Part shown: in pieces, positions 1-64,000 of the stretch
How positions within the stretch are numbered: the stretch's first letter is position 1
How the letters are laid out: every line of letters starts with the position of its first letter
From: Selaginella moellendorffii
Taxonomy: Eukaryota; Plantae; Lycopodiophyta
Assembly (NCBI RefSeq): GCF_000143415.4
Contig: NW_003314333.1
Coordinates: forward strand, 813,815-877,814
Reading direction: 5' to 3'
Length of the DNA stretch: 64,000 nt
Position numbers and translations under genes: made by a program
Notes under the pieces: generated by a model
Database searches by the model: none
What the model saw: only the letters and a program-made list of their open reading frames with translations
What the model was told of the DNA's origin: nothing

Positions 1-691
1 TTTATTCAAAAATAGTGAAAACAAGAAGGATATATAGCTTTATGTATAGTTTAGAAAATGCCAAAAAAGATATAACAATTTACACTTAACTGTGATGTAA
101 TATTTTAACATTTGTATAACTTTACATTTTGGGACAATCAAAGTAAAAAGTGGAAAGATCTTTGAGAAAGCTTTTGAGTGTTATAAAATGCAAGAAGAAA
201 TCACTTTACAAAATATATAAAAAAAGTTTTTATATATATATTTATTGAGTCAATACACAAGAGTTATAATGATCTCATTAAAATTTGCACATGATGAAGT
301 CAAAGAGCGATAACAACACTCTAAATTTCTAAATAGTTGGTATATTATAGGAGATGTTTAAGTTGGAGGACCGTCCTATGCTTTTGGATAGATTCTCAAG
401 GTCTTTAGCTTGGACACCTGAGACAATGTTTGTACTTTTTGGAGACTCTAATTGGGCGGAAGCCAGAACGTGGACAATAGACGATGTGGAGCAAATAATA
501 TTAAATAACACAGAGGGACTTAATTGAGTAGGAAACCTGCTGCTGAAGAATATGAAGAGGTGGTGAACAAGAGGAAACAACATCCTCAATCCCCAAGAAG
601 TGGCCGGCTTGGAAAGAGAAGAAAAATATAGAGCTTCTTCATACCAGCACTAAAAAACAATTGTAAACAGGGACAAATATAACTTCTCATT

Positions 692-3004
692 TCATATTTT
701 TCTTAGCAATCTTGGAGAACGAGGACGCTCCTCACAATAAATCTTCTCCTGGATGCTGAAAGATGGAGAGCTTCTTCCACTCTTGACGTTGTAAGCCCCC
801 TGTCCTGGAGAACGAGGACGCTCCTCACGAGAAATCTTCCCCCGGATGCTGAAAGAGCTTCTTCGGCTTCTCTGCTGGACTGGAAGCTTTCCCCGGATGC
901 TAAACTCCGGACTCACCCGGCCTAGTTTCGGGCAGTACGCTCCGGACCCTGGAAAATCATTCCATTCGTTGTTCTTCACCGGGCCATACATCGTAAATGA
1001 TGGACTCGTTGGCCTGGAAGAGATAGTATACGCTCCAGGTCCCGGAGAGCTGCTCCTGGAAGTGGAAGAAGCCGGGCTACTAAGTCGGCCGTGCATGCTG
1101 AAGGAAGGACCGTCCATGGAAGATCTCGAGGTGTAGGAGCCGGGGCCGGGGGTGTCACGTCCTGATAACTCTTCTCGCATCCTGTGCTGCGGACTGTATG
1201 ATCCCGGGCTGGGAGAGTTTGGAGTTCTTGGTGAGCTTTGTCTCGACTGCATGGTGAAAGCCGGGCCTCTGGGAAGCCGCACAGAGTAAGTACCGGGGCC
1301 TGGAACATCGCTTTCTCGTGGAGACGTCGCCTTGCCAGTGATGGTGAAAGCTGGTAGACCATAGCCGATGGTTCCATTCTCGTACTTGTAGGCTCCGGGA
1401 CCGGGACTTCTCGAGCGGGGTGACGAGTCTCGGGGCTTGCCAGTGATTGAAAAATGCGGGCCGTGTGGCTTCCCTATGATCCTGTACGCTCCTGGCCCTG
1501 GATTTTCTGTTTTGTCCTCCGGAACAAAACGGCGAGTGCCGAGAGAGAAGGATGGCGAGCTCGGCCTCGACACAACGTCGTAAGTTCCTGGTCCTGGAAA
1601 GTTCTCCTTTGGACGTAATGGAATCCTGGACTTGATAGTTATCCAGGGACCGTTTGTTTGAAACTCGGCGTCCTGGTGTTCTCCCGGTCCCGGAGTTGGA
1701 TCTGGTTGTGGAGGACCCGACGGCCGCCTCGGAGATAAACTGGATCTTCTCCTGGAGCTGGAACCTCTCCTGTCTAGATTGCCAGAGTCCCTTCTTCCTG
1801 ACTCCCCTCTCTCTGGATTGAAAGCCGGATCATCCGGTTCCGGCATCAAGAAGGTCCCCGTCTTTGTGATCTTGTAAGCCGGTCCTTTCGGATTCACCTT
1901 GACGATGAAGTAGCCAACTTCCTTTTTCTTCTCCTTCTTCTTCTTCGGCAGATGCTCGGGCCTGTAGCTGGAATAAACCCCGTGACCAGGAACGTTTGCA
2001 TGAGCATTCAACGAACCTTCAACCGCTGTCTTGGTCCAGCTAGTGTTTGTCTCTCGCATCGGGCCGGCACCTTTGCCTAGGACGGACAACAAAGAAGCAA
2101 ATGGCTTCGGGCTGTGAGCTCTGGGAGGCGAGTTAAACCGCGGCGCCATGGTGTAAGCCGGACCACCAAAAGTTCCTGGAAGATTGTGCTGCCCCGGCCC
2201 GGGACTCCGGTCCTTTGCAGCGTCTCTAAACCGAGGAGACATCGTGTAGCCTGGACCGTCCGGCCTCCTCTTTACGTAGTGTGCTCCTGGTCCGGGATTG
2301 TGAGACCTCTTGCCATCGCCAAGCCGGCTTCCCATCGAGAAAGCTGGCGAAGATGGCTGGGACTTCGGCGAGTACCATCCCGGCCCCGGTCCCGGCGATG
2401 ACGATCCTCCACGCAAAGTAGCCGGCTTTCCAAAGTTCGTGGAAACCAAACTGGATGTGTCTAGCGCGACGTTCTTGGAGCTGGAAGTTTGTGTCGATTT
2501 CTCTGCCATGGTTGTGATCGGGAGCTTTAGAGGCTCGAGCTTCTTGGACTGGACGCTGGCACCATCCTGCTTCTCAGAGATCCCACTGCTCCTATAGCTA
2601 ATCACCGGTACTCTAGTTGACAAGCTCTTGTTCCCCATGCTAGTGTGAGAGTTCCTGGAGCTCACCAGAGAGTTGCTGCTGCTACCATGGAAGAAAAATG
2701 GTGGTGGAGGAGGAAGAACCTCTATCTCGTCAAGCTCGCAAAGCTTAGCTCGAAAGAATCCACTCCCTCCTAAAATCTCTGGCCTGGGGACGCTGTTGTG
2801 GAGGAGCCTGGGATGAAATACAGTGCTGCCTCGACAAGAAGGATCGCAAGCCTGTGAGAGATTGCCTGCTACTCGTCTCGGAGAGCTTGTGATTCCAATT
2901 CCAGCACTGCTCCAAGCGGATCTGGGAGTGGTGCCGCCGCCGCCACCGCCGCCGTCCCAGTTCGTGTCGTGACCACTGCGCCAAAGAGCTGGCAGTTTGA
3001 TCAT
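692..3004 (-). CDS. Sperm-tail PG-rich repeat (SHIPPO-1/ODF3-like) axonemal protein
   Basis: 770-aa ORF with about 14 PGPGxY-type repeats (e.g. FPGPGTYD, NPGPGAYR, SPGPGAYK, TPGPGSYT), usually followed by P[AS]F[ST][MI] motifs, the SHIPPO-repeat pattern. True start and possible introns uncertain. Confidence 0.75.
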   Translation of the reverse strand: MIKLPALWRSGHDTNWDGGGGGGGTTPRSAWSSAGIGITSSPRRVAGNLSQACDPSCRGSTVFHPRLLHNSVPRPEILGGSGFFRAKLCELDEIEVLPPPPPFFFHGSSSNSLVSSRNSHTSMGNKSLSTRVPVISYRSSGISEKQDGASVQSKKLEPLKLPITTMAEKSTQTSSSKNVALDTSSLVSTNFGKPATLRGGSSSPGPGPGWYSPKSQPSSPAFSMGSRLGDGKRSHNPGPGAHYVKRRPDGPGYTMSPRFRDAAKDRSPGPGQHNLPGTFGGPAYTMAPRFNSPPRAHSPKPFASLLSVLGKGAGPMRETNTSWTKTAVEGSLNAHANVPGHGVYSSYRPEHLPKKKKEKKKEVGYFIVKVNPKGPAYKITKTGTFLMPEPDDPAFNPERGESGRRDSGNLDRRGSSSRRRSSLSPRRPSGPPQPDPTPGPGEHQDAEFQTNGPWITIKSRIPLRPKENFPGPGTYDVVSRPSSPSFSLGTRRFVPEDKTENPGPGAYRIIGKPHGPHFSITGKPRDSSPRSRSPGPGAYKYENGTIGYGLPAFTITGKATSPRESDVPGPGTYSVRLPRGPAFTMQSRQSSPRTPNSPSPGSYSPQHRMREELSGRDTPGPGSYTSRSSMDGPSFSMHGRLSSPASSTSRSSSPGPGAYTISSRPTSPSFTMYGPVKNNEWNDFPGSGAYCPKLGRVSPEFSIRGKLPVQQRSRRSSFSIRGKISREERPRSPGQGAYNVKSGRSSPSFSIQEKIYCEERPRSPRLLRKI

Positions 3005-3266
3005 CTTTGCTACCCAAGGCGCCCATCAATGGGGCTTTTTTTCCACAGATTGTTCTTCCTATCAGAGGTTCTTGATGAAATGGATTGAATCGAAGCCGAG
3101 AGAGCCGCAAGAATCTCACCTGGGATCATCCGCGACGGCCGCAATGCGAACAGCGCTCCTCCTAGGGCTTTTTGGGCGGGAGTGCAAGCGCTGCGTAAAT
3201 GCCGACGTGGCAAAAGCTTAGAACCCTAAAATCTTCTTTCTTTCTAGGGCTTTTGGTCTCGCGACG

Positions 3267-5523
3267 ATGCTGAAGAGAAAGGATTCGATGGCGAGGAACG
3301 AGGGCGAGAAGATGGAGATTATGCCTCTGGGAGCTGGAAGCGAGGTCGGCCGATCGTGCTGCCACATGACTTACAAGGGAAAGACGATTCTGGTGAGTGG
3401 ATTTCGAGATTTCTTTCTTTCGAGCAAGGAAATGTGAAATGTGAGTGCTTACCTGCCCAGTTCGACTGTGGAATCCATCCCGGGTACACTGGAATGGCCG
3501 CGTTGCCGTATTTCGATGAGATTGATCCGTCGACAATCGACGTGCTGTTAGTAACTCAGTAAGGATTTTCCTTTTCGTTTCCTTTTATTGTTCTACTCTT
3601 CGTGATCTCTGTTCCAGCTTTCATCTCGATCACGCGGCCTCGCTTCCATATTTTCTGGAGAAGGTACTTGAGTTCTCTTTTGCGAGGCTGGTTTATAAAG
3701 TTTTGTCTCTCAGACCACATTCAAAGGCCGAGTGTTCATGACACACGCAACCAAAGCCATTTACAAGCTTTTGCTCACGGACTATGTCAAGATCAGCAAA
3801 GGGTCTGTCGAAGACATGCTGTATGACGAGCAAGACGTGCTGAAAACCATGGACAAGATCGAGGTATGTGTGGTGCTACCTGAGATCACATCACTTACGG
3901 TGCTTACAGGTTATAGACTTTCACCAAACTATGGAGGTGAATGGGATACGCTTCTGGTGCTACACCGCGGGACATGTCCTCGGGGCAGCGATGTTCATGG
4001 TGGATATAGCCGGTATCCGGGTCTTATACACAGGAGACTACTCCAGAGAAGAGGATCGCCACCTCAAAGCCGCGGAAATGCCAGAGTTTTCTCCAGACGT
4101 CTGCATCATAGAGTCGACTTATGGCGTTCAGATTCATCAGCCGCGACACGTCCGGGAGAAGAGGTTTACGGAGACTATAGCACAAACCGTGTCTCACGGA
4201 GGCAGAGTTCTCATTCCGGCTTTCGCTCTAGGACGAGCACAGGAGCTTCTGTTGATTCTAGACGAGTACTGGGAGGCTCACCCGGAGCTGCAACACATCC
4301 CGATCTACTATGCTTCACCGCTAGCCAAGAAGTGCATGGCGGTCTATCAGACTTACATCAATTCCATGAACGACAAGATCAAGTCTCAGTACGAGAACTC
4401 GAATCCCTTCAACTTCAAGCATATCTCTCCTCTCAAGAGCATCGAGCAGTTCGAAGATGTCGGGCCTTCGATTGTTATGGCTAGTCCAAGCGGTTTGCAG
4501 AGCGGGCTCTCTCGTCAGCTATTCGACCGCTGGTGTCAGGACAGGAAGAACGCTTGCGTGATACCGGGTTACGTTGTGGAAGGGACACTTGCAAAGACTA
4601 TACTCAACGAGCCGAAGGAAGTTGCCCTCGTCAGTGGCCTCGTAGTTCCGCTCAACATGAGGGTGGTGTACATCTCTTTTTCGGCACACGCGGACTTTGC
4701 TCAGACCAGCGCCTTCTTAGGGGAACTAAGGCCTCCGCACATTGTTCTCGTTCATGGAGAGCAGAACGAGATGGGCCGTCTAAAGGTCAAGTTACAGGCG
4801 CAGTTTGCAGAACAAAACGTCAAGATAAACTCGCCAAAGAACTGCCAACCCGTGGAGTTTTTTTTCAAAGGAGAGAAAGTTGCAAAGGCTGTTGGTAGGC
4901 TGGCGGAGAAAACACCAGACGAGGGGGGCGCAGTGAGCGGCCTGCTGATCAAGAAGAGCTTCACGTACCAGCTGATGGCTCCGGACGACCTTCATGTTTA
5001 CACACAGCTTTCCAGGGGCAGCATCCAGCAGAGGCTCTCAGTCCCATACGACGGCGCATTTGTTGTGCTGCGACACAGGATTGAGCAGATGTACGACGGC
5101 GTGGAACACGTTACAAAGGCCGAGAGCCAGACACTGAGGATCCATGACAAGGTGACGATTTCTCAGGAGTCAAACGAGCATGTGGTCCTCCAGTGGGTGT
5201 CCGATCCAGTGAGCGACATGATAGCGGATTCAATAATTGCGATCATCACGAAGATGGATCCTCGCTTGCTGACGGACGCCAATGGTCTGCCGAAGATTGA
5301 GGAGGATCTTACGGTTGTCCAGTCGCTGCTCACGTCTTTGTTTGGAGACGTCAAAGTAGACGAGGAAGGGAAGAAGCTCGTGATTTCTGTGGACGGAGTT
5401 GCTGCCACTGTGGACTACACCAGCCGCAGCGTCGAGTGTGACGACGACAATCTCAAAGAACGCATCAAATCTGCTCTTCACAGAATGCATAATGTTCTAC
5501 ACCCTCTGGCGATTGAAAGCTGA
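3267..5523 (+). CDS. CPSF73: Cleavage and polyadenylation specificity factor 73 kDa subunit (metallo-beta-lactamase/beta-CASP), multi-exon
   Basis: Spliced N-terminus MLKRKDS...[20 protein letters not shown] motif, [35 protein letters not shown]; GT-AG introns in 3393-3909. Confidence 0.95.
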
Positions 5524-7385
5524 TCCAACACACCTGGTCCTTCATGTGCTCGGTACGTTTTGTGATCATCATCGCAGCAACAAAATCCATGACTTTTAAG
5601 GTACGTTTTTTTCTGTTTTCTAGACTAAGACGGGATAGCGACGCGGTGTTGTTTGATCTTGCAGTCTGGAGTTATGCGCCCGACCCCGACTTGCCGACTT
5701 TTTAAGATCTGGCATGGTATCGTTTCTTACTCAACCGGCACCTTTCACCATCTGTGCAAGATCATAAGCTCGTCGTTGCTGACCTGTGTTGATGTTCTCG
5801 ACAAGTGTTTTTTATATTCGAAGAGGTGGGGAATTATGCTTACAACCACAAACGACTGCCGCTGCACTGGTGTTTCACACTACTCCAGATTAAAAGATAA
5901 AAAAACGAAGGAAAAGGTATGTCTTTTAAACTTCCGTCAGGAGAAACGCATTTTGATATTATTGTTCATTCCTGTCAATGCAGCGCAGTGTTGGCGCGTT
6001 GGTTTCCACCACCATCGCATGGACTGCGGACTGGAAACTCTCGTGAAGCCCATGAAGTGGAATCCGACGGCATTCAGGCGTCGTCTAGTGGAGTTACAGG
6101 TAACTTTCTTCCCACCTAGCAATGTTCCAGCAGATGCTTCGCTTTTGGATCCTCCGATTTGGGGCCCCGGAATGTAGGAGTGCGTTCCGCGACGCGGTCA
6201 GAGCGATATCCGGAAGACTGGACGGACGGCTTTTCTTTTCCACAGGTGAGCTGTGCTGTGTCGCTTTGTTTCATTCCAAGTGAAACTTATCTCGTTTTGC
6301 GGTGCTTGTTTCTGTAGGAAAGAAATCGTAGCGAGCACAGCACAAGAGGTTCTCTCTATAATGGTAGAGATGCCAGAAGCTCCAGAGGGACTGCCAGGAG
6401 GTATAATTTTTGGAGCAGTGGCACTGTGGCAGTAGCTCACAGGGCAGGCCAGGCCAACAAGGAAAGCATCTGTGTTGGAAATGACGCTGAAAGGATTGGA
6501 TTTATTCCTTCGTGCTCGAGCACATGGATGAAAGAGGTCGACGGGTATGGAAAAAAGAAGATGGTATATACAAATCTAAGCTCTAAGATCTAAGATCTAA
6601 TGTAATGTCCAGGGATCGATCTGGAAGTTTGGGAGAGAGGATAAAAAGATATCATACTACTACTTCAGAGTACATTATAGTTACGTCTAAAGATATTCTT
6701 CCATTCCAGACAGACAAAGAAGGGATTGTGCTTTGCTTGGAGAGAGATCCTTTGGGAAAGATTCGAACCGGCGACCTCGGCGCTAGCAATCATGGGATCT
6801 CCACAATCTCCGACAGTAATTAGCAGCAGTTGTTTGCTCTAATTGCCCACGCTAACGGGCAGGGTAGTGAAAGTTTTGGATTGGTCCGGTCAATTTAGTT
6901 GGGTGCGAGCCACTGTGGACCAGACACGTGTCACCACCCGCTGGTCCCTGTCGCAGCGGTGGGGGTTTTTATTTTTTACTGTGGTGGCGTAAATTCAAAT
7001 CCAAGGCCAGGATCAACGGCTATCAATGTTTCACCGTTGACGGTTTCATCCGGCCCGTCAACCATGAGAGGACCGGCCGGCCTTCAAATCTTTTTACCCG
7101 CCCGCAGTAAAATCGTTTGCTGGTTCGGAGCTCGTGCCTCGGTGCCGAGCCTGGCCCGAGCTTTTGGCTATGGCTGTATTTGGAAATAGTTTTTATTTTA
7201 GTGTTCTGTGCATAGGGTTTGTGTGGTGTGTGGAGAAAATGTGAGAAGAGGATTGCTCGGGGATCTCGTCTATCTGCGAATCGCGAGAATGTCTGGATTC
7301 TAGGATGGTGAAATTTCGTCACAGATGACTACGCCGCGGCTGGATTCAAGAAAATTCTCCGGGAATCGGCAGCGCGAGCTCGGCG

Positions 7386-10335
7386 ATGATGAATCGGAGG
7401 AGCAGCAGCAGCAGCATCGGGAGCTTTGCGCCGTGGGAGACCTTCCTCATCAGCGAGCACGCGTCCAATCTCGGCAAAGCGGGAGAGATTTCTTTCCTCC
7501 CCTGCCATGTCCAGCAGCAAGTAAGCGTCTTCCCTGAGAGCCGATCGACTCAATTTGCTGAAATGCTGCTCGATTGATGGCCCTGCCAGGCGAGCTGGAT
7601 CGCGGGGAAGCAATCCGCCGGCGCGCTTCCGGGATCCTGGGTGAGTTTCTTCTGTTTGTTCGCTAGTCTCTAGTCCGTGCTTTTTCTTGCGTTTGGCTTA
7701 TTGTGGCTACTGGCCAACACTGACTAGGCCTTCTGCCAAAAGGATGAGGTGATGGATCGTGGACGCGTAGGAAATGGTCAGAGGTACTACTCCTGGTTGA
7801 ATTAGCTCCATCTTTTCATCTGTTCTGGTGTTGACTCTCATCCTCTCTTGTCTTGCCTCTCTCACCAGCGTCCTCCTCGAGAATCAAAAAATGATCCATC
7901 AAATGTCCACGGTATGGTTCTTCTAGCTATGGATGCTTTTGCTTCCTTCTAAGTTCTCATCGATGGCTTTGTATTGCTTGCACAGGTCGTGGACAAGACC
8001 GATTTCGAGGCTGTCAAGAGGGAGAGTTTGCGTGTGCATCGCTCCAGGCTCGAGTTTGATGTGAGTAGAGCTGGAATTTGGATGAACAGTCTGGTCTGAT
8101 CGAATGTTTTCGCCACAAATTCTGAAAATCAGGTGTCCAGGCTCGAGAAAAGGCTGCAAGAGGAGCGCGATTTGCACTGCGCTTACACGACCGCCCACGA
8201 AAACGCGATGGAAGCCATCTCCAGTCTCCCCAGTCATCTCCCAGTCAGTGTACGTATGCAACGGTGACTCGTTACTCACATTAGAAAAGTGCTGACGAAC
8301 GCCCGTTTGAATTCTTCTCCAGGCACAGAAACTTCTCCTGGATGTGGCCACGCTCGAGTTCTCTGTTTCCAAGCTAGAGGAACAGATGCTGACTCTACAA
8401 AGCCAAGTTTTCAAAGAGCGGTCCGCGTATGAAAAGTCCCAATCGACGCTGCAAGGTTTATCACAGACGGTGACCGAGGAGGAGCCTGGCACTCAGGCAT
8501 CGTGCTTATCTCCAAGCTCACAGGGCTCGTCATACTTAAAGCCTGTCGCGAGGGGCCGACCACCATCGCCAGCCACACCAGCCGCCGTAGAGGCCTTTAG
8601 CGATCAATCAAGTGGCGCTTCAACAGAGGCAAATGGTGATCATCAGGCGGGCGAGAAACATCATAGCTCGGAGGACGTACTCACTCTCGAGGATTACAGA
8701 AAATCTTCCGCGGACGAAGAGAGTGAGTGGCGGTTGCGGAATGAGGAGGAGCAAGCCGTGACGACTTCTGGAAAGGTAAAGCTCGTTTTTAAGTACTTCA
8801 CGTTTTCTGTTGGGCTCATTTTCAAACTTTGGCGCTCTGTGTTAGTGGGAATCAAGGGACGTGTCAGGCAATCTAAACGACTGCGGCACAGAAGCTCCCC
8901 CGGTGGAAGATATCGTGGCGGAATCTCTCGTGTCGGAAGCGCTTTGGCGATATCCCAACAGCTTGTCAGAGCAGATGGTGCAGTGCATGGTGGATATTTA
9001 TCACCACCTTTCCGGCCGTTCGACGGCACACTCGAAATCAATTCCCCGGGACATGCCATCGCCAACATCGCCGTTTGCTCATCTGGTCTCATCATCACTG
9101 TCATCGGTATCGGAGTCGTCATTCGTATCCTTCGCGAGGAGCCCGCTTGTTGATTGGAGAAACAAAGTTGGAGTTGCGGGACAAGACAGCGTCTTCGATC
9201 CATACACCATGGAAGGAAAGGTTATGCTGCCAGAGATTGGAGCGTATCAGACAGCCGCCGAGGTTTCGTGGATCTCCGTGGGGAAAAAACAGCTCAATTA
9301 TGCTGCCGGCGCACTTCAGAGATTCAAGTGAGTACCGTTGCCCATTCTAGTCTTCTTTTTCGGCTTTTCTGACGTCGAAAGTCTTGCAGATTATTGGTGG
9401 AGCACTTATCAAGAGTAGACCCGAGCAGCATGAGGCATGTGGAAAAAGTTGCCTTTTGGATCAATGTACACAACGCGTTGATGATGCACGTAGGTTTCTA
9501 CACCGTTTGGTTCTCCGCTTCTTGTTGTGAGATCACGAATTTGTCTATGCAGGCATTTCTTGCCTACGGAACACCTGATAGCGAAGCGAAGTACTTCACT
9601 CTCATGCAAAAGGTATGTATGTCGTAGCAGTTTCATATAGAGTAAGCACTAAACAGCTAAATCCCGGAATGCCTTCAATTCTTGTGCAGGCAAGCTACGT
9701 AATTGGGGGCCATTCATTTAATGCGATCACTATTGAATATGCGTTTCTAAAATCCCGGGCATCCACATATCGGCCTCAACTGGTATGTGTCTAAGCAGTG
9801 TCTGTTTCTTAAATTTAATTTCTTTTTCTTGCAGGAGTTGCTTTTGGCACTAAAAGAGATCAACCTGTCAGAGCAGCAAACGAAGTTTGGCATATCTCAT
9901 GCAGAGCCTCTGACGCTGTTTGCGTTGTCGTTTGGTGCTTGGTCGTGCCCAGCGGTATGCAATGCAGTCTCGCTAATCCTTTCCTCGACATCTTTAAGAG
10001 ATCCATTGATTTCTTTCCTTTCCCAGGTACGAATATATACAGCGGAAACAATCTACGAGCAACTGGAGGTATCTCTACGCGACTATCTGCGAGCATCCGT
10101 CGGGATCAACCACAAGAGCAGCAAGCTCATGGTTCCAAAGCTGCTCTACGCTCACGTTCGCGAGACGCAGGGCAGCGAGGTCTCGCTAGCCGACTGGATC
10201 TCCGCGCACTTGTCCAGCTCCCAGCTTCGTTTCGTCATGAGCTCTTTGAAACGGCGAAAGCAGCGCGGCCACAGCGCAGTCCAGGTTCTTCCATTTGATT
10301 TTCGCTTCCGGTATCTCTTTCTCGCTGAGATCTAG
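7386..10335 (+). CDS. DUF547 domain protein with MIP1-type leucine zipper, multi-exon
   Basis: PNSLSEQMVQCMVDIY, EKVAFWINVHNALMMH-AFLAYG, HAEPLTLFALSFGAWSCPA-VRIYTA, C-terminal LPFDFRFRYLF; coiled-coil exon near 8130-8450. 5' end uncertain. Confidence 0.8.
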
Positions 10336-11005
10336 CTAGCTGAAAGACGAGGACTCGCAGTGGTCGGAAAATCACACCCGAGAGTAGGAGAGGAAACGCT
10401 GAGCTCCAAAAATTTTTGCTCGATCGATCGAACGATCGTTTAGACCGAAGCTAGAGGAAGTCGACACTCCCAATTCTTTGAGCGCGTGGATCGTGTAAAA
10501 GAAAGCTCCTTAGGATTTGTACATACAAGTTGGCGGGAAAATCTCAAAAATCTAAATAAAAAATGTGCAGCTTTTTCAAAATTCAAATCTTTGAATTCAA
10601 ATTGTGGAGGGAGGATTCAAAGTTTGAAGATTTTTCTTGGTAGCACCGACAGGATATACATGCCTACATAAAGAATGGGCGGTAGTTTTGTACGGTAGAG
10701 CCACCACGTAGCGATACTTGGCAACATGGGAAAAAACCCAAATTTAAATTCAAACAAGAGATAGTCCAAACAATTCCGCGCCATCGCGCAAATGCGACAA
10801 GAAAGAGTCCTCGCGTTCCAACATTGACGGAGCGTCTCTGCTACTAACGGAGAGAAAATCTTAGGAAAAAGAGAGAGATCTCGAAAGAACATTAGTGTGA
10901 CTATCGATCGATCCATCCCAACGAGCTGAGAGCTAAGAAACAAAAGGCTTTGATCGAGAAAGCGTACTGGGAGAATTTTTGGGCGATGGAATTCGAGCGA
11001 ATGAG

Positions 11006-11514
11006 CTACTCCTCGGCTGGAGGAGCTTCTCCTCCAGCGCCCTCCTCGCCCTCGGGCGGCGGCGGCGGCTTCTCCTCCACTGGCGGGGGCGGCGGTGGCG
11101 GTGGCGAGTGAGCGCAGTGCGAGCAGATCGGCTCCGGCGGAGGCGGCGGCGGCGGTTTCAAAGGATCGTGATCGATGAGGAACTGGCCTAGATATCCCAC
11201 TGGATTCGAGGGCCTATGCGAAGTTTCTCCATGGGGTCAATCGAGATAGAGCTAGAGCTTTCGTTCCTCCCACAATGTGGGACGAGATCAAACACTCAAG
11301 GAGGAAGGATTCGCTTACCTTTCGATGAGCAAGTGCTGCAAGCCTCTAAACACAACTTGTACCACATTGGCATCCTGGAAGAGAGAAACCCATCAAATTT
11401 CCGCGAAGATCCGAGCGATTATCGGGAATTCACCAAGTAGACGCGATGCTGATTCTGGAGAGTCCTCAATTTCATCCATACGTTCACGGATTCCTGCTTC
11501 TTCTCGTCCCCCAT
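11006..11514 (-). CDS. Small Dpy-30-motif protein with Pro-rich acidic tail (3 exons: 11514-11434, 11374-11319, 11213-11006)
   Basis: Manual GT-AG splicing gives MGDEKKQESVNVWMKLRTLQNQHRVYLDANVVQVVFRGLQHLLIERPSNPVGYLGQFLIDHDPLKPPP..., matching the Dpy-30 pattern R.YLD..VV....GL..L..ERP.NP..YL..FL. Confidence 0.75.
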
Positions 11515-11818
11515 CTCCGCACTCTGTGCTTCCCGCGCCTCGAATTTAGGGCTGACTCAAAACGGCACGCCCGTCTCAGCGCGCCACGTGTGAGACGGAA
11601 TATGCCACGGCACATCCCGCTAGCTCTTTCTTTTTTTTCCCCAGGAATAAAATAGAGGAGCGTAGGACACCGCTCCCTTCCAATCGCGAGGAGAGATCCC
11701 ACGCTCGATCGCTCAATTGATCGCGGGCGCCGCATGCAGCAGCGATCCGGGGCACGGATCGACGAATTCGACGCGGCTGTAGGTCAAATTTCGCGGCGAC
11801 AGGGTTGAATCGGGCAGG

Positions 11819-13033
11819 ATGAGCTACCAGGACTTGGATTTGGAGCGCGGCTACCCGGCCAGGAAGGGCGATGTGCTGAATGGGGGCCAGGATCCAAGCC
11901 AGGCGGTGGCGTCGGGGGTTTTCCAGATCAACACGGCCGTGATGAGCTATACGAGGCTCATGAACCAGCTCGGCACTGCCAAGGACACGCCGGAGCTGCG
12001 AACAAAGATGTGAGTGGAATTCTGGAATTCTTCTTCCACGTACAAACCTTTTTTTTTTTTTGTTCTTTCTTTCATCCATAGGCACAAGATGAGGCAACAC
12101 ATATCACATTTGATCAAGGAGACGGCCGCGAAGCTCAAGGCTGTCAATGAGACCGATCGCACACAGCCAGTCAGTGTAAGTGGGATCTATCTCTTTGTTC
12201 TTCTTGTTCCTTCTCGGTGGTTTTTTCTTTCCATGATGGAACTTAAGAGATATGCGTTGTGGTGTTCTAGGCCTCGACGAAAATGAAGGATGCGAAGCTT
12301 GCCAAGGATTTCCAGAGGGTTTTGCAGACGTTTGAGCAGGCTCAAAAGATTAGCAAGGAGCGGCAGACTGTGTATGCGCCATTGGTTCCTGAAGTGCTTG
12401 GAATGGAAGGGTATGTTTTTCCTCGTCTTTCTGCTTTCTCGAAAGCTGGCTGATGGTGTTCTTGTTTTCTTCGTTCCAGCGCCAGTCCGGATGATGAACG
12501 TCGAATTCTACTCGCCGAGCAGAGACGGTGAGAAGATCCAAACTTGTTTCCAAGTACCTTGTATGATCTTTCTTTTGAAAATACGCAGGCAGGAAGTGTT
12601 GCAACTAGACAACGAGGTTACTTTTAACGAGGCTGTGATTGAAGAGAGAGCGCAAGGCATCAGAGAAGTCCAGGAACAAATCGAGGAAGTGCACGAGATC
12701 TTCAAGGATCTTGCGGTAATGGTACATGAGCAGGGTGGAACAATCGGTAAGCTTATCGTTTTTGTCTTCTCCCTTCCATAACATTTCTTTACGTCGTTGC
12801 TTCGCCAGAGGAGATTGATTCCCACGTAGAGAACAGTTACGCTGCTACAGCGCAAGCGAATAAGCAACTCTCAAAGGCTTCGAAGAGCCAAAAGTCCGGC
12901 AATACTTTGGTAAGAGAGATCTCGCTTCTCAATACGTTCTTATATTCTTCGTGCCTTTGTTTTGCAGAGCTGTTTGCTCATGGTTATTTTTGCGGTGGCT
13001 CTGGTGATTGTAATAATCGTGCTCGCGGCATGA
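11819..13033 (+). CDS. Syntaxin of plants SYP2 group (SYP21/22/23-like Qa-SNARE)
   Basis: [39 protein letters not shown] motif [45 protein letters not shown]-terminal transmembrane exon ending at TGA 13033. Confidence 0.9.
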
Positions 13034-13261
13034 TCAAAAGAAAAAGGATGAACATTCAAGCTCATCCCATCAAAAAATTCTTATAGGTATATAGAAAAGT
13101 ATGATACTGATTTGCTTCTGTAGCGGGCCTTGTACATGGGAGTTTCAAAGAGAAAACCGAGAGCTAGTGTAATTACATTCATCTATTTATTCTTCTTACA
13201 AGCATTGATTGGGAGTGTTTTGATCGATCTATGGACGCTGGAAGGAAAAAACACTATGATC

Positions 13262-15994
13262 TCAAACTTGGTCAGTAAGAAGTTTGCGAGCTTCACTCTC
13301 GACGTTGTCTACCGTGAAGCCAAATTTCTTGAACACGTCCAGGTAAGCTCCACTCTTTCCAAACGAGTTCACCGCAAGAACCCGGCCATGGAAGCCAACG
13401 TACTCTCTCCATCCAACCGGCGAGCCAGCCTCCACGCTCAATCTCTTCTTCACGCTCCTCGGAAGAATCTCATCCTTGTACTCGAGCGGCTGCTCGTCGA
13501 ACAGCTCCCAGCTAACCAGCGACACCACTCGGACCTTGAGTCCATCGTTTCGCAGCTTCTCGGCCGCTCCCTCGCACAGGCATAGCTCGGAGCCTGTTCC
13601 GATGATAATGAGCTCGGGATCGCTGCCGCTGGAGGAATTGTCGCTGACGATGTAGCCTCCCTTCTCAACCTTGTCAGCCGAAGTTCCTGCTACGTGAGCC
13701 TGGACTTTCTGCCTGGAGAGTGCGATCACGGTCGGGCCTGAATCTCGTCTTCTCACTGCCACTTTGTATGCTCCGCTGGTTTCGTTGCCATCAGCCGGGC
13801 GTAGAACGACCAAGTTTGGGATCGCTCGAAGTCCCACGAGCTGTTCTACTGGCTGGTGCGTCGGACCATCCTCACCCAGGCCGATGGAGTCGTGCGTGCA
13901 AATGTAGATCACGCCGGCTCGGCTGAGAGCTGAGAGCCTCATGGCGTGTTTCATGTAGTCGCTGAAGGCTAGGAACGTTGCCGCGAACGGGATGAGACCG
14001 CTAGAGTGGAGAGACAGGCCATTGGAGATCGCTGCCATTGCGTGCTCACGAATTCCATAGCGGACGTTTCTTCCCCACGGAGTCTTGTGTTGGAAATCAT
14101 CGTAGTCTTTGAGATAGGCCTTGTTTGATGATGCTAAGTCTGCACTGCCGCCAATCAGTCCAGGAATCACAGTAGATAATGCGTTGAGGCATTTCTCCGA
14201 GTAGCTTCGGGTGGCGTCCACAGGATCTGATTGAGACCATGTCTATAAAACAAACAAAAACGTGAGACACGAAACAAAACTACTAAGTGAAGTGAAACAC
14301 AAAAAACTTACCGGTAAGACTTTTTCCCATCCCTCGGAAATAATATTTCCAAGAAGCTGTTTGAACTCGTTGGCCTCGTTAGGAAATTCCTGCTCGTACT
14401 TGGCAAGCTCTATGTTCCACTCCTCTTCTATGCATTCTGCTTCCTTGGCCTTTTTCTTGAACTCCCTGGAACGAAGCTTAGTCAAGACGCAATGAAGATA
14501 CTCGACTTACTCGTAAACCGTGGGTACGACATAGAAAGGCTCTCTTCCCTCCCAACTAAGAGCCGCTTTGATGCCTTCCACGTCTTCCTCGTCAAAAGTT
14601 CCGTGATGTGCTTTAGAAGTTCCTTGTTTCTTAGAAGGAAAACCGATTGAAGACTTTACCTGAACAAAATGCGGCTTAGCAAACGAAAGCAATAAGCATT
14701 CTCACGATACTCTACCTGGATTAATGTTGGTTTCTCAGTTTCCGCGAAAGCTTCGTCTAGAGCTTTAACAAACTTTCCAGGATGCTCGTGGATATCTTCC
14801 ACAAGAATCGTTTGCCATCCTAGAGCCCTGTATCTGCCAGCCACATCCTCCGAGAACGCAAGCTCTGTATCACCATCAATCGTATTATGATTGTCATCGT
14901 AAATGACTGTGAGCTTGTCGAGTTTCCAGTGCCCGGCTAATGAAGCTGATTCGTTTGAAATGCCCTCCATAGCGCATCCATCTCCCATAATGCAAAACCT
15001 GTAAAAATTGATGTTTGTGATAAGATCCACGAGTTGTTTCCTTACGTTCTGTGGTTAACGATATCATGTCCCGGTTTATTGAATCGTGCTGCTAGATGAC
15101 GTTCCGCTAACGCTAGTCCCACAGCATTTGCTACTCCTTGTCCAAGAGGACCTATAAACCAAAGAAGAAGAAGCAAGAAATCAATAGCATCAAACCAGAC
15201 TGAAAAAAATCATACCAGTTGTTACTTCGATACCAGCAGTCTCAGAATTTTCTGGGTGGCCTGGAGTACGTGCTCCAAACTTACACAGGCGTTTCAAGTC
15301 CTCCATCTAAGAAGAAACAATCGCAGGCTAAGAACAAACAAGAAAGAAAGAAAGAAAAACCTCAAACCTGGACAGATTCAAAGCCTGCTAGATGAAGACA
15401 TATGTACTGAAGAAGGCAGCCATGGCCAGCGCTAAGAACGAAGCGATCGCGATTAAACCATCCAGGATTTCCTGGATTGTATTTCATCACCTTCCTGTAG
15501 AGCGTGAATCCAACCTCGGCCATTCCCAGAGGCATTCCTGGATGCCCAGCCTTGGCATTGTTGACGGCATCCACCACAAGCATGCGCATATTTTGGACGC
15601 ATCGTCGATCGATCTGTTCCTGGAGCCATTCCTTGTCGCGAGCGCGTCCATTTGCCTTGGATTCATCCCACACCCTTGATCCAAGTATCATCTTCAGCTC
15701 ATCCTCCCACACCTCCACAGACCCTAGCTCCGATTCTTCCCGGAATTCCTCCCTCGCTGTGTCCACGGATCTATCGTGCGTCTCCCGCGGCTCGATATCG
15801 AGCGCCGTGGATTTCCGGATGGACTCCTTGACCTGATCCCTCTGCTGGGACGAGGCGCGAACCTGGAGATGGAGAAACCTGTGCCTGTGAGCTCCCGCCG
15901 GCGATCGAGCGAGAAGAAAGCGCCCGGCCCTGGCATTGTAAATCGAGGACGAAATCGAGAGAGAGCCCGTCGATGATGCTGTGAGGGACGCCAT
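13262..15994 (-). CDS. Transketolase with plastid transit peptide, multi-exon
   Basis: [23 protein letters not shown]-binding GDGCAMEG...[36 protein letters not shown]. Confidence 0.93.
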
Positions 15995-16239
15995 TGCTGC
16001 TCTCTCGAGCATGAAAGACCTTCCATTCGAAATATAGGGCTTTAACAACAAACGTGGCAAGAGCCAACAAGGCCAAGTGGCAGCCGCGCGTCCAAAGTAC
16101 ATATTCACTGGTTATGACTACCATAACTATGTTTAGTTCTATATGTGTTTAAAAATAATGAACTTGTTTAATATTAAAAAATATTTTTAAAATAAAAAAA
16201 TTTAAAATAATTTCTTTGTTAACCCCAAAACAAATAACT

Positions 16240-16385
16240 ATTATGATTATGACTATTATTATTATTATTATTATTAAAAGTCCAGAAGAAAGAATCAGAT
16301 AGAATAGATGTTTTAATGGGTAAAATAAGCATATTATTATTATTATTATTATCATCATCATCATCATTATTAATATCATTATTAG
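16240..16385. repeat. (ATT)n/(ATC)n trinucleotide microsatellites downstream of BURP copy 1
   Basis: attattattatt... and atcatcatc... runs, much reduced at the equivalent position of copy 2. Confidence 0.8.
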
Positions 16386-16400
16386 CTTTTTTAGATCCAA

Positions 16401-18311
16401 TCAAGCATAGACACTGGCAGTGGGAACGAACATAATGACCGTTTCCACAAACCAGTGACAAACATAAGTCTTGCCCATCTTGTGGCACAGAACGTTTGGA
16501 GTGAGCTCCATGCCACTGCTGGTCTTCACATTTACTTTGGAAGCGCTGGTGCTACTCACCTTGTGACAGAAGTAAACTTTGTATGGAAACATAGTCGTGT
16601 GGCAGACGACCATAAGAGTGTCGCCTTTCGTGATGGGCTTGACCTCGCCAAGCTTGATAGTTTTTCCAACCTCGGCCGCAAAAGCCTTGCTTCCTGTCAC
16701 CATGGTAATCTCCACAGGGCCAAGGGTGGAGGTGACGAACTCGGCCATTTCTTCCGTGGAAGCCACACACTTCATCTTCCCCCCAGCATTGTCATTGCAG
16801 AGTTCCAGAGTGAAGGCCATTTTTCTTGCCAGTGGAGACTCCTTTGGGACGTTAAACTCTTTCAAGTATGAGTCAAGGCTCCGCTTACCGAAGTTTGTGT
16901 GCTTAGCCATTGCGCTTGGCAGGAGTGCCCGTGGAGGATAAGTGTCACGGATGTTTGGGAGGACACTTTCAGTTCCTGTCAAGATTTTCCACAAGTACGA
17001 GTAAGAAGATAAGTTTGCAAAAGGAATGTTTGGACATACCGTTTCTTTGTCGGAGTTCTTCCAGTGTGAAGAAGTGATGGAGCATTCCAGGGGAGCACTT
17101 CGTTATTAAGGCTTTGATGGTTGGCCAGTCCATAGAGTGCAGTGACTTCCTTCCTCCATAACCCTCTTCCTCGTACTCAGTAAAAATCTGGATCAAATAC
17201 AGCGGCATGTTCTTCTTGCAACTAGTGCTTGGTTTGACAGAAGCATCGCCAAAGTGAGCATTTCCTCCTAATCCGTGGTCACCAAAGTGAGCATTTCCAC
17301 CTAGAGAAGCATCACCAAAGTGAGGATTTACGCCTAAACCATGGTCTTTGAAGTCCCCAAAGTGAGCATTGCCACCTAAACCTTTGAAGTCTCCATTGCC
17401 ATGGTCCTTAAAGTCACCAAAGTGAGCATTACCACCCAAACCATGATCTTTGAAATCGCCGAAGTGCGCGTTGCCACCCAAACCATGGTCTTTGAAGTCG
17501 CCAAAGTGGGCGTTACCACCCAATGATCCATGGTAACCATTTCCACCCAAACTTTGGTCTTTGAAGTCACCAAAGTGAGCATTACCACCGAAACCATGAT
17601 CTTTGAAATCGCCAAAGTGCGCGTTGCCACCCAAACCATGGTCTTTGAAATCGCCAAAATGGGCGTTGCCACCCAATGATTTGAAATCGCCAAAGTGGGC
17701 ATTGCCACCCAAGTCATGGTCTTTGAAGTCGCCAAAGTGTGCATTTCCACCCAATGATCCGTGGTCTTTGAAGTCACCAAAGTGCGCGTTTCCACCCAAT
17801 CCAGTGTCACCAAAGTGAGCATTTCCGCCAAGCCCGTGATCCTTATGAAAGTCACCAAAGTGAGCGTTTCCACCCAGAGCTCCATGATCTTTGAAGTCAC
17901 CAAAGTGTGCATTGCCGCCAAGATCTCTGGCTTCCAGCGAGCGTACACGGTCATGGAAGTCACCAAAGTGAGCATTCCCTCCGAGCTTGCTTGCTGCAAG
18001 GGCGGTCTTCTCTGCAGCATCGCCAAAGTGGGCATTGCCTCCATGCCTTCCATAAGGATGACAAAAAAATCCTGCACGGTGGCAAAGCTTTGCATCGGCC
18101 GTGAAAACGCCTCTTCTCATCTGCTCGCCGAAGCGAGCCGATTCGAATGCCCCCAGAGGCGAGGCTTCATCGGCGAAACTCGTGGCGATTATGTCACTGC
18201 ATTCGGAAAGCTGCCCCAGCTTTAGTAACGATTGAACGATAGAAGTTGGAAAGAACTACTTACAAGGAGAGACGAGAAGAGAAGAGATAGGCCGAGCGCA
18301 AGGCGATCCAT
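16401..18311 (-). CDS. Secreted BURP-domain protein with GGNAHFGD repeat array, copy 1 (exons 18311-18264, 18219-17040, 16975-16401; about 600 aa)
   Basis: Signal-peptide exon MDRLALGLSLLFSSLL; repeat array; BURP start HFFTLEEL...LPNIRD..P.RALLP; CVASTEEM; four CH dipeptides (CH-x10-CH-x25-CH-x7-CH); GT-AG introns keep frame. Confidence 0.9.
17245..18042 (-). repeat. Coding tandem repeat: 17 exact GGNAHFGD plus one GVNPHFGD
   Basis: Counted in the translation; unit mostly 42 bp with synonymous codon variation. Confidence 0.95.
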
Positions 18312-18519
18312 GGTCTTGCGATGGGGCTGGAAGCCAGAATTTATTGATCGTAGTCTCACTGTGCAAGTAAAGAGACAGATATCTTTCAAGCCTCCGTGGC
18401 TTTAACTCTTTTGTCGGAGCGTGAATTATAGAGGAAGAATTCAATTTAGAATTGCATGTTGAAACTTTTGCTAAAACTCTTTATAAAATTATTGCATTGA
18501 TTAATTGATCGATTTTGGA

Positions 18520-19666
18520 GATAAGGACCCGCACCAACTTTCGGGCTGGACGAATTCTGGCAGAATTTTCAAGATAATTATTTAATCTAATTAATTTGTA
18601 TTAAGGTTGGGACTACTACTTCTGCAATTGATCCATTACCAGCACTGGCTGATAGTGCCAAGGTAAAAATACATTTTCTAGTTATTGAATGTTTTAATAT
18701 TTTCCAAGAGACGGGAATGTGGGATGTGGTTCCATGTTGATGCAGCTTATGCTTGTAATGCATTTGTCCAGAATTTCGACATTTTTTAAATGGTGTTGAA
18801 AATGCCCACTCTTTTAATCTAAGTGCAAATAAGTGGCTTCTTACCAATATTGACTGCTCCATACTTTGGCTGAAGGTTTGATCTTTTACAAACGTTACGA
18901 TCAATTTTTAATATACTCTTACAGGACTCTAAGCAGCTATCTTCGACACTTTCAACATTAACAAACAAAGAGGTATGAGTTTTTAAATCTACTCTTTTTC
19001 ATAGTTCAATTCAGTCTCGGGTGGTAAATTTCAAAGATTGGCAAGTTGCTCAAGGAAGACGATTTAGGTAAGTGCGAATAATTCTTTTTCCTTTGACATG
19101 GGATACTCTTTTCAGATCTTTAAAGCTGTGGTTTATGATGCGCTTGTATGGAGCCTCGGGACTTCGTAGCCACATAAGAACTCACATAAACCATGCTAAG
19201 CATTTCGAGATCCTTGTGCGAGAGGACTCTCGCTTTGAGGTATAACTCGTGAGAGTTCTCTAAAATTGTGAGACCATGATCTACGTTTGTGAGTTGCCAG
19301 ATCTTAGCACCATGTCGATTTGGTCTCGTTTGCTTCAGGCTCAAACCAAGTGTAAAACAGTAAGGGCCAACAGCGTCGAGCGCCGTCAGGTGGTCGAAGA
19401 TTGGAATGGACACTCGGAGAGATCTCTGTGAAGATAACGGAGGGAAACTGAACTGTTTGCTTCTGGAAGCTGGGGGAAAGATTTTCATGACACAAGGAGC
19501 TCTCAAGCTATAGTGAAATGGGACTATAACCTATTTATCCTCAGGTACTCTCGGGCGTGTATACATTGAATGTCAATTGGTGGCACGCAGACTAAACGTG
19601 AAAATGTTGATGGTGCGTGGAAGATAATCCAGGAGGAAGCACAAAACTTGTTAGATCAAGATTAAT
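18520..19666 (+). pseudogene. Truncated duplicate of the AADC-like decarboxylase
   Basis: Near-identical to 23900-24990 but lacks about 1 kb of 5' exons, has small frameshifting deletions and an approximately 70-bp foreign insertion. Confidence 0.88.
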
Positions 19667-19739
19667 AAGACCAGGTTATAATATCAAGAATAATAATTAA
19701 ATAAGAAAACCCTAGCTTTTAAAATGGTGAAAATTCTGG

Positions 19740-20580
19740 CCCAGTGGCTATGTGTGAGAAAGGGGCGAGTCTCGGAAGAGTTCTAGATGTGGTGACTAGG
19801 TATGTTTTTCTCTTTTCCTTTGTATCCGTTCCAGGTACTAGGCTCGCCAGGCAGCAGCATTGCCCGAGCAAGAGGGCTGTAGAAAGATCGAGGTTATATT
19901 TCTCAAGATCGTCTCCCAGGATCGCCAGGAGCTTTTCGGGAAGCAATGCGGAGAGCCCATCATCAAGAAACCCATTGAGAAGAGGGGATTTTTGCTAGGA
20001 AACCATTTGAATTGGAGAACACACATAACTGTGGTTTTTGCCGGCGCTATTTTGCTCGCAACACCTGTGTTTGCGGCTGATGCTCTCAAGACATGTTCCT
20101 GTCTTCTAAAAGAGTGCTGGTAATTTTATTTTTCTCTTTTGTCCTTCAAGAAAGATGAGTTTTTTTTTCTTCCCTAGATTGGAGCTTGCTTGATGCATTG
20201 CAGATCCTTCGTGTGCTGCCGATGTTGCGTGCTTGCAAACTTGTAATAATTGACCTAACAAGACTGAGTGCCAAGTAAGTCTCTAGATTTTGTGTAAAAC
20301 TTCTTTTGGATTGATAGACCGTTGTGATTCACAAATACTTTCGGATAAAATGCAGAGACATTTTCGAAAACAAGGTGGTGGATAAATTCAACAATTGAGC
20401 AGTGAAAATGCAAAGACATTTTCAAGAACAAGGTGGTGGACAAATTCAACGATTGTGCGGTGAGCTGCAAGAGCTGCGTCCCGCAGAAGAAAGATGAGGG
20501 GCATTTCCCAGTCCCGCCACCCTCGGCACTTATCTAGAGCTTTGACACCACGAAGTTTACCAGGAAATGGTTCATCTCCA
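19740..20580 (+). pseudogene. Truncated duplicate of violaxanthin de-epoxidase
   Basis: Matches 25110-25960; CGA>TGA and CAG>TAG stops; internal duplication of about 58 bp at 20346-20460; ends abruptly at the duplication junction 20580. Confidence 0.88.
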
Positions 20581-20728
20581 AATGTGTTTAAAATAATGAA
20601 GTTGTTTAATATTTAAAATATTTATTTACAACTTATCAAGAATTTAAAAAAATTAATATAATTTCAACTATTTTTTGTTGTTAACCCCAAAGCCAATAAG
20701 TATTATTATTATTATGACTAAGATACAA

Positions 20729-22693
20729 TCAAGCATAAACAGTGGCAATGGGAACGAACATAATGACCGTTTCCACAAACCAGTGACAAACATAAGTCTT
20801 GCCCATCTTGTGGCACAGAACGTTTGGAGTGAGCTCCATGCCACTGCTGGTCTTCACATTTACTTTGGAAGCGCTGGTGCTACTCACCTTGTGACAGAAG
20901 TAAACTTTGTATGGAAACATAGTCGTGTGGCAGACGACCATAAGAGTGTCGCCTTTCGTGATGGGCTTGACCTCGCCAAGCTTGATAGTTTTTCCAACCT
21001 CGGCCGCAAAAGCCTTGCTTCCTGTCACCATGGTAATCTCCACAGGGCCAAGGGTGGAGGTGACGAACTCGGCCATTTCTTCCGTGGAAGCCACACACTT
21101 CATCTTCCCCCCAGCATTGTCATTGCAGAGTTCCAGAGTGAAGGCCATTTTTCTTGCCAGTGGAGACTCCTTTGGGACGTTAAACTCCTTCAAGTATGAG
21201 TCAAGGCTCCGCTTACCGAAGTTTGTGTGCTTAGCCATTGCGCTTGGCAGGAGTGCCCGTGGAGGATAAGTGTCACGGATGTTTGGGAGGACACTTTCAG
21301 TTCCTGTCAAGATTTTCCACAAGTACGAGTAAGAAGATAAGTTTGCAAAAGGAATGTTTGGACTTACCGTTTCTTTGTCGGAGTTCTTCCAGTGTGAAGA
21401 AGTGGTGGAGCATTCCAGGGGAGCACTTCGTTATTAAGGCTTTGATGGTTGGCCAGTCCATAGAGTGCAGTGACTTCCTTCCTCCATAACCCTCTTCCTC
21501 GTACTCAGTAAAAATCTGGATCAAATACAGCGGCATGTTCTTCTTGCAACTAGTGCTTGGTTTGACAGAAGCATCGCCAAAGTGAGCATTTCCTCCTAAT
21601 CCGTGGTCACCAAAGTGAGCATTTCCACCTAGAGAAGCATCACCAAAGTGAGGATTTACGCCTAAACCATGGTCTTTGAAGTCCCCAAAGTGAGCATTGC
21701 CACCTAAACCTTTGAAGTCTCCATTGCCATGGTCCTTAAAGTCGCCAAAGTGAGCATTGCCACCCAAACTTTTGTCTTTGAAGTCACCAAAGTGAGCATT
21801 ACCACCCAAACCATGATCTTTGAAATCGCCGAAGTGCGCGTTGCCACCCAAACCATGGTCTTTGAAGTCGCCAAAGTGGGCGTTACCACCCAATGATCCA
21901 TGGTAACCATTTCCACCCAAACTTTGGTCTTTGAAGTCACCAAAGTGAGCATTACCACCGAAACCATGATCTTTGAAATCGCCAAAGTGCGCGTTGCCAC
22001 CCAAACCATGGTCTTTGAAATCGCCAAAATGGGCGTTGCCACCCAATGATTTGAAATCGCCAAAGTGGGCATTGCCACCCAAGTCATGGTCTTTGAAGTC
22101 GCCAAAGTGTGCATTTCCACCCAATGATCCGTGGTCTTTGAAGTCACCAAAGTGCGCGTTTCCACCCAATCCAGTGTCACCAAAGTGAGCATTTCCGCCA
22201 AGCCCGTGATCCTTATGAAAGTCACCAAAGTGAGCGTTTCCACCCAGAGCTCCATGATCTTTGAGGTCACCAAAGTGTGCATTGCCGCCAAGATCTCTGG
22301 CTTCCAGCGAGCGTACACGGTCATGGAAGTCACCAAAGTGAGCATTCCCTCCGAGCTTGCTTGCTGCAAGGGCGGTCTTCTCTGCAGCATCGCCAAAGTG
22401 GGCATTGCCTCCATGCCTTCCATAAGGATGACAAAAAAATCCTGCACGGTGGCAAAGCTTTGCATCGGCCGTGAAAACGCCTCTTCTCATCTGCTCGCCG
22501 AAGCGAGCCGATTCGAATGCCCCCAGAGGCGAGGCTTCATCGGCGAAACTCGTGGAGATTATGTCACTGCATTCGGAAAGCTGCCAAACAGGAATCCCCA
22601 GCTTTAGTAACGATTGAACGATAGAAGTTGGAAAGAACTACTTACAAGGAGAGACGAGAAGAGAAGAGATAGGCCGAGCGCAAGTCGATCCAT
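20729..22693 (-). CDS. Secreted BURP-domain protein with GGNAHFGD repeat array, copy 2 (exons 22693-22646, 22601-21368, 21303-20729; about 618 aa)
   Basis: Near-identical to copy 1, with one extra 14-aa repeat (FKDKSLGGNAHFGD) and a 4-aa insertion near the signal peptide. Confidence 0.9.
21573..22412 (-). repeat. Coding tandem repeat: 18 exact GGNAHFGD plus one GVNPHFGD
   Basis: Counted in the translation. Confidence 0.95.
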
Positions 22694-22930
22694 GGTCTTG
22701 CGATGGGGCTGGAAGCTAGAATTTATTGATCGTAGCCTCACTGTGCAAGAAAAGAGACATAGATTTTTCAAGCCTCCGTGGGGACAATTGCTTTAATGCT
22801 CTTTTGTCCGGGATCGTGAATTATTGATCTTGGCTTTGTACATTTCTCGATTTGCAGATAAGGACCCGGCACCGGCTATCGTGCTGGACGATCTCAACTA
22901 ATCATGTCAGAACCCTAAACACCGACGTTG

Positions 22931-24997
22931 ATGGATCCACAAGAGTTTCGAGCTCAAGCGCACAAGATGGTCGATTTCATCGCGGACTACTATCGGGATG
23001 TGGAGAGCCTTCCTGTGCGCAGCCAAGTTACAGTGAGTATATGATAAAGATCCATTGCCACATTCCAGGTTTGTTTCTTGTAGCCGGGATACTTGCGGAG
23101 TTCTCTTCCATCCAATGCACCCGAGGAGCCCCAAAGCTTTGACACTGTTCTGGACGGTTTGCCTCGAGATTATCCATCCTATGATCCAAGAGTAGAAACA
23201 GCATTGTCGATTCGATTGTTTGGCACACAGATGTGAAGTCAATGATAGTCCCTGGCGTGACGCATTGGCAGAATCCAAACTTTTTTGGTTTCTTCCCATC
23301 CAACAGTAGCACGGCGGGGATGCTGGGTGAGTTTCTCAGCGGCGGATTCAACGTAGATGGAAGCGAGTGGGCGACTTCTCCCGCGGCAACCGAGCTGGAA
23401 ATGCTCGTCCTAAACTGGCTGGGAAAGCTTCTCAATCTTCCAGACGAGTTTCTCTTCAATCGAAGCGGTAAACTCTTCATTTTAATCAGCAGTAGATTAA
23501 CTTGAAGTTTAAATAGGCAATGGTGGTGGAGTGATCCATGCTAGTGCTAGTGAGGCTGTTCTAGTAGCCTTGCTAGCCGCTCGAGGTCGGGCTATTTCAG
23601 AGAACAAAGCCAAAGGTCTGGAAGAACAAGAAATTCTCTCCAAACTTTTGGTCTATACATCGGATCAAACACATCCTTGTCTACACAAGGCATGCGTGGT
23701 AGATAAACTATACATATTTAAATAGTATAATTTCTTATGAAATTGTTATTGCAGATTGTTGGGCTCCCCAAAAGCAACCTTGTGATTCTGCCGACACTTG
23801 CGACGGATGATTATGCTCTTTCACTTCCTATATTAAAATCAGCTGTTCGAAACGGTGTCACGAAAGGTTTCATACCATTTTTCCTTGGAGCAACAGTGCG
23901 TAAGAATTTTCAAGATAATTATTTAATCTAATTAATTTGTATTAAGGTTGGGACTACTTCTTCTTCTGCAATTGATCCATTACCAGCACTGGCTGATATT
24001 GCCAAGGTAAAAATACATTTTCTAATTATTGAATGTTTTATTAATTTCCAAGAGACAGGAATATGGGATGTGGTTCCATGTTGATGCAGCTTATGCTGGT
24101 AATGCTTGCATTTGTCCAGAATTTCGACATTTTTTAAATGGTGTTGAAAATGCCCACTCTTTTAATCTAAGTGCAAATAAGTGGCTTCTTACCAACATTG
24201 ACTGTTCCATACTTTGGCTGAAGGTTTGATCTTTTACAAACGTTACGATCAATTTTTAATATACTCTTACAGGACTCTAAGCAGCTATCTTCGACACTTT
24301 CAACATTAACAAACAAAGAGGTATGAGTTTTTAAATCTACTCTTTTTCATTTATACAATTTCATTTCAGCTAAAAACTAGTTCAATTCAGTCTCGGGTGG
24401 TAAATTTCAAAGATTGGCAAGTTGCTCAAGGAAGACGATTTAGGCAAGTGCGAATATTTTTTTTTTACTTTGACATGGGATACTCTTTTCAGATCTTTAA
24501 AGCTGTGGTTTGTGATGCGCTTGTATGGAGCCTTGGGACTTCGTAACCACATAAGAACTCACATAAACCATGCCAAGCATTTCGAGATCCTTGTGCGAGA
24601 GGACTCTCGCTTTGAGGTATATCTCGTGAGAGTTCTCTAAAATTGTGAGACCATGATCTACGTTTGTGAGTTGCCAGATTTTAGCGCCATGTCGATTTGG
24701 TCTAGTTTGCTTTAGGCTCAAACCAAGTGTAAAACACGAGGATAACGGATGGAAACTGAACAGTTCGCTTTTGGAAGCTATCAACTCCGGGGGAAAGATT
24801 TTCATGACACACACAGTAAGAAGCTCTCAAGCTATAGTGAAATGGGACTATAATCGATTTATCCTCAGGTACTCTCGGGCGTGTATACTTTGAGGATGTC
24901 AATTGGTGGCACGCAGACTAAACGTGAAAATGTTGATGATGCGTGGAAGATAATCCAGGAGGAAGCACAAAACTTGTTAGATCAAGAGATCATTTAA
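22931..24997 (+). CDS. Group II PLP-dependent aromatic L-amino-acid decarboxylase-like protein (TyDC/TDC family), divergent
   Basis: [59 protein letters not shown] (PLP lysine), KDWQ..QGRRFRSLKLW; exons splice in frame, including one GC-AG intron. Confidence 0.9.
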
Positions 24998-25220
24998 TAA
25001 GATATCATTGTGCCTAAAAAACATTTAGGAATAATAATAATTAAATAAGAAAAACCCTAGGCTTTAAAATGGTGAAAATCCTGGCCGTTGGCCAGTGAAA
25101 TAAGCGGCGGATCCATGGGCTACGTGGGAGAAAGGGGCAAGTTATCCATGGAGTTTCAGAAGAGTTCTAGATGTGGTGACCAGGTATTTTTCTCTCTTTT
25201 CCTTTTTATCCGTTTTGGCG

Positions 25221-26710
25221 ATGAACGCAAGGGCATTTTGCGCTCCTCCAGGTACTAGACTCGCCAGGCCGCAGCATTGCTTGAGCAAATGGGCTGTAGA
25301 AAGATCGGGGATCAAGCAGCCAAAGAAAAACTATAACCAGGTTATGCTTCTCACGATCGTCTCCCAAGATCGCCAGGAGCTTTTCGGGACGCAATGCAGA
25401 GAGCCCATCATCAAGAAATCCATCGAGAAGAGGGAATTTTTGCTAGGAAACCATTTGAACTGGAGAACACACATAGCTGCGGTTTTTGCTGGCGCGATTT
25501 TGCTCGCAACACCCGCTCTTGCGGCCGATGCTCTCAAGACGTGCTCCTGTCTTCTGAAAGAATGCCGGTAATTTTATTCTTCCTTTGAGAAAGATGAGTT
25601 TTTTTTTTTTTTTTTCTTCCCCTAGATTGGAGCTCGCTCGATGCATTGCAGATCCTTCGTGCGCTGCCAACGTTGCGTGCTTGCAAACTTGTAACGATCG
25701 ACCTGACGAGACCGAGTGCCAGGTAAGTCTCTAGATTTTGTGTAAAATGTTTTTTGGATTGATCGATCGTTGTGATACTTTCAGATAAAATGCGGAGACA
25801 TTTTCGAGAACAAGGTGGTGGACGAATTCAACGATTGCGCAGTGACCCGCAAGAGCTGCGTCCCGCAGAAGAAAGACGAGGGGCGTTTCCCAGTCCCGCC
25901 ACCCTCGGCACTCGTCCAGAGCTTCGACACCACGAAGTTCACCGGGAAATGGTTCATCTCCAGCGGCCTCAACAGGTCCTTCGATACTTTCGATTGTCAG
26001 CTCCACGAATTCACCGCCGCTCCACAGAGATTGACAGGGAACTTGAGCTGGAGAGTGAACACTCCCGACGGGGGATTCATCACTCGAAAAGCAGTCCAGA
26101 GCTTCCAACAGGACTCCAAGAATCCAGGAGTTCTCTACAACCATGACAACGAGTTTCTACACTACAGGGACGATTGGTAAGTTTCATTCGATCGATCAAA
26201 ACTTAGTTTTTCTTTGGCAATCTCCATAGGTACATTCTTTCGTCCAAGCTGGAGAATCGGGGAGACGACTATGTTTTCGTGTACTACCGAGGATCAAACG
26301 ATGCATGGGACGGATATGGTGGCGCCGTCGTCTACACTCGCAGTAGAACACTGCCGCGCAGCATAGTGCCCGAGCTCCAGCGCGCGGCAGCCAAAGTGGG
26401 CCTGGATTTCGCAAAGTTCTCGAGCACGGACAATTCGTGCGGGCCGGAGCCGCCGCTGCTGGCGCGGATCGAGAAGAAAGTGGAGGAGGGCGAGAGCGTC
26501 CTGGCCGAGGAGGTGCGGGGCATCGGCAGGGCCGAGAAATCGCTGCTGGACAAGATCGAGAGCGGGATCAAGGAGCTGGAGAAGGACGAGGTCAGTTTCC
26601 TCAAGGGATTGAGCGAGGAGGAGAAGGCGCTGCTGGAAACGCTCAAGATGGAGGCCAAGGACGTGGAGAAGCTTTTCGGGGGCGCGGTCCCGGTGAGGAA
26701 ACTCCGCTAG
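25221..26710 (+). CDS. VDE: Violaxanthin de-epoxidase, chloroplast
   Basis: [15 protein letters not shown], Cys-rich domain [25 protein letters not shown], lipocalin [37 protein letters not shown], Glu-rich tail. Start codon uncertain. Confidence 0.93.
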
Positions 26711-27708
26711 CCAGGAGCACTAAAACTTTAAAACACGCGAATATTCACAAGCATGCTAGCTTGGGGCTGTCGTGTACAGCCACGTGTCGCTAGACTGACA
26801 CGTCGGTCAGCGGCATGGGCCCCAGCTGTCGGTTTCCGGCCGGCCACCAACCGCGGCATGCGACTGAAATCCTTGTCGGACGCTCGCCGCGGCGCTTCCG
26901 GCATGGTGAAAAACTGGCGGTGAAAAAACGAGCCGTGCATGCGGATGCGGTAAAGTAAAAAACCGGGAGTCCTGCCACGTCGGCGTGGACGAAGCATATT
27001 CCAGGCTCTGTCACACAGGCTGGAAATGAGATGGCTCTCCTCGTCTATCCACTTGGTTTGAGCTGATTCGATCCACGATATGGGCTCTTCTATTCCAATC
27101 CTCGCGGCGATTTGGGGCTAATTGGGCCGCGAAATCGAGCAAAGATCTGGGCTTTGCGCTCTCGTGCTCCCCCAAATTCCCCAATTTCTCAAGCTAAAAT
27201 GTGGGTTCTGGGTCTGGGCTCTAAATTTCTCTCTCTTTCTTTTCTTTCCATTTCTTTTCTTTCGCTTTGATCATTGACAGTTTGGTGTGTCTTGTTATGG
27301 AATGGTAGTAGCATCAGGTGGGATCTCTGGATCGAAAGCGCCATAGCCACCATCTTAAGCTAAGCTAAAGATCGAGGAGCTCTTTTGCTGGGAAGGCTCC
27401 AAGAGACAAAGCTTTTAAGTGTTTTTTCTCCTCTTTTGTGTTTTTGTGCTGCTATGGTGTTTGGAGAGGCACAAGAGATCAGGAGGGTAATAGCACAGCA
27501 TAGCAGCAGACAAGCCTTTGATTCTTTTGTTCTGTCCCCAAAATATCCCATCCTCTCTCTCCAGCTGTGATCTTCTTCCCAAATTCCTCCGAGTTGAATT
27601 CTTCCCATTCTGATTCTCACTCCTCGCTAGTCGATCTCGGCGAGAATTCCCTTTGTTGGTCTGGATCAATCACACAGGGACAGTGAGATCTTTTCGCGAA
27701 TGCAAGCA

Positions 27709-29222
27709 ATGCTGCCTTGTATTGCTTGCAAGCGGCATGCGATTGAGGACGATGACGAAGACGAGGACGAGGACGATTACACTGGAGGCCGAAACAACAC
27801 AATTACAAAGGCCGAGGTCAAGTCCTTGTCTTCACAGGTCAGTAGTTCTTAGCTGGTGTTCTTCCTTCTTTTCTAGTCTCTCCATAGCTCTAGAGCTCTA
27901 GAACTTTCATTGTCTCTAGGAATCATGCTAGGAGATATAGTTGTAAGTACTTACAGTCTACAGACTGTGTGCTTCCTTTTTTTTTGTTCTAGCTGGAGAG
28001 TGCTTTGATTTGCTTTGCTTGCTTGTTTGTTTGTCCCTTGTAGCAGCAGCAACGCGTGTTATGAAATCAATGGCTGTTTTTATGACAAAGAGGTACCGAC
28101 AGGATTCCATTGTTTGCGTTCCAGATCCAGCATAACTTCCAGCTTAAGCAGCTCTAATCATCTTTTTTTCTCTTTCTTTCTCGTGTTCTTGATGGTTTGT
28201 CTTTGATCGTTTGGCAGCTCAAAGACGTGGTTTTGAAGGTCTCGGCAGCTTACAGGCAATGCAGGCCATGCGCTGGATCAAAGGGGAAAACTTTCGAGCA
28301 CGAATTCGTGATTGGAAACTCGGATGCTTCGTCGTCCGAGGATCAGTGGATCCAAAAGTCTGGGATTCTCAAGAAGGAGAATTATCCCAGCAGTGCTGCG
28401 AGCTCCATCTCTGAGGGCGCAGTCTCGGTGAAACAGGACGAGCAATCCAGTAGTAAAGTTTCACCGAGTAGTCAAGCGAGTAGCAACAGCAGCAGTGGAT
28501 CCGCGGCGAAGAATTCTTCTTCCAAACAAGATCATCGTGACCAACATAACGAGAGGAACTGCGAGGAGACGAGCCAGGAATGGGTGGCACAAGTCGAGCC
28601 TGGCGTTCTTATAACTTTCATAGCAATGCCCAACGGAGAGAATGAGCTCAAGAGAATTCGATTCAGGTGAGCTTGGTTTTCTTCTAAGCTTTGCAATTCT
28701 TCCGCTTTATTTCTTTCTCAGTCGCGAGCTTTTTAACAAATGGCAAGCTGAAGCATGGTGGGCCGAGAACTGTGAGCGTGTTCACGAGCTCTACAACGTC
28801 TCTGGAAACGATCACTCGTTTCCAAACAGCCAGAAAGATCAAGTAACTTCAGAAGTTTCTTATTTCTCTGTTCTTGCTTGAGTCCATCTCTGGAAACAAA
28901 ACTTACTTTTCTTGTTGGATCACTCCAGGTGGAAGCACAAACTTCGCAGCAAAATCACGCGGAAGTGACAAAATCCAACACCACGAGTGACGAACTGACC
29001 GAATGGGTCGAAGAAGACGAGCCCGGGGTTTATATCACTGTGAAGCTCGGCCCAAATGGCAACCGAGAATTAAAGCGTGTAAGATTCAGGTACGAGTTCA
29101 CAGAAAAATTCGATTTTTTTCCTTCAATTTTCCTGTTTTCCAGTCGCGAGAAGTTTAGCGAGAGGCAAGCAAAGCTATGGTGGGAGAGGAATCGCTTTAG
29201 AATACATGACAATTATTTGTAA
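27709..29222 (+). CDS. BREVIS RADIX-like (BRX) protein
   Basis: MLPCIACK N-terminus, KSLSSQ-LKDVVLKVS, two BRX domains (EWVAQVEPGVLITF...LKRIRFSRELF; EWVEEDEPGVYIT...LKRVRFSREKF). Confidence 0.92.
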
Positions 29223-30039
29223 CGTCAATTATTTGAGCTTTACATTGTTAGAGCTTCAATTATTTGTAACCTTTTAGGTCGTAGCTGGATATAAAAAGTA
29301 GCATAGATTGATTTGGGAATTCATGTGTGTGCAAGTACTGGAACAAGGTCATCTCTTCAAGCAGATTTCGCAGTTTTTACAACACGATCGCAAAAAGTGG
29401 TTCATCACGGTTACAAAAGACGGCTCGCCGGACCTGTGCGGCTGGCACCTGATTCGACACGAGCTCGTGCCCAGCTCTGTCAAATACATGGTGCTCAAGC
29501 TTTCAATAACTAGGTCAGGAAATGGGAGGTTGGCGCTGGTTGATAGAGAGGATGGTGAGACGCTGGCACTGGTGTCTTGTCCGCGAGTGCTGGATTGCGA
29601 TGGCATGGTTGGAATGTTTGTATCGGATGGAATGCTGCTGGTTGTCGGGGTTGACAAGCGGGAGAGGCGTCACGGTTTGGAGGCTACGCGAATTGGATGT
29701 CTACTCAGATCCAGTGCCAGTGTTGGAATGGGAGGACGAGGGATTGGAGCGAGGTTGTGGACAGCAGCTCCGTTCGGTATAGCCAATGGGCATGGAGGAC
29801 TTGTATGAATAGGACTGTCATAAGGCGCTTCCTTGGTGACCAAGTACTAGTTTGTAAGCTAAGAAAAAACTGTCTATGGTCTCATGCAAACATTGAGGCA
29901 ATGGTATCGTTACATCGATGAGTTCCTTTAGGAGAAGGGTCCATCAGATTGCATCAAAAGGAAAAAGGTGGCCGCTTTTAGTGATTCTTCCTGAAATTTT
30001 GCATACAATTGGAAGAGATCCTTTATCCGGGCTGGCAGT

Positions 30040-30235
30040 GACGTTGCAGATATCACGATCTGGTCATCTCTCGCTGGTAATCTTAGAAGTTAAACTTTGA
30101 GGCATTTTCTTTTTCAATTTTAGAGTATGTCTTTCACTTGTATGGCTCTACTCCACGATCTAGCTTCCAAGTACTCTGTTGAAGTGAAGTCAGTAGAGCT
30201 CCAAAAGCCGACGCCCAGACAGTAGAAAGGCCTCA
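30040..30235 (+). pseudogene. Degraded fragment of the glutamyl-tRNA synthetase gene
   Basis: gatatcacgatctggtcatctctcgctggtaatctt is identical to 35455-35490; following sequence is a deletion-riddled version of 35560-35770. Confidence 0.8.
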
Positions 30236-32501
30236 AGCACCGTAGAAAGGCTGCCTCTCAACCTCAAGCCAACAGAAGACTTGAAGTACCTTTGTCACAA
30301 GGAATTTGACTGCTGCAAATCTAGTAGCATCTTCAAGAAACGATATAAAGTAACTCTTTTTCTTGCGTGTGATCTAGACCTGAAACGGTCCACAAATATC
30401 AGAGTGCACTAGCCCCAAATTTTGAGTGCAAGGGAGCTAGATCCATTGCTTACACGGCTCACAAAGGGACATCTTCGAAGATTTAATGTGCAAACCATCT
30501 ACCACTTGAGCTCATGACATCCCTCCAATGGTTTGCTTATTCACATGGCCCCATCACCAGTGCTAAGTCAGGAGATCGGCACTTCCCCCGAACAGCTGCA
30601 CAGACTATCACCATCACCTGGTTCTGGATCTTTAACCAAGCAGTCCAATCTGGCCAACTTTCATCAGCCAAGCCACGGATGATTGATATCCACTTCAGTG
30701 CTTGAGAAAAGTAGCACAAGATCCTGTTCCACCATCTGGCTGATGGAAATGCAGAGGAATGTACCATATACCACGTCCTTGCCATCTGAAAGTTTAGTTT
30801 GGAGATTTGTTGCCGCACAATCCAACCACAAGGTGTATGGCACACTTTGGATGTCCAAAATGTGTCAGGTTTGCACTTTGCAGTTCAATAAGCGATAAGA
30901 GTTTTCTTTGCATCTTGATTGTCATCTTCTTATCAACAGTCTTGATTTAGCCCAATTTGGTAGTATACGAAGCCAACCACCAATCACTGGATCTACTAGT
31001 GTGGTTAAATATAATGATATGGCACTGAGATGGGCATTGATGTGGTTTAACTCATATAACTAGCTAATTTTAAGACCACTATAGGTAACCAATACAAATA
31101 GATTAACAAGAAGTTTTATTAGTGTAATGGCATAATAAAATGGAGAATGAGCAATCTAAAAAGTGAATGAGTTATCAATCTTTAACATGAATGCATTCTT
31201 TCTCTTTCTCAGCTTTCAAAAAATCTTGATGTAGAGATGAAAAAAGAGGGAAAGCCATTGAAAGTTGGTGTTACCAAAAAAGCAAGGGCTGAAAAAGATA
31301 ATAAAAAATTATTTTTTATTGTAATAAAAAGGGAGTTTCATTGTCAAGAGTTTCTTGTCAAAAGAAGGAAAGACAACGAAATTGCTAATAATAAATAAAA
31401 AAAGGGAAAAAATGGATTTGTGTTGAGCATTTTAAATATAAAATTCTCAAAATCCTAGGGGATCTGGAAATTAATTTAATTAGCCCTAGTTAATCTATAA
31501 ATTTAATCTGGATATAAGTCCATGCTAATTCACGTGCCACAACTTGAGAGTTGGGATAGTTAAAGTTAAACATCTTTAGGTTTAGGAAGTTTAAATTCAA
31601 GAATTTACACTTATTCACATATATAATAAATCTTGAATGAACAAAGGTTTTCTTGAAGTTCAAATTCATAAGTTTACACCTATCTATATGTATAGTAAGT
31701 TTTGAGTTTAACTATGACTAATAATAGTGAATACATTCCTCAGTAAAACAAAAAAATGACAAATATATAATATTCATAAAAAATTTATCAACCTCCAACA
31801 TAAGGTGTCAACCTTTAATAGAAGCTTCAAACCATATATGCTGGTAAATTTGTATTTCAACTTTGATTTCATAATATTTATATTTGTTTTCATTTTAGAA
31901 TGGTATATCTAGACTTCAAAAAAGATACCATTGCCTGCTACAACAAATGGAAAGTAGAGTTTACAAAGCATAATAAGATCAAAGCTATCAACAAGAATGA
32001 TTGGTACAAGTAGTACAAAATTATTAATAACTTCATATTAATAAAGGTTAATGCATGTAAAGAGATTCATGGAGGTGTGAATAAGACTTACCACATAAGT
32101 ACAACTAAATAACTAAGCAAACAAAAATAATAGTAAATAGTTGAATATATTTGAATTTTTAGGATTTAATAGTTGTTATTCATTTAGATTAATCTTGTGT
32201 ATGTTTATAATTATTGATCCATTGGATTAATAAATAATAATATTATTAAGGAAACCAAAATATTGTAAATTTTAAGTGGTTTTATTATTTTCAACTATAG
32301 AGAAAACAGCCGTTAGGAATTAGGAATTGTGATGGCAAAATAGGAGGCAGTGTATGATTGCTGTCATGGCAATTGCTTTAGCAAAATGGTTAGGCAAGTG
32401 TTTTGGTTCTGGAGTTATCTTTGATAAGACTTTTTTTAGGCTTCTTCGTACAAGTTGAAGTCGCATTGCTCGCCATGCTCAGCTTTTTCATCTTTGTCAC
32501 A

Positions 32502-32970
32502 TCAGAACACATGTGACCTGGCCATCACGACCAACCAGCAATTTCTAGTACTAGACCAGCTCCCCATCAATTGTTGTTGAATGTGTGTGTCAAGAAGCTG
32601 CAAGTGAGAGCAGATTGCCGTAGATGACATGCCCTTGAACAAGACTGCATTGAATTCTGGATCAGCAACTCCTTGACTTAGAGTCAAGGAGGTGAATCTG
32701 CAGGGCTTTCGGGTGATAAATTTCTGAATGGGTTCTCCAAGATCTTGCATGAGGCTGTAAAATTCACTGTGCCGAATGATGATATCGGTGTCCTATGTTG
32801 CATAGGCTCCCATAACCTGGTTCACATGACTGCGCCAGATTGCATGTTATCGATGTGAACACTGTAGAGCGCGAGCGTTTAGATCTAGCCAGGTAGTTTC
32901 CTTTGCCCAGAAACTATGGGCCACAATCCCCATCGCATCAATGAGCACGTTCTCCGAAATTGTCGCCATT
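32502..32970 (-). pseudogene. Possible degraded O-methyltransferase fragment
   Basis: DPEFNAVLFKGMSST resembles the plant OMT helix DPEFN..FN..M...S; frames are interrupted and no SAM-binding motif is seen. Confidence 0.3.
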
Positions 32971-33452
32971 AAACACCTCCATCTCTCGAAGGAATTTCAT
33001 ATACTCGTCGGACTGAACCACAAGGACCATTAACCTAGATATGATAAACATAAGACAAGAATGAAGATCCTGTTACCAGACCTATCTATCTCTCTGAAGA
33101 CTGAGAAAAACTAAGATGGAATGGAAGAAGCACCAACCAGAGGACGTCCAAACTAGACACCGGTGCAAGGGTCATCAACAAGAAGGCTGTTTGACTCGGC
33201 AGTTCTTAGCTCTACATTTTCGTGTCCCATCTTTCTCCAATAAGCACATTTAGTCCAGCAATCCTTCATGAAGCTGAACCTTTGTTCTCCAGGTTGCGAA
33301 GTTTTCTCGTGTAAATTTGTGAAACAATTTCTCCCATTCACGTCCCAGTTTGTGGCTGATGTGGAGAAATTGCTCCACAAATTTAGAAAACTTTGCAACC
33401 TGGAGAATGTAGAAGGTCCAGCTCATCCTAATGTGCTGGGTCTCCAGCCAGC

Positions 33453-33916
33453 NNNNNNNNNNNNNNNNNNNNNNNNNNNNNNNNNNNNNNNNNNNNNNNN
33501 NNNNNNNNNNNNNNNNNNNNNNNNNNNNNNNNNNNNNNNNNNNNNNNNNNNNNNNNNNNNNNNNNNNNNNNNNNNNNNNNNNNNNNNNNNNNNNNNNNNN
33601 NNNNNNNNNNNNNNNNNNNNNNNNNNNNNNNNNNNNNNNNNNNNNNNNNNNNNNNNNNNNNNNNNNNNNNNNNNNNNNNNNNNNNNNNNNNNNNNNNNNN
33701 NNNNNNNNNNNNNNNNNNNNNNNNNNNNNNNNNNNNNNNNNNNNNNNNNNNNNNNNNNNNNNNNNNNNNNNNNNNNNNNNNNNNNNNNNNNNNNNNNNNN
33801 NNNNNNNNNNNNNNNNNNNNNNNNNNNNNNNNNNNNNNNNNNNNNNNNNNNNNNNNNNNNNNNNNNNNNNNNNNNNNNNNNNNNNNNNNNNNNNNNNNNN
33901 NNNNNNNNNNNNNNNN
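33453..33916. other. Assembly gap (N run); further 100-N gaps at 56483-56582 and 57580-57679
   Basis: Runs of n in the sequence. Confidence 1.
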
Positions 33917-34275
33917 AAACTAGGAGTCCCTGGTCTAGGTGATTGCTGCAAAAGCAGCCAATGGCAAGATCGTCCTCACACAAAAGTTTCTGTCTCTCAG
34001 GATGCAGCCAACAGACATATGCCAAGGCATTCCTCCTCTACTCAGTTTCCCCTGAACTACAACTGTCTTCCAGGCTAGTCCAGTCTTCATGGAACAAAGG
34101 AGAGCACCAAGTGAAGATAGTTTTAGTTCAAGAGAAACCGAGTAGAGGAGAAATGCCATGGTATAATGCCATCATGTTCTGTTGGCTGTATCACGAGAGA
34201 CAGAAACTTTTGTGTGAGGATGATTTTGCCATTGGCTGCTTTTGCAGCAAATACCTAGACCAGGGACTCTCAGTT
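33917..34275. repeat. Long imperfect inverted repeat (arms about 150 bp), hairpin-RNA/MIRNA-like
   Basis: gagtccctggtctaggt...tcctcacacaaaagtttctgtctctc pairs with gagagacagaaacttttgtgtgagga...acctagaccagggactc. Confidence 0.85.
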
Positions 34276-34375
34276 CTCGTTAGCGTTCTTGGAGAGGTCC
34301 AGCAGGTGGATGAACTTGTTGCCCCAAGTCCCAAGCCGATCACAGAAAGAGCCCTTCTATTCTTGGTGTTCCACA

Positions 34376-34438
34376 AATGAAGTAGCTACCGAGCCATGTA
34401 AGATTTGACTACAACCATGGCTCGGTAGCTACTTCATT
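34376..34438. repeat. Perfect 23-bp stem hairpin with 17-nt loop
   Basis: aatgaagtagctaccgagccatg / catggctcggtagctacttcatt. Confidence 0.9.
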
Positions 34439-34589
34439 GCGTTTGGGTGGTTATATACATGACTCTTGACGGTTGGCTGATGTGGCTAGTGACGTGGACC
34501 TGTAGTGTTGCTTTTTTTTTTTTTTTTTTTTCTCTCTTCGAACTGTTTTCTATTTCTTTTTTCTCTGTGTTCTCTCTCTTCTAACCCGC

Positions 34590-34930
34590 CTTTGCTTTCT
34601 TTCTCGTGTTCTTGATGGTTTGTCTGTCTTAGCTCAAAGACGTGGTTTCGAAGGTCTCGGGGCTTAGTACAGGCAATGCAGGCCATGCGCTGGATCAAAT
34701 GGGAAGACTTTCGAGCGATTGGATGCTGAGGATCAATGGATCCACAAGCCTGGAATGCTCGTGAAGGAGAATTATCCGAGCAGTGCTGACGATCAATCCA
34801 TCACCGAGTAGTCTAAGCTTCGCAAATCTTCGTGTCGGGCCGAGAACTGTGAGGACGTATCAATCCACCCGGAAAGATCAAGTAGCTTCAGAGGTTTCTT
34901 TTTTTCTTTTTTCTCTCTTGCTGGATTGCA
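34590..34930 (+). pseudogene. Degraded duplicate of the BRX-like gene
   Basis: Matches 28170-28930 (ctcaaagacgtggttt, aggcaatgcaggccatgcgctggatcaaa, ggagaattatcc, gggccgagaactgtgag) with many internal deletions. Confidence 0.85.
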
Positions 34931-34985
34931 CTCCTCGATAATTCTCTAGGGTTTTAAGGATTAGGTCTAGGTAGAAAGCGAGCAA

Positions 34986-37459
34986 ATGGCGCTCGCGCTG
35001 TTCTTCGCCCCAGATCTTCCTCCTCTGGCAGCGATCGCAGCGGCGGCAGTGGGCGGCGTAACGATCGATCCGGTTTCTAGCCTCCCTGAGGGATCCAAGC
35101 CGCAGCTAGCGCTGGAATCCGGGTAAGGGTTTAAGAAAGATTGCGTGCCGATCGTTTTTGATAGATTTCTTCCAATGCAGTGACAGGCTACTGGGATTGA
35201 ACACGCTGGTGCGATTTTTCGGGCGATTGAGCTCGCTACACGGATTCTATGGCGTCGATCCGGTCACTGCTTCTCAGGTAGCCACATTCTTTGGCTCACG
35301 GCTTTAGAACACTTTTTTCTGATCCCAGGTAGACGAATGGCTGGACTATTCACCGAAGTTTAGCGCTGGTGCCGAGTTTGAGGAGTGTTGCCACTACGCC
35401 AATTCCTATCTAGCGATGCGTACCTTCCTGGTGGGATACACTACCACTGTCGCGGATATCACGATCTGGTCATCTCTCGCTGGTAATCTTCGAAGGAAAA
35501 CTTTGAGGCACTGAGGAATTTTATCTTCCATTTTGTTGCAGGTGGAGGCAAGAGGTGGGAGAGTATGAAGAAGTCTGCAAAGTTCCCACATCTTTCACGC
35601 TGGTATGACGCCATTTCAGTCGATCGTCCGATACTCCAGGAACTAGCTTCCAAGTACGTTGGGAAAAGGGGACTGGGAAGGCCCGTCTCTGTTGAAGCGA
35701 AGCCAGTAGGAGCCGCAGCGGCTGGAGCTCCAAAGAAAGGGAAAGCCGACGTCCAGCAGACTGAGAAGGCCCAGAAGGTCGAAGGCTCGTTCGAGATATC
35801 TTTGCCGGGTGCCGAGATGGGAAAGGTGTGCACTCGTTTTCCACCGGAGCCTAGCGGCTTTCTCCACATCGGGCATGCGAAGGCTGCGTTTCTCAACGAG
35901 TATTTCGCGCGGAAGTACGGAGGGAAGCTGATTGTGCGGTTTGACGACACGAATCCGAGCAAGGAGAAAGACGAGTTCGTGACGAATATAATGCAGGACC
36001 TGGAGACTCTAGAGATCAAGCCAGACGAGGTCACGTACACGTCCGACTACTTTCCCGCTCTAATGGAAATGGCAGAGAAGCTGATCAAGGAAGGGAAAGC
36101 CTATGTCGACGACACTCCCAGGGAGGTGATGCAGAAGGAAAGGATGGACGGGATCGAGTCGAAGCGCAGGAATCAGAATGTGGAAGAGAACTTGGCGTTA
36201 TGGAAGGAGATGGTGGCAGGGACGAAAAGGGGCCTGAGTTGCTGCTTGAGGGGAAAACTCGACATGCAAGCACTGAACAAGACGCTGAGAGACCCTGTGT
36301 ACTACAGGTGCAACCCGGAGGAACACCACAGGGTGGGCTCGAAGTACAAGGTGTATCCAACGTATGACTTCGCATGCCCGTACGTGGACAGCACCGAAGG
36401 AGTCACTCATGCGCTTCGATCCAGCGAATATCACGACAGGAACGAGCAGTATTACAGAATCCTCGCGGACATGGGTGTAAGACCGGTCCATACGTGGGAC
36501 TTCAGCCGTCTCAACTTCGTCTATACACTTCTGAGCAAGCGGAAGCTGCAGTGGTTTGTGAGCCAGGGCCTCGTGGAAGGCTGGGACGATCCGCGCTTTC
36601 CTACAGTGCAGGGCATGCGAAGGCGTGGCCTGACTGTTGAGGCACTGCGCCGCTTCATCCTTTCACAGGTAAGAAAAATCTCTGGGAACTATTGAGTTTC
36701 TAACGATCCTCGTGTTCCTTTCCTCCAGGGCGCGTCAAAGAATCTGAACCTGATGGAGTGGGACAAGCTATGGACGATCAACAAGCAGATTATCGACCCG
36801 GTTTGCCCGAGGCACACGGCGGTCTTGAAGGATGGAAAGGTTCCACTCACTTTGCGAGACGGACCAGAGACGCCATTCATCCGGATCATACCTCGGCACA
36901 AGAAGTTCGCGGGAGCAGGCAAGAAGGCTACCGTTTTTGCGAACACCATCTTAATCGACAAAGCCGATGCGGAAGCAATTCACGAGGGGGAGGAGGTGAC
37001 ACTCATGGACTGGGAAACACCATCATCGAGAAGATCGACAGGGAGGGGGACAAAGTCACTGGCTTGTCCGGGGTGCTGCATCTCGAGGGATCGGTGAAGA
37101 CCACCAAGCTCAAGCTGACATGGCTCGCGGATCATCCGGAGCTCGTGGATCTCAACCTCGTTGAGCTTGACTACCTTATCAGAAAAGAGAAGGTAATTTT
37201 TTTTCCTTGGTTTTGGCTCTGGATAAATGTCGTTTTCTTTCAGATGGAGGAGGAGGACGAGCTGCTTAATGTGTTGAACCCGGTCACTAAAATCGAGGTG
37301 GCAGCGGTGGGCGATTCCAACATGCGAAACCTCGCCAAGGGGGAGATTATTCAGCTGGAGAGGAAGGGGTACTTCATCTGTGACGCGCCGTACGTCCGAT
37401 CGACGAGTCCGATTGTGCTCATCAGCATACCAGACGGGCGCCAGCGCCCTCGACAGTAG
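34986..37459 (+). CDS. Cytosolic glutamyl-tRNA synthetase with an apparent 1-bp frameshift near 37013
   Basis: GST-like N-terminus, TRFPPEPSGFLHIGHAKA (HIGH motif), RFDDTNP, LLSKRKL, GWDDPRFPT, QLERKGYF. Confidence 0.92.
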
Positions 37460-37678
37460 TCCAAGCAAACGTGACAAACGTAAGAGTATTGGTTTACAAT
37501 TGCTCACATATCGAGAAGGAGGCTATGTCGTCAGGCAGCGATCTTGTGGTGGATTTAAGGTTGACCCTTGCTGGGAGCTGTTCGACGAGTAAGAGGTTCT
37601 TTCCAGGTCGCCGGTTGGATGGAATAGTATTTCGCTTCACAGACTGGATGCGTTTTTTTGTAGTTTTTTCTTCCTTGT

Positions 37679-37772
37679 TTGACCACACCAGTCAATGAAG
37701 TCAAAGTAAAGTCAATGGAAAGTCAATAAAGTTTCTGCAAAGATTATTGACCTTGATTGACTAGCATTGACT
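37679..37772. promoter_or_regulatory. Dense cluster of eight W-box cores (TTGAC[C/T])
   Basis: TTGACC 37679; AGTCAA 37690, 37699, 37710, 37721; TTGACC 37747; TTGACT 37757, 37767. Confidence 0.5.
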
Positions 37773-37871
37773 TTTGCTTTGTCACCATCACCCTCGAAGT
37801 GGAACCCCAGACATGGATTCCACGTGTTTGCGAAGATCACCAAGCAAACAAGAATTTCACCCTCAGGATTT

Positions 37872-38980
37872 TTAAGGTTTTAGATGTGGAGATGTTCTAT
37901 TAATGTGTAACTTCGAATACTTGTGTGGGAAGGGCGGCCAGAAGCGGCCAGCAGATCTTCCCACAATGTTCTTCAAAGGAAGAGGTCCCCTGCGTTGAGC
38001 AAAGCACACGTAAAAAGAGAAAACACCAAAAGAATGGATTTGAGCTCCCACCAGACATGCGAGTCATTGCTGAGGTTGCGATTGTCACCCAAGACGAACA
38101 CACACCCCTTGGGGACTTGCTGACAAAACAAAAGCCATTCATGAGCTTGGTGTATGATTTCTTTCTTCGACTTACCCTTCGCTTCATCTCGTACTTGTGT
38201 GGTTCCAGAATGAAGGCTTCTTCTCTGCAAGCTCCATTCACTAGCAGTGAGCCATCAGAAACCTGCGAATCAAGAGACAAGTAGAAATCTTTACTTCCCA
38301 CTTTGATTTGCACATACCTCCACGAAATCTCCAGGCATTGCAACAATCCTCTTGACAAAAACTGCTCTAGAGCCAAAATCCTGTCAGCGAACTTTTCTTT
38401 TGTCGTCTGGAAAGAAAGAAGAAAAGATCATGTACCTCGATCAGCGCAGCAGGGCCTTTGAACAAAACAATTTCGTTCACCTCTGGTTTCCTAAAACGAT
38501 AAGTTACCTGCGGTAAAAAAGAAACCATCCATGAACAAACGCAAGGAACAGGTGAAAGAGAATAAACGCAAGAACGAAAGAGAAAGACCATGCAAAGAGC
38601 AAGTGAAAGAAAAAAAAAAGAGAAGAGAGTACCTTGTCGACAAAAATGTGATCTCCAACGTCTAGGCTGGGGAACATGGACAGCGATTGGATTCGCCTTG
38701 GCTCCGCAACCAGGCGCCTCACAGCGAATGCCAGCAGCAGCGCCACGAGGAAACACTTGGTCTCGTCAGTCCAAAATCTTTTCATCCAAACGAAGCGCTT
38801 GCCTGGCACGGAGAAATCTTTCGCTCCATCATCATCGTCGTCGTCGAAATGTACCCGACCCCTCTCTGCACGACAGCGGCAGCACATACGAATCCCCCGC
38901 GATCGTGCATTCCTGTCGCTGCTGTGAAGCACGGAGAGCTGGAGCTGGAGCTGCGCGCCAACACGAAATATCATCGCCAT
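37872..38980 (-). CDS. Plastid type I signal peptidase (S26A, thylakoidal processing peptidase-like)
   Basis: AEPRRIQSLSMFPSLDVGDHIFVDK (catalytic Ser), FVKRIVA (Lys), [21 protein letters not shown]. Confidence 0.9.
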
Positions 38981-39503
38981 CGCTGCCAAGAACCCTAAAA
39001 ACACGAATCTAGGGTTTGGGAGCAAGGATGAATGCCGCGACTGCGCTCCACAAGGCGGCAAATGCGATGGCGATCATCGTGCCAGCGGCGGCCATAGCAG
39101 CCTACATCAATCTCCCAGCTCCAGAGAAGAAGGTGCCATCATCATCCAAGAAGTAAGCTCACAAATGGGGAGAACGAGGAATTTTAGGGAATCTTTTGTG
39201 GAATCTCTCTATCAATCAAATCGCTATTCGATCTTTTAATCAATTGCTTATGTCTATAATCTAAACTTCCGTACCAAGTGGCCACAAACTGGGAAATGTG
39301 GCCACCGCCGTGAGATACATTCTGCAAATTTGTGGCTGTGGACGCCCCGGATCAAAGCCAGCCAATAGGCAGCGTGCTCCCCTATCCGGTCAGGATTCCA
39401 TCCACCTAAACAAGCTTTTCTCTACTCCATACTATCCTTCCTCCATAGCTTAGCTTGCAAAGTTCTTTGCGAAACATACACACACCGCAAATCCCACATT
39501 GCT

Positions 39504-40611
39504 ATGGCGACTGCGGTGTGTGCTTCCTCCACCATCGCTGTAGCACCCTCTTCAAGGTAAGCAAGAGAGAAGAAGAGATCTAAGCTCTGTAGCAAAAGTC
39601 TAGTAGACGTGCGTACCTCTTCCCTGGATGGTTTGAAACTTCCATTCTTTTTGTGACACCAGCGCTCAAAAGAAGCCGAACGAGATCGTCTCCGCAAAGA
39701 CCACCTTCCTCGGCGGGCGACCACTGAGGAACAAGGCTCACGTCGCAAAGGCAGCCAAAGCGGTCTTCTCTGTGACAGCCGCGGCAGCGACCGAGAGACC
39801 CCTGTGGTTCCCTGGAAGCACTCCTCCGGCCTGGTTAGACGGAAGGTCAGTGACAACTTCGATTGATAAGTATGAGAGCAAGGAACTTACCGCTTTGCTG
39901 TCATCCCTGTGATGCAGCCTGCCAGCAGACTTTGGATTCGATCCTCTCGGCCTTGGTAAGATCTCTGGAAGTGGTGTTCTGACTTGATAAGCTTGGGAAC
40001 TCCTCGTCAGGCTCGGAACCGGAACTTCTCAAGTGGTTCGTCCAGTCGGAGATTGTGCACTCGAGATGGGCCATGCTTGGCGCTGCTGGAATCTTCATCC
40101 CCGAAGCTCTCACCAAGCTCGGAATTCTCAACACTCCTTTCTGGTACACTGCTGGCGAGCAGGAATACTTCACTGACCAGACCACGCTCTTCATCGTGGA
40201 GATGATTCTTCTTGGCTGGGCCGAAGGCAGGAGATGGGCCGACATACTGAAACCAGGCTCTGTCAACACGGACCCCGTCTTCCCCAACAACAAGCTCACA
40301 GGAACAGACGTGGGATACCCCGGTGGATTCTGGTTCGATCCATTCGGCTGGGGAACTGCTTCGCCTGAAAAGCTCAAGGAACTCAGGACCAAGGAGATCA
40401 AGAATGGAAGACTTGCAATGCTTGCCGTCATGGGTGCCTGGTTCCAAGCTGTATACACTGGTGCACGTCCGATTGACAACCTGCTGGCTCATCTCGCCGA
40501 TCCTGGACATGCAACGATCTTCTCGGTAAGAAACAACCCAAAAGAGAGGAGAGAAAACGAAAATGGTACTCACGTCAATGTTTTGTTCTGCAGGCATTCA
40601 CGAGCCAGTAA
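39504..40611 (+). CDS. LHCA2: Photosystem I light-harvesting chlorophyll a/b protein Lhca2
   Basis: [87 protein letters not shown]. Confidence 0.93.
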
Positions 40612-40764
40612 AAAGTCTCTCTTTTGCGCGTATAACTGTATGTGCATATAGACCCCCTTCGGTTTCAATGGTGATCAAATTGCCTTTAGTTCGAACGCCA
40701 TTCTTGCAAAAATGTACACAGCTTGTATTAGACAATATATATCCAGAATAACGAGTTGTTTCTC

Positions 40765-41738
40765 TTAGATTGTGCCGTTCATGGCTTTCATGATGGTCGC
40801 TTCGAATGATTTTGTATCCTGGCAGTGAAAAATTAAGAACCACAAATAGTCGAGAAAATTGCTTACCATTGCTCCGGAGCACGAGAACTTTCCGTTGAAG
40901 AGAAATGACGGAACCGAATGCAAGCCCATCTTTCCCTTTGCAAGCTTATCTTCTTCGAGAACTTCGCGTTTTCCTTCTCCAGATTCCTGTTGGATAACAC
41001 ACAAAGATTAGAAAACACAAGGCTTAAAAAACAAATATAAGAACTACCAGATACTCGCGAACGTTTGGCAAGCCGAGCTTTTCTCCAGCCGATTTCAGGA
41101 CCTCCAAATCCGATATATTCTGGCCTTCTTCGTAAGTCAGCGTGAAAAGAAGCTGTTCTGCCTCGGCAGCTTTGCCTACAGTGTCCGCCAACCTCACAAG
41201 CCTGAATTCAAAGGTTAAAACTGCTAGAAGTTTCTTCCCTACTTGCCTGTGTCCATGCAAAGAATTCGGCCACCACTTCCAATTCTCAAATACAGCTCCA
41301 TCCTTGGCACCTGACCTGAGGTAATTTTCTATCGATTGTCACGGGCTTCGCTATCTCTGTCCAAGAGAACTTACCTTCTCAAAGAAGTAGTCCAGGAATC
41401 CGAGCCCCATCTCCTTCGATTATAAGCCAGATACTCCTCTCCAGAGGGATTGGTGCTGTGATCAATAATGTATGGATGCCTAGAAAGAAATTTCTTCCAG
41501 TGAGGTAGCATCCACAACAAAATGCGCATCGTGGCGTACCATTTCACCGACGCAATCTTTGCCCCTCCAGCAGCCGATTCCACATTCTTTATGGCACGAT
41601 CCAAGCGAACCTATCGCGAAATCCCAAGCACATCGGTCGAAAATCCGCGCAAACGAGCTGGATTCTTCACAATACCTTGCCGACATAGCACCAGGGGCAC
41701 GAAATATCGCTCCAGACATCGATCTGGACGGCCGGCAT
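40765..41738 (-). CDS. DsbA-like / FrnE-type thioredoxin-fold oxidoreductase, multi-exon
   Basis: Exon 1 MPAVQIDVWSDISCPWCYVGK (CxxC); later YEEGQNISDLEVL and GLHSVPSFLFNGKFSCSGA. Confidence 0.85.
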
Positions 41739-41840
41739 CGGCGAAGAGCGATCGCGTGGCGCCCCGGGCAGAGCCATGGACTAAAAGAACTTGGGGATAT
41801 GTTTATTACCTAGGCTAGAGCAAGAACCCTAATTTCTGGG

Positions 41841-43445
41841 ATGGAGAACAGGGGCATGAGGCTGCGCGTTCGTGCCGCTGGCGGTGGCGCCACACATCGC
41901 ATCCAGGTACCGGCACCAGCAAGAATCTACGATCTCCGCCACGCGCTCTCCCAGACGATTGGCGTGCCGGCGGATAGCATCCGGCTCTCGCTCAACAAGC
42001 GCGACGAGATAGAGGGCGACGCGTCGGCGCCGCTGGAAGCGTATGGAATTCGCCCCGGGGATCTTCTCTACTACTTCGATCGGGACCTAGGTTTCTCGGG
42101 TTCACGCACAGGTGAGGCGGTTTCAAGGGAAGTGGAAAGGAGGGAATTGTGTGCCTCGGCAGCGGATAAGCGTGCTCGAGAGCAAAAGGCTGCTCTTGCG
42201 GAGGAATCCTCGGCGACAAGGAGTAGAGTTGAGGCTGTGGATCGAAATGCCGGGCAACCATCGCCGCCGCAGGTCGAAGAACAACGTCGAATGGAAGAGG
42301 AGGCTGTGAATCGAGATGTCGAGCAAGAGCAAGGATCGGAGGAACGATCCATGGAAGGGGAAGAGGAGGAAGTCCGGAACAAGTACTGTCACCTTATCCC
42401 AAATCTCCTCTCGAGGCTTTTGTCCGTGGAAGGCAAGAACGTGGGGAATTCGCGAGACCTCTTGATCTTGGCGGTCCACGCAGTGATGCTCGAGACTGGA
42501 TTCGTGATTCTGGGCCGCCCGACAATTGCTGGAGCTTCCTCGATCAAGTATACTCTTCCAGAGCTCGGCCAGCTCAAGAACGATGAGGCCAGAGTTCTTC
42601 TCCGGTGTCAAAGCGTTGGAGAATTCATGGTTGTCTACGGCAGCGTCCAGGGATCGTCTCAGATCTTCCGCCTTAGCCTCTCCATCTCCAAGTTTCTGGG
42701 AGAAGTTCTTGTGGAAGGAGAATCAAAAGGTGGTGGTGGTGGAAGCCAGGAGCAGCAGTACCAGGCTTCTTTCTCGCTCTACAAGGACGCGTTTGCTCTC
42801 TGGAAGGAGATCAAGGACAACCTCACGCTGCGGTTGCTGATGCTGCTGTGCGAGATCGCGGGGCTGCCACTGCCGGCGTGCTTCCAGATCCTCCCCACCG
42901 AGCTCAAGATGAAGATTCTCGAGTTTCTTCCAGCTTTAGACGTCGCCAGGATCTCGATGGTCTCATCGGAGCTGAGATTCCTCGCCGCCAACAACGATCT
43001 CTGGCGAATGAAGTTCGCGGGCGAGAGTTTCAAGCTCAAGCAAGGGGAAGCTCCGCCGGCGAGCTGGAAGGTCGCGTTTGTTCGCGAGTGGTACGCGAGG
43101 AAACGGAGAGAACGCATCCAGGTCCTGTCGCGGAGAGACGTCATCGTTCCCAGGAGGAACTTGAGGCCACACCATCCCTGGGGGATCATCGGGGGCGACT
43201 ACGATGCTTACCCGGAGATCCCATTCCTTCCGGCGCGAGGAGGGATCAATCCATTCGGGGGGCTGAGGTTTCGGCGGCCTCTCAATCCTGGATGCATTGG
43301 CCCCGCGAGCAGTGGGATTGGATCGGGAGGAGGAGCACTGCCAGAGCTCTCCCGCCCAGGTGAAAATCCTCTTCCTCTTCCTTTCTTCACGGATCACGAT
43401 CATAGTGGAAATCCTCCTTTCTTCATGGATCACGGTGAGACGTAG
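41841..43445 (+). CDS. F-box protein SKIP22/FBXO7-like (Ubl + FP/PI31-like + F-box)
   Basis: MRLRVR ubiquitin-like N-terminus, LAVHAVMLETGF, F-box LPTELKMKILEFLP, Pro-rich tail with IIGGDYD. Confidence 0.88.
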   Translation: MENRGMRLRVRAAGGGATHRIQVPAPARIYDLRHALSQTIGVPADSIRLSLNKRDEIEGDASAPLEAYGIRPGDLLYYFDRDLGFSGSRTGEAVSREVERRELCASAADKRAREQKAALAEESSATRSRVEAVDRNAGQPSPPQVEEQRRMEEEAVNRDVEQEQGSEERSMEGEEEEVRNKYCHLIPNLLSRLLSVEGKNVGNSRDLLILAVHAVMLETGFVILGRPTIAGASSIKYTLPELGQLKNDEARVLLRCQSVGEFMVVYGSVQGSSQIFRLSLSISKFLGEVLVEGESKGGGGGSQEQQYQASFSLYKDAFALWKEIKDNLTLRLLMLLCEIAGLPLPACFQILPTELKMKILEFLPALDVARISMVSSELRFLAANNDLWRMKFAGESFKLKQGEAPPASWKVAFVREWYARKRRERIQVLSRRDVIVPRRNLRPHHPWGIIGGDYDAYPEIPFLPARGGINPFGGLRFRRPLNPGCIGPASSGIGSGGGALPELSRPGENPLPLPFFTDHDHSGNPPFFMDHGET

Positions 43446-44021
43446 AGTAACATACTTATCAGCTAAATAATAATACTATATACTTCTATCAACTGAAAGT
43501 GTCCTAGCGTTCTTTGTTTCAGCTGTTTTGCATCAATGCAAGATAAACTTACTAGGAATCCTTGTAAACATACAAGAAGATCTATGAGGTTAGAGGCAGG
43601 AGGCTTAAGAGATCTACATTACTAAGAGGCCTCTAATGTGTCAGGGCCCTGGTATCTCCTGGCTTACTGATCGTAGAATATATTTGCAACTTCCACTAAT
43701 GGTTACAACATTCCTAGTTTGATCCATTTTGATATATTTGGGTTTGCATGAAGCTAGAGGCTTCAAAAACAAATACAAAATTGCATCATCGTCGTGGATA
43801 GCCAATGTTCTTGCTTTTGTAGTCTAGAAAAAAAAACAATCAAATTTTGAAAATTTTTCATGTTTCAATGTCATTTTTACTAAGAGATTTACAATTTTTT
43901 TTACATTGAATTTTAAACCATGCAACCTTATACAAAGTTTGACAACAAAGATTAATCTACCATATAGAAAAATATATAAATCTCTCATTCTTATTTTCCT
44001 CTTTAATCTCTAAAAGGCACA

Positions 44022-44190
44022 AGAATTGCCTAAAACTAGTATACTAATTTATAATTTCTTTTTTTTGCCCAACAAAACTTGGACACTATAAATACTTGCA
44101 ATCACTAGAATTGCCTAAAACTAATACACTAACTCATAGTTTTTTTTTTTCCTAACAAAACTTGAACACTAGAAGAACTTGCAATCAATT
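44022..44190. repeat. Two-copy tandem repeat, unit about 85 bp
   Basis: agaattgcctaaaacta...aacaaaacttg...acttgcaatca occurs twice. Confidence 0.75.
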
Positions 44191-47100
44191 GCTATAATGT
44201 TGATTTGATCAACAAATAATACTACCATGGTGACTAGATATAAAAATACTACATTTAAATTTTTCAAATTCATTCTTCTATAATATGATTGCCTCTTCTT
44301 TTTGTTTCTCTTCTTCAGCCTAAAAGTTTTATTCAAGCTCCAGAGCAAAATTAATATCCCCCTCAATTACCTTTAGCTGCTCTCTCTAAAAATCCCCCTC
44401 AAATAAATGATCTATCATTTCCTCATTGTCCATATTCTGGAAAATGCAATTTATTTTTTTTATCACTTCTTTGAATTTCCACTAAACCTTCCCCAACTAG
44501 AGTTTGTTTTTCTTCATTCACTCCTTTCTCCTCCCTTTGAAGTATTGTGATGATATTAGTTATTTTGTTATTATCAATTTCAAGATCTTCCAAGTCTGCC
44601 AGCCGGATCACCACCACAGTTTCATCACTTTGTTGACCACTCTATTTCTAGTCAATAACCCTTCCTTGACTATTGTTGATTATTAAACCCTTGTTTATCT
44701 TGTTTTCAATTGGAGTGCATTTGAGCTTTTTGTTTTGATATGCTATATCCACTTTTTGAATGTTGCTTAATCTTAGCCACTTCATATAGATGAGCCTTGT
44801 TTTTCCACTATAGGTGAATTTTTCCTACACTGTTTGTAATATTACATTGGCTAGCTGATATTGTCATTGTTGAAGTAGTCAAAGTTGCCACACTCATTGT
44901 GATTGCACTTTGTATAAGTCAAGTGCTACTGTTTCAGGTATGTCTTCAACTCATCCACACTTCTAAATTGGAATTTATTTTGCTGGGAGGATGAAGACCC
45001 AAAAAGTGGGTAATTCTAGAGAAGATGAAGTTCTTTGTATTCCTTACTGCTCTTTTTTGGTATGGGAAATATTCACCACTTTACATGTGAAACACTATTT
45101 GCAAAGTATGAACCACCCTTTGTGATACATGATTTACAGGTGTATGCACCTCCTTACATGAATGAATATTTCCTATATAGGCAAAATTATACAATTACTA
45201 CAGTAAAATTTATAACTCAATTTCTACCCACGTTTAGAATGTATATATCACCCCATGAGTTAATCGAGCTTTTGCCAAACAAAGCAGTTGAGAAGCTTCA
45301 CACTATAAATACGGAACATAGAGCTATAAAGTTTGTTATTAAATGTAGGTATCAGTTTTGGAGACACTACTACCATCACTTTAATCTCTGTCTAAAAAGG
45401 TAAAACAACCTTAAACACTTCTAAAAATTCTAAAATACATTGCAAAACTTAAGAATTTGTCATACAAACTTAACCAAAGACTTGTATTGACCATTACCAC
45501 CCGTTGACAAAGAGGCTAGAGAGAAATTTACCTTGAAAATTAATTTTTTCTAGATCTGAAGCAAAGTCTTCCACAAATTAATTATTACATGCTTGAAAGG
45601 TCACCTATTGTCATTCCATAAATAAATTGATCTAAAATAAGCTATTATGTACTAAAAAATTTAATCCTTGTATTGATTTCATAGAGTAATTTCATAAAAT
45701 GGTTTCCACACCCTGTTCAAATTAATTTATAATGTTGATCCATTTAAAAGAGAAATTTGTTAAGAGTAATAGGCTAATTTTTCTAATTCCATAGTTGTAA
45801 GGGCAAGATTGGCTGTAAGTTAAAAGGTACGACCCACTGTGAAGTAAGCAAGTTACTCTGGAATTGACTATCACACGCCAGAAACTTTGCACTAAATTAA
45901 TGTTAACCATACTAAGCACAGGCAAAAAGGAAGGTCTTTCCTGTGCTTGGAGAAATTGAGGATTGACAACCCTTTACAACCCTGATAGAAGTTGATTGGG
46001 GGAATTGGGGTAGATACAATAAAAATGTTTACCAACAATTTACCACACCTATTAGAAGATACATTTTGCTTATAGACCCAGATGGAAGTTGGTTGATCCC
46101 CACTCTATGTGACTAAGCAAAAGTATAAAAAAGCAAAAACTAAACTATCTTGTATGCCTAATTAAACCAACAAATGATATATTTAACGAAATTGCTTAAA
46201 CAACTCGATGAATTACCGAGTGAAATACTTGACAATATTTTGCTTAAGGTATACAAAAGTTTGATTTTTGGTACCTTTACTATTGTCAAGGAAGGTGTGA
46301 TAATACACTTAAATTACTTTGTAGGTACACAGTGTAAGCAAAACTTATATCTATAAAGTTATTTATACAAAAAGAAAATAGTATCAAGATTTTTTCTAGA
46401 TAAAGAAATAGTCTACCTATCCAAGCTAGATGCAAATTCTGAATATTATAACTTGTGAAGGATTTATAAAATTTTGCCTACCAAACAATTACTAAAATTT
46501 TATGCAATCTTAGGTAAAGAAGCTATTGTAGGAATTTAATAGTTCATAATAAAGCTTGGATACCCATAAGTAGAAATACACCTATTAATAATTGGGCTAA
46601 TAGATATTGGATCAATCCCGAATTTGGATTAATAGGCAACAAAATTTTGTAGAGTAAATTTTTCTTAAGATGGATCATACTTGAGCAAGATAAATACATT
46701 GTGAAAAGTAATATCTTTTGCTTGAGAAATTTTTGGGACTTTCACATAAGAAATATCCTAAACATTTAGCCTTTAAAAGAAAGCCATCTCTATTTCAAAA
46801 TTGATTGGGAACCTAGGTGCTTACTCCTTAAAGTGATTAATAGGTTAATTTATAAGGGGAATATATTACATACCAAAACTTTGTACCACTCACTTCACAA
46901 ACGAGACATAATAACTAGGTTTGCCATAATAACAACACCAATATACTTCAAAATAAATAGGTATAGATCAACAATTGATCTTATCTATAAAGCTTTGGAG
47001 GGCATAATCTTTATGCATAAAATTGTCACTGTCTATACCAAACAAGATGATAGATATACAATATTTCCCTTCACAATCTGATGAGCGGAAGACAGTTTGA

Positions 47101-47499
47101 AAAGAAGTATTCACAAGATCTAAAATGAGATTACAAAGCATTTGCTTATGATATCTGTAATCTTAACCTCCTTTCAGAACAAATTAAATCATTGCTCAAT
47201 CAAGTTAAAGAAAAGTTTGAAAGAGAATGAGCTGAAAACATATTGGGTACACCTCAATAAAGAGGAGTTAAAAATCCCGATACGACTTTGATGGTCACCC
47301 AAAATATATGAATTTATATACTACTCCTTGGCAGCAATGGCACATAGAAAATGCCTTTACTTCAACTGAGAGTAGTGAAATATGAACCAAATATTTGTTT
47401 TGCTTATACTAATTGCAAAATAGAGCATTTTCTATCAAGTTGCAATGAGCACAATGGTAATTGTAGGAATGACAATAGGTATTGTCATCATATATCCAT

Positions 47500-48180
47500 C
47501 TGAATTTGGAATTAAAGGAGAGAACCCACAACTACATATTGAGCAATACATAAAAACAATTAAACTCAATCAAGCATATGGGTAGGAAAAGAACCTTTTC
47601 CCCTATACACAAAAAAAAGAAGCTAAAGACTGGTACTATTATAATAAAGTTAGAAAGCTTGTCACATTTGATGAGTAGGCAAAATTTTTCCTTAAAACTT
47701 TTTCCATGGAAACAAACCCAAGAGAAAACTATGATGAGTTGCAAAATATTCATCAAAGAAAACCTGAGACAATTGAAGAATATACAACTCAATTCAACAA
47801 GTGTTCTAAGCATTATATAGATTTAGTGTCAGACAAAATGCATTTACACCTATATATACAAAGCCTCAAAAAAATTTATTGTGAACATGCAATAAAAAAA
47901 GCTTATGTAGATTTTGATGACTTGAAAAAAGCTATGATTTCCTACCAAGATCTCATAAAATAGTATAACATGGTAAAGTTAGATGAAAAAACAACTCTTA
48001 TAGACAAAGAAACTAATCTTCTAAAAAGCTTCAAATCCCAAACTAATCTTAAATAAAAGATTTGGTGCATAAGATGCAAAAATGAAAGCCACAGCAAGGA
48101 AGAATGCAAACTCTAGCTAATCAAGTGCCAAATTTGTAAATAAAAAGGGCATTCAGCTAAACAATATAGAACCTTGTTTA
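47500..48180 (+). mobile_element. Degenerate LTR-retrotransposon gag remnant
   Basis: Gag-like ELQNIHQRKPETIEEYTTQF; zinc knuckle CIRCKNESHSKEEC and a second broken knuckle CQICK*KGHSAKQY; in-frame stops. Confidence 0.7.
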
Positions 48181-50757
48181 AACAATAAATAGCCCGAGTT
48201 AATAAAATAACACGTAGCCAAAGGTATCCACTTGATGATAGAAATTATCGTAGGAAGAATGATTACAATGATAATCAAAGTGCCAAGTAAGTATTCATAA
48301 ATACCCACATAGTGAAAGGCAAAGTGACCATCGAGATTATCTGCCTAGGGGTAATTTTTGAGATTATCCACCTAGCCATGAGAAAAATAGGCCTAAAAAC
48401 TATAATTAGCCTAAAGAGTACGATCAGTTTAGAAGTTACAATAGACCTAGAGATTATGAAAGACCAAAAGAGTATAATCAAGCTAAGACTCTTACTCCCT
48501 ATCTTAAGCTATACAATCAAGCAAAATCATTAACACCACATAATTTAATAACTCAAGAGTGCAATCCTGACTTCCATATGTATTGATGTAGAGCACATCA
48601 ACCACCAAGACCAACACATCGCAATACTCGACTAGGAAAATTAGACCATGCACCAGGAACTCAATGATCTACATTGAAGTGTCGAGGTTATCACTATGAA
48701 GACCAAGCTCAACAATCTAGAGTAGGATTTGGAGAATTTGACTAGTTGAGGATAGGTACTAGGTTTGTTGTGGGGGAGTAATGAAGAAGTAAATGTTTTA
48801 CCTTATATATATTCTTAGGCAGAGCAAAAGAAGAAAACTTAGGTGAAATGGAATTATGCCTAAGCTTAGGCATCTAAAGAAGAAAGACTCGACTTATACA
48901 ATGCTCGTCATAAATAAGTGAAAAGAAGTTAAGAACAGTTATAAAATCATGTAGTATATAAGTAGCAATTAGACATGCTGGAAAACAACCCCTATTCACT
49001 ATTGTATACATTTGCATTGAATTAACCATTTTTTCTCCCGCTTATGATTATTTGTGCAAAGTAGAGTTGAAAGAGTGATATATACTTATCTTTACTCACG
49101 CTTTTAGGGTTCAAGGCTAAGTTCTTTTCTATTCTCTTCTCATTCTTCTCTTTTTCTTTTCTCTATGTTTTTGTATTTGTTTGTTTGTCATTATTTTGTA
49201 GGTAGGGGCAAGAATGCAAGTATAGGCAGAAAAAACCTTACTTAGGGCACATTCCTCCATACTTTTAAGATCTCTCCAGCATTAGTATCGTAACCACAAC
49301 TAAGATTTCTCAAGAATTTGCTCTAAAACCCAAAGAAGAAACCAAAAAACAAAGGGAGGATTGGCTAGAAATCAATCCTCCTCAGTGAAGTCACTAAATG
49401 TTGAGAGGGGAGCTTCTCAATATGGGGAGAACACTTTTTTATTTGAAATCAAGCTCAAAACATCCTTTTGTGTGAACTCCCTTGCCCTAGAAAATGGGGA
49501 AGAAGGGGAATATACCTTTGTGCCCTAGCATCTTCTTGCACTTCTGGAATATTTTAGTAGTGGAATATTCTAAGAAATCTCACTCAAAGCTTTAAGCTAT
49601 CTCCTAACAGTTTTGTCCACCACCGAGGTAGACAATGCAACCGACCATCCTAGTTCCCTTACAGCAATCATCATTTAGCTCCTCGGAAGTCATTTTAGGT
49701 GAGGAAGAGCAAGGTGAGTTGGCATCTCTCTTGGTGGATCTAATGGTGGGAAAACTAAAGAGCAAGTTTGATTCTTTCTTATAGTGACCACAAAGAGGAT
49801 AGAGTAGATCTTGTAAAGGCAAGAGGAGATGGAGGCAACTTTTAATGCAGCTCCTAGAAGGGCATCTCCCTCACACTCTTGAGCCAAGGAAGAGTGTTTT
49901 CCCTTCCAGCAATGGCAATTGTTCAAGTTTCAAGTTTCAACCTTTGAGAGAATGAGAAAGATGGAGGCTTTCACTTAATCCAACTTCTCCTTCCCTTTTT
50001 GGTATTTCAATTGACATATGCCTCCTCATCAAAGCCGTCAATTCTAGATATGTCAGTATTTCCATCACCACTAATTTTAGTACAAGGGCCTCTACAATGA
50101 GTTACCCAACCTCTGGGTTCTTCTTGTTCTCTTCATCAATCCGCAAGCTAGTGTTGGCATCATGAGGAATTCATGTGTTTGTAACTTCAAAAATACCACT
50201 GTGGCCTCTTCCATCACCATTATTGTCTCTGTCATAGACAATTACCTCATCCCAATGGACTACTCCACCAACCATCTTGGGAACATTTGTGACAACTTTG
50301 CTATAGTGGAGTGGGTTGTTCACACTAGCTTTATTTGGTCCTCAATGGTATTAATTTCAGCCCATAATGGTGTCTCCGTTAGTGCTTGGAAGTGCTAGCT
50401 CCACATTCCCCCAAGGTCATCACCCCTCAATGTTGAACCTTTGGTAGAAGAAAGATAATCTCAATGTTCTAGAATATGGAGGGGAGAATGATATTGTCAA
50501 GCTGCAAGATTAGCTATAGAGAATCAACCACTAGTTCAACTATAGAGTAGAGAAATATAAGGCTCCATTTGCTACTTTGCATCTCAAAGACTAGCTTCTA
50601 AATGGTTCTTTAGCTTGGATTGAGCAAACACTCTTCTAGACTAGGAAACATTCAAGGCTTGCATATTGGGTTAGGTGACCTTTTGAGAAGTCCAAACTTA
50701 AGAGCTTATAAAACCTTAATTCACTAGGAGTTCATCATTATTGTTGTGGGCAAATTA

Positions 50758-50990
50758 TCTTTTAACAAGCTTTACGACATACCAAAGCTTCAAACATTGC
50801 AAAAATTCAACAAACAATAGTTGCAAACTTGCCATATAGTCAACAACATTCCCAAAGAAGCACTCACATGTACCTAGCACCTTTTAACAAGCTTTAAGGC
50901 ATACCAAAGCTTCAAATATTGCGAGAATTCAAAAAACAATGGTTGCAAACTTGCTATATAGTCAACAACATTCCCAAGGAAGCACTCACA
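50758..50990. repeat. Two-copy direct repeat, unit about 122 bp
   Basis: ttttaacaagcttta...cataccaaagcttcaaa...gttgcaaacttgc...agcactcaca occurs twice. Confidence 0.8.
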
Positions 50991-52699
50991 CAAAGATACC
51001 TAGCTTCCCTCTTGACATCAATGGTAGCAGATATTGCTCAGTCCATTAAGCTATGTTGTATGCTTTACATGCAAACATGAAGTTGCGTGATTTGGAGGCT
51101 AGATTGACATCAAGGTCGAATTGGGCTAGACAGAATGGTGGAGACTCTCAATTCAAACTAACACCAGCAGTGGCTCCTCTAGCTTGTCTAATGATGCAAA
51201 CCAAGCAGTTGAAATTCATTCCTCAGAGTGATCAAGCCAAGAAACTAGAAGATTTATACATCAGAAAGTGTTTTGACCATAGTACAAAATGGAGTTAGGG
51301 CTATAAAGAGGTTTGCAAGGCCTGAAGGTCACTTACCAACTTGAACGTGGACCATACTTGAGTTCATAAGTTGAAGAGTTGAGCTCGTGAGTTAAGCTCA
51401 AGTTTCAATACAAACATTATAAACTTTAAAATATTAAGGTTATGGTGAATTTAATAATTTCATAACTCTCTACACATTATATAGATAAAAATGTTCTAAA
51501 GAGCACTTCTTGTTCTAATAATTTAAATATTTACTACATGTTAGAATAGGGATTGTTTGTCAAAATATAAAATAAGATGTTTGCAGAAAAAGTATTCTTG
51601 TCACTTCCTTAAATTTGTACTCTGTGCTTTTTGGCTAGTAAATGTCAGGTTTATCAGAATTAAAAAATTAATAAATTTGAGATAAGATTCTATGTAAAGC
51701 TATATAACTGTTTGAAAGGAAAAAAAAAACAACTATTAATATAAGCTTATTGTATATAAAAGAAAGACATAATTATTTTCTAGAATACATTCATGAGATG
51801 TTTGTTATAGCATATTGGCTAAAATTTATAAATCCTCACTCGCACTTTCATTTGAAGAAAGTGAAATACATACAAATGTTTATGGGTTCTAGTGCTGGTA
51901 ATTTTAACTCTTACAATCTTTTTTCCCAATGTTTGAAAGTTAGAAGATGCAATAACTATCCTATTGCACATCATAACCAAACCACACAAGAAAAAGAAAG
52001 AAAGGATAATGAAGATAGTGATCATGAGTTGAAGATAAATACAATGATAGAAAGTGTAACAAATTGAGTGAAAAAGAATACTCTCCTACTTGTTTTAGAA
52101 AAATGCAATTTTGTGACTTTCAAGAAATGCCTTATATGTTTTTTGATTTCCGGTGGAAATAATGGCAATGATCAATATGATGATATATATGCTCTTGTGA
52201 CACACTGCAACATCACACACCCAAAAGACTACCATATAATATTTTTTGAGATGGTAAAGACAAAAATGGAGACACATAAGTACTATGGCCAGTATTGCAA
52301 ACAGAACACTCGCAAGTATATGAAATAAAAAAATGTTTTTTATTAATTATATAAAGTATAATAAATTTATATTACTAATAGAGAATAAACATTGATAGTG
52401 TTAGAAAATCTAATTAGCTCCAAAAGTCTTTTGCAACTTAGCAATAGTAAGGCTTGCTTGGTATATATGAATATCCACTTTAGGATCCTGATTCAAAATG
52501 TTGATGAAAATGTAATATATATGCTTGCAAGGAGCATATACCTTTCTATGTTCTTCACGCTTCATAAAACCTAGACATATGCAAGAAGGAAAGTCTTGAA
52601 TAGCAATTGTGCACTTTCCATGTTCTGTTTTGACTGTCTCTTTTGCAAGTATAATGATGTACTTCGTGGAGAAAGAATCTCACACTCAAACATTTGAGA

Positions 52700-55500
52700 C
52701 AAACTTATTTTACTTTGCTTTTATTTAGAGACAGTACCAATAAATTTAACTACCTTACCATTTTTTGCTAGCCTCCTGTGCATTTTTGTAGGAGCAGTCA
52801 TGGTTTTGTCACTCATGTTTCCAATTCTCCTCTCAAAATTGAAACCAGATTTCTCAAAGTTTTCAATCTCATCCAAGGTGAGCATGGCCCCATTAGCAAC
52901 TGGCCATTCTTTAGGTATTGCATCAGGTTTAGTCACTATAGTGTCTTCAAGCCACTTTATATGTTTGGCATTAGTATTGCAACAATACAACCAACATCAT
53001 CTTAAAAATTCTGCATGCATTCGTTCCCCATAGAAATATAGGGCTGGAATAGAAACAAATTTGTCACCACAAATCCATGCCCAACACTTGCCCCTTGAAA
53101 GCATCTCCACACACTTTACATTAGATTTTGCTGGCATGTGGCAAATTATCCATTGCTTCAACTCCACACTATGGTAAGCTATTTCAACCTATTGTGATGC
53201 ACTCTCTTCATCAGCCACTTGAGGTGGCTCGGTTCGGGGGCAGTGTCTTGGAGTAGAATAGTACTTAACATTAGGTCTATGAGAAATTTTCACTCCAAGA
53301 TCTATGCCAACTTCTTCACTAGCATGACATTTTAAGCAGACAGTCTTCATATCACTAATAGAAGCCCAGGGAGTGTACTTCATAGATGTGTTATGGACCA
53401 CCACCTCAACCGGATTTGCCATTGTTCGGGTAGGTGGAGTTAATTTTTTCTTCATCCTATCATGTAACATTTCAACAGAAGGTCTTATTCTTATATATCT
53501 TCCTTCCTCAAATGCCAATACTTTTGAAGACTCCTCTATAACACGTATCAAATCTGATAGACAAACTTCATATAAACTCATCTTCCCTTTCCCTACCTCA
53601 AAGGAAGCTAACTTTAGTGCTTACTTTCGGAGAGATTCACAATTAGGGTGTATGTGAGGTTTTGAATGGTTGAATTTAATGGAAAAAACAATATTAAAAG
53701 GTAATAAAATGAGAAGAAAAAATAGAAACCAACTTGAAAAGAATGATGTCCCCATTGGAACATCCTAACTTCCCACCACCCTAACCATGACTTAAGTTGT
53801 GGCAGACAACTTATATTCATATGGCCATCTTCATACCACCACCTTCGAATCTTGTTTGCTTTTGCCTCATACTTTTTTTTAGAAGGTGCAACTTACTATT
53901 GTTTACATAACTCTTTAAACATTTATTGAAACTCTAGCTTATTAAGGTGGTAGTGTTGGTTTAGACTTTGAGCCTAATGGAACTCACAAGTCTTTTCACA
54001 ACCTTTTAATGGCTAACTATTCCCAAAAACTGCTCAGACACTTCTAATTTGCATTAGCCCCATCTGCCATGAAACCACAAAAGTTTACAGGTTTACCAGT
54101 CCGCTTTAGTACAATATCAAAGAGGGACTTCCAAAATATTTCTTGGGCTATCTGATCTTGTACTTCAATTATCAAGTTACAATATAGCCTATGAAAACAC
54201 AAATATTACAATAATTTCAATATAATGAGAATAAAAATTACCTTGGATCATACATATGAGCTCCCATGGTTGTCCAACCTAATACATGCTCTATATGGTT
54301 AAAATGTACCTATGCATTTACAAGGTCATTAGACCCAAATATGTCCATTTTAGAGACAAAATCTACACCAGAGGCAGGGCCCATTGTAGACATCTTGAAG
54401 ATGAAGGGGTGCTCCTACTCATTCACAACTTGGTCTGGAAACAAACTTTCATGGATGAACTCATATAGACAGGTTCATTTCAATTCAAAAATGGAGTTAA
54501 TTTTTTATTGCAACTTCCCCTCTCAAAATTCACATATCCAAGATTTTATCCTAAACAATATAATGTAGAAAAAAGATATTATTGTAATGTATGAAATATA
54601 ATAGATGTACCTCCTTAGGTTAGTAGTAGGTTGTACTCCTCATAATAAGTCCCGCAAGCTAATTTTATTTAGTTGAGTCTTTTGTCAATCCGAATTGAGT
54701 AAGGTGTTTGCGATAAAATCCTTGAGGATGGTCTTCTAAACATGCTTCAAAGTTGCAAATGAGTTTCTCATACTCTTTACCTACTGAAACGATTGAGAGA
54801 ACTCCTTTGTATCCCTTCTTGCATTGGATGTATATGTGTGCTAACACGCATTGTAGCTCTTCCAACCACTTCATCTGGTGGAAAAAAGTAGTACATTTTA
54901 GCCTTGCAGATAGCATGATATAGAGGAGTGTTTTTGCAGAATCAACACTTGAATCCAATAGCAATGGTGTCACAAACAAGAGGATTGATTGCAAACCCTT
55001 CAAAAAATATAAATTTTTTATAGCAATCTTGATTGCATGTTTCATCCATGCAATCTAAATGCCCACCACAATGAATTATAGACACTGTGCCTTCAAAATA
55101 TTGAAAGTGTGTAGTCTTGATCTTGCATCAATTGTGGACATTCTACTTGGTTTCCATCCCTTTCCATTTAAAACCTGTGCTACTAATAAGAGGTGGTAGC
55201 TTGAAGAAAATATCACTATTGTAGGAGGATGGAAGCTCATTCACGGGCCTATACAAAAATAAACATACATCAATTGAGAGGTGTGAAAATTGGAAAGTAT
55301 TGTTAACAATTTTGAATATTGATGAAGATGGAGCTAGTGAATTCAGTGCCGATACTAGCATGACTTCTCCATTTAAACTAAAAGAGGACAAAAGGATAAT
55401 GACTAACTCTTGCTTCACATTCACTTTGGCTGGAGTGCATTTTGGCACTTTGACTAGAGATCCAAAAACTCGAATCTCTTTCAACTTGAAATTTTATAAA
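52700..55500 (-). mobile_element. Degenerate DNA-transposon (Mutator-like?) coding remnant
   Basis: Broken minus-strand frames read FIFKMSTMGPASGVDFV, GWTTMGAHMYDP, NFCGFMADGANAN, resembling MULE-like transposase segments; many stops. Confidence 0.4.
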
Positions 55501-57679
55501 TTCTATTGTTGTCTACCTTTACCCACTTCGGAAAAAAAAAATTCCGAGCATACAACTATACTGGTGTCATTGTGAATCACAGCCATTAAAGAAATAGAGC
55601 CAAGATGAAGATCAAAATGCTGACATAAAAACTTTTGGAAATAATACTCTAAGAGAATGAAAGAGGTGGGTGATCTCGAAAATATAGAATAAACCTCTCC
55701 ATCCTTCTCAATAAATTTTGGAGTTCTCTTTCTCTTTATGCTGCTTGTAAAAATCCACAATGAAACATAAATTGAAATTTAAGGAGAGCAATAAAAAGAA
55801 TGTCAATAACATATAAAATGAATTTAAATTCTATAGCAAATTTAACATGTGCAAGTGTGACAGTATTAATATTACTGTCATCTATTATGATGTTTGGTGC
55901 ATGTATACATATAAATCCAAGGATTTTCAACACATGAAATTTAATAGTCAATAATGATATCAATAATGATATTTTGTTATAGCATATCAATTTGACTGTC
56001 AGCACATGTGATGTGTCAAGTTGTCAAATCGTAAGTGCTAGATGATGATAAATCTTGTCAAATCTTATTCTTCAATGATAGATTCGATTCTTAGTACAAC
56101 TCGAGTTTTATTTATAATTGTGAACACTTCTCAATGACATTTAAAACACATGCCTATTGTTTAGGATCTAATACAACACAAAATAAATTTCTTGATGAGG
56201 ATTCATCCATTCATAGATTAATATAGTATAACAAATTTTAACATGCTTTATTTATACTCTTTAAAGTTCTTGTAATGATTCCAAAATATGTATAAAATAT
56301 TGATGAGAATACATCCTTTCTAGAAAATTTGGAAAAAAATAATATCATAACAAATCAAAATTGAAAGATTCTTTTTTTTGAATTTAAGTTTTAAAAGTGT
56401 AAGCACATCTATGCAATTCATATAAATTAAATGAATATTTATTTATTTTAAATTTTATATATTATCTTTTTGAAATCTTTATNNNNNNNNNNNNNNNNNN
56501 NNNNNNNNNNNNNNNNNNNNNNNNNNNNNNNNNNNNNNNNNNNNNNNNNNNNNNNNNNNNNNNNNNNNNNNNNNNNNNNNNNAATTTAAATTTTTAGAAT
56601 CCATATTCATTACCAGTCTTCAAACTAAAAATGTTTTATGTTATTTCAAGAGTATATAGTTACTGTAATTTAATAAAAATAAAAATAGCATAGATTTAAG
56701 ATTTAATTGTTATATAAAACTTTTAAATTGTCAAAACAGTAATAAATAAAAAGTGTACATTAGTTACTTTTTTTACTTCAATTTAAACAATAGTAAATAT
56801 TAATTTTTAAAATATATTATATAAAATTATTTATAAAATATTTAATTTTATTTTCATCCACAAAATTACTGGATAATAATAACAGAATAATTTAAAAGTT
56901 TTATTATCTATTGTACCACTATAGATTTTTTTGGTTAGTTATAAATTCTTTATTTATTAGTAAAGTCTCAATTTTATTATAAGTTTTTTTTCATTCTCAA
57001 TCTTCATTACAATTAAATAATTCTTCATGAAATATTTTTTTAAATAAAAATATCTTTTATTAATGTTCTACAAAGAATCTCTTATCTCTAATAACATAAA
57101 CATTAATAGGTGCTAGTTATATCGTCATTAAAATATACAAAATAAACAACCATATTTCACATATAATAATAATGATAAAATCAGATTGAAGATATCATGA
57201 CAGTTGAGATTTAGGTTATTCGGAATGAACGGCCAGGATGAGAGATTACTTATGGTTAGGGCAGCTATCAGGATTAGGGTTAGGGTAGCCACCAAGATTA
57301 GGTTACTGTTTGCCCTATGACTAGAGCACACAAGAGATCAACAGATTTATCACAAGAGAGCGAGAGATTGAGTGTGAAGTGCATGAGTGTGAGAGATTGA
57401 GCACAGGAGAGTGCGGGAGATCAAACGCACGAGTGTGAACACGAATTAAGATTGAAAGTGAGAGAGTGACAAATCCAACATGCTCAAGAGATTAGGAAGC
57501 AACAATGCCACCAAGGGTGAGTTTCCATTTGATTGATTCCATGATTTTTCTTTTTGCTTTTGCCACCTTCTATCGCCGGNNNNNNNNNNNNNNNNNNNNN
57601 NNNNNNNNNNNNNNNNNNNNNNNNNNNNNNNNNNNNNNNNNNNNNNNNNNNNNNNNNNNNNNNNNNNNNNNNNNNNNNN

Positions 57680-57905
57680 AGCCCCCTGGGCAGCCAAAGT
57701 GCCAGAGGTGGCCAGCCCGAGGTCCACCTCGAGCACTTTGGGGGCTTAAGGGGGGCTAAGGTTAGTCAAATAACCTCGACCCCCGGGCGGCCAAAGTGCC
57801 AAAGGTGGCCAGCCTGAGCTCAACCTCGGGCACTTTGGGGGCTTGAGGGGGGCCAAGTTATTTAAATAACTTCGGCCCTCGGGCTGCCAAAGTGCCCAAG
57901 GTGGA
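57680..57905. repeat. GC-rich tandem repeat (about 100-bp unit, more than 2 copies), each unit internally palindromic
   Basis: ccaaagtgcc..aggtgg....cacctc.ggcactttgg followed by gggcttaagggggg; adjacent to an N gap. Confidence 0.75.
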
Positions 57906-58899
57906 GTTTGGGCCCACTTGATATTAACATGTGCACATTTTTTAAACTTGTTATTGGGCAATTGCTACAGTGCTCAAGAAAAGTTTGTAAACCCATAAAA
58001 CCATTTGTTTGTCCAAAAAAACGTAGTATATTAGACACCAAATGTAATAGTGTTTTATGCATTCAAGTAGTCCTACCACATTAGGAGCAAGATCTTGCAA
58101 AAACATATGGCATTGCTTTTGAAGCACTAGAGGCAATCTCTCTCTAGTAGCAAGATCTGGAATTTCATATATAAGGAGCTTTAGTTCAACTTCACTAGAG
58201 CCTTCAACAAAAAGAGGATTGTTATGTGGAGGTGAAGGTGGAACATTGGTAAATTTTGGGGATGGAGGTGGAGATTAATATAAAATACTAGGGGATCAAT
58301 TACAAGTAGTTACTTTTTTTCGAGCCATTTCAATACAAACTTCTAAGGAGCTCAAGGAGAACAAAAACACTGTGATGACTATAACTTTTTTAGACAATTT
58401 ATATATTAAGTTTTAATCTTAGGAATGAGGTTTATTTATTATGACATTGACAATACTCAGATTCTTGAAATGTCAATCTCAAAAATGGGGCTTCATAATC
58501 AAAGCTTGCTTGTAAATATAAGAACTTCTAGAATTTTAGATTATCGTGTATACACATGCTCTATCATTCTAATTAAATCTTACTTTGCTATGCATATAGT
58601 CTTTTTTACGCATGTTAAATTTCTAAGGAAATAGATTGCAGGGAAATATAGACCACATTATAGTGGCAGGGCACATTGGCACATTGTCGTTCTCTTGTGT
58701 GAGATTGCCTTTTAGTCTTGAAAATATAGATAAAGTTGATTCTTTGATGTAATATTACTTTTGAGTCTTTTGAAAGATTCAATTTCTTTTATTATTATTC
58801 ACAAACAACTCCAGAGTTGACTTGTGCTGAATTGAGCTCAACTGGTGAGGTCAACTCAGCTTTGGACCATCCCCCACCAACCCAAGGGCTAAGGTAATG

Positions 58900-61800
58900 G
58901 CAATTCAACTCCAAGTTAACAAATAAGATCTTTCTTCTTGTGAATTGGATGAGGTTGATGATGAGTGAGAGGTATTTATCATGAAGGTCCAACATGGAAA
59001 GAGTTCTTAAAGCCTCAATCAGAAATGGCAATCTCAACTTTATCTTGCCAATGTGACAATTTCCTTGCCGACCTCTATGGGAAAAGTAGGACCAGATTGT
59101 TTTTGAGTGTGGGCCAATAAGTGGCATTTGTAGTTATTGACTTTGGGGCCTCACATACTTTTATCAACCGAAAATCTCTAGGGAAATTGAAGTTTTCAGC
59201 CAAGAATATGGACCAGCCATTGGAAGTGGAAATTGCTAATGGGGGGATGATCAAGGCCATATAGAGAGCTCATTGCTTGTTCTTGTCTAGAGGATATACC
59301 ATCACCAGAATGTTTTGGGTGCTAGATATGAGAGCCATAGATATTATTCTGGGAGTAGAGACATTGGAGCAGTTAAGGAATATCTCTATTAACTTTGGGG
59401 AGCAACACCTCTCGTTTGACAAGAACAATTGAACATACAAATGGACAGGCACCCGAGTATGTTGTCCACTCTCATCTGCCACCATTGCTAAGTCACAAAG
59501 TATGACTACCAAGGGAGCCCTAACATGGTGTTATGATCAAGAAATAAGGTCTTTGTTCCCATAGTTGCCAAGGAATCTTGAAGGTGACGAAAAGAAGGTC
59601 ACCAACAAAGAAAGCAGCTCCTAAAAACATAAGGAGACTGAGTCTGCTGTTGGAGTGTCATCAGTGGAGGAGGTGGTCATTAGGAGAAAAGAAGTCTTGC
59701 ATGAAGAAAGCAGTGACTATGCCCCTCTAGGTGGGAGAAAAAAAGTTTCATCTGAAGAAAGTAGAACCATGACCTCTAAACTTGGGCAGGTAACAGAAGA
59801 CATTAATGAGGGAAAAGAAGCCTTGTTTGAAGAAACTAAAGACATTGTCTACTAACAAAATGAGGGAAAACAGGCCTAAAGAAATGATGGGTCGACTAGG
59901 GTGGTAAGTTTTTCAAGGGCTTTCCAGTGAGTGGGGGAATTTCTCTAGAGCCAATTGCTACTGTGTGGGGAAAAGGAAACAAGGGGGGATTCTATGCAAT
60001 TGAAGAGGCTTTAGATGATATCAACACTACAAATATCCTCAAGAAAGTTTGTCTCCTTTCCAAAAGGTTCTCAAAGTCTCAGAAAGCCAGCAAAAGAACA
60101 GGGGTTTAGCATTGAATCATCTTGCATGAGGGCTCTCGTCCAACATGCAGACCATTTGTGCATCTCAGTTGATCCAAAAGGGAGATGGTCAAAGAACTAA
60201 TGGCTGATGGGATGATTGAGATGTTGTACCAATTATCATGGTACTCACTCTTGAAGACTCTATATTAAACTCACCATAAATGAGAAGTTCCTAATTCTAT
60301 GGATTGAGGATCTCATTGATGAGCTGGGGGAAGCATGCTCACTTTGGTTACTACTAGATCCTCATGCCCTAGAGGATATGCCAAAAACTGCCTTTAGAAC
60401 TCATTAGGGACTATATCAATTTAGAATTTTACCATTTGCTATGACATTCCAAGAAATGATGAACAGAGTGTTCAAGGAGTTCCTCTACAAGTTCATGATC
60501 ATCTTCTTTGATGACATCTTGGTTCACAACAAGGACACCAAGGAACAATTATTACACCTAGAACAAGTCTTCAACCGCCTTAAGGAATTCTCACTAGTGG
60601 CCAAGCTATCAAAGTGGGTATTCATGCAAGCAGAGGTGGAGTATTTAGGTTTCCACATTTCAATGGGCCTCCTTCATCTTGATCCAGCAAAGCTAAGTGT
60701 GGTGGAGAATTGGCTTGCACTAACCTCCTTGAAGTAGCTACATGCATTCCTCGGCCTTTGCAACTACTTGCGAAAGTTTATTGAGCACTATGTTGCCATT
60801 GCTGTTCCATTAACTAATATCTTACACATGCCATCATTCATGTGGGAAGAGGTTATCAGCAAATGTTTTCCCTGCTAAACAAAATGATCCTAGTGGCTCC
60901 AATTCTTCAACTTTCAAACTTCTGGAAGACGTTGTTCATTGTTGAAACTAATGCTTCAGATGTTGGGACAGGGGTTGTACTCAAACAAGAGCAAAGAATC
61001 ATCACCTTCAAGAGCCATCATTTCAATCTCCATGAGGCAAGTCTCCTTGCTTACAAACAGAAAATGCTGGTGGTGATGCATGCTGTGGAGGTGGCATTAC
61101 TTGCTACCTTTGTGATTCATGCTCTAGAGAGATCACTATAGCATCAATTTCCTGATGGAGAAACCACAGCTGAATAAGAACCAGAGAGGGTGGATAGAGA
61201 AACTTCAAGTTCTTGACTTCACTATTGAATTCAAGCCGGGGAAGAAGAAGACCTTGCTAGATGCATTATCCAGGATGTTTGAGAAGCTGGCATCACAAGT
61301 CTCAATGGGAGTATCCAAACAGACACCAAACTTCCTAGCCAATGTGGCAAAGGGATACAGAAATGACATGGTGCTTGGGCCAATCTTCACTCAGCTCTCA
61401 TAGTCCATTGATCAGTCATATCCTGAATTTCTATTCAAGGATGGCCTTCTTTGGAGGAAAGGTAAACTAGTGATAAGCAGCAATGCAGATCTTAGGGAGG
61501 AGATCTTTGTAGAGTGTCACTCAGGTATGCTGGCGGGCCATCTAGGCATGGAGAACTTTGGCTGCCATCATGTCTTGCTTTTACTGGAAGGGAATGGAGT
61601 GGGAGGTCAAGTGCTGGGTGAGGGAGTGTTCGACATGCTAGCAAATCAAGACTAAGATGGTTCCTTCTTTGGGGTTGCTGAAGCCATTGTCAGTAGCTCA
61701 AGCACCTTTTGCATCAGTATCAATGGGATTGTCTCGGGCTTGCCTAAGGTGGCTGGTTTGGATGCTATCATGGTGGTAGTAGACCACTTGACAAAGATCA

Positions 61801-62712
61801 GCCACTTTATTCCTTTGGCAACCACAGCAGATGTAAAGACGGTGGTTGAGCTGTTCTATTTGGGAATTGTCTAGTACCATGGGATCATGAGTCATTTCTG
61901 GAGATCCTTGTTCTAGTCGCTAGGAACAAAACTTAGTTACACTACATATCATTCCCAAATAGATGGATAGATTGAAAGGACAAACTAGACAATGAAAACC
62001 TTCCTCAGGGGCTACACTCTAGACAAGCTGAGCAGCTGGGTGAAATAGAATTCACTTATAATTCTGCACAACACACATCCCTCTCTATTTCAAGCATTGG
62101 CAAGTTTCTCTACTAGGCATGGTAGTGGATGGCTCACTACCTTTGGATGTCGAGGAGCATTTGTGGGGAGTACAGGAAATTTGGCAACTAGCAAAACAAA
62201 GGCTGGAATCTACTCAGGCGTCTATGAAATTCTTCTATGATCAGCATCCCTCATCCAAACAATTCTCAATTGCGGATTATGTCTATGTCAAGTTCAAACC
62301 CAAGAGATATACATTGGGGAGGAGAGCCAAGGGCTGTTTGAAACTTCAGCCTCAATTCTTTGGTCCATTCCAAGTGGTTGAGGCAATCAATGAGCTGGCT
62401 TATTGTCTTGAGCTCCAACCAGGAACAAGGCTCCACAATGTTTTCCATGTGCCCGACCTCAAGTACCACCATGAGGAGCTGTCTTTAATCCAAATTTGGA
62501 ATCAGCTGGTGAGGACAGACAAGTTCTCTTGTGGCCAGAAAGGGTCATCAAAGTGCAGGAGTGGAGGCTATGTAACTGGACTCTTTGTTGTCACAAAATA
62601 TGCTGGGAAGGATTGGATGACAACAAGGATACCAAGTGATGGACAAAAAACTCCAAGACCTTGGTGGGTAAGCAGCAACTCTAAAGGACTAGAGTTTTCA
62701 AGCTGGTTATAA
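58900..62712 (+). mobile_element. Degenerate Ty3/gypsy LTR retrotransposon pol (PR-RT-RH-IN)
   Basis: Protease-like IDFGASHTFI, RT FFDDILV, RNase H VETNASDVGTG, integrase ECHSGMLAGHLG, GPY/F motif FFGPFQV and LHNVFHV; gypsy domain order; many stops and frameshifts. Confidence 0.9.
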
Positions 62713-63367
62713 ACAGGGATGATACAAGTTTAGGGCAGGTTGTTATTTTCTCTATACTCTTTCCTCCTTCTCTCTCCATCCCTCTTATTCCATTCCCTGC
62801 TTACTTGTTTAATTATTCCTTCTAATTCAAGGAGCTCTTCCTCCTTATTTGTCTTGTTTATTCATGATAGAGATAGAGATCCATGCTGATGTGGCCACTG
62901 AGATTAGCCTAATGTTAACATATACTACATATAGAGACCACATAAATGAAAGGTTATAAACAAATAATAAAAGGCCTAACATTTATATATCATATTTGGA
63001 TAAAAGACATATTGGACAAATCATAACAAACTATATATTATATAGTTAAGAAAACCAAGTATTGCTGCACAACAACACAGCACACAATAAAGTATTTTAA
63101 GCATGTCCTATTCTAAATTAAGCCTAAATATATAAGGATGATTTAAGAAACCATAAAAAGTTAAAAGCCTAGTGGAAAAAGAAAAAGTGTACAAAACAAA
63201 AAAAAACCTGAGTGTTGCTTGGAGTACTAGACATGTAAGATCAAATTTTTTATATTCTAAGAATTTTATTTTGAGGACAAGAAAAATACAATGATAAGGG
63301 AAAAGAAGTGGATTCTCAGGGATTGTGAGCAGGTCAATAAATGATAGTTAAGTGAAGGTGTTGCAAT

Positions 63368-63654
63368 ATGCTTTATTTCGTTAAAGTGGAACTTTTCATT
63401 ATCCCACTTATGGTGTGTGGCCACATGCCATTTTTATAACAACAATAAAAAATTGAAGTTTTAGCTTTATAATTTATAAATTAAAAACTTTTCATATGAT
63501 TTTGTATTATAATATTGTGAAATATAAAAAATAAATTAAAAAACTGATATAAATATTAATAAATATTAATTAAGTACTAGGAAATGGCATGTGGACACAT
63601 GCTAATTAATGTCCCACTTTACTGAATAAGTTCCACTTTAACAAAATAAAGCAT
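63368..63654. mobile_element. MITE-like element with long terminal inverted repeats
   Basis: atgctttatttcgttaaagtggaactt...ccacatgccattt pairs with aaatggcatgtgg...aagttccactttaacaaaataaagcat; AT-rich non-coding interior. Confidence 0.7.
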
Positions 63655-63839
63655 CAATGCTGACTATTGAATATGTTTGCCTCTATGTAAATATTAGAGC
63701 AACAACAATAAATGAGTAGGGTGTAAATGAATGCTCAAGAGATATTAGACTAATGCAAAAACAAGTATATATAGCTTGGAGTTAGGCTTGATTATTCTGA
63801 TGTCATGTATAGGACAACAAGTCCAATGAGAAAGTCTAT

Positions 63840-64000
<161 letters not shown>

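Follow-up and report, generated by a model that had tools for sequence, protein, structure and literature searches.

The window analysed here, a stretch of 64,000 nucleotides from Selaginella moellendorffii, carries two tandem three-exon genes on its minus strand, each of which encodes a signal peptide followed by GGNAHFGD repeats and, at the C terminus, a BURP domain. Exon 1 of gene 1 (18264..18311) contains the start codon and a signal-peptide-like N-terminus (MDRLALGLSLLFSSLL) and is separated by intron 1 (18211..18263, 53 nt, GT..AG) from exon 2 (17040..18210), which encodes a conserved N-terminal segment (SPL-x23-CHRAGFFCH) together with the repeat domain and the BURP domain's first part, FF motif included. 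The repeat domain itself (17245..18042, residues 73-338) holds 17 exact GGNAHFGD units along with degenerate ones. After intron 2 (16976..17039, 64 nt, GT..AG), exon 3 (16401..16975, stop codon at 16401-16403) encodes most of the BURP domain, in which the CH motifs are arranged as CH-x10-CH-x25-CH-x7-CH. Gene 2 consists of exon 1 (22646..22693), intron 1 (22581-22645, 12 nt longer than that of gene 1), exon 2 (21368..22580), in which the repeat domain with 18 exact units lies at 21573-22412, intron 2 (21304-21367) and exon 3 with the BURP domain (20729..21303), all on the minus strand. The encoded proteins have 597 (gene 1) and 611 (gene 2) amino acids and show 2 amino acid differences over the last 260 codons. 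Both copy numbers agree with those counted in an earlier note on this DNA.

The gene models are identical to the RefSeq proteins XP_024515919.1 (gene 1) and XP_024515918.1 (gene 2), both of which bear the name polygalacturonase non-catalytic subunit AroGP3(-like). The earlier note had presented a candidate new system, but the genes themselves are not new, both being previously annotated and gene 1 being SmPG4, which has been grouped with PG1beta-like proteins on motif content (PMC9121072). The gene 1 splice joints 16975/17040 (64 nt skipped) and 18210/18264 (53 nt skipped) were recovered in RNA contigs of four studies, intron 2 being spliced out in those of 4/4 runs and intron 1 in those of 3/4 runs, and the spliced transcripts reach a high contig depth in the four studies. 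Expression, on which the earlier proposal depended, is hence observed for gene 1, and the proposed order of signal peptide, repeats and C-terminal BURP domain is supported. Word-indexed homologue searches with the repeat ORF, the BURP region and a BURP piece as queries returned S. moellendorffii proteins only, and fragmented transcript assemblies could conceal orthologues. In an exhaustive representative search the sole cluster at E < 1e-30 was the proteins' own and the next match had 39% identity; beyond this cluster, the BURP domain matched PG1beta-like proteins with FxxY 14-mers best, and these are also the source of the RefSeq name.

The 17 exact copies of gene 1 are encoded by 16 distinct 24-nt sequences, with the variation confined to third codon positions (pS ~0.70, JC dS ~1.98, dN 0), and dS among exact cores is ~1.7-2.0 overall. 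Near saturation of the synonymous sites with no amino acid change among the copies argues for selection on the peptide, as had been suggested from the codon variation, and indicates that the repeat copies are old and constrained; L-GGNAHFGD is under strict purifying selection. Among 105 core-like units from five paralogues or alleles, Phe is conserved in 105/105, Asn in 104/105 and His in 103/105. The earlier description of a fixed octapeptide joined by short linkers holds for the invariant core, whereas the conserved unit is longer, since Leu at -1 belongs to it (81/89 cores) and most linkers are FKDHG, which reads as what is left of an ancestral PG1beta FxxYG element and not as an arbitrary spacer. 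The full unit is thus ~14 residues long (FKDHGL-GGNAHFGD), with two His and two Asp in each. Likewise, the core is free of Tyr and Trp as claimed, but the repeat region as a whole is not free of Tyr, for that of each of the two genes has one Tyr, in a degenerate GGNGYHGS unit; counts per repeat domain are 0-2 for Tyr, in degenerate units, and 0 for Trp.

The number of exact units ranges from 17 to 19 across paralogues and haplotypes, and the RNA contigs include a repeat-number variant of 111 nt, both of which would suit a low-complexity array that expanded recently and neutrally in genes that are decaying or without function. Such an origin is very improbable in view of the intact reading frames and of the near-saturated synonymous sites with dN 0. 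The pseudogene and neutral-repeat readings were rejected on the spliced RNA contigs of four studies, with their high depth, and on dN 0 versus dS ~1.7-2.0.

The unit was compared with the PG1beta repeats. When the 14 rotations were scored on a profile built from 83 PG1beta repeats, FKDHGLGGNAHFGD came out as the best register, an equally good score being reached by 180 of 20000 shuffles, and it agrees with the repeats of the PG1beta proteins (tomato PG1beta/AroGP, Arabidopsis PGL1-3 and rice OsBURP12/14/16) at F1, G5, G8 and N9. As judged from this alignment, the repeat derives from the 14-residue PG1beta repeat FxxYGxxxN with Tyr4 changed to His4. FxxY occurs 0 times per protein and FxxH 10-15 times, in ~11 of the 17-18 units. 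In PG1beta repeats the Tyr of FxxY is invariant, whereas here it is His or the element is missing, and GGNAHFGD is the invariant part instead. Moreover, the spacing of seed-plant PG1beta repeats is strictly 14, whereas that of the Selaginella cores has a mode of 14 and varies irregularly between 11 residues and 25 or more. In the full-length AF2 model the repeats have a pLDDT of 20-35 and are predicted to be disordered, so that the model is uninformative on any repeat fold, and an ESM Atlas look-alike search with the repeat domain gave weak BURP-repeat matches only (score 0.58).

Exon 3 of each gene is matched by the Pfam BURP profile (PF03181) at E 1.9e-30, with 106.5 bits where the cutoff is 27 and with profile positions 24-179/216 covered. 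A BURP domain is defined by an FF dipeptide at its start and a surface Cys pair CX11-12C (PMC12874468). The FF motif (residues 396-397), three Cys pairs and four Cu-binding CH motifs are retained here, the surface Cys pair being C-x9-C (CNDNAGGKMKC), two residues below the canonical length. All four CH motifs (C162/H163, C174/H175, C201/H202 and C210/H211, numbered within gene 1 residues 370-597) align, with spacings of X10, X25 and X7 against the canonical CH-X10-CH-X25-27-CH-X25-26-CH, and hence the last spacing departs from the rule. The CH3-CH4 interval, which lies between both ligands of the second Cu site, is short by ~18 residues, and comparably short spacing is rare in other BURP proteins (three seen, one from Ginkgo). 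Two Cu ions are coordinated by the four CH histidines, which are indispensable (PMC12186524, PMC12164859), and the loss of ~18 residues between the ligands of the second site could alter or abolish the activity. In total, 27/34 conserved BURP columns are kept, every CH-motif Cys and His among them, and Phe stands in place of the conserved terminal Trp.

The BURP fold is modelled with confidence by AF2 (pLDDT 92.7), the TM by query being 0.70-0.77 versus Swiss-Prot BURP models. The best solved-structure match of the AF2 model was AhyBURP, the USP-type peptide cyclase of peanut (PDB 8SY2/8SY3; E 3e-10, rmsd ~2.5 A, ~145 columns), whose two bis-His Cu sites are formed by four CH motifs also present here. 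On the other hand, the TM to AhyBURP is only ~0.5 and the identity 18-21%, and 7 residues, as compared to ~25, separate the two ligands at the second Cu site. In the ML tree the BURP domain lies on a long branch as sister to QFZ95611.1, a putative lyciumin precursor of S. uncinata (support 97/75), outside the seed-plant PG1beta clade, whose members differ from it in having the ~18 residues between CH3 and CH4. This placement is not significant, since union with the PG1beta clade was not rejected by the AU test (p 0.377), and the phylogeny does not settle the position between the S. uncinata lyciumin precursor and the PG1beta-like proteins. The sister pairing with QFZ95611.1 unites two long branches.

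This neighbour in the tree is one ground for considering both genes as true fused burpitide (RiPP) precursors, in which the BURP domain would crosslink each L-GGNAHFGD through its His and proteases would free small cyclic peptides of a new class independent of Tyr and Trp. We regard this as possible but somewhat unlikely. QFZ95611.1 belongs to the same genus and has the fused architecture and the N-terminal SPL-x23-CHxxGFFC segment in common with the present proteins. It differs in its cores, which are QPYSVFAW (with Trp, of lyciumin type) in units of ~23-30 residues, in its normal CH3-x25-CH4 spacing and in its BURP domain identity of ~32% only; the lyciumin core QP(X)5W with C-terminal Trp, present in QFZ95611.1, occurs in none of gene 1, gene 2 and the paralogues, and the S. 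moellendorffii cores are without Trp. SkrBURP of Selaginella kraussiana, the source of the selanines and the only other Selaginella repeat-BURP protein in the literature searched, is a proven fused cyclase (PMC11253845). Compared by description only, it is likewise a fused autocatalytic BURP cyclase with repeated cores, but these are VLFYPSY and carry Tyr-O-to-C-beta ether crosslinks. An invariant 8-9-mer with linkers varying in length and sequence is typical of a multi-core precursor, and the irregular core spacing is easier to reconcile with such a precursor than with a structural repeat of regular period; the predicted disorder of the repeat region and the retention of the four Cu-ligand His point in the same direction. 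As in fused burpitides, core repeats lie N-terminal to the BURP domain in the same polypeptide and the four Cu-binding His have their Cys partners, whereas the Tyr or Trp expected in the core is absent from GGNAHFGD. A fused cyclase would further be expected to form a crosslink dependent on copper and O2.

This absence weighs against small cyclic peptides, for the crosslink in every characterised burpitide, in four classes, involves Tyr or Trp (PMC11253845, PMC12186524). His can serve BURP cyclases as a partner, as in the moroidin cyclases (KjaBURP and relatives), the sole known BURP chemistry with a His side chain in the crosslink; however, the only His crosslinks known to be made by BURP domains are to Trp, in moroidin (PMC12056006), where His joins Trp C2, and GGNAHFGD has no Trp. 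Candidate links would be, for example, from the imidazole-N to C-alpha of the Gly four residues upstream, which is the geometry of the lyciumin Gly4-Trp8 link with Trp exchanged for His, or from His to Phe C-beta. The 14-residue PG1beta register, which points to a polyprotein as the product, the p value of the AU test and the long branches of the sister pair also speak against released cyclic peptides, and the release sites proposed earlier, at Asn and Asp, are conjecture. The earlier note had not recognised the core among the described burpitide classes; in agreement with this, neither the GGNAHFGD motif nor a peptide of such sequence was found in the burpitide and BURP literature searched.

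The reading which we tentatively prefer, and rate at a little under even, is that the genes encode lineage-specific PG1beta-like fused BURP precursors whose BURP domain works on the repeats in cis and is afterwards removed, leaving a repeat polyprotein. The protein would be secreted, and the copper-type BURP domain would most likely modify the N-terminal repeats before being cut off. The mature product would be a polyprotein rich in His, Phe, Asp and Gly, like the tomato polygalacturonase beta subunit. Mature PG1beta consists of the repeat domain only and has a -2 Da change on the Phe of FxxY (PMC5313189). Association with polygalacturonase or pectin would likewise be expected of a member of the PG1beta-like subfamily. 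By analogy, BURP may install an oxidative -2 Da modification here, at the invariant His-Phe pair or at the ancestral site, the FKDH Phe. Because the core has no Tyr or Trp, either the His imidazole would be the partner or dehydro-Phe would be formed. Against this PG1beta-like reading stand the missing Tyr of FxxY, invariant in PG1beta repeats, and the ML tree, which sets the BURP domain beside the Selaginella lyciumin precursor.

The His/Asp-rich product of such precursors may additionally bind Cu or Zn. Metal binding is also at the centre of another, quite unlikely explanation, in which the repeat domain would be an unmodified, intrinsically disordered wall or vacuole protein binding metal (Cu/Zn/Ni) or pectin, the altered BURP domain serving only folding, targeting or metal handling with no covalent chemistry. 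The composition of the gene 1 repeat domain (G 26%, F 12%, D 12%, H 12%; pI ~6) and its low pLDDT agree with this, and small residues before each His (GGNAH) would favour Cu(II) amide coordination; the deleted CH3-CH4 loop and the change of the terminal Trp to Phe are in line with an altered domain. However, the absolute constancy of Phe and that of Asn are not accounted for by metal binding alone, and the BURP domain has conserved its FF motif, every Cys pair and the Cu ligands in spite of the long branch, which argues for a retained catalytic function.

BURP domains form a class of copper enzymes that was recognised only recently; their proven products all use Tyr or Trp, and in the large PG1beta branch the chemistry is defined only to an unexplained -2 Da on the FxxY Phe. 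A model lycophyte is now seen to have at least three paralogues of a highly expressed PG1beta-like fused BURP protein in which the repeats have exchanged Tyr for His, invariantly from copy to copy. It can thereby be tested whether BURP functions without Tyr or Trp, and whether the PG1beta modification is a desaturation or a side-chain crosslink. It is unlikely on present evidence that the BURP domain, its second copper site being remodelled, introduces a crosslink or a desaturation into a core free of Tyr and Trp; the candidate reactions would be a bond from the His imidazole-N to the C-alpha of Gly, in an i/i+4 ring like that of the lyciumins, a bond between His and the C-beta of Phe, or formation of dehydro-Phe. 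If true, this would be the first BURP chemistry independent of Tyr and Trp, and a natural Tyr-to-His experiment revealing the nature of the -2 Da modification of the PG1beta repeats. If the repeats are unmodified, the family would be a clear case of a BURP protein converted to a His-rich repeat protein that binds metal or the wall. The genes are a lead for new BURP chemistry, a candidate for a new peptide class rather than a demonstrated one.

Gene 1 and gene 2 were produced by a ~4.33-kb tandem duplication, the units of which are 84-96% identical (blastn). The duplication also took along the 3' part of a neighbouring PLP-dependent decarboxylase gene, now a truncated copy on the plus strand (18562..19741; Pfam Pyridoxal_deC at 19072-19245). 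The decarboxylase gene to the right of gene 2, noted as context only (23233..25086, plus strand; aromatic amino acid type; Pfam Pyridoxal_deC at 23233-23505), is homologous to this copy. The other neighbours encode a SHIPPO-repeat protein, CPSF73, a transketolase, a Glu/Gln-tRNA synthetase and an F-box protein, and a biosynthetic gene cluster was rejected as the neighbours are housekeeping genes. The partly co-duplicated PLP decarboxylase is the sole candidate for a cluster gene near the BURP genes.

The minus strand carries two genes that are nearly identical and arranged head-to-tail, gene 1 with exons at 18311-18264, 18210-17040 and 16975-16401 (translated model of 597 aa) and gene 2 with exons at 22693-22646, 22580-21368 and 21303-20729 (611 aa). 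Both proteins have the same order of parts, namely a hydrophobic signal-peptide-like N-terminus, a conserved SPL-x23-CHRAGFFCH segment, a repeat domain with 17 (gene 1) or 18 (gene 2) exact GGNAHFGD units and, at the C-terminus, a BURP domain, which is matched by Pfam PF03181 in exon 3 of each gene (E 1.9e-30). In four independent studies, gene 1 is covered from ~16390 to 18311 by contigs derived from RNA (word depths of hundreds to thousands), in which both splice joints are found exactly as modelled: the introns left out are 64 nt (16975/17040) and 53 nt (18210/18264) long and bounded by GT..AG on the minus strand. Gene models, Pfam match and splice joints agree with the tandem arrangement and the domain order described in the earlier note, which had also taken lack of expression as a point against its proposal; spliced gene 1 RNA was found in all four studies. 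RNA contigs of three runs skip a further 111 nt (37 codons, in frame) at 17426-17538, where the joint has 15 nt of common sequence and lacks GT..AG ends; rather than an intron, the gap most likely reflects an allele or paralogue with another number of repeats, or a collapse by the assembler. Directly downstream of the gene 1 stop codon there are two (TAT)n microsatellites (16239-16276 and 16332-16384), near which the RNA contig coverage ends at ~16386-16393.

The two models are letter-for-letter the RefSeq proteins XP_024515919.1 (gene 1) and XP_024515918.1 (gene 2) of Selaginella moellendorffii, both named 'polygalacturonase non-catalytic subunit AroGP3(-like)'. A survey of the BURP family has listed XP_024515919.1 as SmPG4 in the subfamily resembling PG1beta, the non-catalytic beta subunit of tomato polygalacturonase-1 (PMC9121072, supplementary table 1). 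A third paralogue, XP_024515913.1, is present on the same scaffold (674 aa, with 18 exact and 23 core-like units) and the other haplotype scaffold carries two further copies of the gene. The genes themselves are therefore already known. The GGNAHFGD repeat is discussed in no paper of the searched literature, in agreement with the earlier note, in which this core was not recognised from the described burpitide classes. That first reading was correct in its observation, which stands far above chance, but it overlooked the existing annotation and the kinship to PG1beta; its interpretation of the chemistry may be taken as a reasonable hypothesis on an already annotated gene family.

Beside the exact units there are a few degenerate ones (e.g. 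GVNPHFGD and GGNGYHGS), and Tandem Repeats Finder gave periods of 42 nt and multiples for the arrays. The 17 exact copies of gene 1 are encoded by 16 different 24-nt sequences whose differences are all at third codon positions, with mean pairwise pS ~0.70, JC dS ~1.98 and dN 0; for the exact copies of gene 2 the JC dS is 1.74 and dN is again 0. This marks the copies as old and individually maintained by purifying selection, as had been proposed from the varying codons of the fixed octapeptide, and recent duplication or gene conversion has not homogenised them. The spliced RNA from four studies and the dN of 0 against the high dS among copies exclude the idea of neutral repeats or pseudogenes. 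Across 105 core-like units from five paralogues or alleles, Phe is kept in all 105, Asn and Asp in 104 each and His in 103, while Leu directly precedes 81 of the 89 exact cores. Among full units GGNAHFGD-FKDHGL (14 residues, n=24 units) is the most frequent, and the start-to-start spacing of the cores has its mode at 14, with 11, 12, 15, 20, 21 and longer spacings also present. Each repeat domain contains 10-15 FxxH and 18-23 HF, and FxxY is found in none.

The CHRAGFFCH segment of gene 1 (18112-18138, residues 59-67) adds a CH-x5-CH pair shortly upstream of the first core. At this place the putative lyciumin precursor of S. uncinata has CHSLGFFC with one CH, and in seed-plant PG1beta proteins the pattern is C-x6-C with no His. 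The segment is a possible extra metal site.

Beyond its own cluster, the BURP domain is most similar in sequence to seed-plant PG1beta-like proteins (Acorus, Colocasia, Medicago and Welwitschia among them), which carry strict 14-residue FxxYGxxxN repeats; one Welwitschia unit is FKDYGQGSNGNTFD, as compared to FKDHGLGGNAHFGD in Selaginella moellendorffii. When the Selaginella unit was scored in each of its 14 rotations against a profile built from 83 PG1beta repeats, the rotation starting FKDH was clearly the best (-9.5; runner-up -17.7), and its score was reached by 180 of 20000 shuffled controls. The 'linker' FKDHG is therefore read as what is left of an ancestral FxxYG whose Tyr has become His, and in this register the invariant octapeptide sits at the variable half of the seed-plant repeat. 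The linkers, described earlier as short and variable, are indeed irregular in length and sequence, but FKDHG is not arbitrary.

Judged from sequence, the repeat architecture of the Selaginella proteins is PG1beta-like. In a search of 1.84 billion representatives their own cluster was the sole one at E < 1e-30, and the next relative was 39% identical. The maximum-likelihood tree of 62 BURP domains gave them a long stem (0.94) and put them not within the PG1beta clade of seed plants, which is well supported, but as sister to P0029 (QFZ95611.1), a Selaginella uncinata protein named 'putative lyciumin precursor peptide' (support 97/75, both branches being long). P0029 has QPYSVFAW cores and shares the SPL-x23-CHxxGFFC N-terminal segment. 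By this nearest neighbour the proteins may be part of a group of burpitide precursors of the fused type within Selaginella; a tree joining them with the PG1beta clade was not rejected by the AU test (p 0.377). These Selaginella neighbours of the BURP domain favour the main rival explanation, in which the proteins would be true multi-core RiPP precursors, from which small peptides with His crosslinks would be made. That explanation also draws on the irregular linkers, the invariance of the 8-9-mer and a Gly1...His5 spacing resembling the lyciumin Gly4...Trp8 ring, and we regard it as rather doubtful.

In an alignment with 59 other BURP domains, the Selaginella domain keeps 27 of the 34 conserved columns (at least 75%), among them all four CH motifs, the FF dipeptide and the Cys pair at the surface, here spaced as C-x9-C. 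According to work on the peanut cyclase AhyBURP and on ArbB2, the histidines of these motifs make up two bis-His copper sites, each stapled by a disulfide, and none of them is dispensable for activity (PMC12186524, PMC12164859, PMC12874468). Between CH3 and CH4 the domain has lost a conserved stretch (consensus xDTSxWxxxHxAFxxLxxxPG), leaving X7 instead of the usual X24-26, and the conserved C-terminal Trp is replaced by Phe. Such short spacing was seen in only three others (X7, X10 and X11) among 150 representative relatives; in P0064, P0050 and P0091 (Ginkgo Gb_00403) CH3-CH4 has been independently shortened to 7-11 residues. The AF2 model of the domain was confident (pLDDT 92.7, pTM 0.87). 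It significantly matched only AhyBURP (8SY2/8SY3) among solved structures, with E 3e-10, rmsd ~2.5 A over ~145 columns and TM ~0.5, and reached TM 0.70-0.77 with Swiss-Prot BURP models of all subfamilies. In this model CH3 and CH4 lie on neighbouring strands of a tight hairpin (E198-204, E207-212), whose cross-strand register would equal that of the CH1/CH2 hairpin (E157-165, E171-189) if 204 and 207 pair. A minimal second copper site is thus plausibly feasible in geometry.

Of PG1beta proteins, those of tomato and alfalfa among them, only the repeat domain remains in the mature wall protein, and a shift of -2 Da on every observed Phe in FxxY was interpreted as dehydro-Phe (PMC5313189). BURP domains are copper- and O2-dependent enzymes that take an H from an unactivated carbon in a residue of the core, with Tyr-O, Trp-N or Trp-C as coupling partners and, in moroidins, His-N joined to Trp-C2 (PMC11253845, PMC12056006). 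By analogy, we tentatively favour a PG1beta-type system, in which the BURP domain would modify the N-terminal repeats of its own polypeptide in cis and the product would be a His/Phe-rich polyprotein carrying the modification. Beyond sequence, expression and conservation, we infer every step of this scheme and of its rivals, the chemistry included, and BURP chemistry on the GGNAHFGD repeats that is independent of Tyr and Trp appears unlikely. The repeat domain is predicted to be disordered and contains 12% His and 12% Asp (pI ~6), features that would also suit an unmodified metal- or wall-binding repeat protein, the most improbable of the three explanations. BURP chemistry on the repeats would give the repeat peptide GGNAHFGDFKDHGL (calculated [M+2H]2+ 736.34) a form lighter by 2.016 Da. 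The small peptides that the RiPP explanation would predict have calculated masses of 774.32 for GGNAHFGD (-2H 772.30) and 887.40 for LGGNAHFGD (-2H 885.38).

A tandem duplication spanning ~4.33 kb gave rise to gene 1 and gene 2, whose coding sequences are 99.4% identical over the first 855 nt and whose flanks are 96-98% identical. On the right-hand side of gene 2 there is a gene for a PLP-dependent aromatic-amino-acid-type decarboxylase (22782-25086), and its truncated 3' copy between the two genes (18562-19741) has been co-duplicated. No biosynthetic cluster was seen among the neighbour genes in the window. The remaining neighbours are ordinary, namely CPSF73, transketolase, Glu/Gln-tRNA synthetase, an F-box protein and a single-exon ORF of 770 aa on the minus strand (692-3004) with Sperm-tail PG-rich (SHIPPO) repeats (Pfam E 8.6e-20). 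In the spacer upstream of the gene 2 3' end, a 58-nt tandem repeat in two copies occupies 20347-20463. Across the final 20 kb (44000-64000) the G+C content falls from ~50% to 28-38% and long ORFs are few, and this part may be repeat-rich or intergenic.

Follow-up and report, generated by a model that had tools for sequence, protein, structure and literature searches.

A histidine-rich, nearly tyrosine-free repeat array in a tandemly duplicated BURP-domain gene of Selaginella moellendorffii

Introduction

A BURP-domain gene of Selaginella moellendorffii raises the question of whether its repeat array descends from the FxxY repeat of the polygalacturonase beta-subunit (PG1-beta), and what becomes of the phenylalanines in such a repeat when the tyrosine is missing. 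PG1-beta proteins are abundant wall proteins whose FxxY repeats bear an unusual Phe modification. BURP domains have since proved to be copper cyclases that require Tyr or Trp. The gene analysed here, copy A of a tandem pair, follows PG1-beta in layout, and its BURP fold looks intact, yet its repeat, which selection keeps almost letter-perfect, is Tyr-free. It thus offers a natural test: should its Phe still be modified, Tyr is not needed; should it be unmodified, the array has taken on a different role, possibly in metal binding. The locus also bears on whether the divergence of lycophytes from other vascular plants came before or after the origin of the PG1-beta architecture.

That the gene is annotated, and that it has been grouped with PG1-beta in print, is already known. 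What is new here is the nature of the repeat, the selection acting on it and the uncertain register in which it aligns with PG1-beta.

Results

Gene organization and transcription

The window, the whole 64,000-nucleotide stretch of S. moellendorffii DNA that was analysed, contains a tandem pair of BURP genes on the minus strand. Copy A has three exons and, by the exon model, encodes a 597 aa protein.

16401..18311, minus strand: BURP gene copy A, full coding span (open reading frames and translations; junctions match database protein P0001; spliced RNA contigs)
18264..18311, minus strand: exon 1, MDRLALGLSLLFSSLL, a hydrophobic signal-peptide start (sequence; N-terminus of P0001 identical)
18211..18263, minus strand: intron 1, 53 nt, GT..AG (53-nt-skipping joint in contigs from three runs)
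17040..18210, minus strand: exon 2, with the N-terminal conserved segment, the repeat array, the post-array linker and the start of the BURP region (translation)
16976..17039, minus strand: intron 2, 64 nt, GT..AG, phase 1 (64-nt-skipping joint in contigs from 4/4 runs)
16401..16975, minus strand: exon 3, BURP domain (Pfam PF03181, alignment, AlphaFold2, Foldseek, unbroken RNA contigs)
20729..22693, minus strand: BURP gene copy B, a tandem duplicate nearly identical to copy A (open reading frames, DNA alignment, RNA contigs)

The exon junctions of copy A agree with P0001, which NCBI names 'polygalacturonase non-catalytic subunit AroGP3-like' and which served as the full-length proxy, the exons of the window gene being searched one by one. 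RNA contigs from four runs in four studies show splicing, with intron 2 removed in all four and intron 1 in three, and contigs specific for copy A and for copy B are both present. Copy A is a real, transcribed and spliced gene for a predicted secreted BURP-domain protein. A further 44-nt intron following FCHK (GTGAGT...CAG) was rejected because its removal would shift the frame and the RNA contigs pass straight through it. DNA alignment shows that copy B has one additional 42-nt repeat unit and an intron 1 that is longer by 12 nt, and RNA contigs carry both its specific bases and its 3' UTR.

Two database relatives, P0001 and P0002, are S. moellendorffii proteins. Word-index protein searches with exon 2, the BURP region of P0001 or a 150-aa piece of the array returned only these two S. 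moellendorffii proteins or nothing; the reach of this search is limited by length windows and low-complexity scoring, and these negatives therefore do not mean that the family is absent elsewhere. A 2022 paper (PMC9121072) lists SmPG4 (XP_024515919.1; 597 aa, the same length as the copy A product) and SmPG6 (641 aa), and gives both a motif order that has repeat motif 2 and motif 14 in common with Arabidopsis and rice PG1-beta-like proteins. The best full-length database matches include proteins with 21-22 copies of FxxY, one of them named polygalacturonase-1 non-catalytic subunit beta, and the top full-length PG1-beta-like match is P0004 (run SRR8442378), with 620 aa and 22 FxxY. Literature searches returned nothing on the repeat sequence, the locus tag or run SRR8442378.

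Repeat array and purifying selection on its core

17245..18045, minus strand: repeat array of 18 units, each consisting of an (L)GGNAHFGD anchor and a variable linker (FKDHG and variants) (TRF, translation)

The repeat lies where the initial annotation put it: TRF reports period-42-nt arrays across 17249-17913, and the translation of exon 2 (17041-18210, minus strand) contains 18 HFGD anchors. The interval originally proposed, 17140-18219, covers the array, but it begins inside the post-array linker and ends inside intron 1, exon 2 itself spanning 17040-18210. Successive anchors are spaced by 20, 21, 15, 15, 11, 15, 14, 12, 14, 14, 23, 14, 14, 20, 14, 11 and 11 aa, and since six of these 17 intervals are 14 aa, this is the modal rather than a constant unit length. 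The most frequent unit is FGDFKDHGLGGNAH. Across 17245-18045 Gly makes up 26% of the array, and His, Phe and Asp account for 12.4% apiece; there is no Trp, and the sole Tyr sits in one atypical unit. Exon 2 alone has no match in Pfam, and its AlphaFold2 model (mean pLDDT 42.8) gives the array no confident structure and is too weak to bear on a beta-solenoid.

The invariant block is LGGNAHFGD, and the second Phe falls in the variable linker and is missing from 5 of the 18 units. A codon test on 17 LGGNAHFGD cores gave a pS of 0.726 and a pN of 0.027. The core is maintained by purifying selection and not by recent DNA homogenisation, the units differing at most synonymous sites; the proposal that the array is homogenised is wrong at the DNA level (between-unit pS 0.73).

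Register against the PG1-beta unit

PG1-beta-like proteins are recognized by a 14-aa FxxY repeat (FTNYGxxGNGGxxx), and there is no FxxY in the 18-unit array. The initial annotation read the unit as FxxF, with FGDF in place of FxxY. When scored on an empirical profile built from 120 real PG1-beta units, the array fits best as FKDHGLGGNAHFGD (-4.9), a register in which His occupies the Tyr column (FKDH) and the conserved N9 position is filled by Asn. The FGDF register scores -16.8, about 12 bits lower, and puts Leu on N9, the most conserved non-aromatic column (71% Asn). Neither register is significant, the column-permutation p for the better one being 0.13. HMMER's own alignment adopts FKDH for the bulk of the array and FGDF for the first one or two units. 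In none of 14 PG1-beta-like proteins does a unit read FxxF or FxxH in register.

The array is collinear with a PG1-beta-like HMM, scoring 29 bits together with the N-terminal segment and 20.6 bits alone, and this last score was reached by 0/200 periodic and 0/200 global shuffles. The reversed array, however, scores 20.5 bits, and with a register p of 0.13 the likeness could be mere periodic composition. The Tyr-to-Phe register is not supported, either by profile score or by HMMER's preference, and the reversed array does as well as the real one. We judge common ancestry with the FxxY repeat to be a little less probable than its absence; if ancestry is shared, the Tyr column is more likely to have become His (FKDH) than Phe.

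Sequences flanking the array

18061..18186, minus strand: N-terminal conserved segment, ATSFADEASPLGAFESARF...KLCHRAGFFC (7.1 bits against the PG1-beta-like HMM)
17152..17184, minus strand: FTEYEEEGYGG, the sole FxxY tetrapeptide outside the array (translation)

The flanks quoted in the initial annotation, ASPLGAFESARF...LCHRAGFFC at the N-terminus and PG..HFF...LPNIRDTYPPRALLP at the BURP start, are present, and their PG1-beta-like character is borne out. The 7.1 bits of the N-terminal segment were reached by 0/500 shuffles, and the BURP-start pattern P[DN][ILMV][RKS]D..P.R occurs in 15 of 30 PG1-beta-clade rows, in 2/2 rows of the family studied here and in 0/116 other BURP rows sampled. The HMM alignment spans both the N-terminal segment (ASPL...FC..A.LFC) and the BURP start (GKFFRE..L..G...P.PDIRD..P.RSFLPR) of PG1-beta-like subfamily members. 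The N-terminal segment is common to a putative lyciumin precursor of S. uncinata (P0014) and to other PG-side BURPs. It is probably MEME motif 16 of PMC9121072, which the 'conserved domain' column of that paper places also in array-less moss BURPs.

FTEYEEEGYGG had been taken for a canonical unit surviving after the array. The sequence is there, but one FxxY is within chance (0.57 expected) and it scores -1.7 bits with the HMM, and it was dropped as a surviving unit.

The BURP domain and its phylogenetic position

The Pfam PF03181 match has an E-value of 1.9e-30 and scores 106.5 bits against a gathering cut-off of 27, over profile positions 24-179 of 216 only. All four CH motifs are kept, with the spacing CH-X10-CH-X25-CH-X7-CH; against the canonical CH-X10-CH-X25-27-CH-X25-26-CH-X8-W, the last spacer is X7 and the terminal W is replaced by F. 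Alignment places the absent stretch, of about 19 residues (xDTSxWxxxHxAFxxLxxxPG), between the third and fourth CH, and RNA contigs that run unbroken across exon 3 confirm the shortened spacer at the mRNA level. AlphaFold2 models the domain with a pLDDT of 94.1, and Foldseek pairs the model with 8sy2/8sy3, the copper cyclase AhyBURP (E 5e-8, TM about 0.5), such that a BURP cyclase fold with four Cys-His copper-site motifs is predicted.

Phylogenetically, BURP domains divide strongly into an RD22 side and a PG side (99 SH-aLRT in one tree, 95/93 in another), and the copy A protein is on the PG side. In maximum likelihood (ML) trees, however, the domain lies on a long branch (1.25) outside a 30-row PG1-beta (FxxY-containing) clade, where it joins, weakly (85 SH-aLRT), an unnamed protein, a BURP of Araucaria and the S. 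uncinata lyciumin precursor; an AU test in which the copy A protein and the PG1-beta clade were held together did not reject that arrangement (delta lnL 2.13, p 0.418). On the best reading the protein falls outside the FxxY clade, perhaps as its sister, perhaps as an early PG-side branch near the Selaginella fused burpitide precursors. The 30-row clade includes a fern protein without an array, and FxxY arrays may therefore postdate the lycophyte split.

Two other characters were set aside. Clade-specific HMMs run on the BURP exon neither discriminated between clades nor favoured PG1-beta, with 118 bits for the PG1-beta clade, 145 for the remaining PG-side rows and 125 on the RD22 side. Intron position was dropped as a shared character because the taro PG1-beta-like gene (P0008) is intronless whereas AtPGL genes have one short intron.

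Comparison with known BURP proteins

In layout copy A matches PG1-beta/PGL proteins (the tomato polygalacturonase isoenzyme 1 beta subunit, AroGP2/3, Arabidopsis AtPGL1-3, rice OsBURP12/14/16), with a signal peptide and predicted secretion, an ASPL...C..A..FC segment, about 20 repeats and then the BURP domain. The repeats agree in their modal period of 14 aa, their richness in Gly, Asn and Asp, and a pair of aromatic positions at a distance of three; the BURP start (L/M)P(N/D)IRD..P.R..LP and the side of the main BURP split are also the same, and the naming follows suit, both in the NCBI name and as SmPG in PMC9121072. Unlike PG1-beta, the copy A repeat is without Tyr, has an invariant LGGNAHFGD rather than FxxY and is His-rich (12%). 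ML trees set its BURP domain apart from the FxxY clade, and the domain lacks the approximately 19 residues between CH3 and CH4 and ends in F rather than W. The introns of copy A interrupt the signal peptide and the start of the BURP region, whereas the taro PG1-beta-like gene has none; the copy A protein is not known to associate with polygalacturonase.

A second likeness is to fused cyclases of the same genus, SkrBURP of S. kraussiana and the putative lyciumin precursor QFZ95611 (P0014) of S. uncinata, the latter being the closest, weakly supported, tree neighbour of the copy A protein. These share with it a signal peptide, SPL...CH..GFFC, many near-identical short repeats and a C-terminal four-CH BURP domain. 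Their cores hold the ring-forming Tyr or Trp, which the copy A units lack, and their repeats are unrelated to those of copy A in period and sequence; P0014 has a full-length BURP C-terminus and, unlike copy A, no PDIRD..P.R motif. AhyBURP, the peanut USP-type cyclase (8sy2/8sy3), resembles copy A in predicted fold and in the Cys-His motifs that build two bis-His copper sites. The two are 21% identical, and AhyBURP belongs to the RD22/USP side, has a full-length CH3-CH4 segment and acts on a core peptide, QPYGVYTW, with Tyr and Trp that are missing from the copy A units. The genus Selaginella is known to produce burpitides, SkrBURP making selanine A (PMC11253845), and burpitide macrocycles need Tyr or Trp in the core; the copy A array offers no Trp and one Tyr, in an atypical unit. 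In every burpitide cross-link described, the side chain of a Tyr or a Trp takes part (PMC11253845, PMC12164859). Conversion of FxxY Phe to didehydro-Phe, cited in the initial annotation, and a mature protein bound to the wall or to PG2 are indeed published, only for angiosperm FxxY proteins, with Phe outside FxxY unmodified (PMC5313189). We found no paper in the indexed literature that connects burpitides with didehydro-Phe.

Discussion

We give about an even chance to the reading in which copy A encodes a secreted PG-side BURP protein, a lycophyte-specific and strongly diverged relative of the PG1-beta lineage, the array of which is a wall or apoplast binder. The layout is that of PG1-beta, with signal peptide, ASPL...C..A..FC, some 18 units of roughly 14 aa and a BURP opening of LPNIRD..PPR..LP. 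The element kept constant by selection is the nonapeptide LGGNAHFGD, its synonymous codons scrambled between units. Once secreted, the His/Asp-rich array (HFGDFKDH, with two His and two Asp per unit) would bind metal ions or wall matrix multivalently, either in the apoplast or in the cell wall. The BURP domain, folded and with its four Cys-His copper-site motifs kept, may modify the array or, by analogy with the cleavage of tomato PG1-beta, be cleaved off. As Tyr is absent, FxxY-dependent chemistry could not work as it does in PG1-beta.

The strongest competitor, though one that we consider doubtful, is convergence: the array would have been amplified independently in a Selaginella-specific BURP lineage, its 14-aa period and its richness in Gly, Asn, Asp and Phe resembling PG1-beta by chance or through similar physical demands, and only the N-terminal segment and BURP domain would be homologous, as ancestral PG-side features. 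This would account for the reversed array scoring like the real one, for the register p of 0.13 and for the inverted conservation, in which the FxxY equivalent is the variable part. It also draws support from the array-less fern member of the PG1-beta clade, from motif 16 (probably the N-terminal segment) in the array-less moss BURPs of PMC9121072, and from the unrelated repeats that BURP lineages often bear, such as TxV in RD22 and lyciumin cores. It sits less well with an array that matches PG1-beta in position, modal period and copy number (18-24 against 21-22), with the failure of all 200 periodic shuffles to reach the real score, and with the PG1-beta-specific BURP-start motif and MEME motifs 2 and 14 being shared with PG1-beta. 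Somewhat further down, and unlikely, is a fused precursor of the burpitide type, nearer in architecture to the Selaginella fused cyclases than to PG1-beta, in which LGGNAHFGD units are core peptides or in-protein substrates of a copper BURP with a chemistry that dispenses with Tyr and Trp. Very strong purifying selection on every repeat residue with drifting codons is as expected for multi-core precursors, the four CH copper motifs and predicted fold are kept, the nearest tree neighbour is the S. uncinata putative precursor, which has CH..GFFC and FPYKVY.CHK in common with copy A, and the genus makes burpitides (SkrBURP and selanine A; PMC11253845). Against this, every described cross-link needs the Tyr or Trp (PMC11253845, PMC12164859) of which the array has a single Tyr, the CH3-CH4 deletion removes about 19 conserved residues, P0014 groups with the copy A protein weakly (85 SH-aLRT, drawn open) and there is no known product.

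Least probable of the alternatives is the one originally proposed, that FGDFKDHGLGGNAH is the PG1-beta unit FxxYGxxGNGGxxx with Phe in place of Tyr, carried by an offshoot of the PG1-beta clade that was homogenised recently; the unit's first Phe may still become didehydro-Phe. Both units have a period of 14 and agree at F1, G8, G10 and G11 with the tomato consensus quoted in PMC6102523, the invariant Phe of HFGD falls on the F1 column, HMMER adopts this register for the opening unit or two, the flanks are PG1-beta-like and didehydro-Phe in FxxY is published (PMC5313189). However, the register scores -16.8 against -4.9 for FKDH and sets Leu on N9 (71% Asn), the Phe in the Tyr column belongs to a dispensable linker and is missing from 5/18 units, the units differ at most synonymous sites, the ML trees do not put the BURP domain inside the FxxY clade, and Phe outside FxxY is unmodified (PMC5313189).

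A more speculative reading, a long shot in our estimation, is that the copper BURP domain acts on LGGNAHFGD within its own protein, where selection keeps some 18-24 copies invariant, and modifies it independently of Tyr and Trp, candidates being desaturation of Phe without an adjacent Tyr or a His-to-Phe cross-link. Were this so, it would represent a new class of BURP chemistry and would reveal the role of the FxxY tyrosine in PG1-beta.

Gene structure and transcripts

The BURP gene under study (copy A) is transcribed and duplicated, and encodes a secreted BURP protein of the PG side whose layout is that of PG1-beta, the tomato polygalacturonase beta subunit with its 14-residue FxxY repeats and BURP domain. 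Its parts and its tandem duplicate (copy B) are as follows.

18311-16401, minus strand: copy A coding span, ATG at 18311 to TGA at 16401, three exons (from the sequence)
18311-18264, minus strand: exon 1, encoding MDRLALGLSLLFSSLL
18263-18211, minus strand: intron 1, 53 nt, GT..AG, skipped in contigs
18210-17040, minus strand: exon 2, N-terminal segment, repeat array and linker (from translation)
17039-16976, minus strand: intron 2, 64 nt, phase 1, GT..AG, skipped in contigs
16975-16401, minus strand: exon 3, BURP domain (Pfam PF03181, E 1.9e-30, profile positions 24-179 of 216)
20729-22693, minus strand: copy B, near-identical to copy A from ~100 nt 5' of the ATG down to the stop

The exon junctions are identical to those in the S. 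moellendorffii database protein P0001. Contigs from four runs, each belonging to a different study, have the 64-nt and 53-nt introns precisely spliced out at their GT..AG ends and also read through the BURP C-terminus without a break. Copy B departs from copy A by an added 42-nt unit, by 12 nt within intron 1 and by a few substitutions, and in DNA alignment their similarity ends immediately past the stop codon. The bases and 3' UTR of copy A are found in contigs of run X2 and those of copy B in contigs of runs X1, X3 and X9, and both copies are thus present among spliced, RNA-like assemblies, with contig depth providing no ranking of their expression. The 3' flank of copy A contains (TAT)n microsatellites (16239-16384).

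RNA-like contigs from three runs share a joint within the array (17426-17538) that omits 111 nt. Its ends are CA..AC with 15 shared letters; it is no intron, but either a repeat-number variant belonging to a different allele or paralogue, or a collapse in assembly. Run X10, labelled as a different organism, contains 69% of the sampled words of the BURP gene, and may come from a relative, be mislabelled or be a mixed sample.

There are only two close database relatives, both from S. moellendorffii: P0001 (642 aa, NCBI name 'polygalacturonase non-catalytic subunit AroGP3-like') and P0002 (548 aa, SELMODRAFT_229071). Six BURP genes of this species are named SmPG1-6 in PMC9121072, where SmPG4 (XP_024515919.1) has 597 aa, the same length as the copy A model, and SmPG6 has 641 aa. 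No mention of the repeat sequence was found in indexed papers.

The repeat array and its register

The initial annotation described the array as a homogenised PG1-beta FxxY unit with Tyr replaced by Phe (FGDF). The array is real, with 18 HFGD anchors in copy A and a unit length of 11-23 aa (mode 14), and the anchor number varies from 18 to 21 across the paralogues (19 in copy B, 21 in P0001, 18 in P0002). The unit has an invariant LGGNAHFGD block and linkers of variable length (FKDHG, FHKDHG, FKDHGS, FKS, TG, AS, HG and others), such that the second Phe is missing in 5/18 units; Trp is absent from the array and Tyr occurs once, in a single odd unit. In copy A, comparison of the 17 core nonapeptides gives a pairwise pS of 0.726 and a pN of 0.027, and seven of the nine core codons have at least two synonymous codons at appreciable frequency. 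The disparity between pS and pN indicates that amino acid identity of the units is kept by purifying selection on old copies, and the nonapeptide core of this Tyr-free, His/Asp/Phe/Gly-rich repeat is under strong selection. Recent homogenisation of the DNA is contradicted by these values, although local higher-order duplications do occur (153-nt period, 94% identity).

Selaginella 14-mers were compared in all 14 cyclic registers with a profile of 120 units from nine PG1-beta-like proteins having FxxY spaced exactly 14: F(0.96)-[TKS]-[SN]-Y(0.96)-G(0.51)-x-x-[AGS]-N(0.71)-[VG]-[GA]-x-[DN]-x. The top register, FKDHGLGGNAHFGD (-4.9), aligns F with F1, His with the Tyr column (the FKDH register), G with G5 and N with N9, whereas the proposed Tyr-to-Phe register, FGDFKDHGLGGNAH, scores -16.8 because it sets Lys against G5 and Leu against N9. 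Significance against column permutations is lacking even for the top register (p 0.13). HMMER alignment adopts the FKDH register in most of the array and the Tyr-to-Phe register in the first one or two units only, and no in-register FxxF or FxxH units are present across 14 PG1-beta-like proteins. The proposed surviving canonical unit, FTEYEEEGYGG, is present, but outside the array FTEY is the sole F..Y, against a chance expectation of 0.57, and it scores -1.7 bits.

The array alone gives 20.6 bits against a PG1-beta-like HMM built from six proteins, a score reached by none of 200 periodic shuffles (maximum 20.0) and none of 200 global shuffles. The reversed array gives 20.5 bits, so the signal reflects periodic arrangement rather than demonstrable directional homology. 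The FxxY-equivalent tetrapeptide of Selaginella includes the most variable part of the unit in either register, in contrast to PG1-beta where the opposite is true. Homology of the Selaginella repeats to the FxxY repeats is a tentative reading, which we judge a little under an even chance.

Flanking segments

The flanks quoted in the initial annotation are present and are of PG1-beta type. P0001, used as a stand-in for the full-length window protein, is collinear with the PG1-beta-like HMM in two stretches, with HMM positions 52-380 matching residues 25-370 (N-terminal segment and array; 29.2 bits, bias 11.7) and positions 406-563 matching residues 441-600 (BURP domain; 96.6 bits). The N-terminal segment by itself scores 7.1 bits, equalled by 0/500 shuffles. 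It is also discernible in the S. uncinata precursor (VCHSLGFFC), and is probably covered by MEME motif 16, which the 'conserved domain' column of PMC9121072 gives for moss BURPs too; given these occurrences, it is probably an ancient trait of the PG side. The more informative flank is the BURP-start pattern P[DN][ILMV][RKS]D..P.R, which is present in 15/30 PG1-beta-clade rows and both rows of the window protein's family, and in 0/35 other PG-side and 0/81 RD22-side rows of the sample, with looser versions in Diphasiastrum and moss proteins.

The supplementary table of PMC9121072 gives the motif order 16, 2, 19, 9, 20, 10, 5, 4, 14, 1, 6 for SmPG4/6, and that paper gives 12, 16, 2, 9, 20, 10, 5, 4, 14, 1, 3, 6 for Arabidopsis PG1-beta-like proteins. 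SmPG4/6 thus share with the latter motif 2, from the repeat domain, and motif 14, otherwise restricted to PG1-beta-like proteins, and are without motif 3.

Relationships of the BURP domain

The BURP exon, used as query in an exhaustive HMMER search, matched 404 proteins at E <= 0.001, none with more than 39% identity outside the window protein's own family. The top matches include 600-640-aa proteins with 21-22 FxxY, among them an Acorus 'polygalacturonase-1 non-catalytic subunit beta' (P0007), a taro protein (P0008) and a Cephalotus BURP-domain protein (P0050). The best full-length PG1-beta-like match (E 2.2e-17) is P0004, a 620-aa protein with 22 FxxY and an ASPL segment, encoded at 83-1945 of Logan contig SRR8442378_8244 (L001); a Welwitschia protein with 5 FxxY is also among the matches. 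The P0004 C-terminus, VWVPLP, resembles the Selaginella ...MFVP.

Trees of 148 rows and, more carefully, 78 rows were drawn from the best 150 matches to the query, which are not a balanced family sample. They contain one strong split (99 SH-aLRT in the former, 95/93 in the latter) between an RD22 side, holding spinach and peanut RD22, and a PG side, made up of a single 30-row clade with every FxxY protein and, besides it, BURPs of mosses, lycophytes, ferns and gymnosperms. On the PG side the window protein has a long branch (1.25) and is placed outside the FxxY clade; its neighbours, in a weakly supported group (85), are QFZ95611 (the putative lyciumin precursor of S. uncinata), a BURP from Araucaria and one unnamed protein. 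A constraint uniting the window protein with the PG1-beta clade lowers the log-likelihood by 2.13 units (AU p 0.418), and a sister position is thus not rejected. An Adiantum (fern) protein without an array falls inside the PG1-beta clade, and clade-specific HMM scores do not discriminate between clades. An older NJ study placed all lycophyte and moss BURPs in their own 'BURPIV' group (PMC6102523).

The two findings that would speak against the proposed PG1-beta offshoot, placement outside the PG1-beta clade and lack of register homology, are each half borne out and neither decisively. We infer that the window protein represents a lycophyte side branch arising at the base of the PG1-beta lineage or close to it.

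Structure and proposed function

All four Cys-His motifs of the BURP domain are retained; about 19 residues (xDTSxWxxxHxAFxxLxxxPG) that separate motifs three and four elsewhere are missing, and F replaces the terminal W. The AlphaFold2 model of the domain (61-sequence alignment; pLDDT 94.1, pTM 0.87) predicts a confident fold with the copper-site motifs kept, and its sole Foldseek match is the peanut BURP cyclase 8sy2/8sy3 (E 5e-8, TM ~0.5, rmsd ~3 A). In that enzyme the CH motifs form two disulfide-stapled bis-His copper sites, and all known BURP cyclase products employ Tyr or Trp (PMC12164859, PMC11253845). FxxY-type chemistry presumably could not run in the Selaginella protein as in PG1-beta. 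The array would act extracellularly by multivalent binding, each unit contributing two His and two Asp through HFGDFKDH.

Other features of the window

13262-16108, minus strand: transketolase gene adjoining copy A downstream, with N-terminal ThDP-binding, pyrimidine-binding and C-terminal domains in separate ORFs
692-3004, minus strand: SHIPPO/PG-rich repeat protein (Pfam)
3868-5523, plus strand: CPSF73-type endonuclease (Pfam)
35565-37459, plus strand: class I Glu/Gln-tRNA synthetase (Pfam)
41841-43445, plus strand: F-box protein (Pfam)
62119-62712, plus strand: Ty3-type integrase fragment (Pfam)

Between the BURP copies lies a 57-aa ORF (19072-19242, plus strand) with similarity to the C-terminal portion of the pyridoxal-dependent decarboxylase domain of aromatic amino acid type (PF00282, E 3.5e-10, profile positions 318-361 of 375); it is probably a gene fragment, as there is no space for a full gene.
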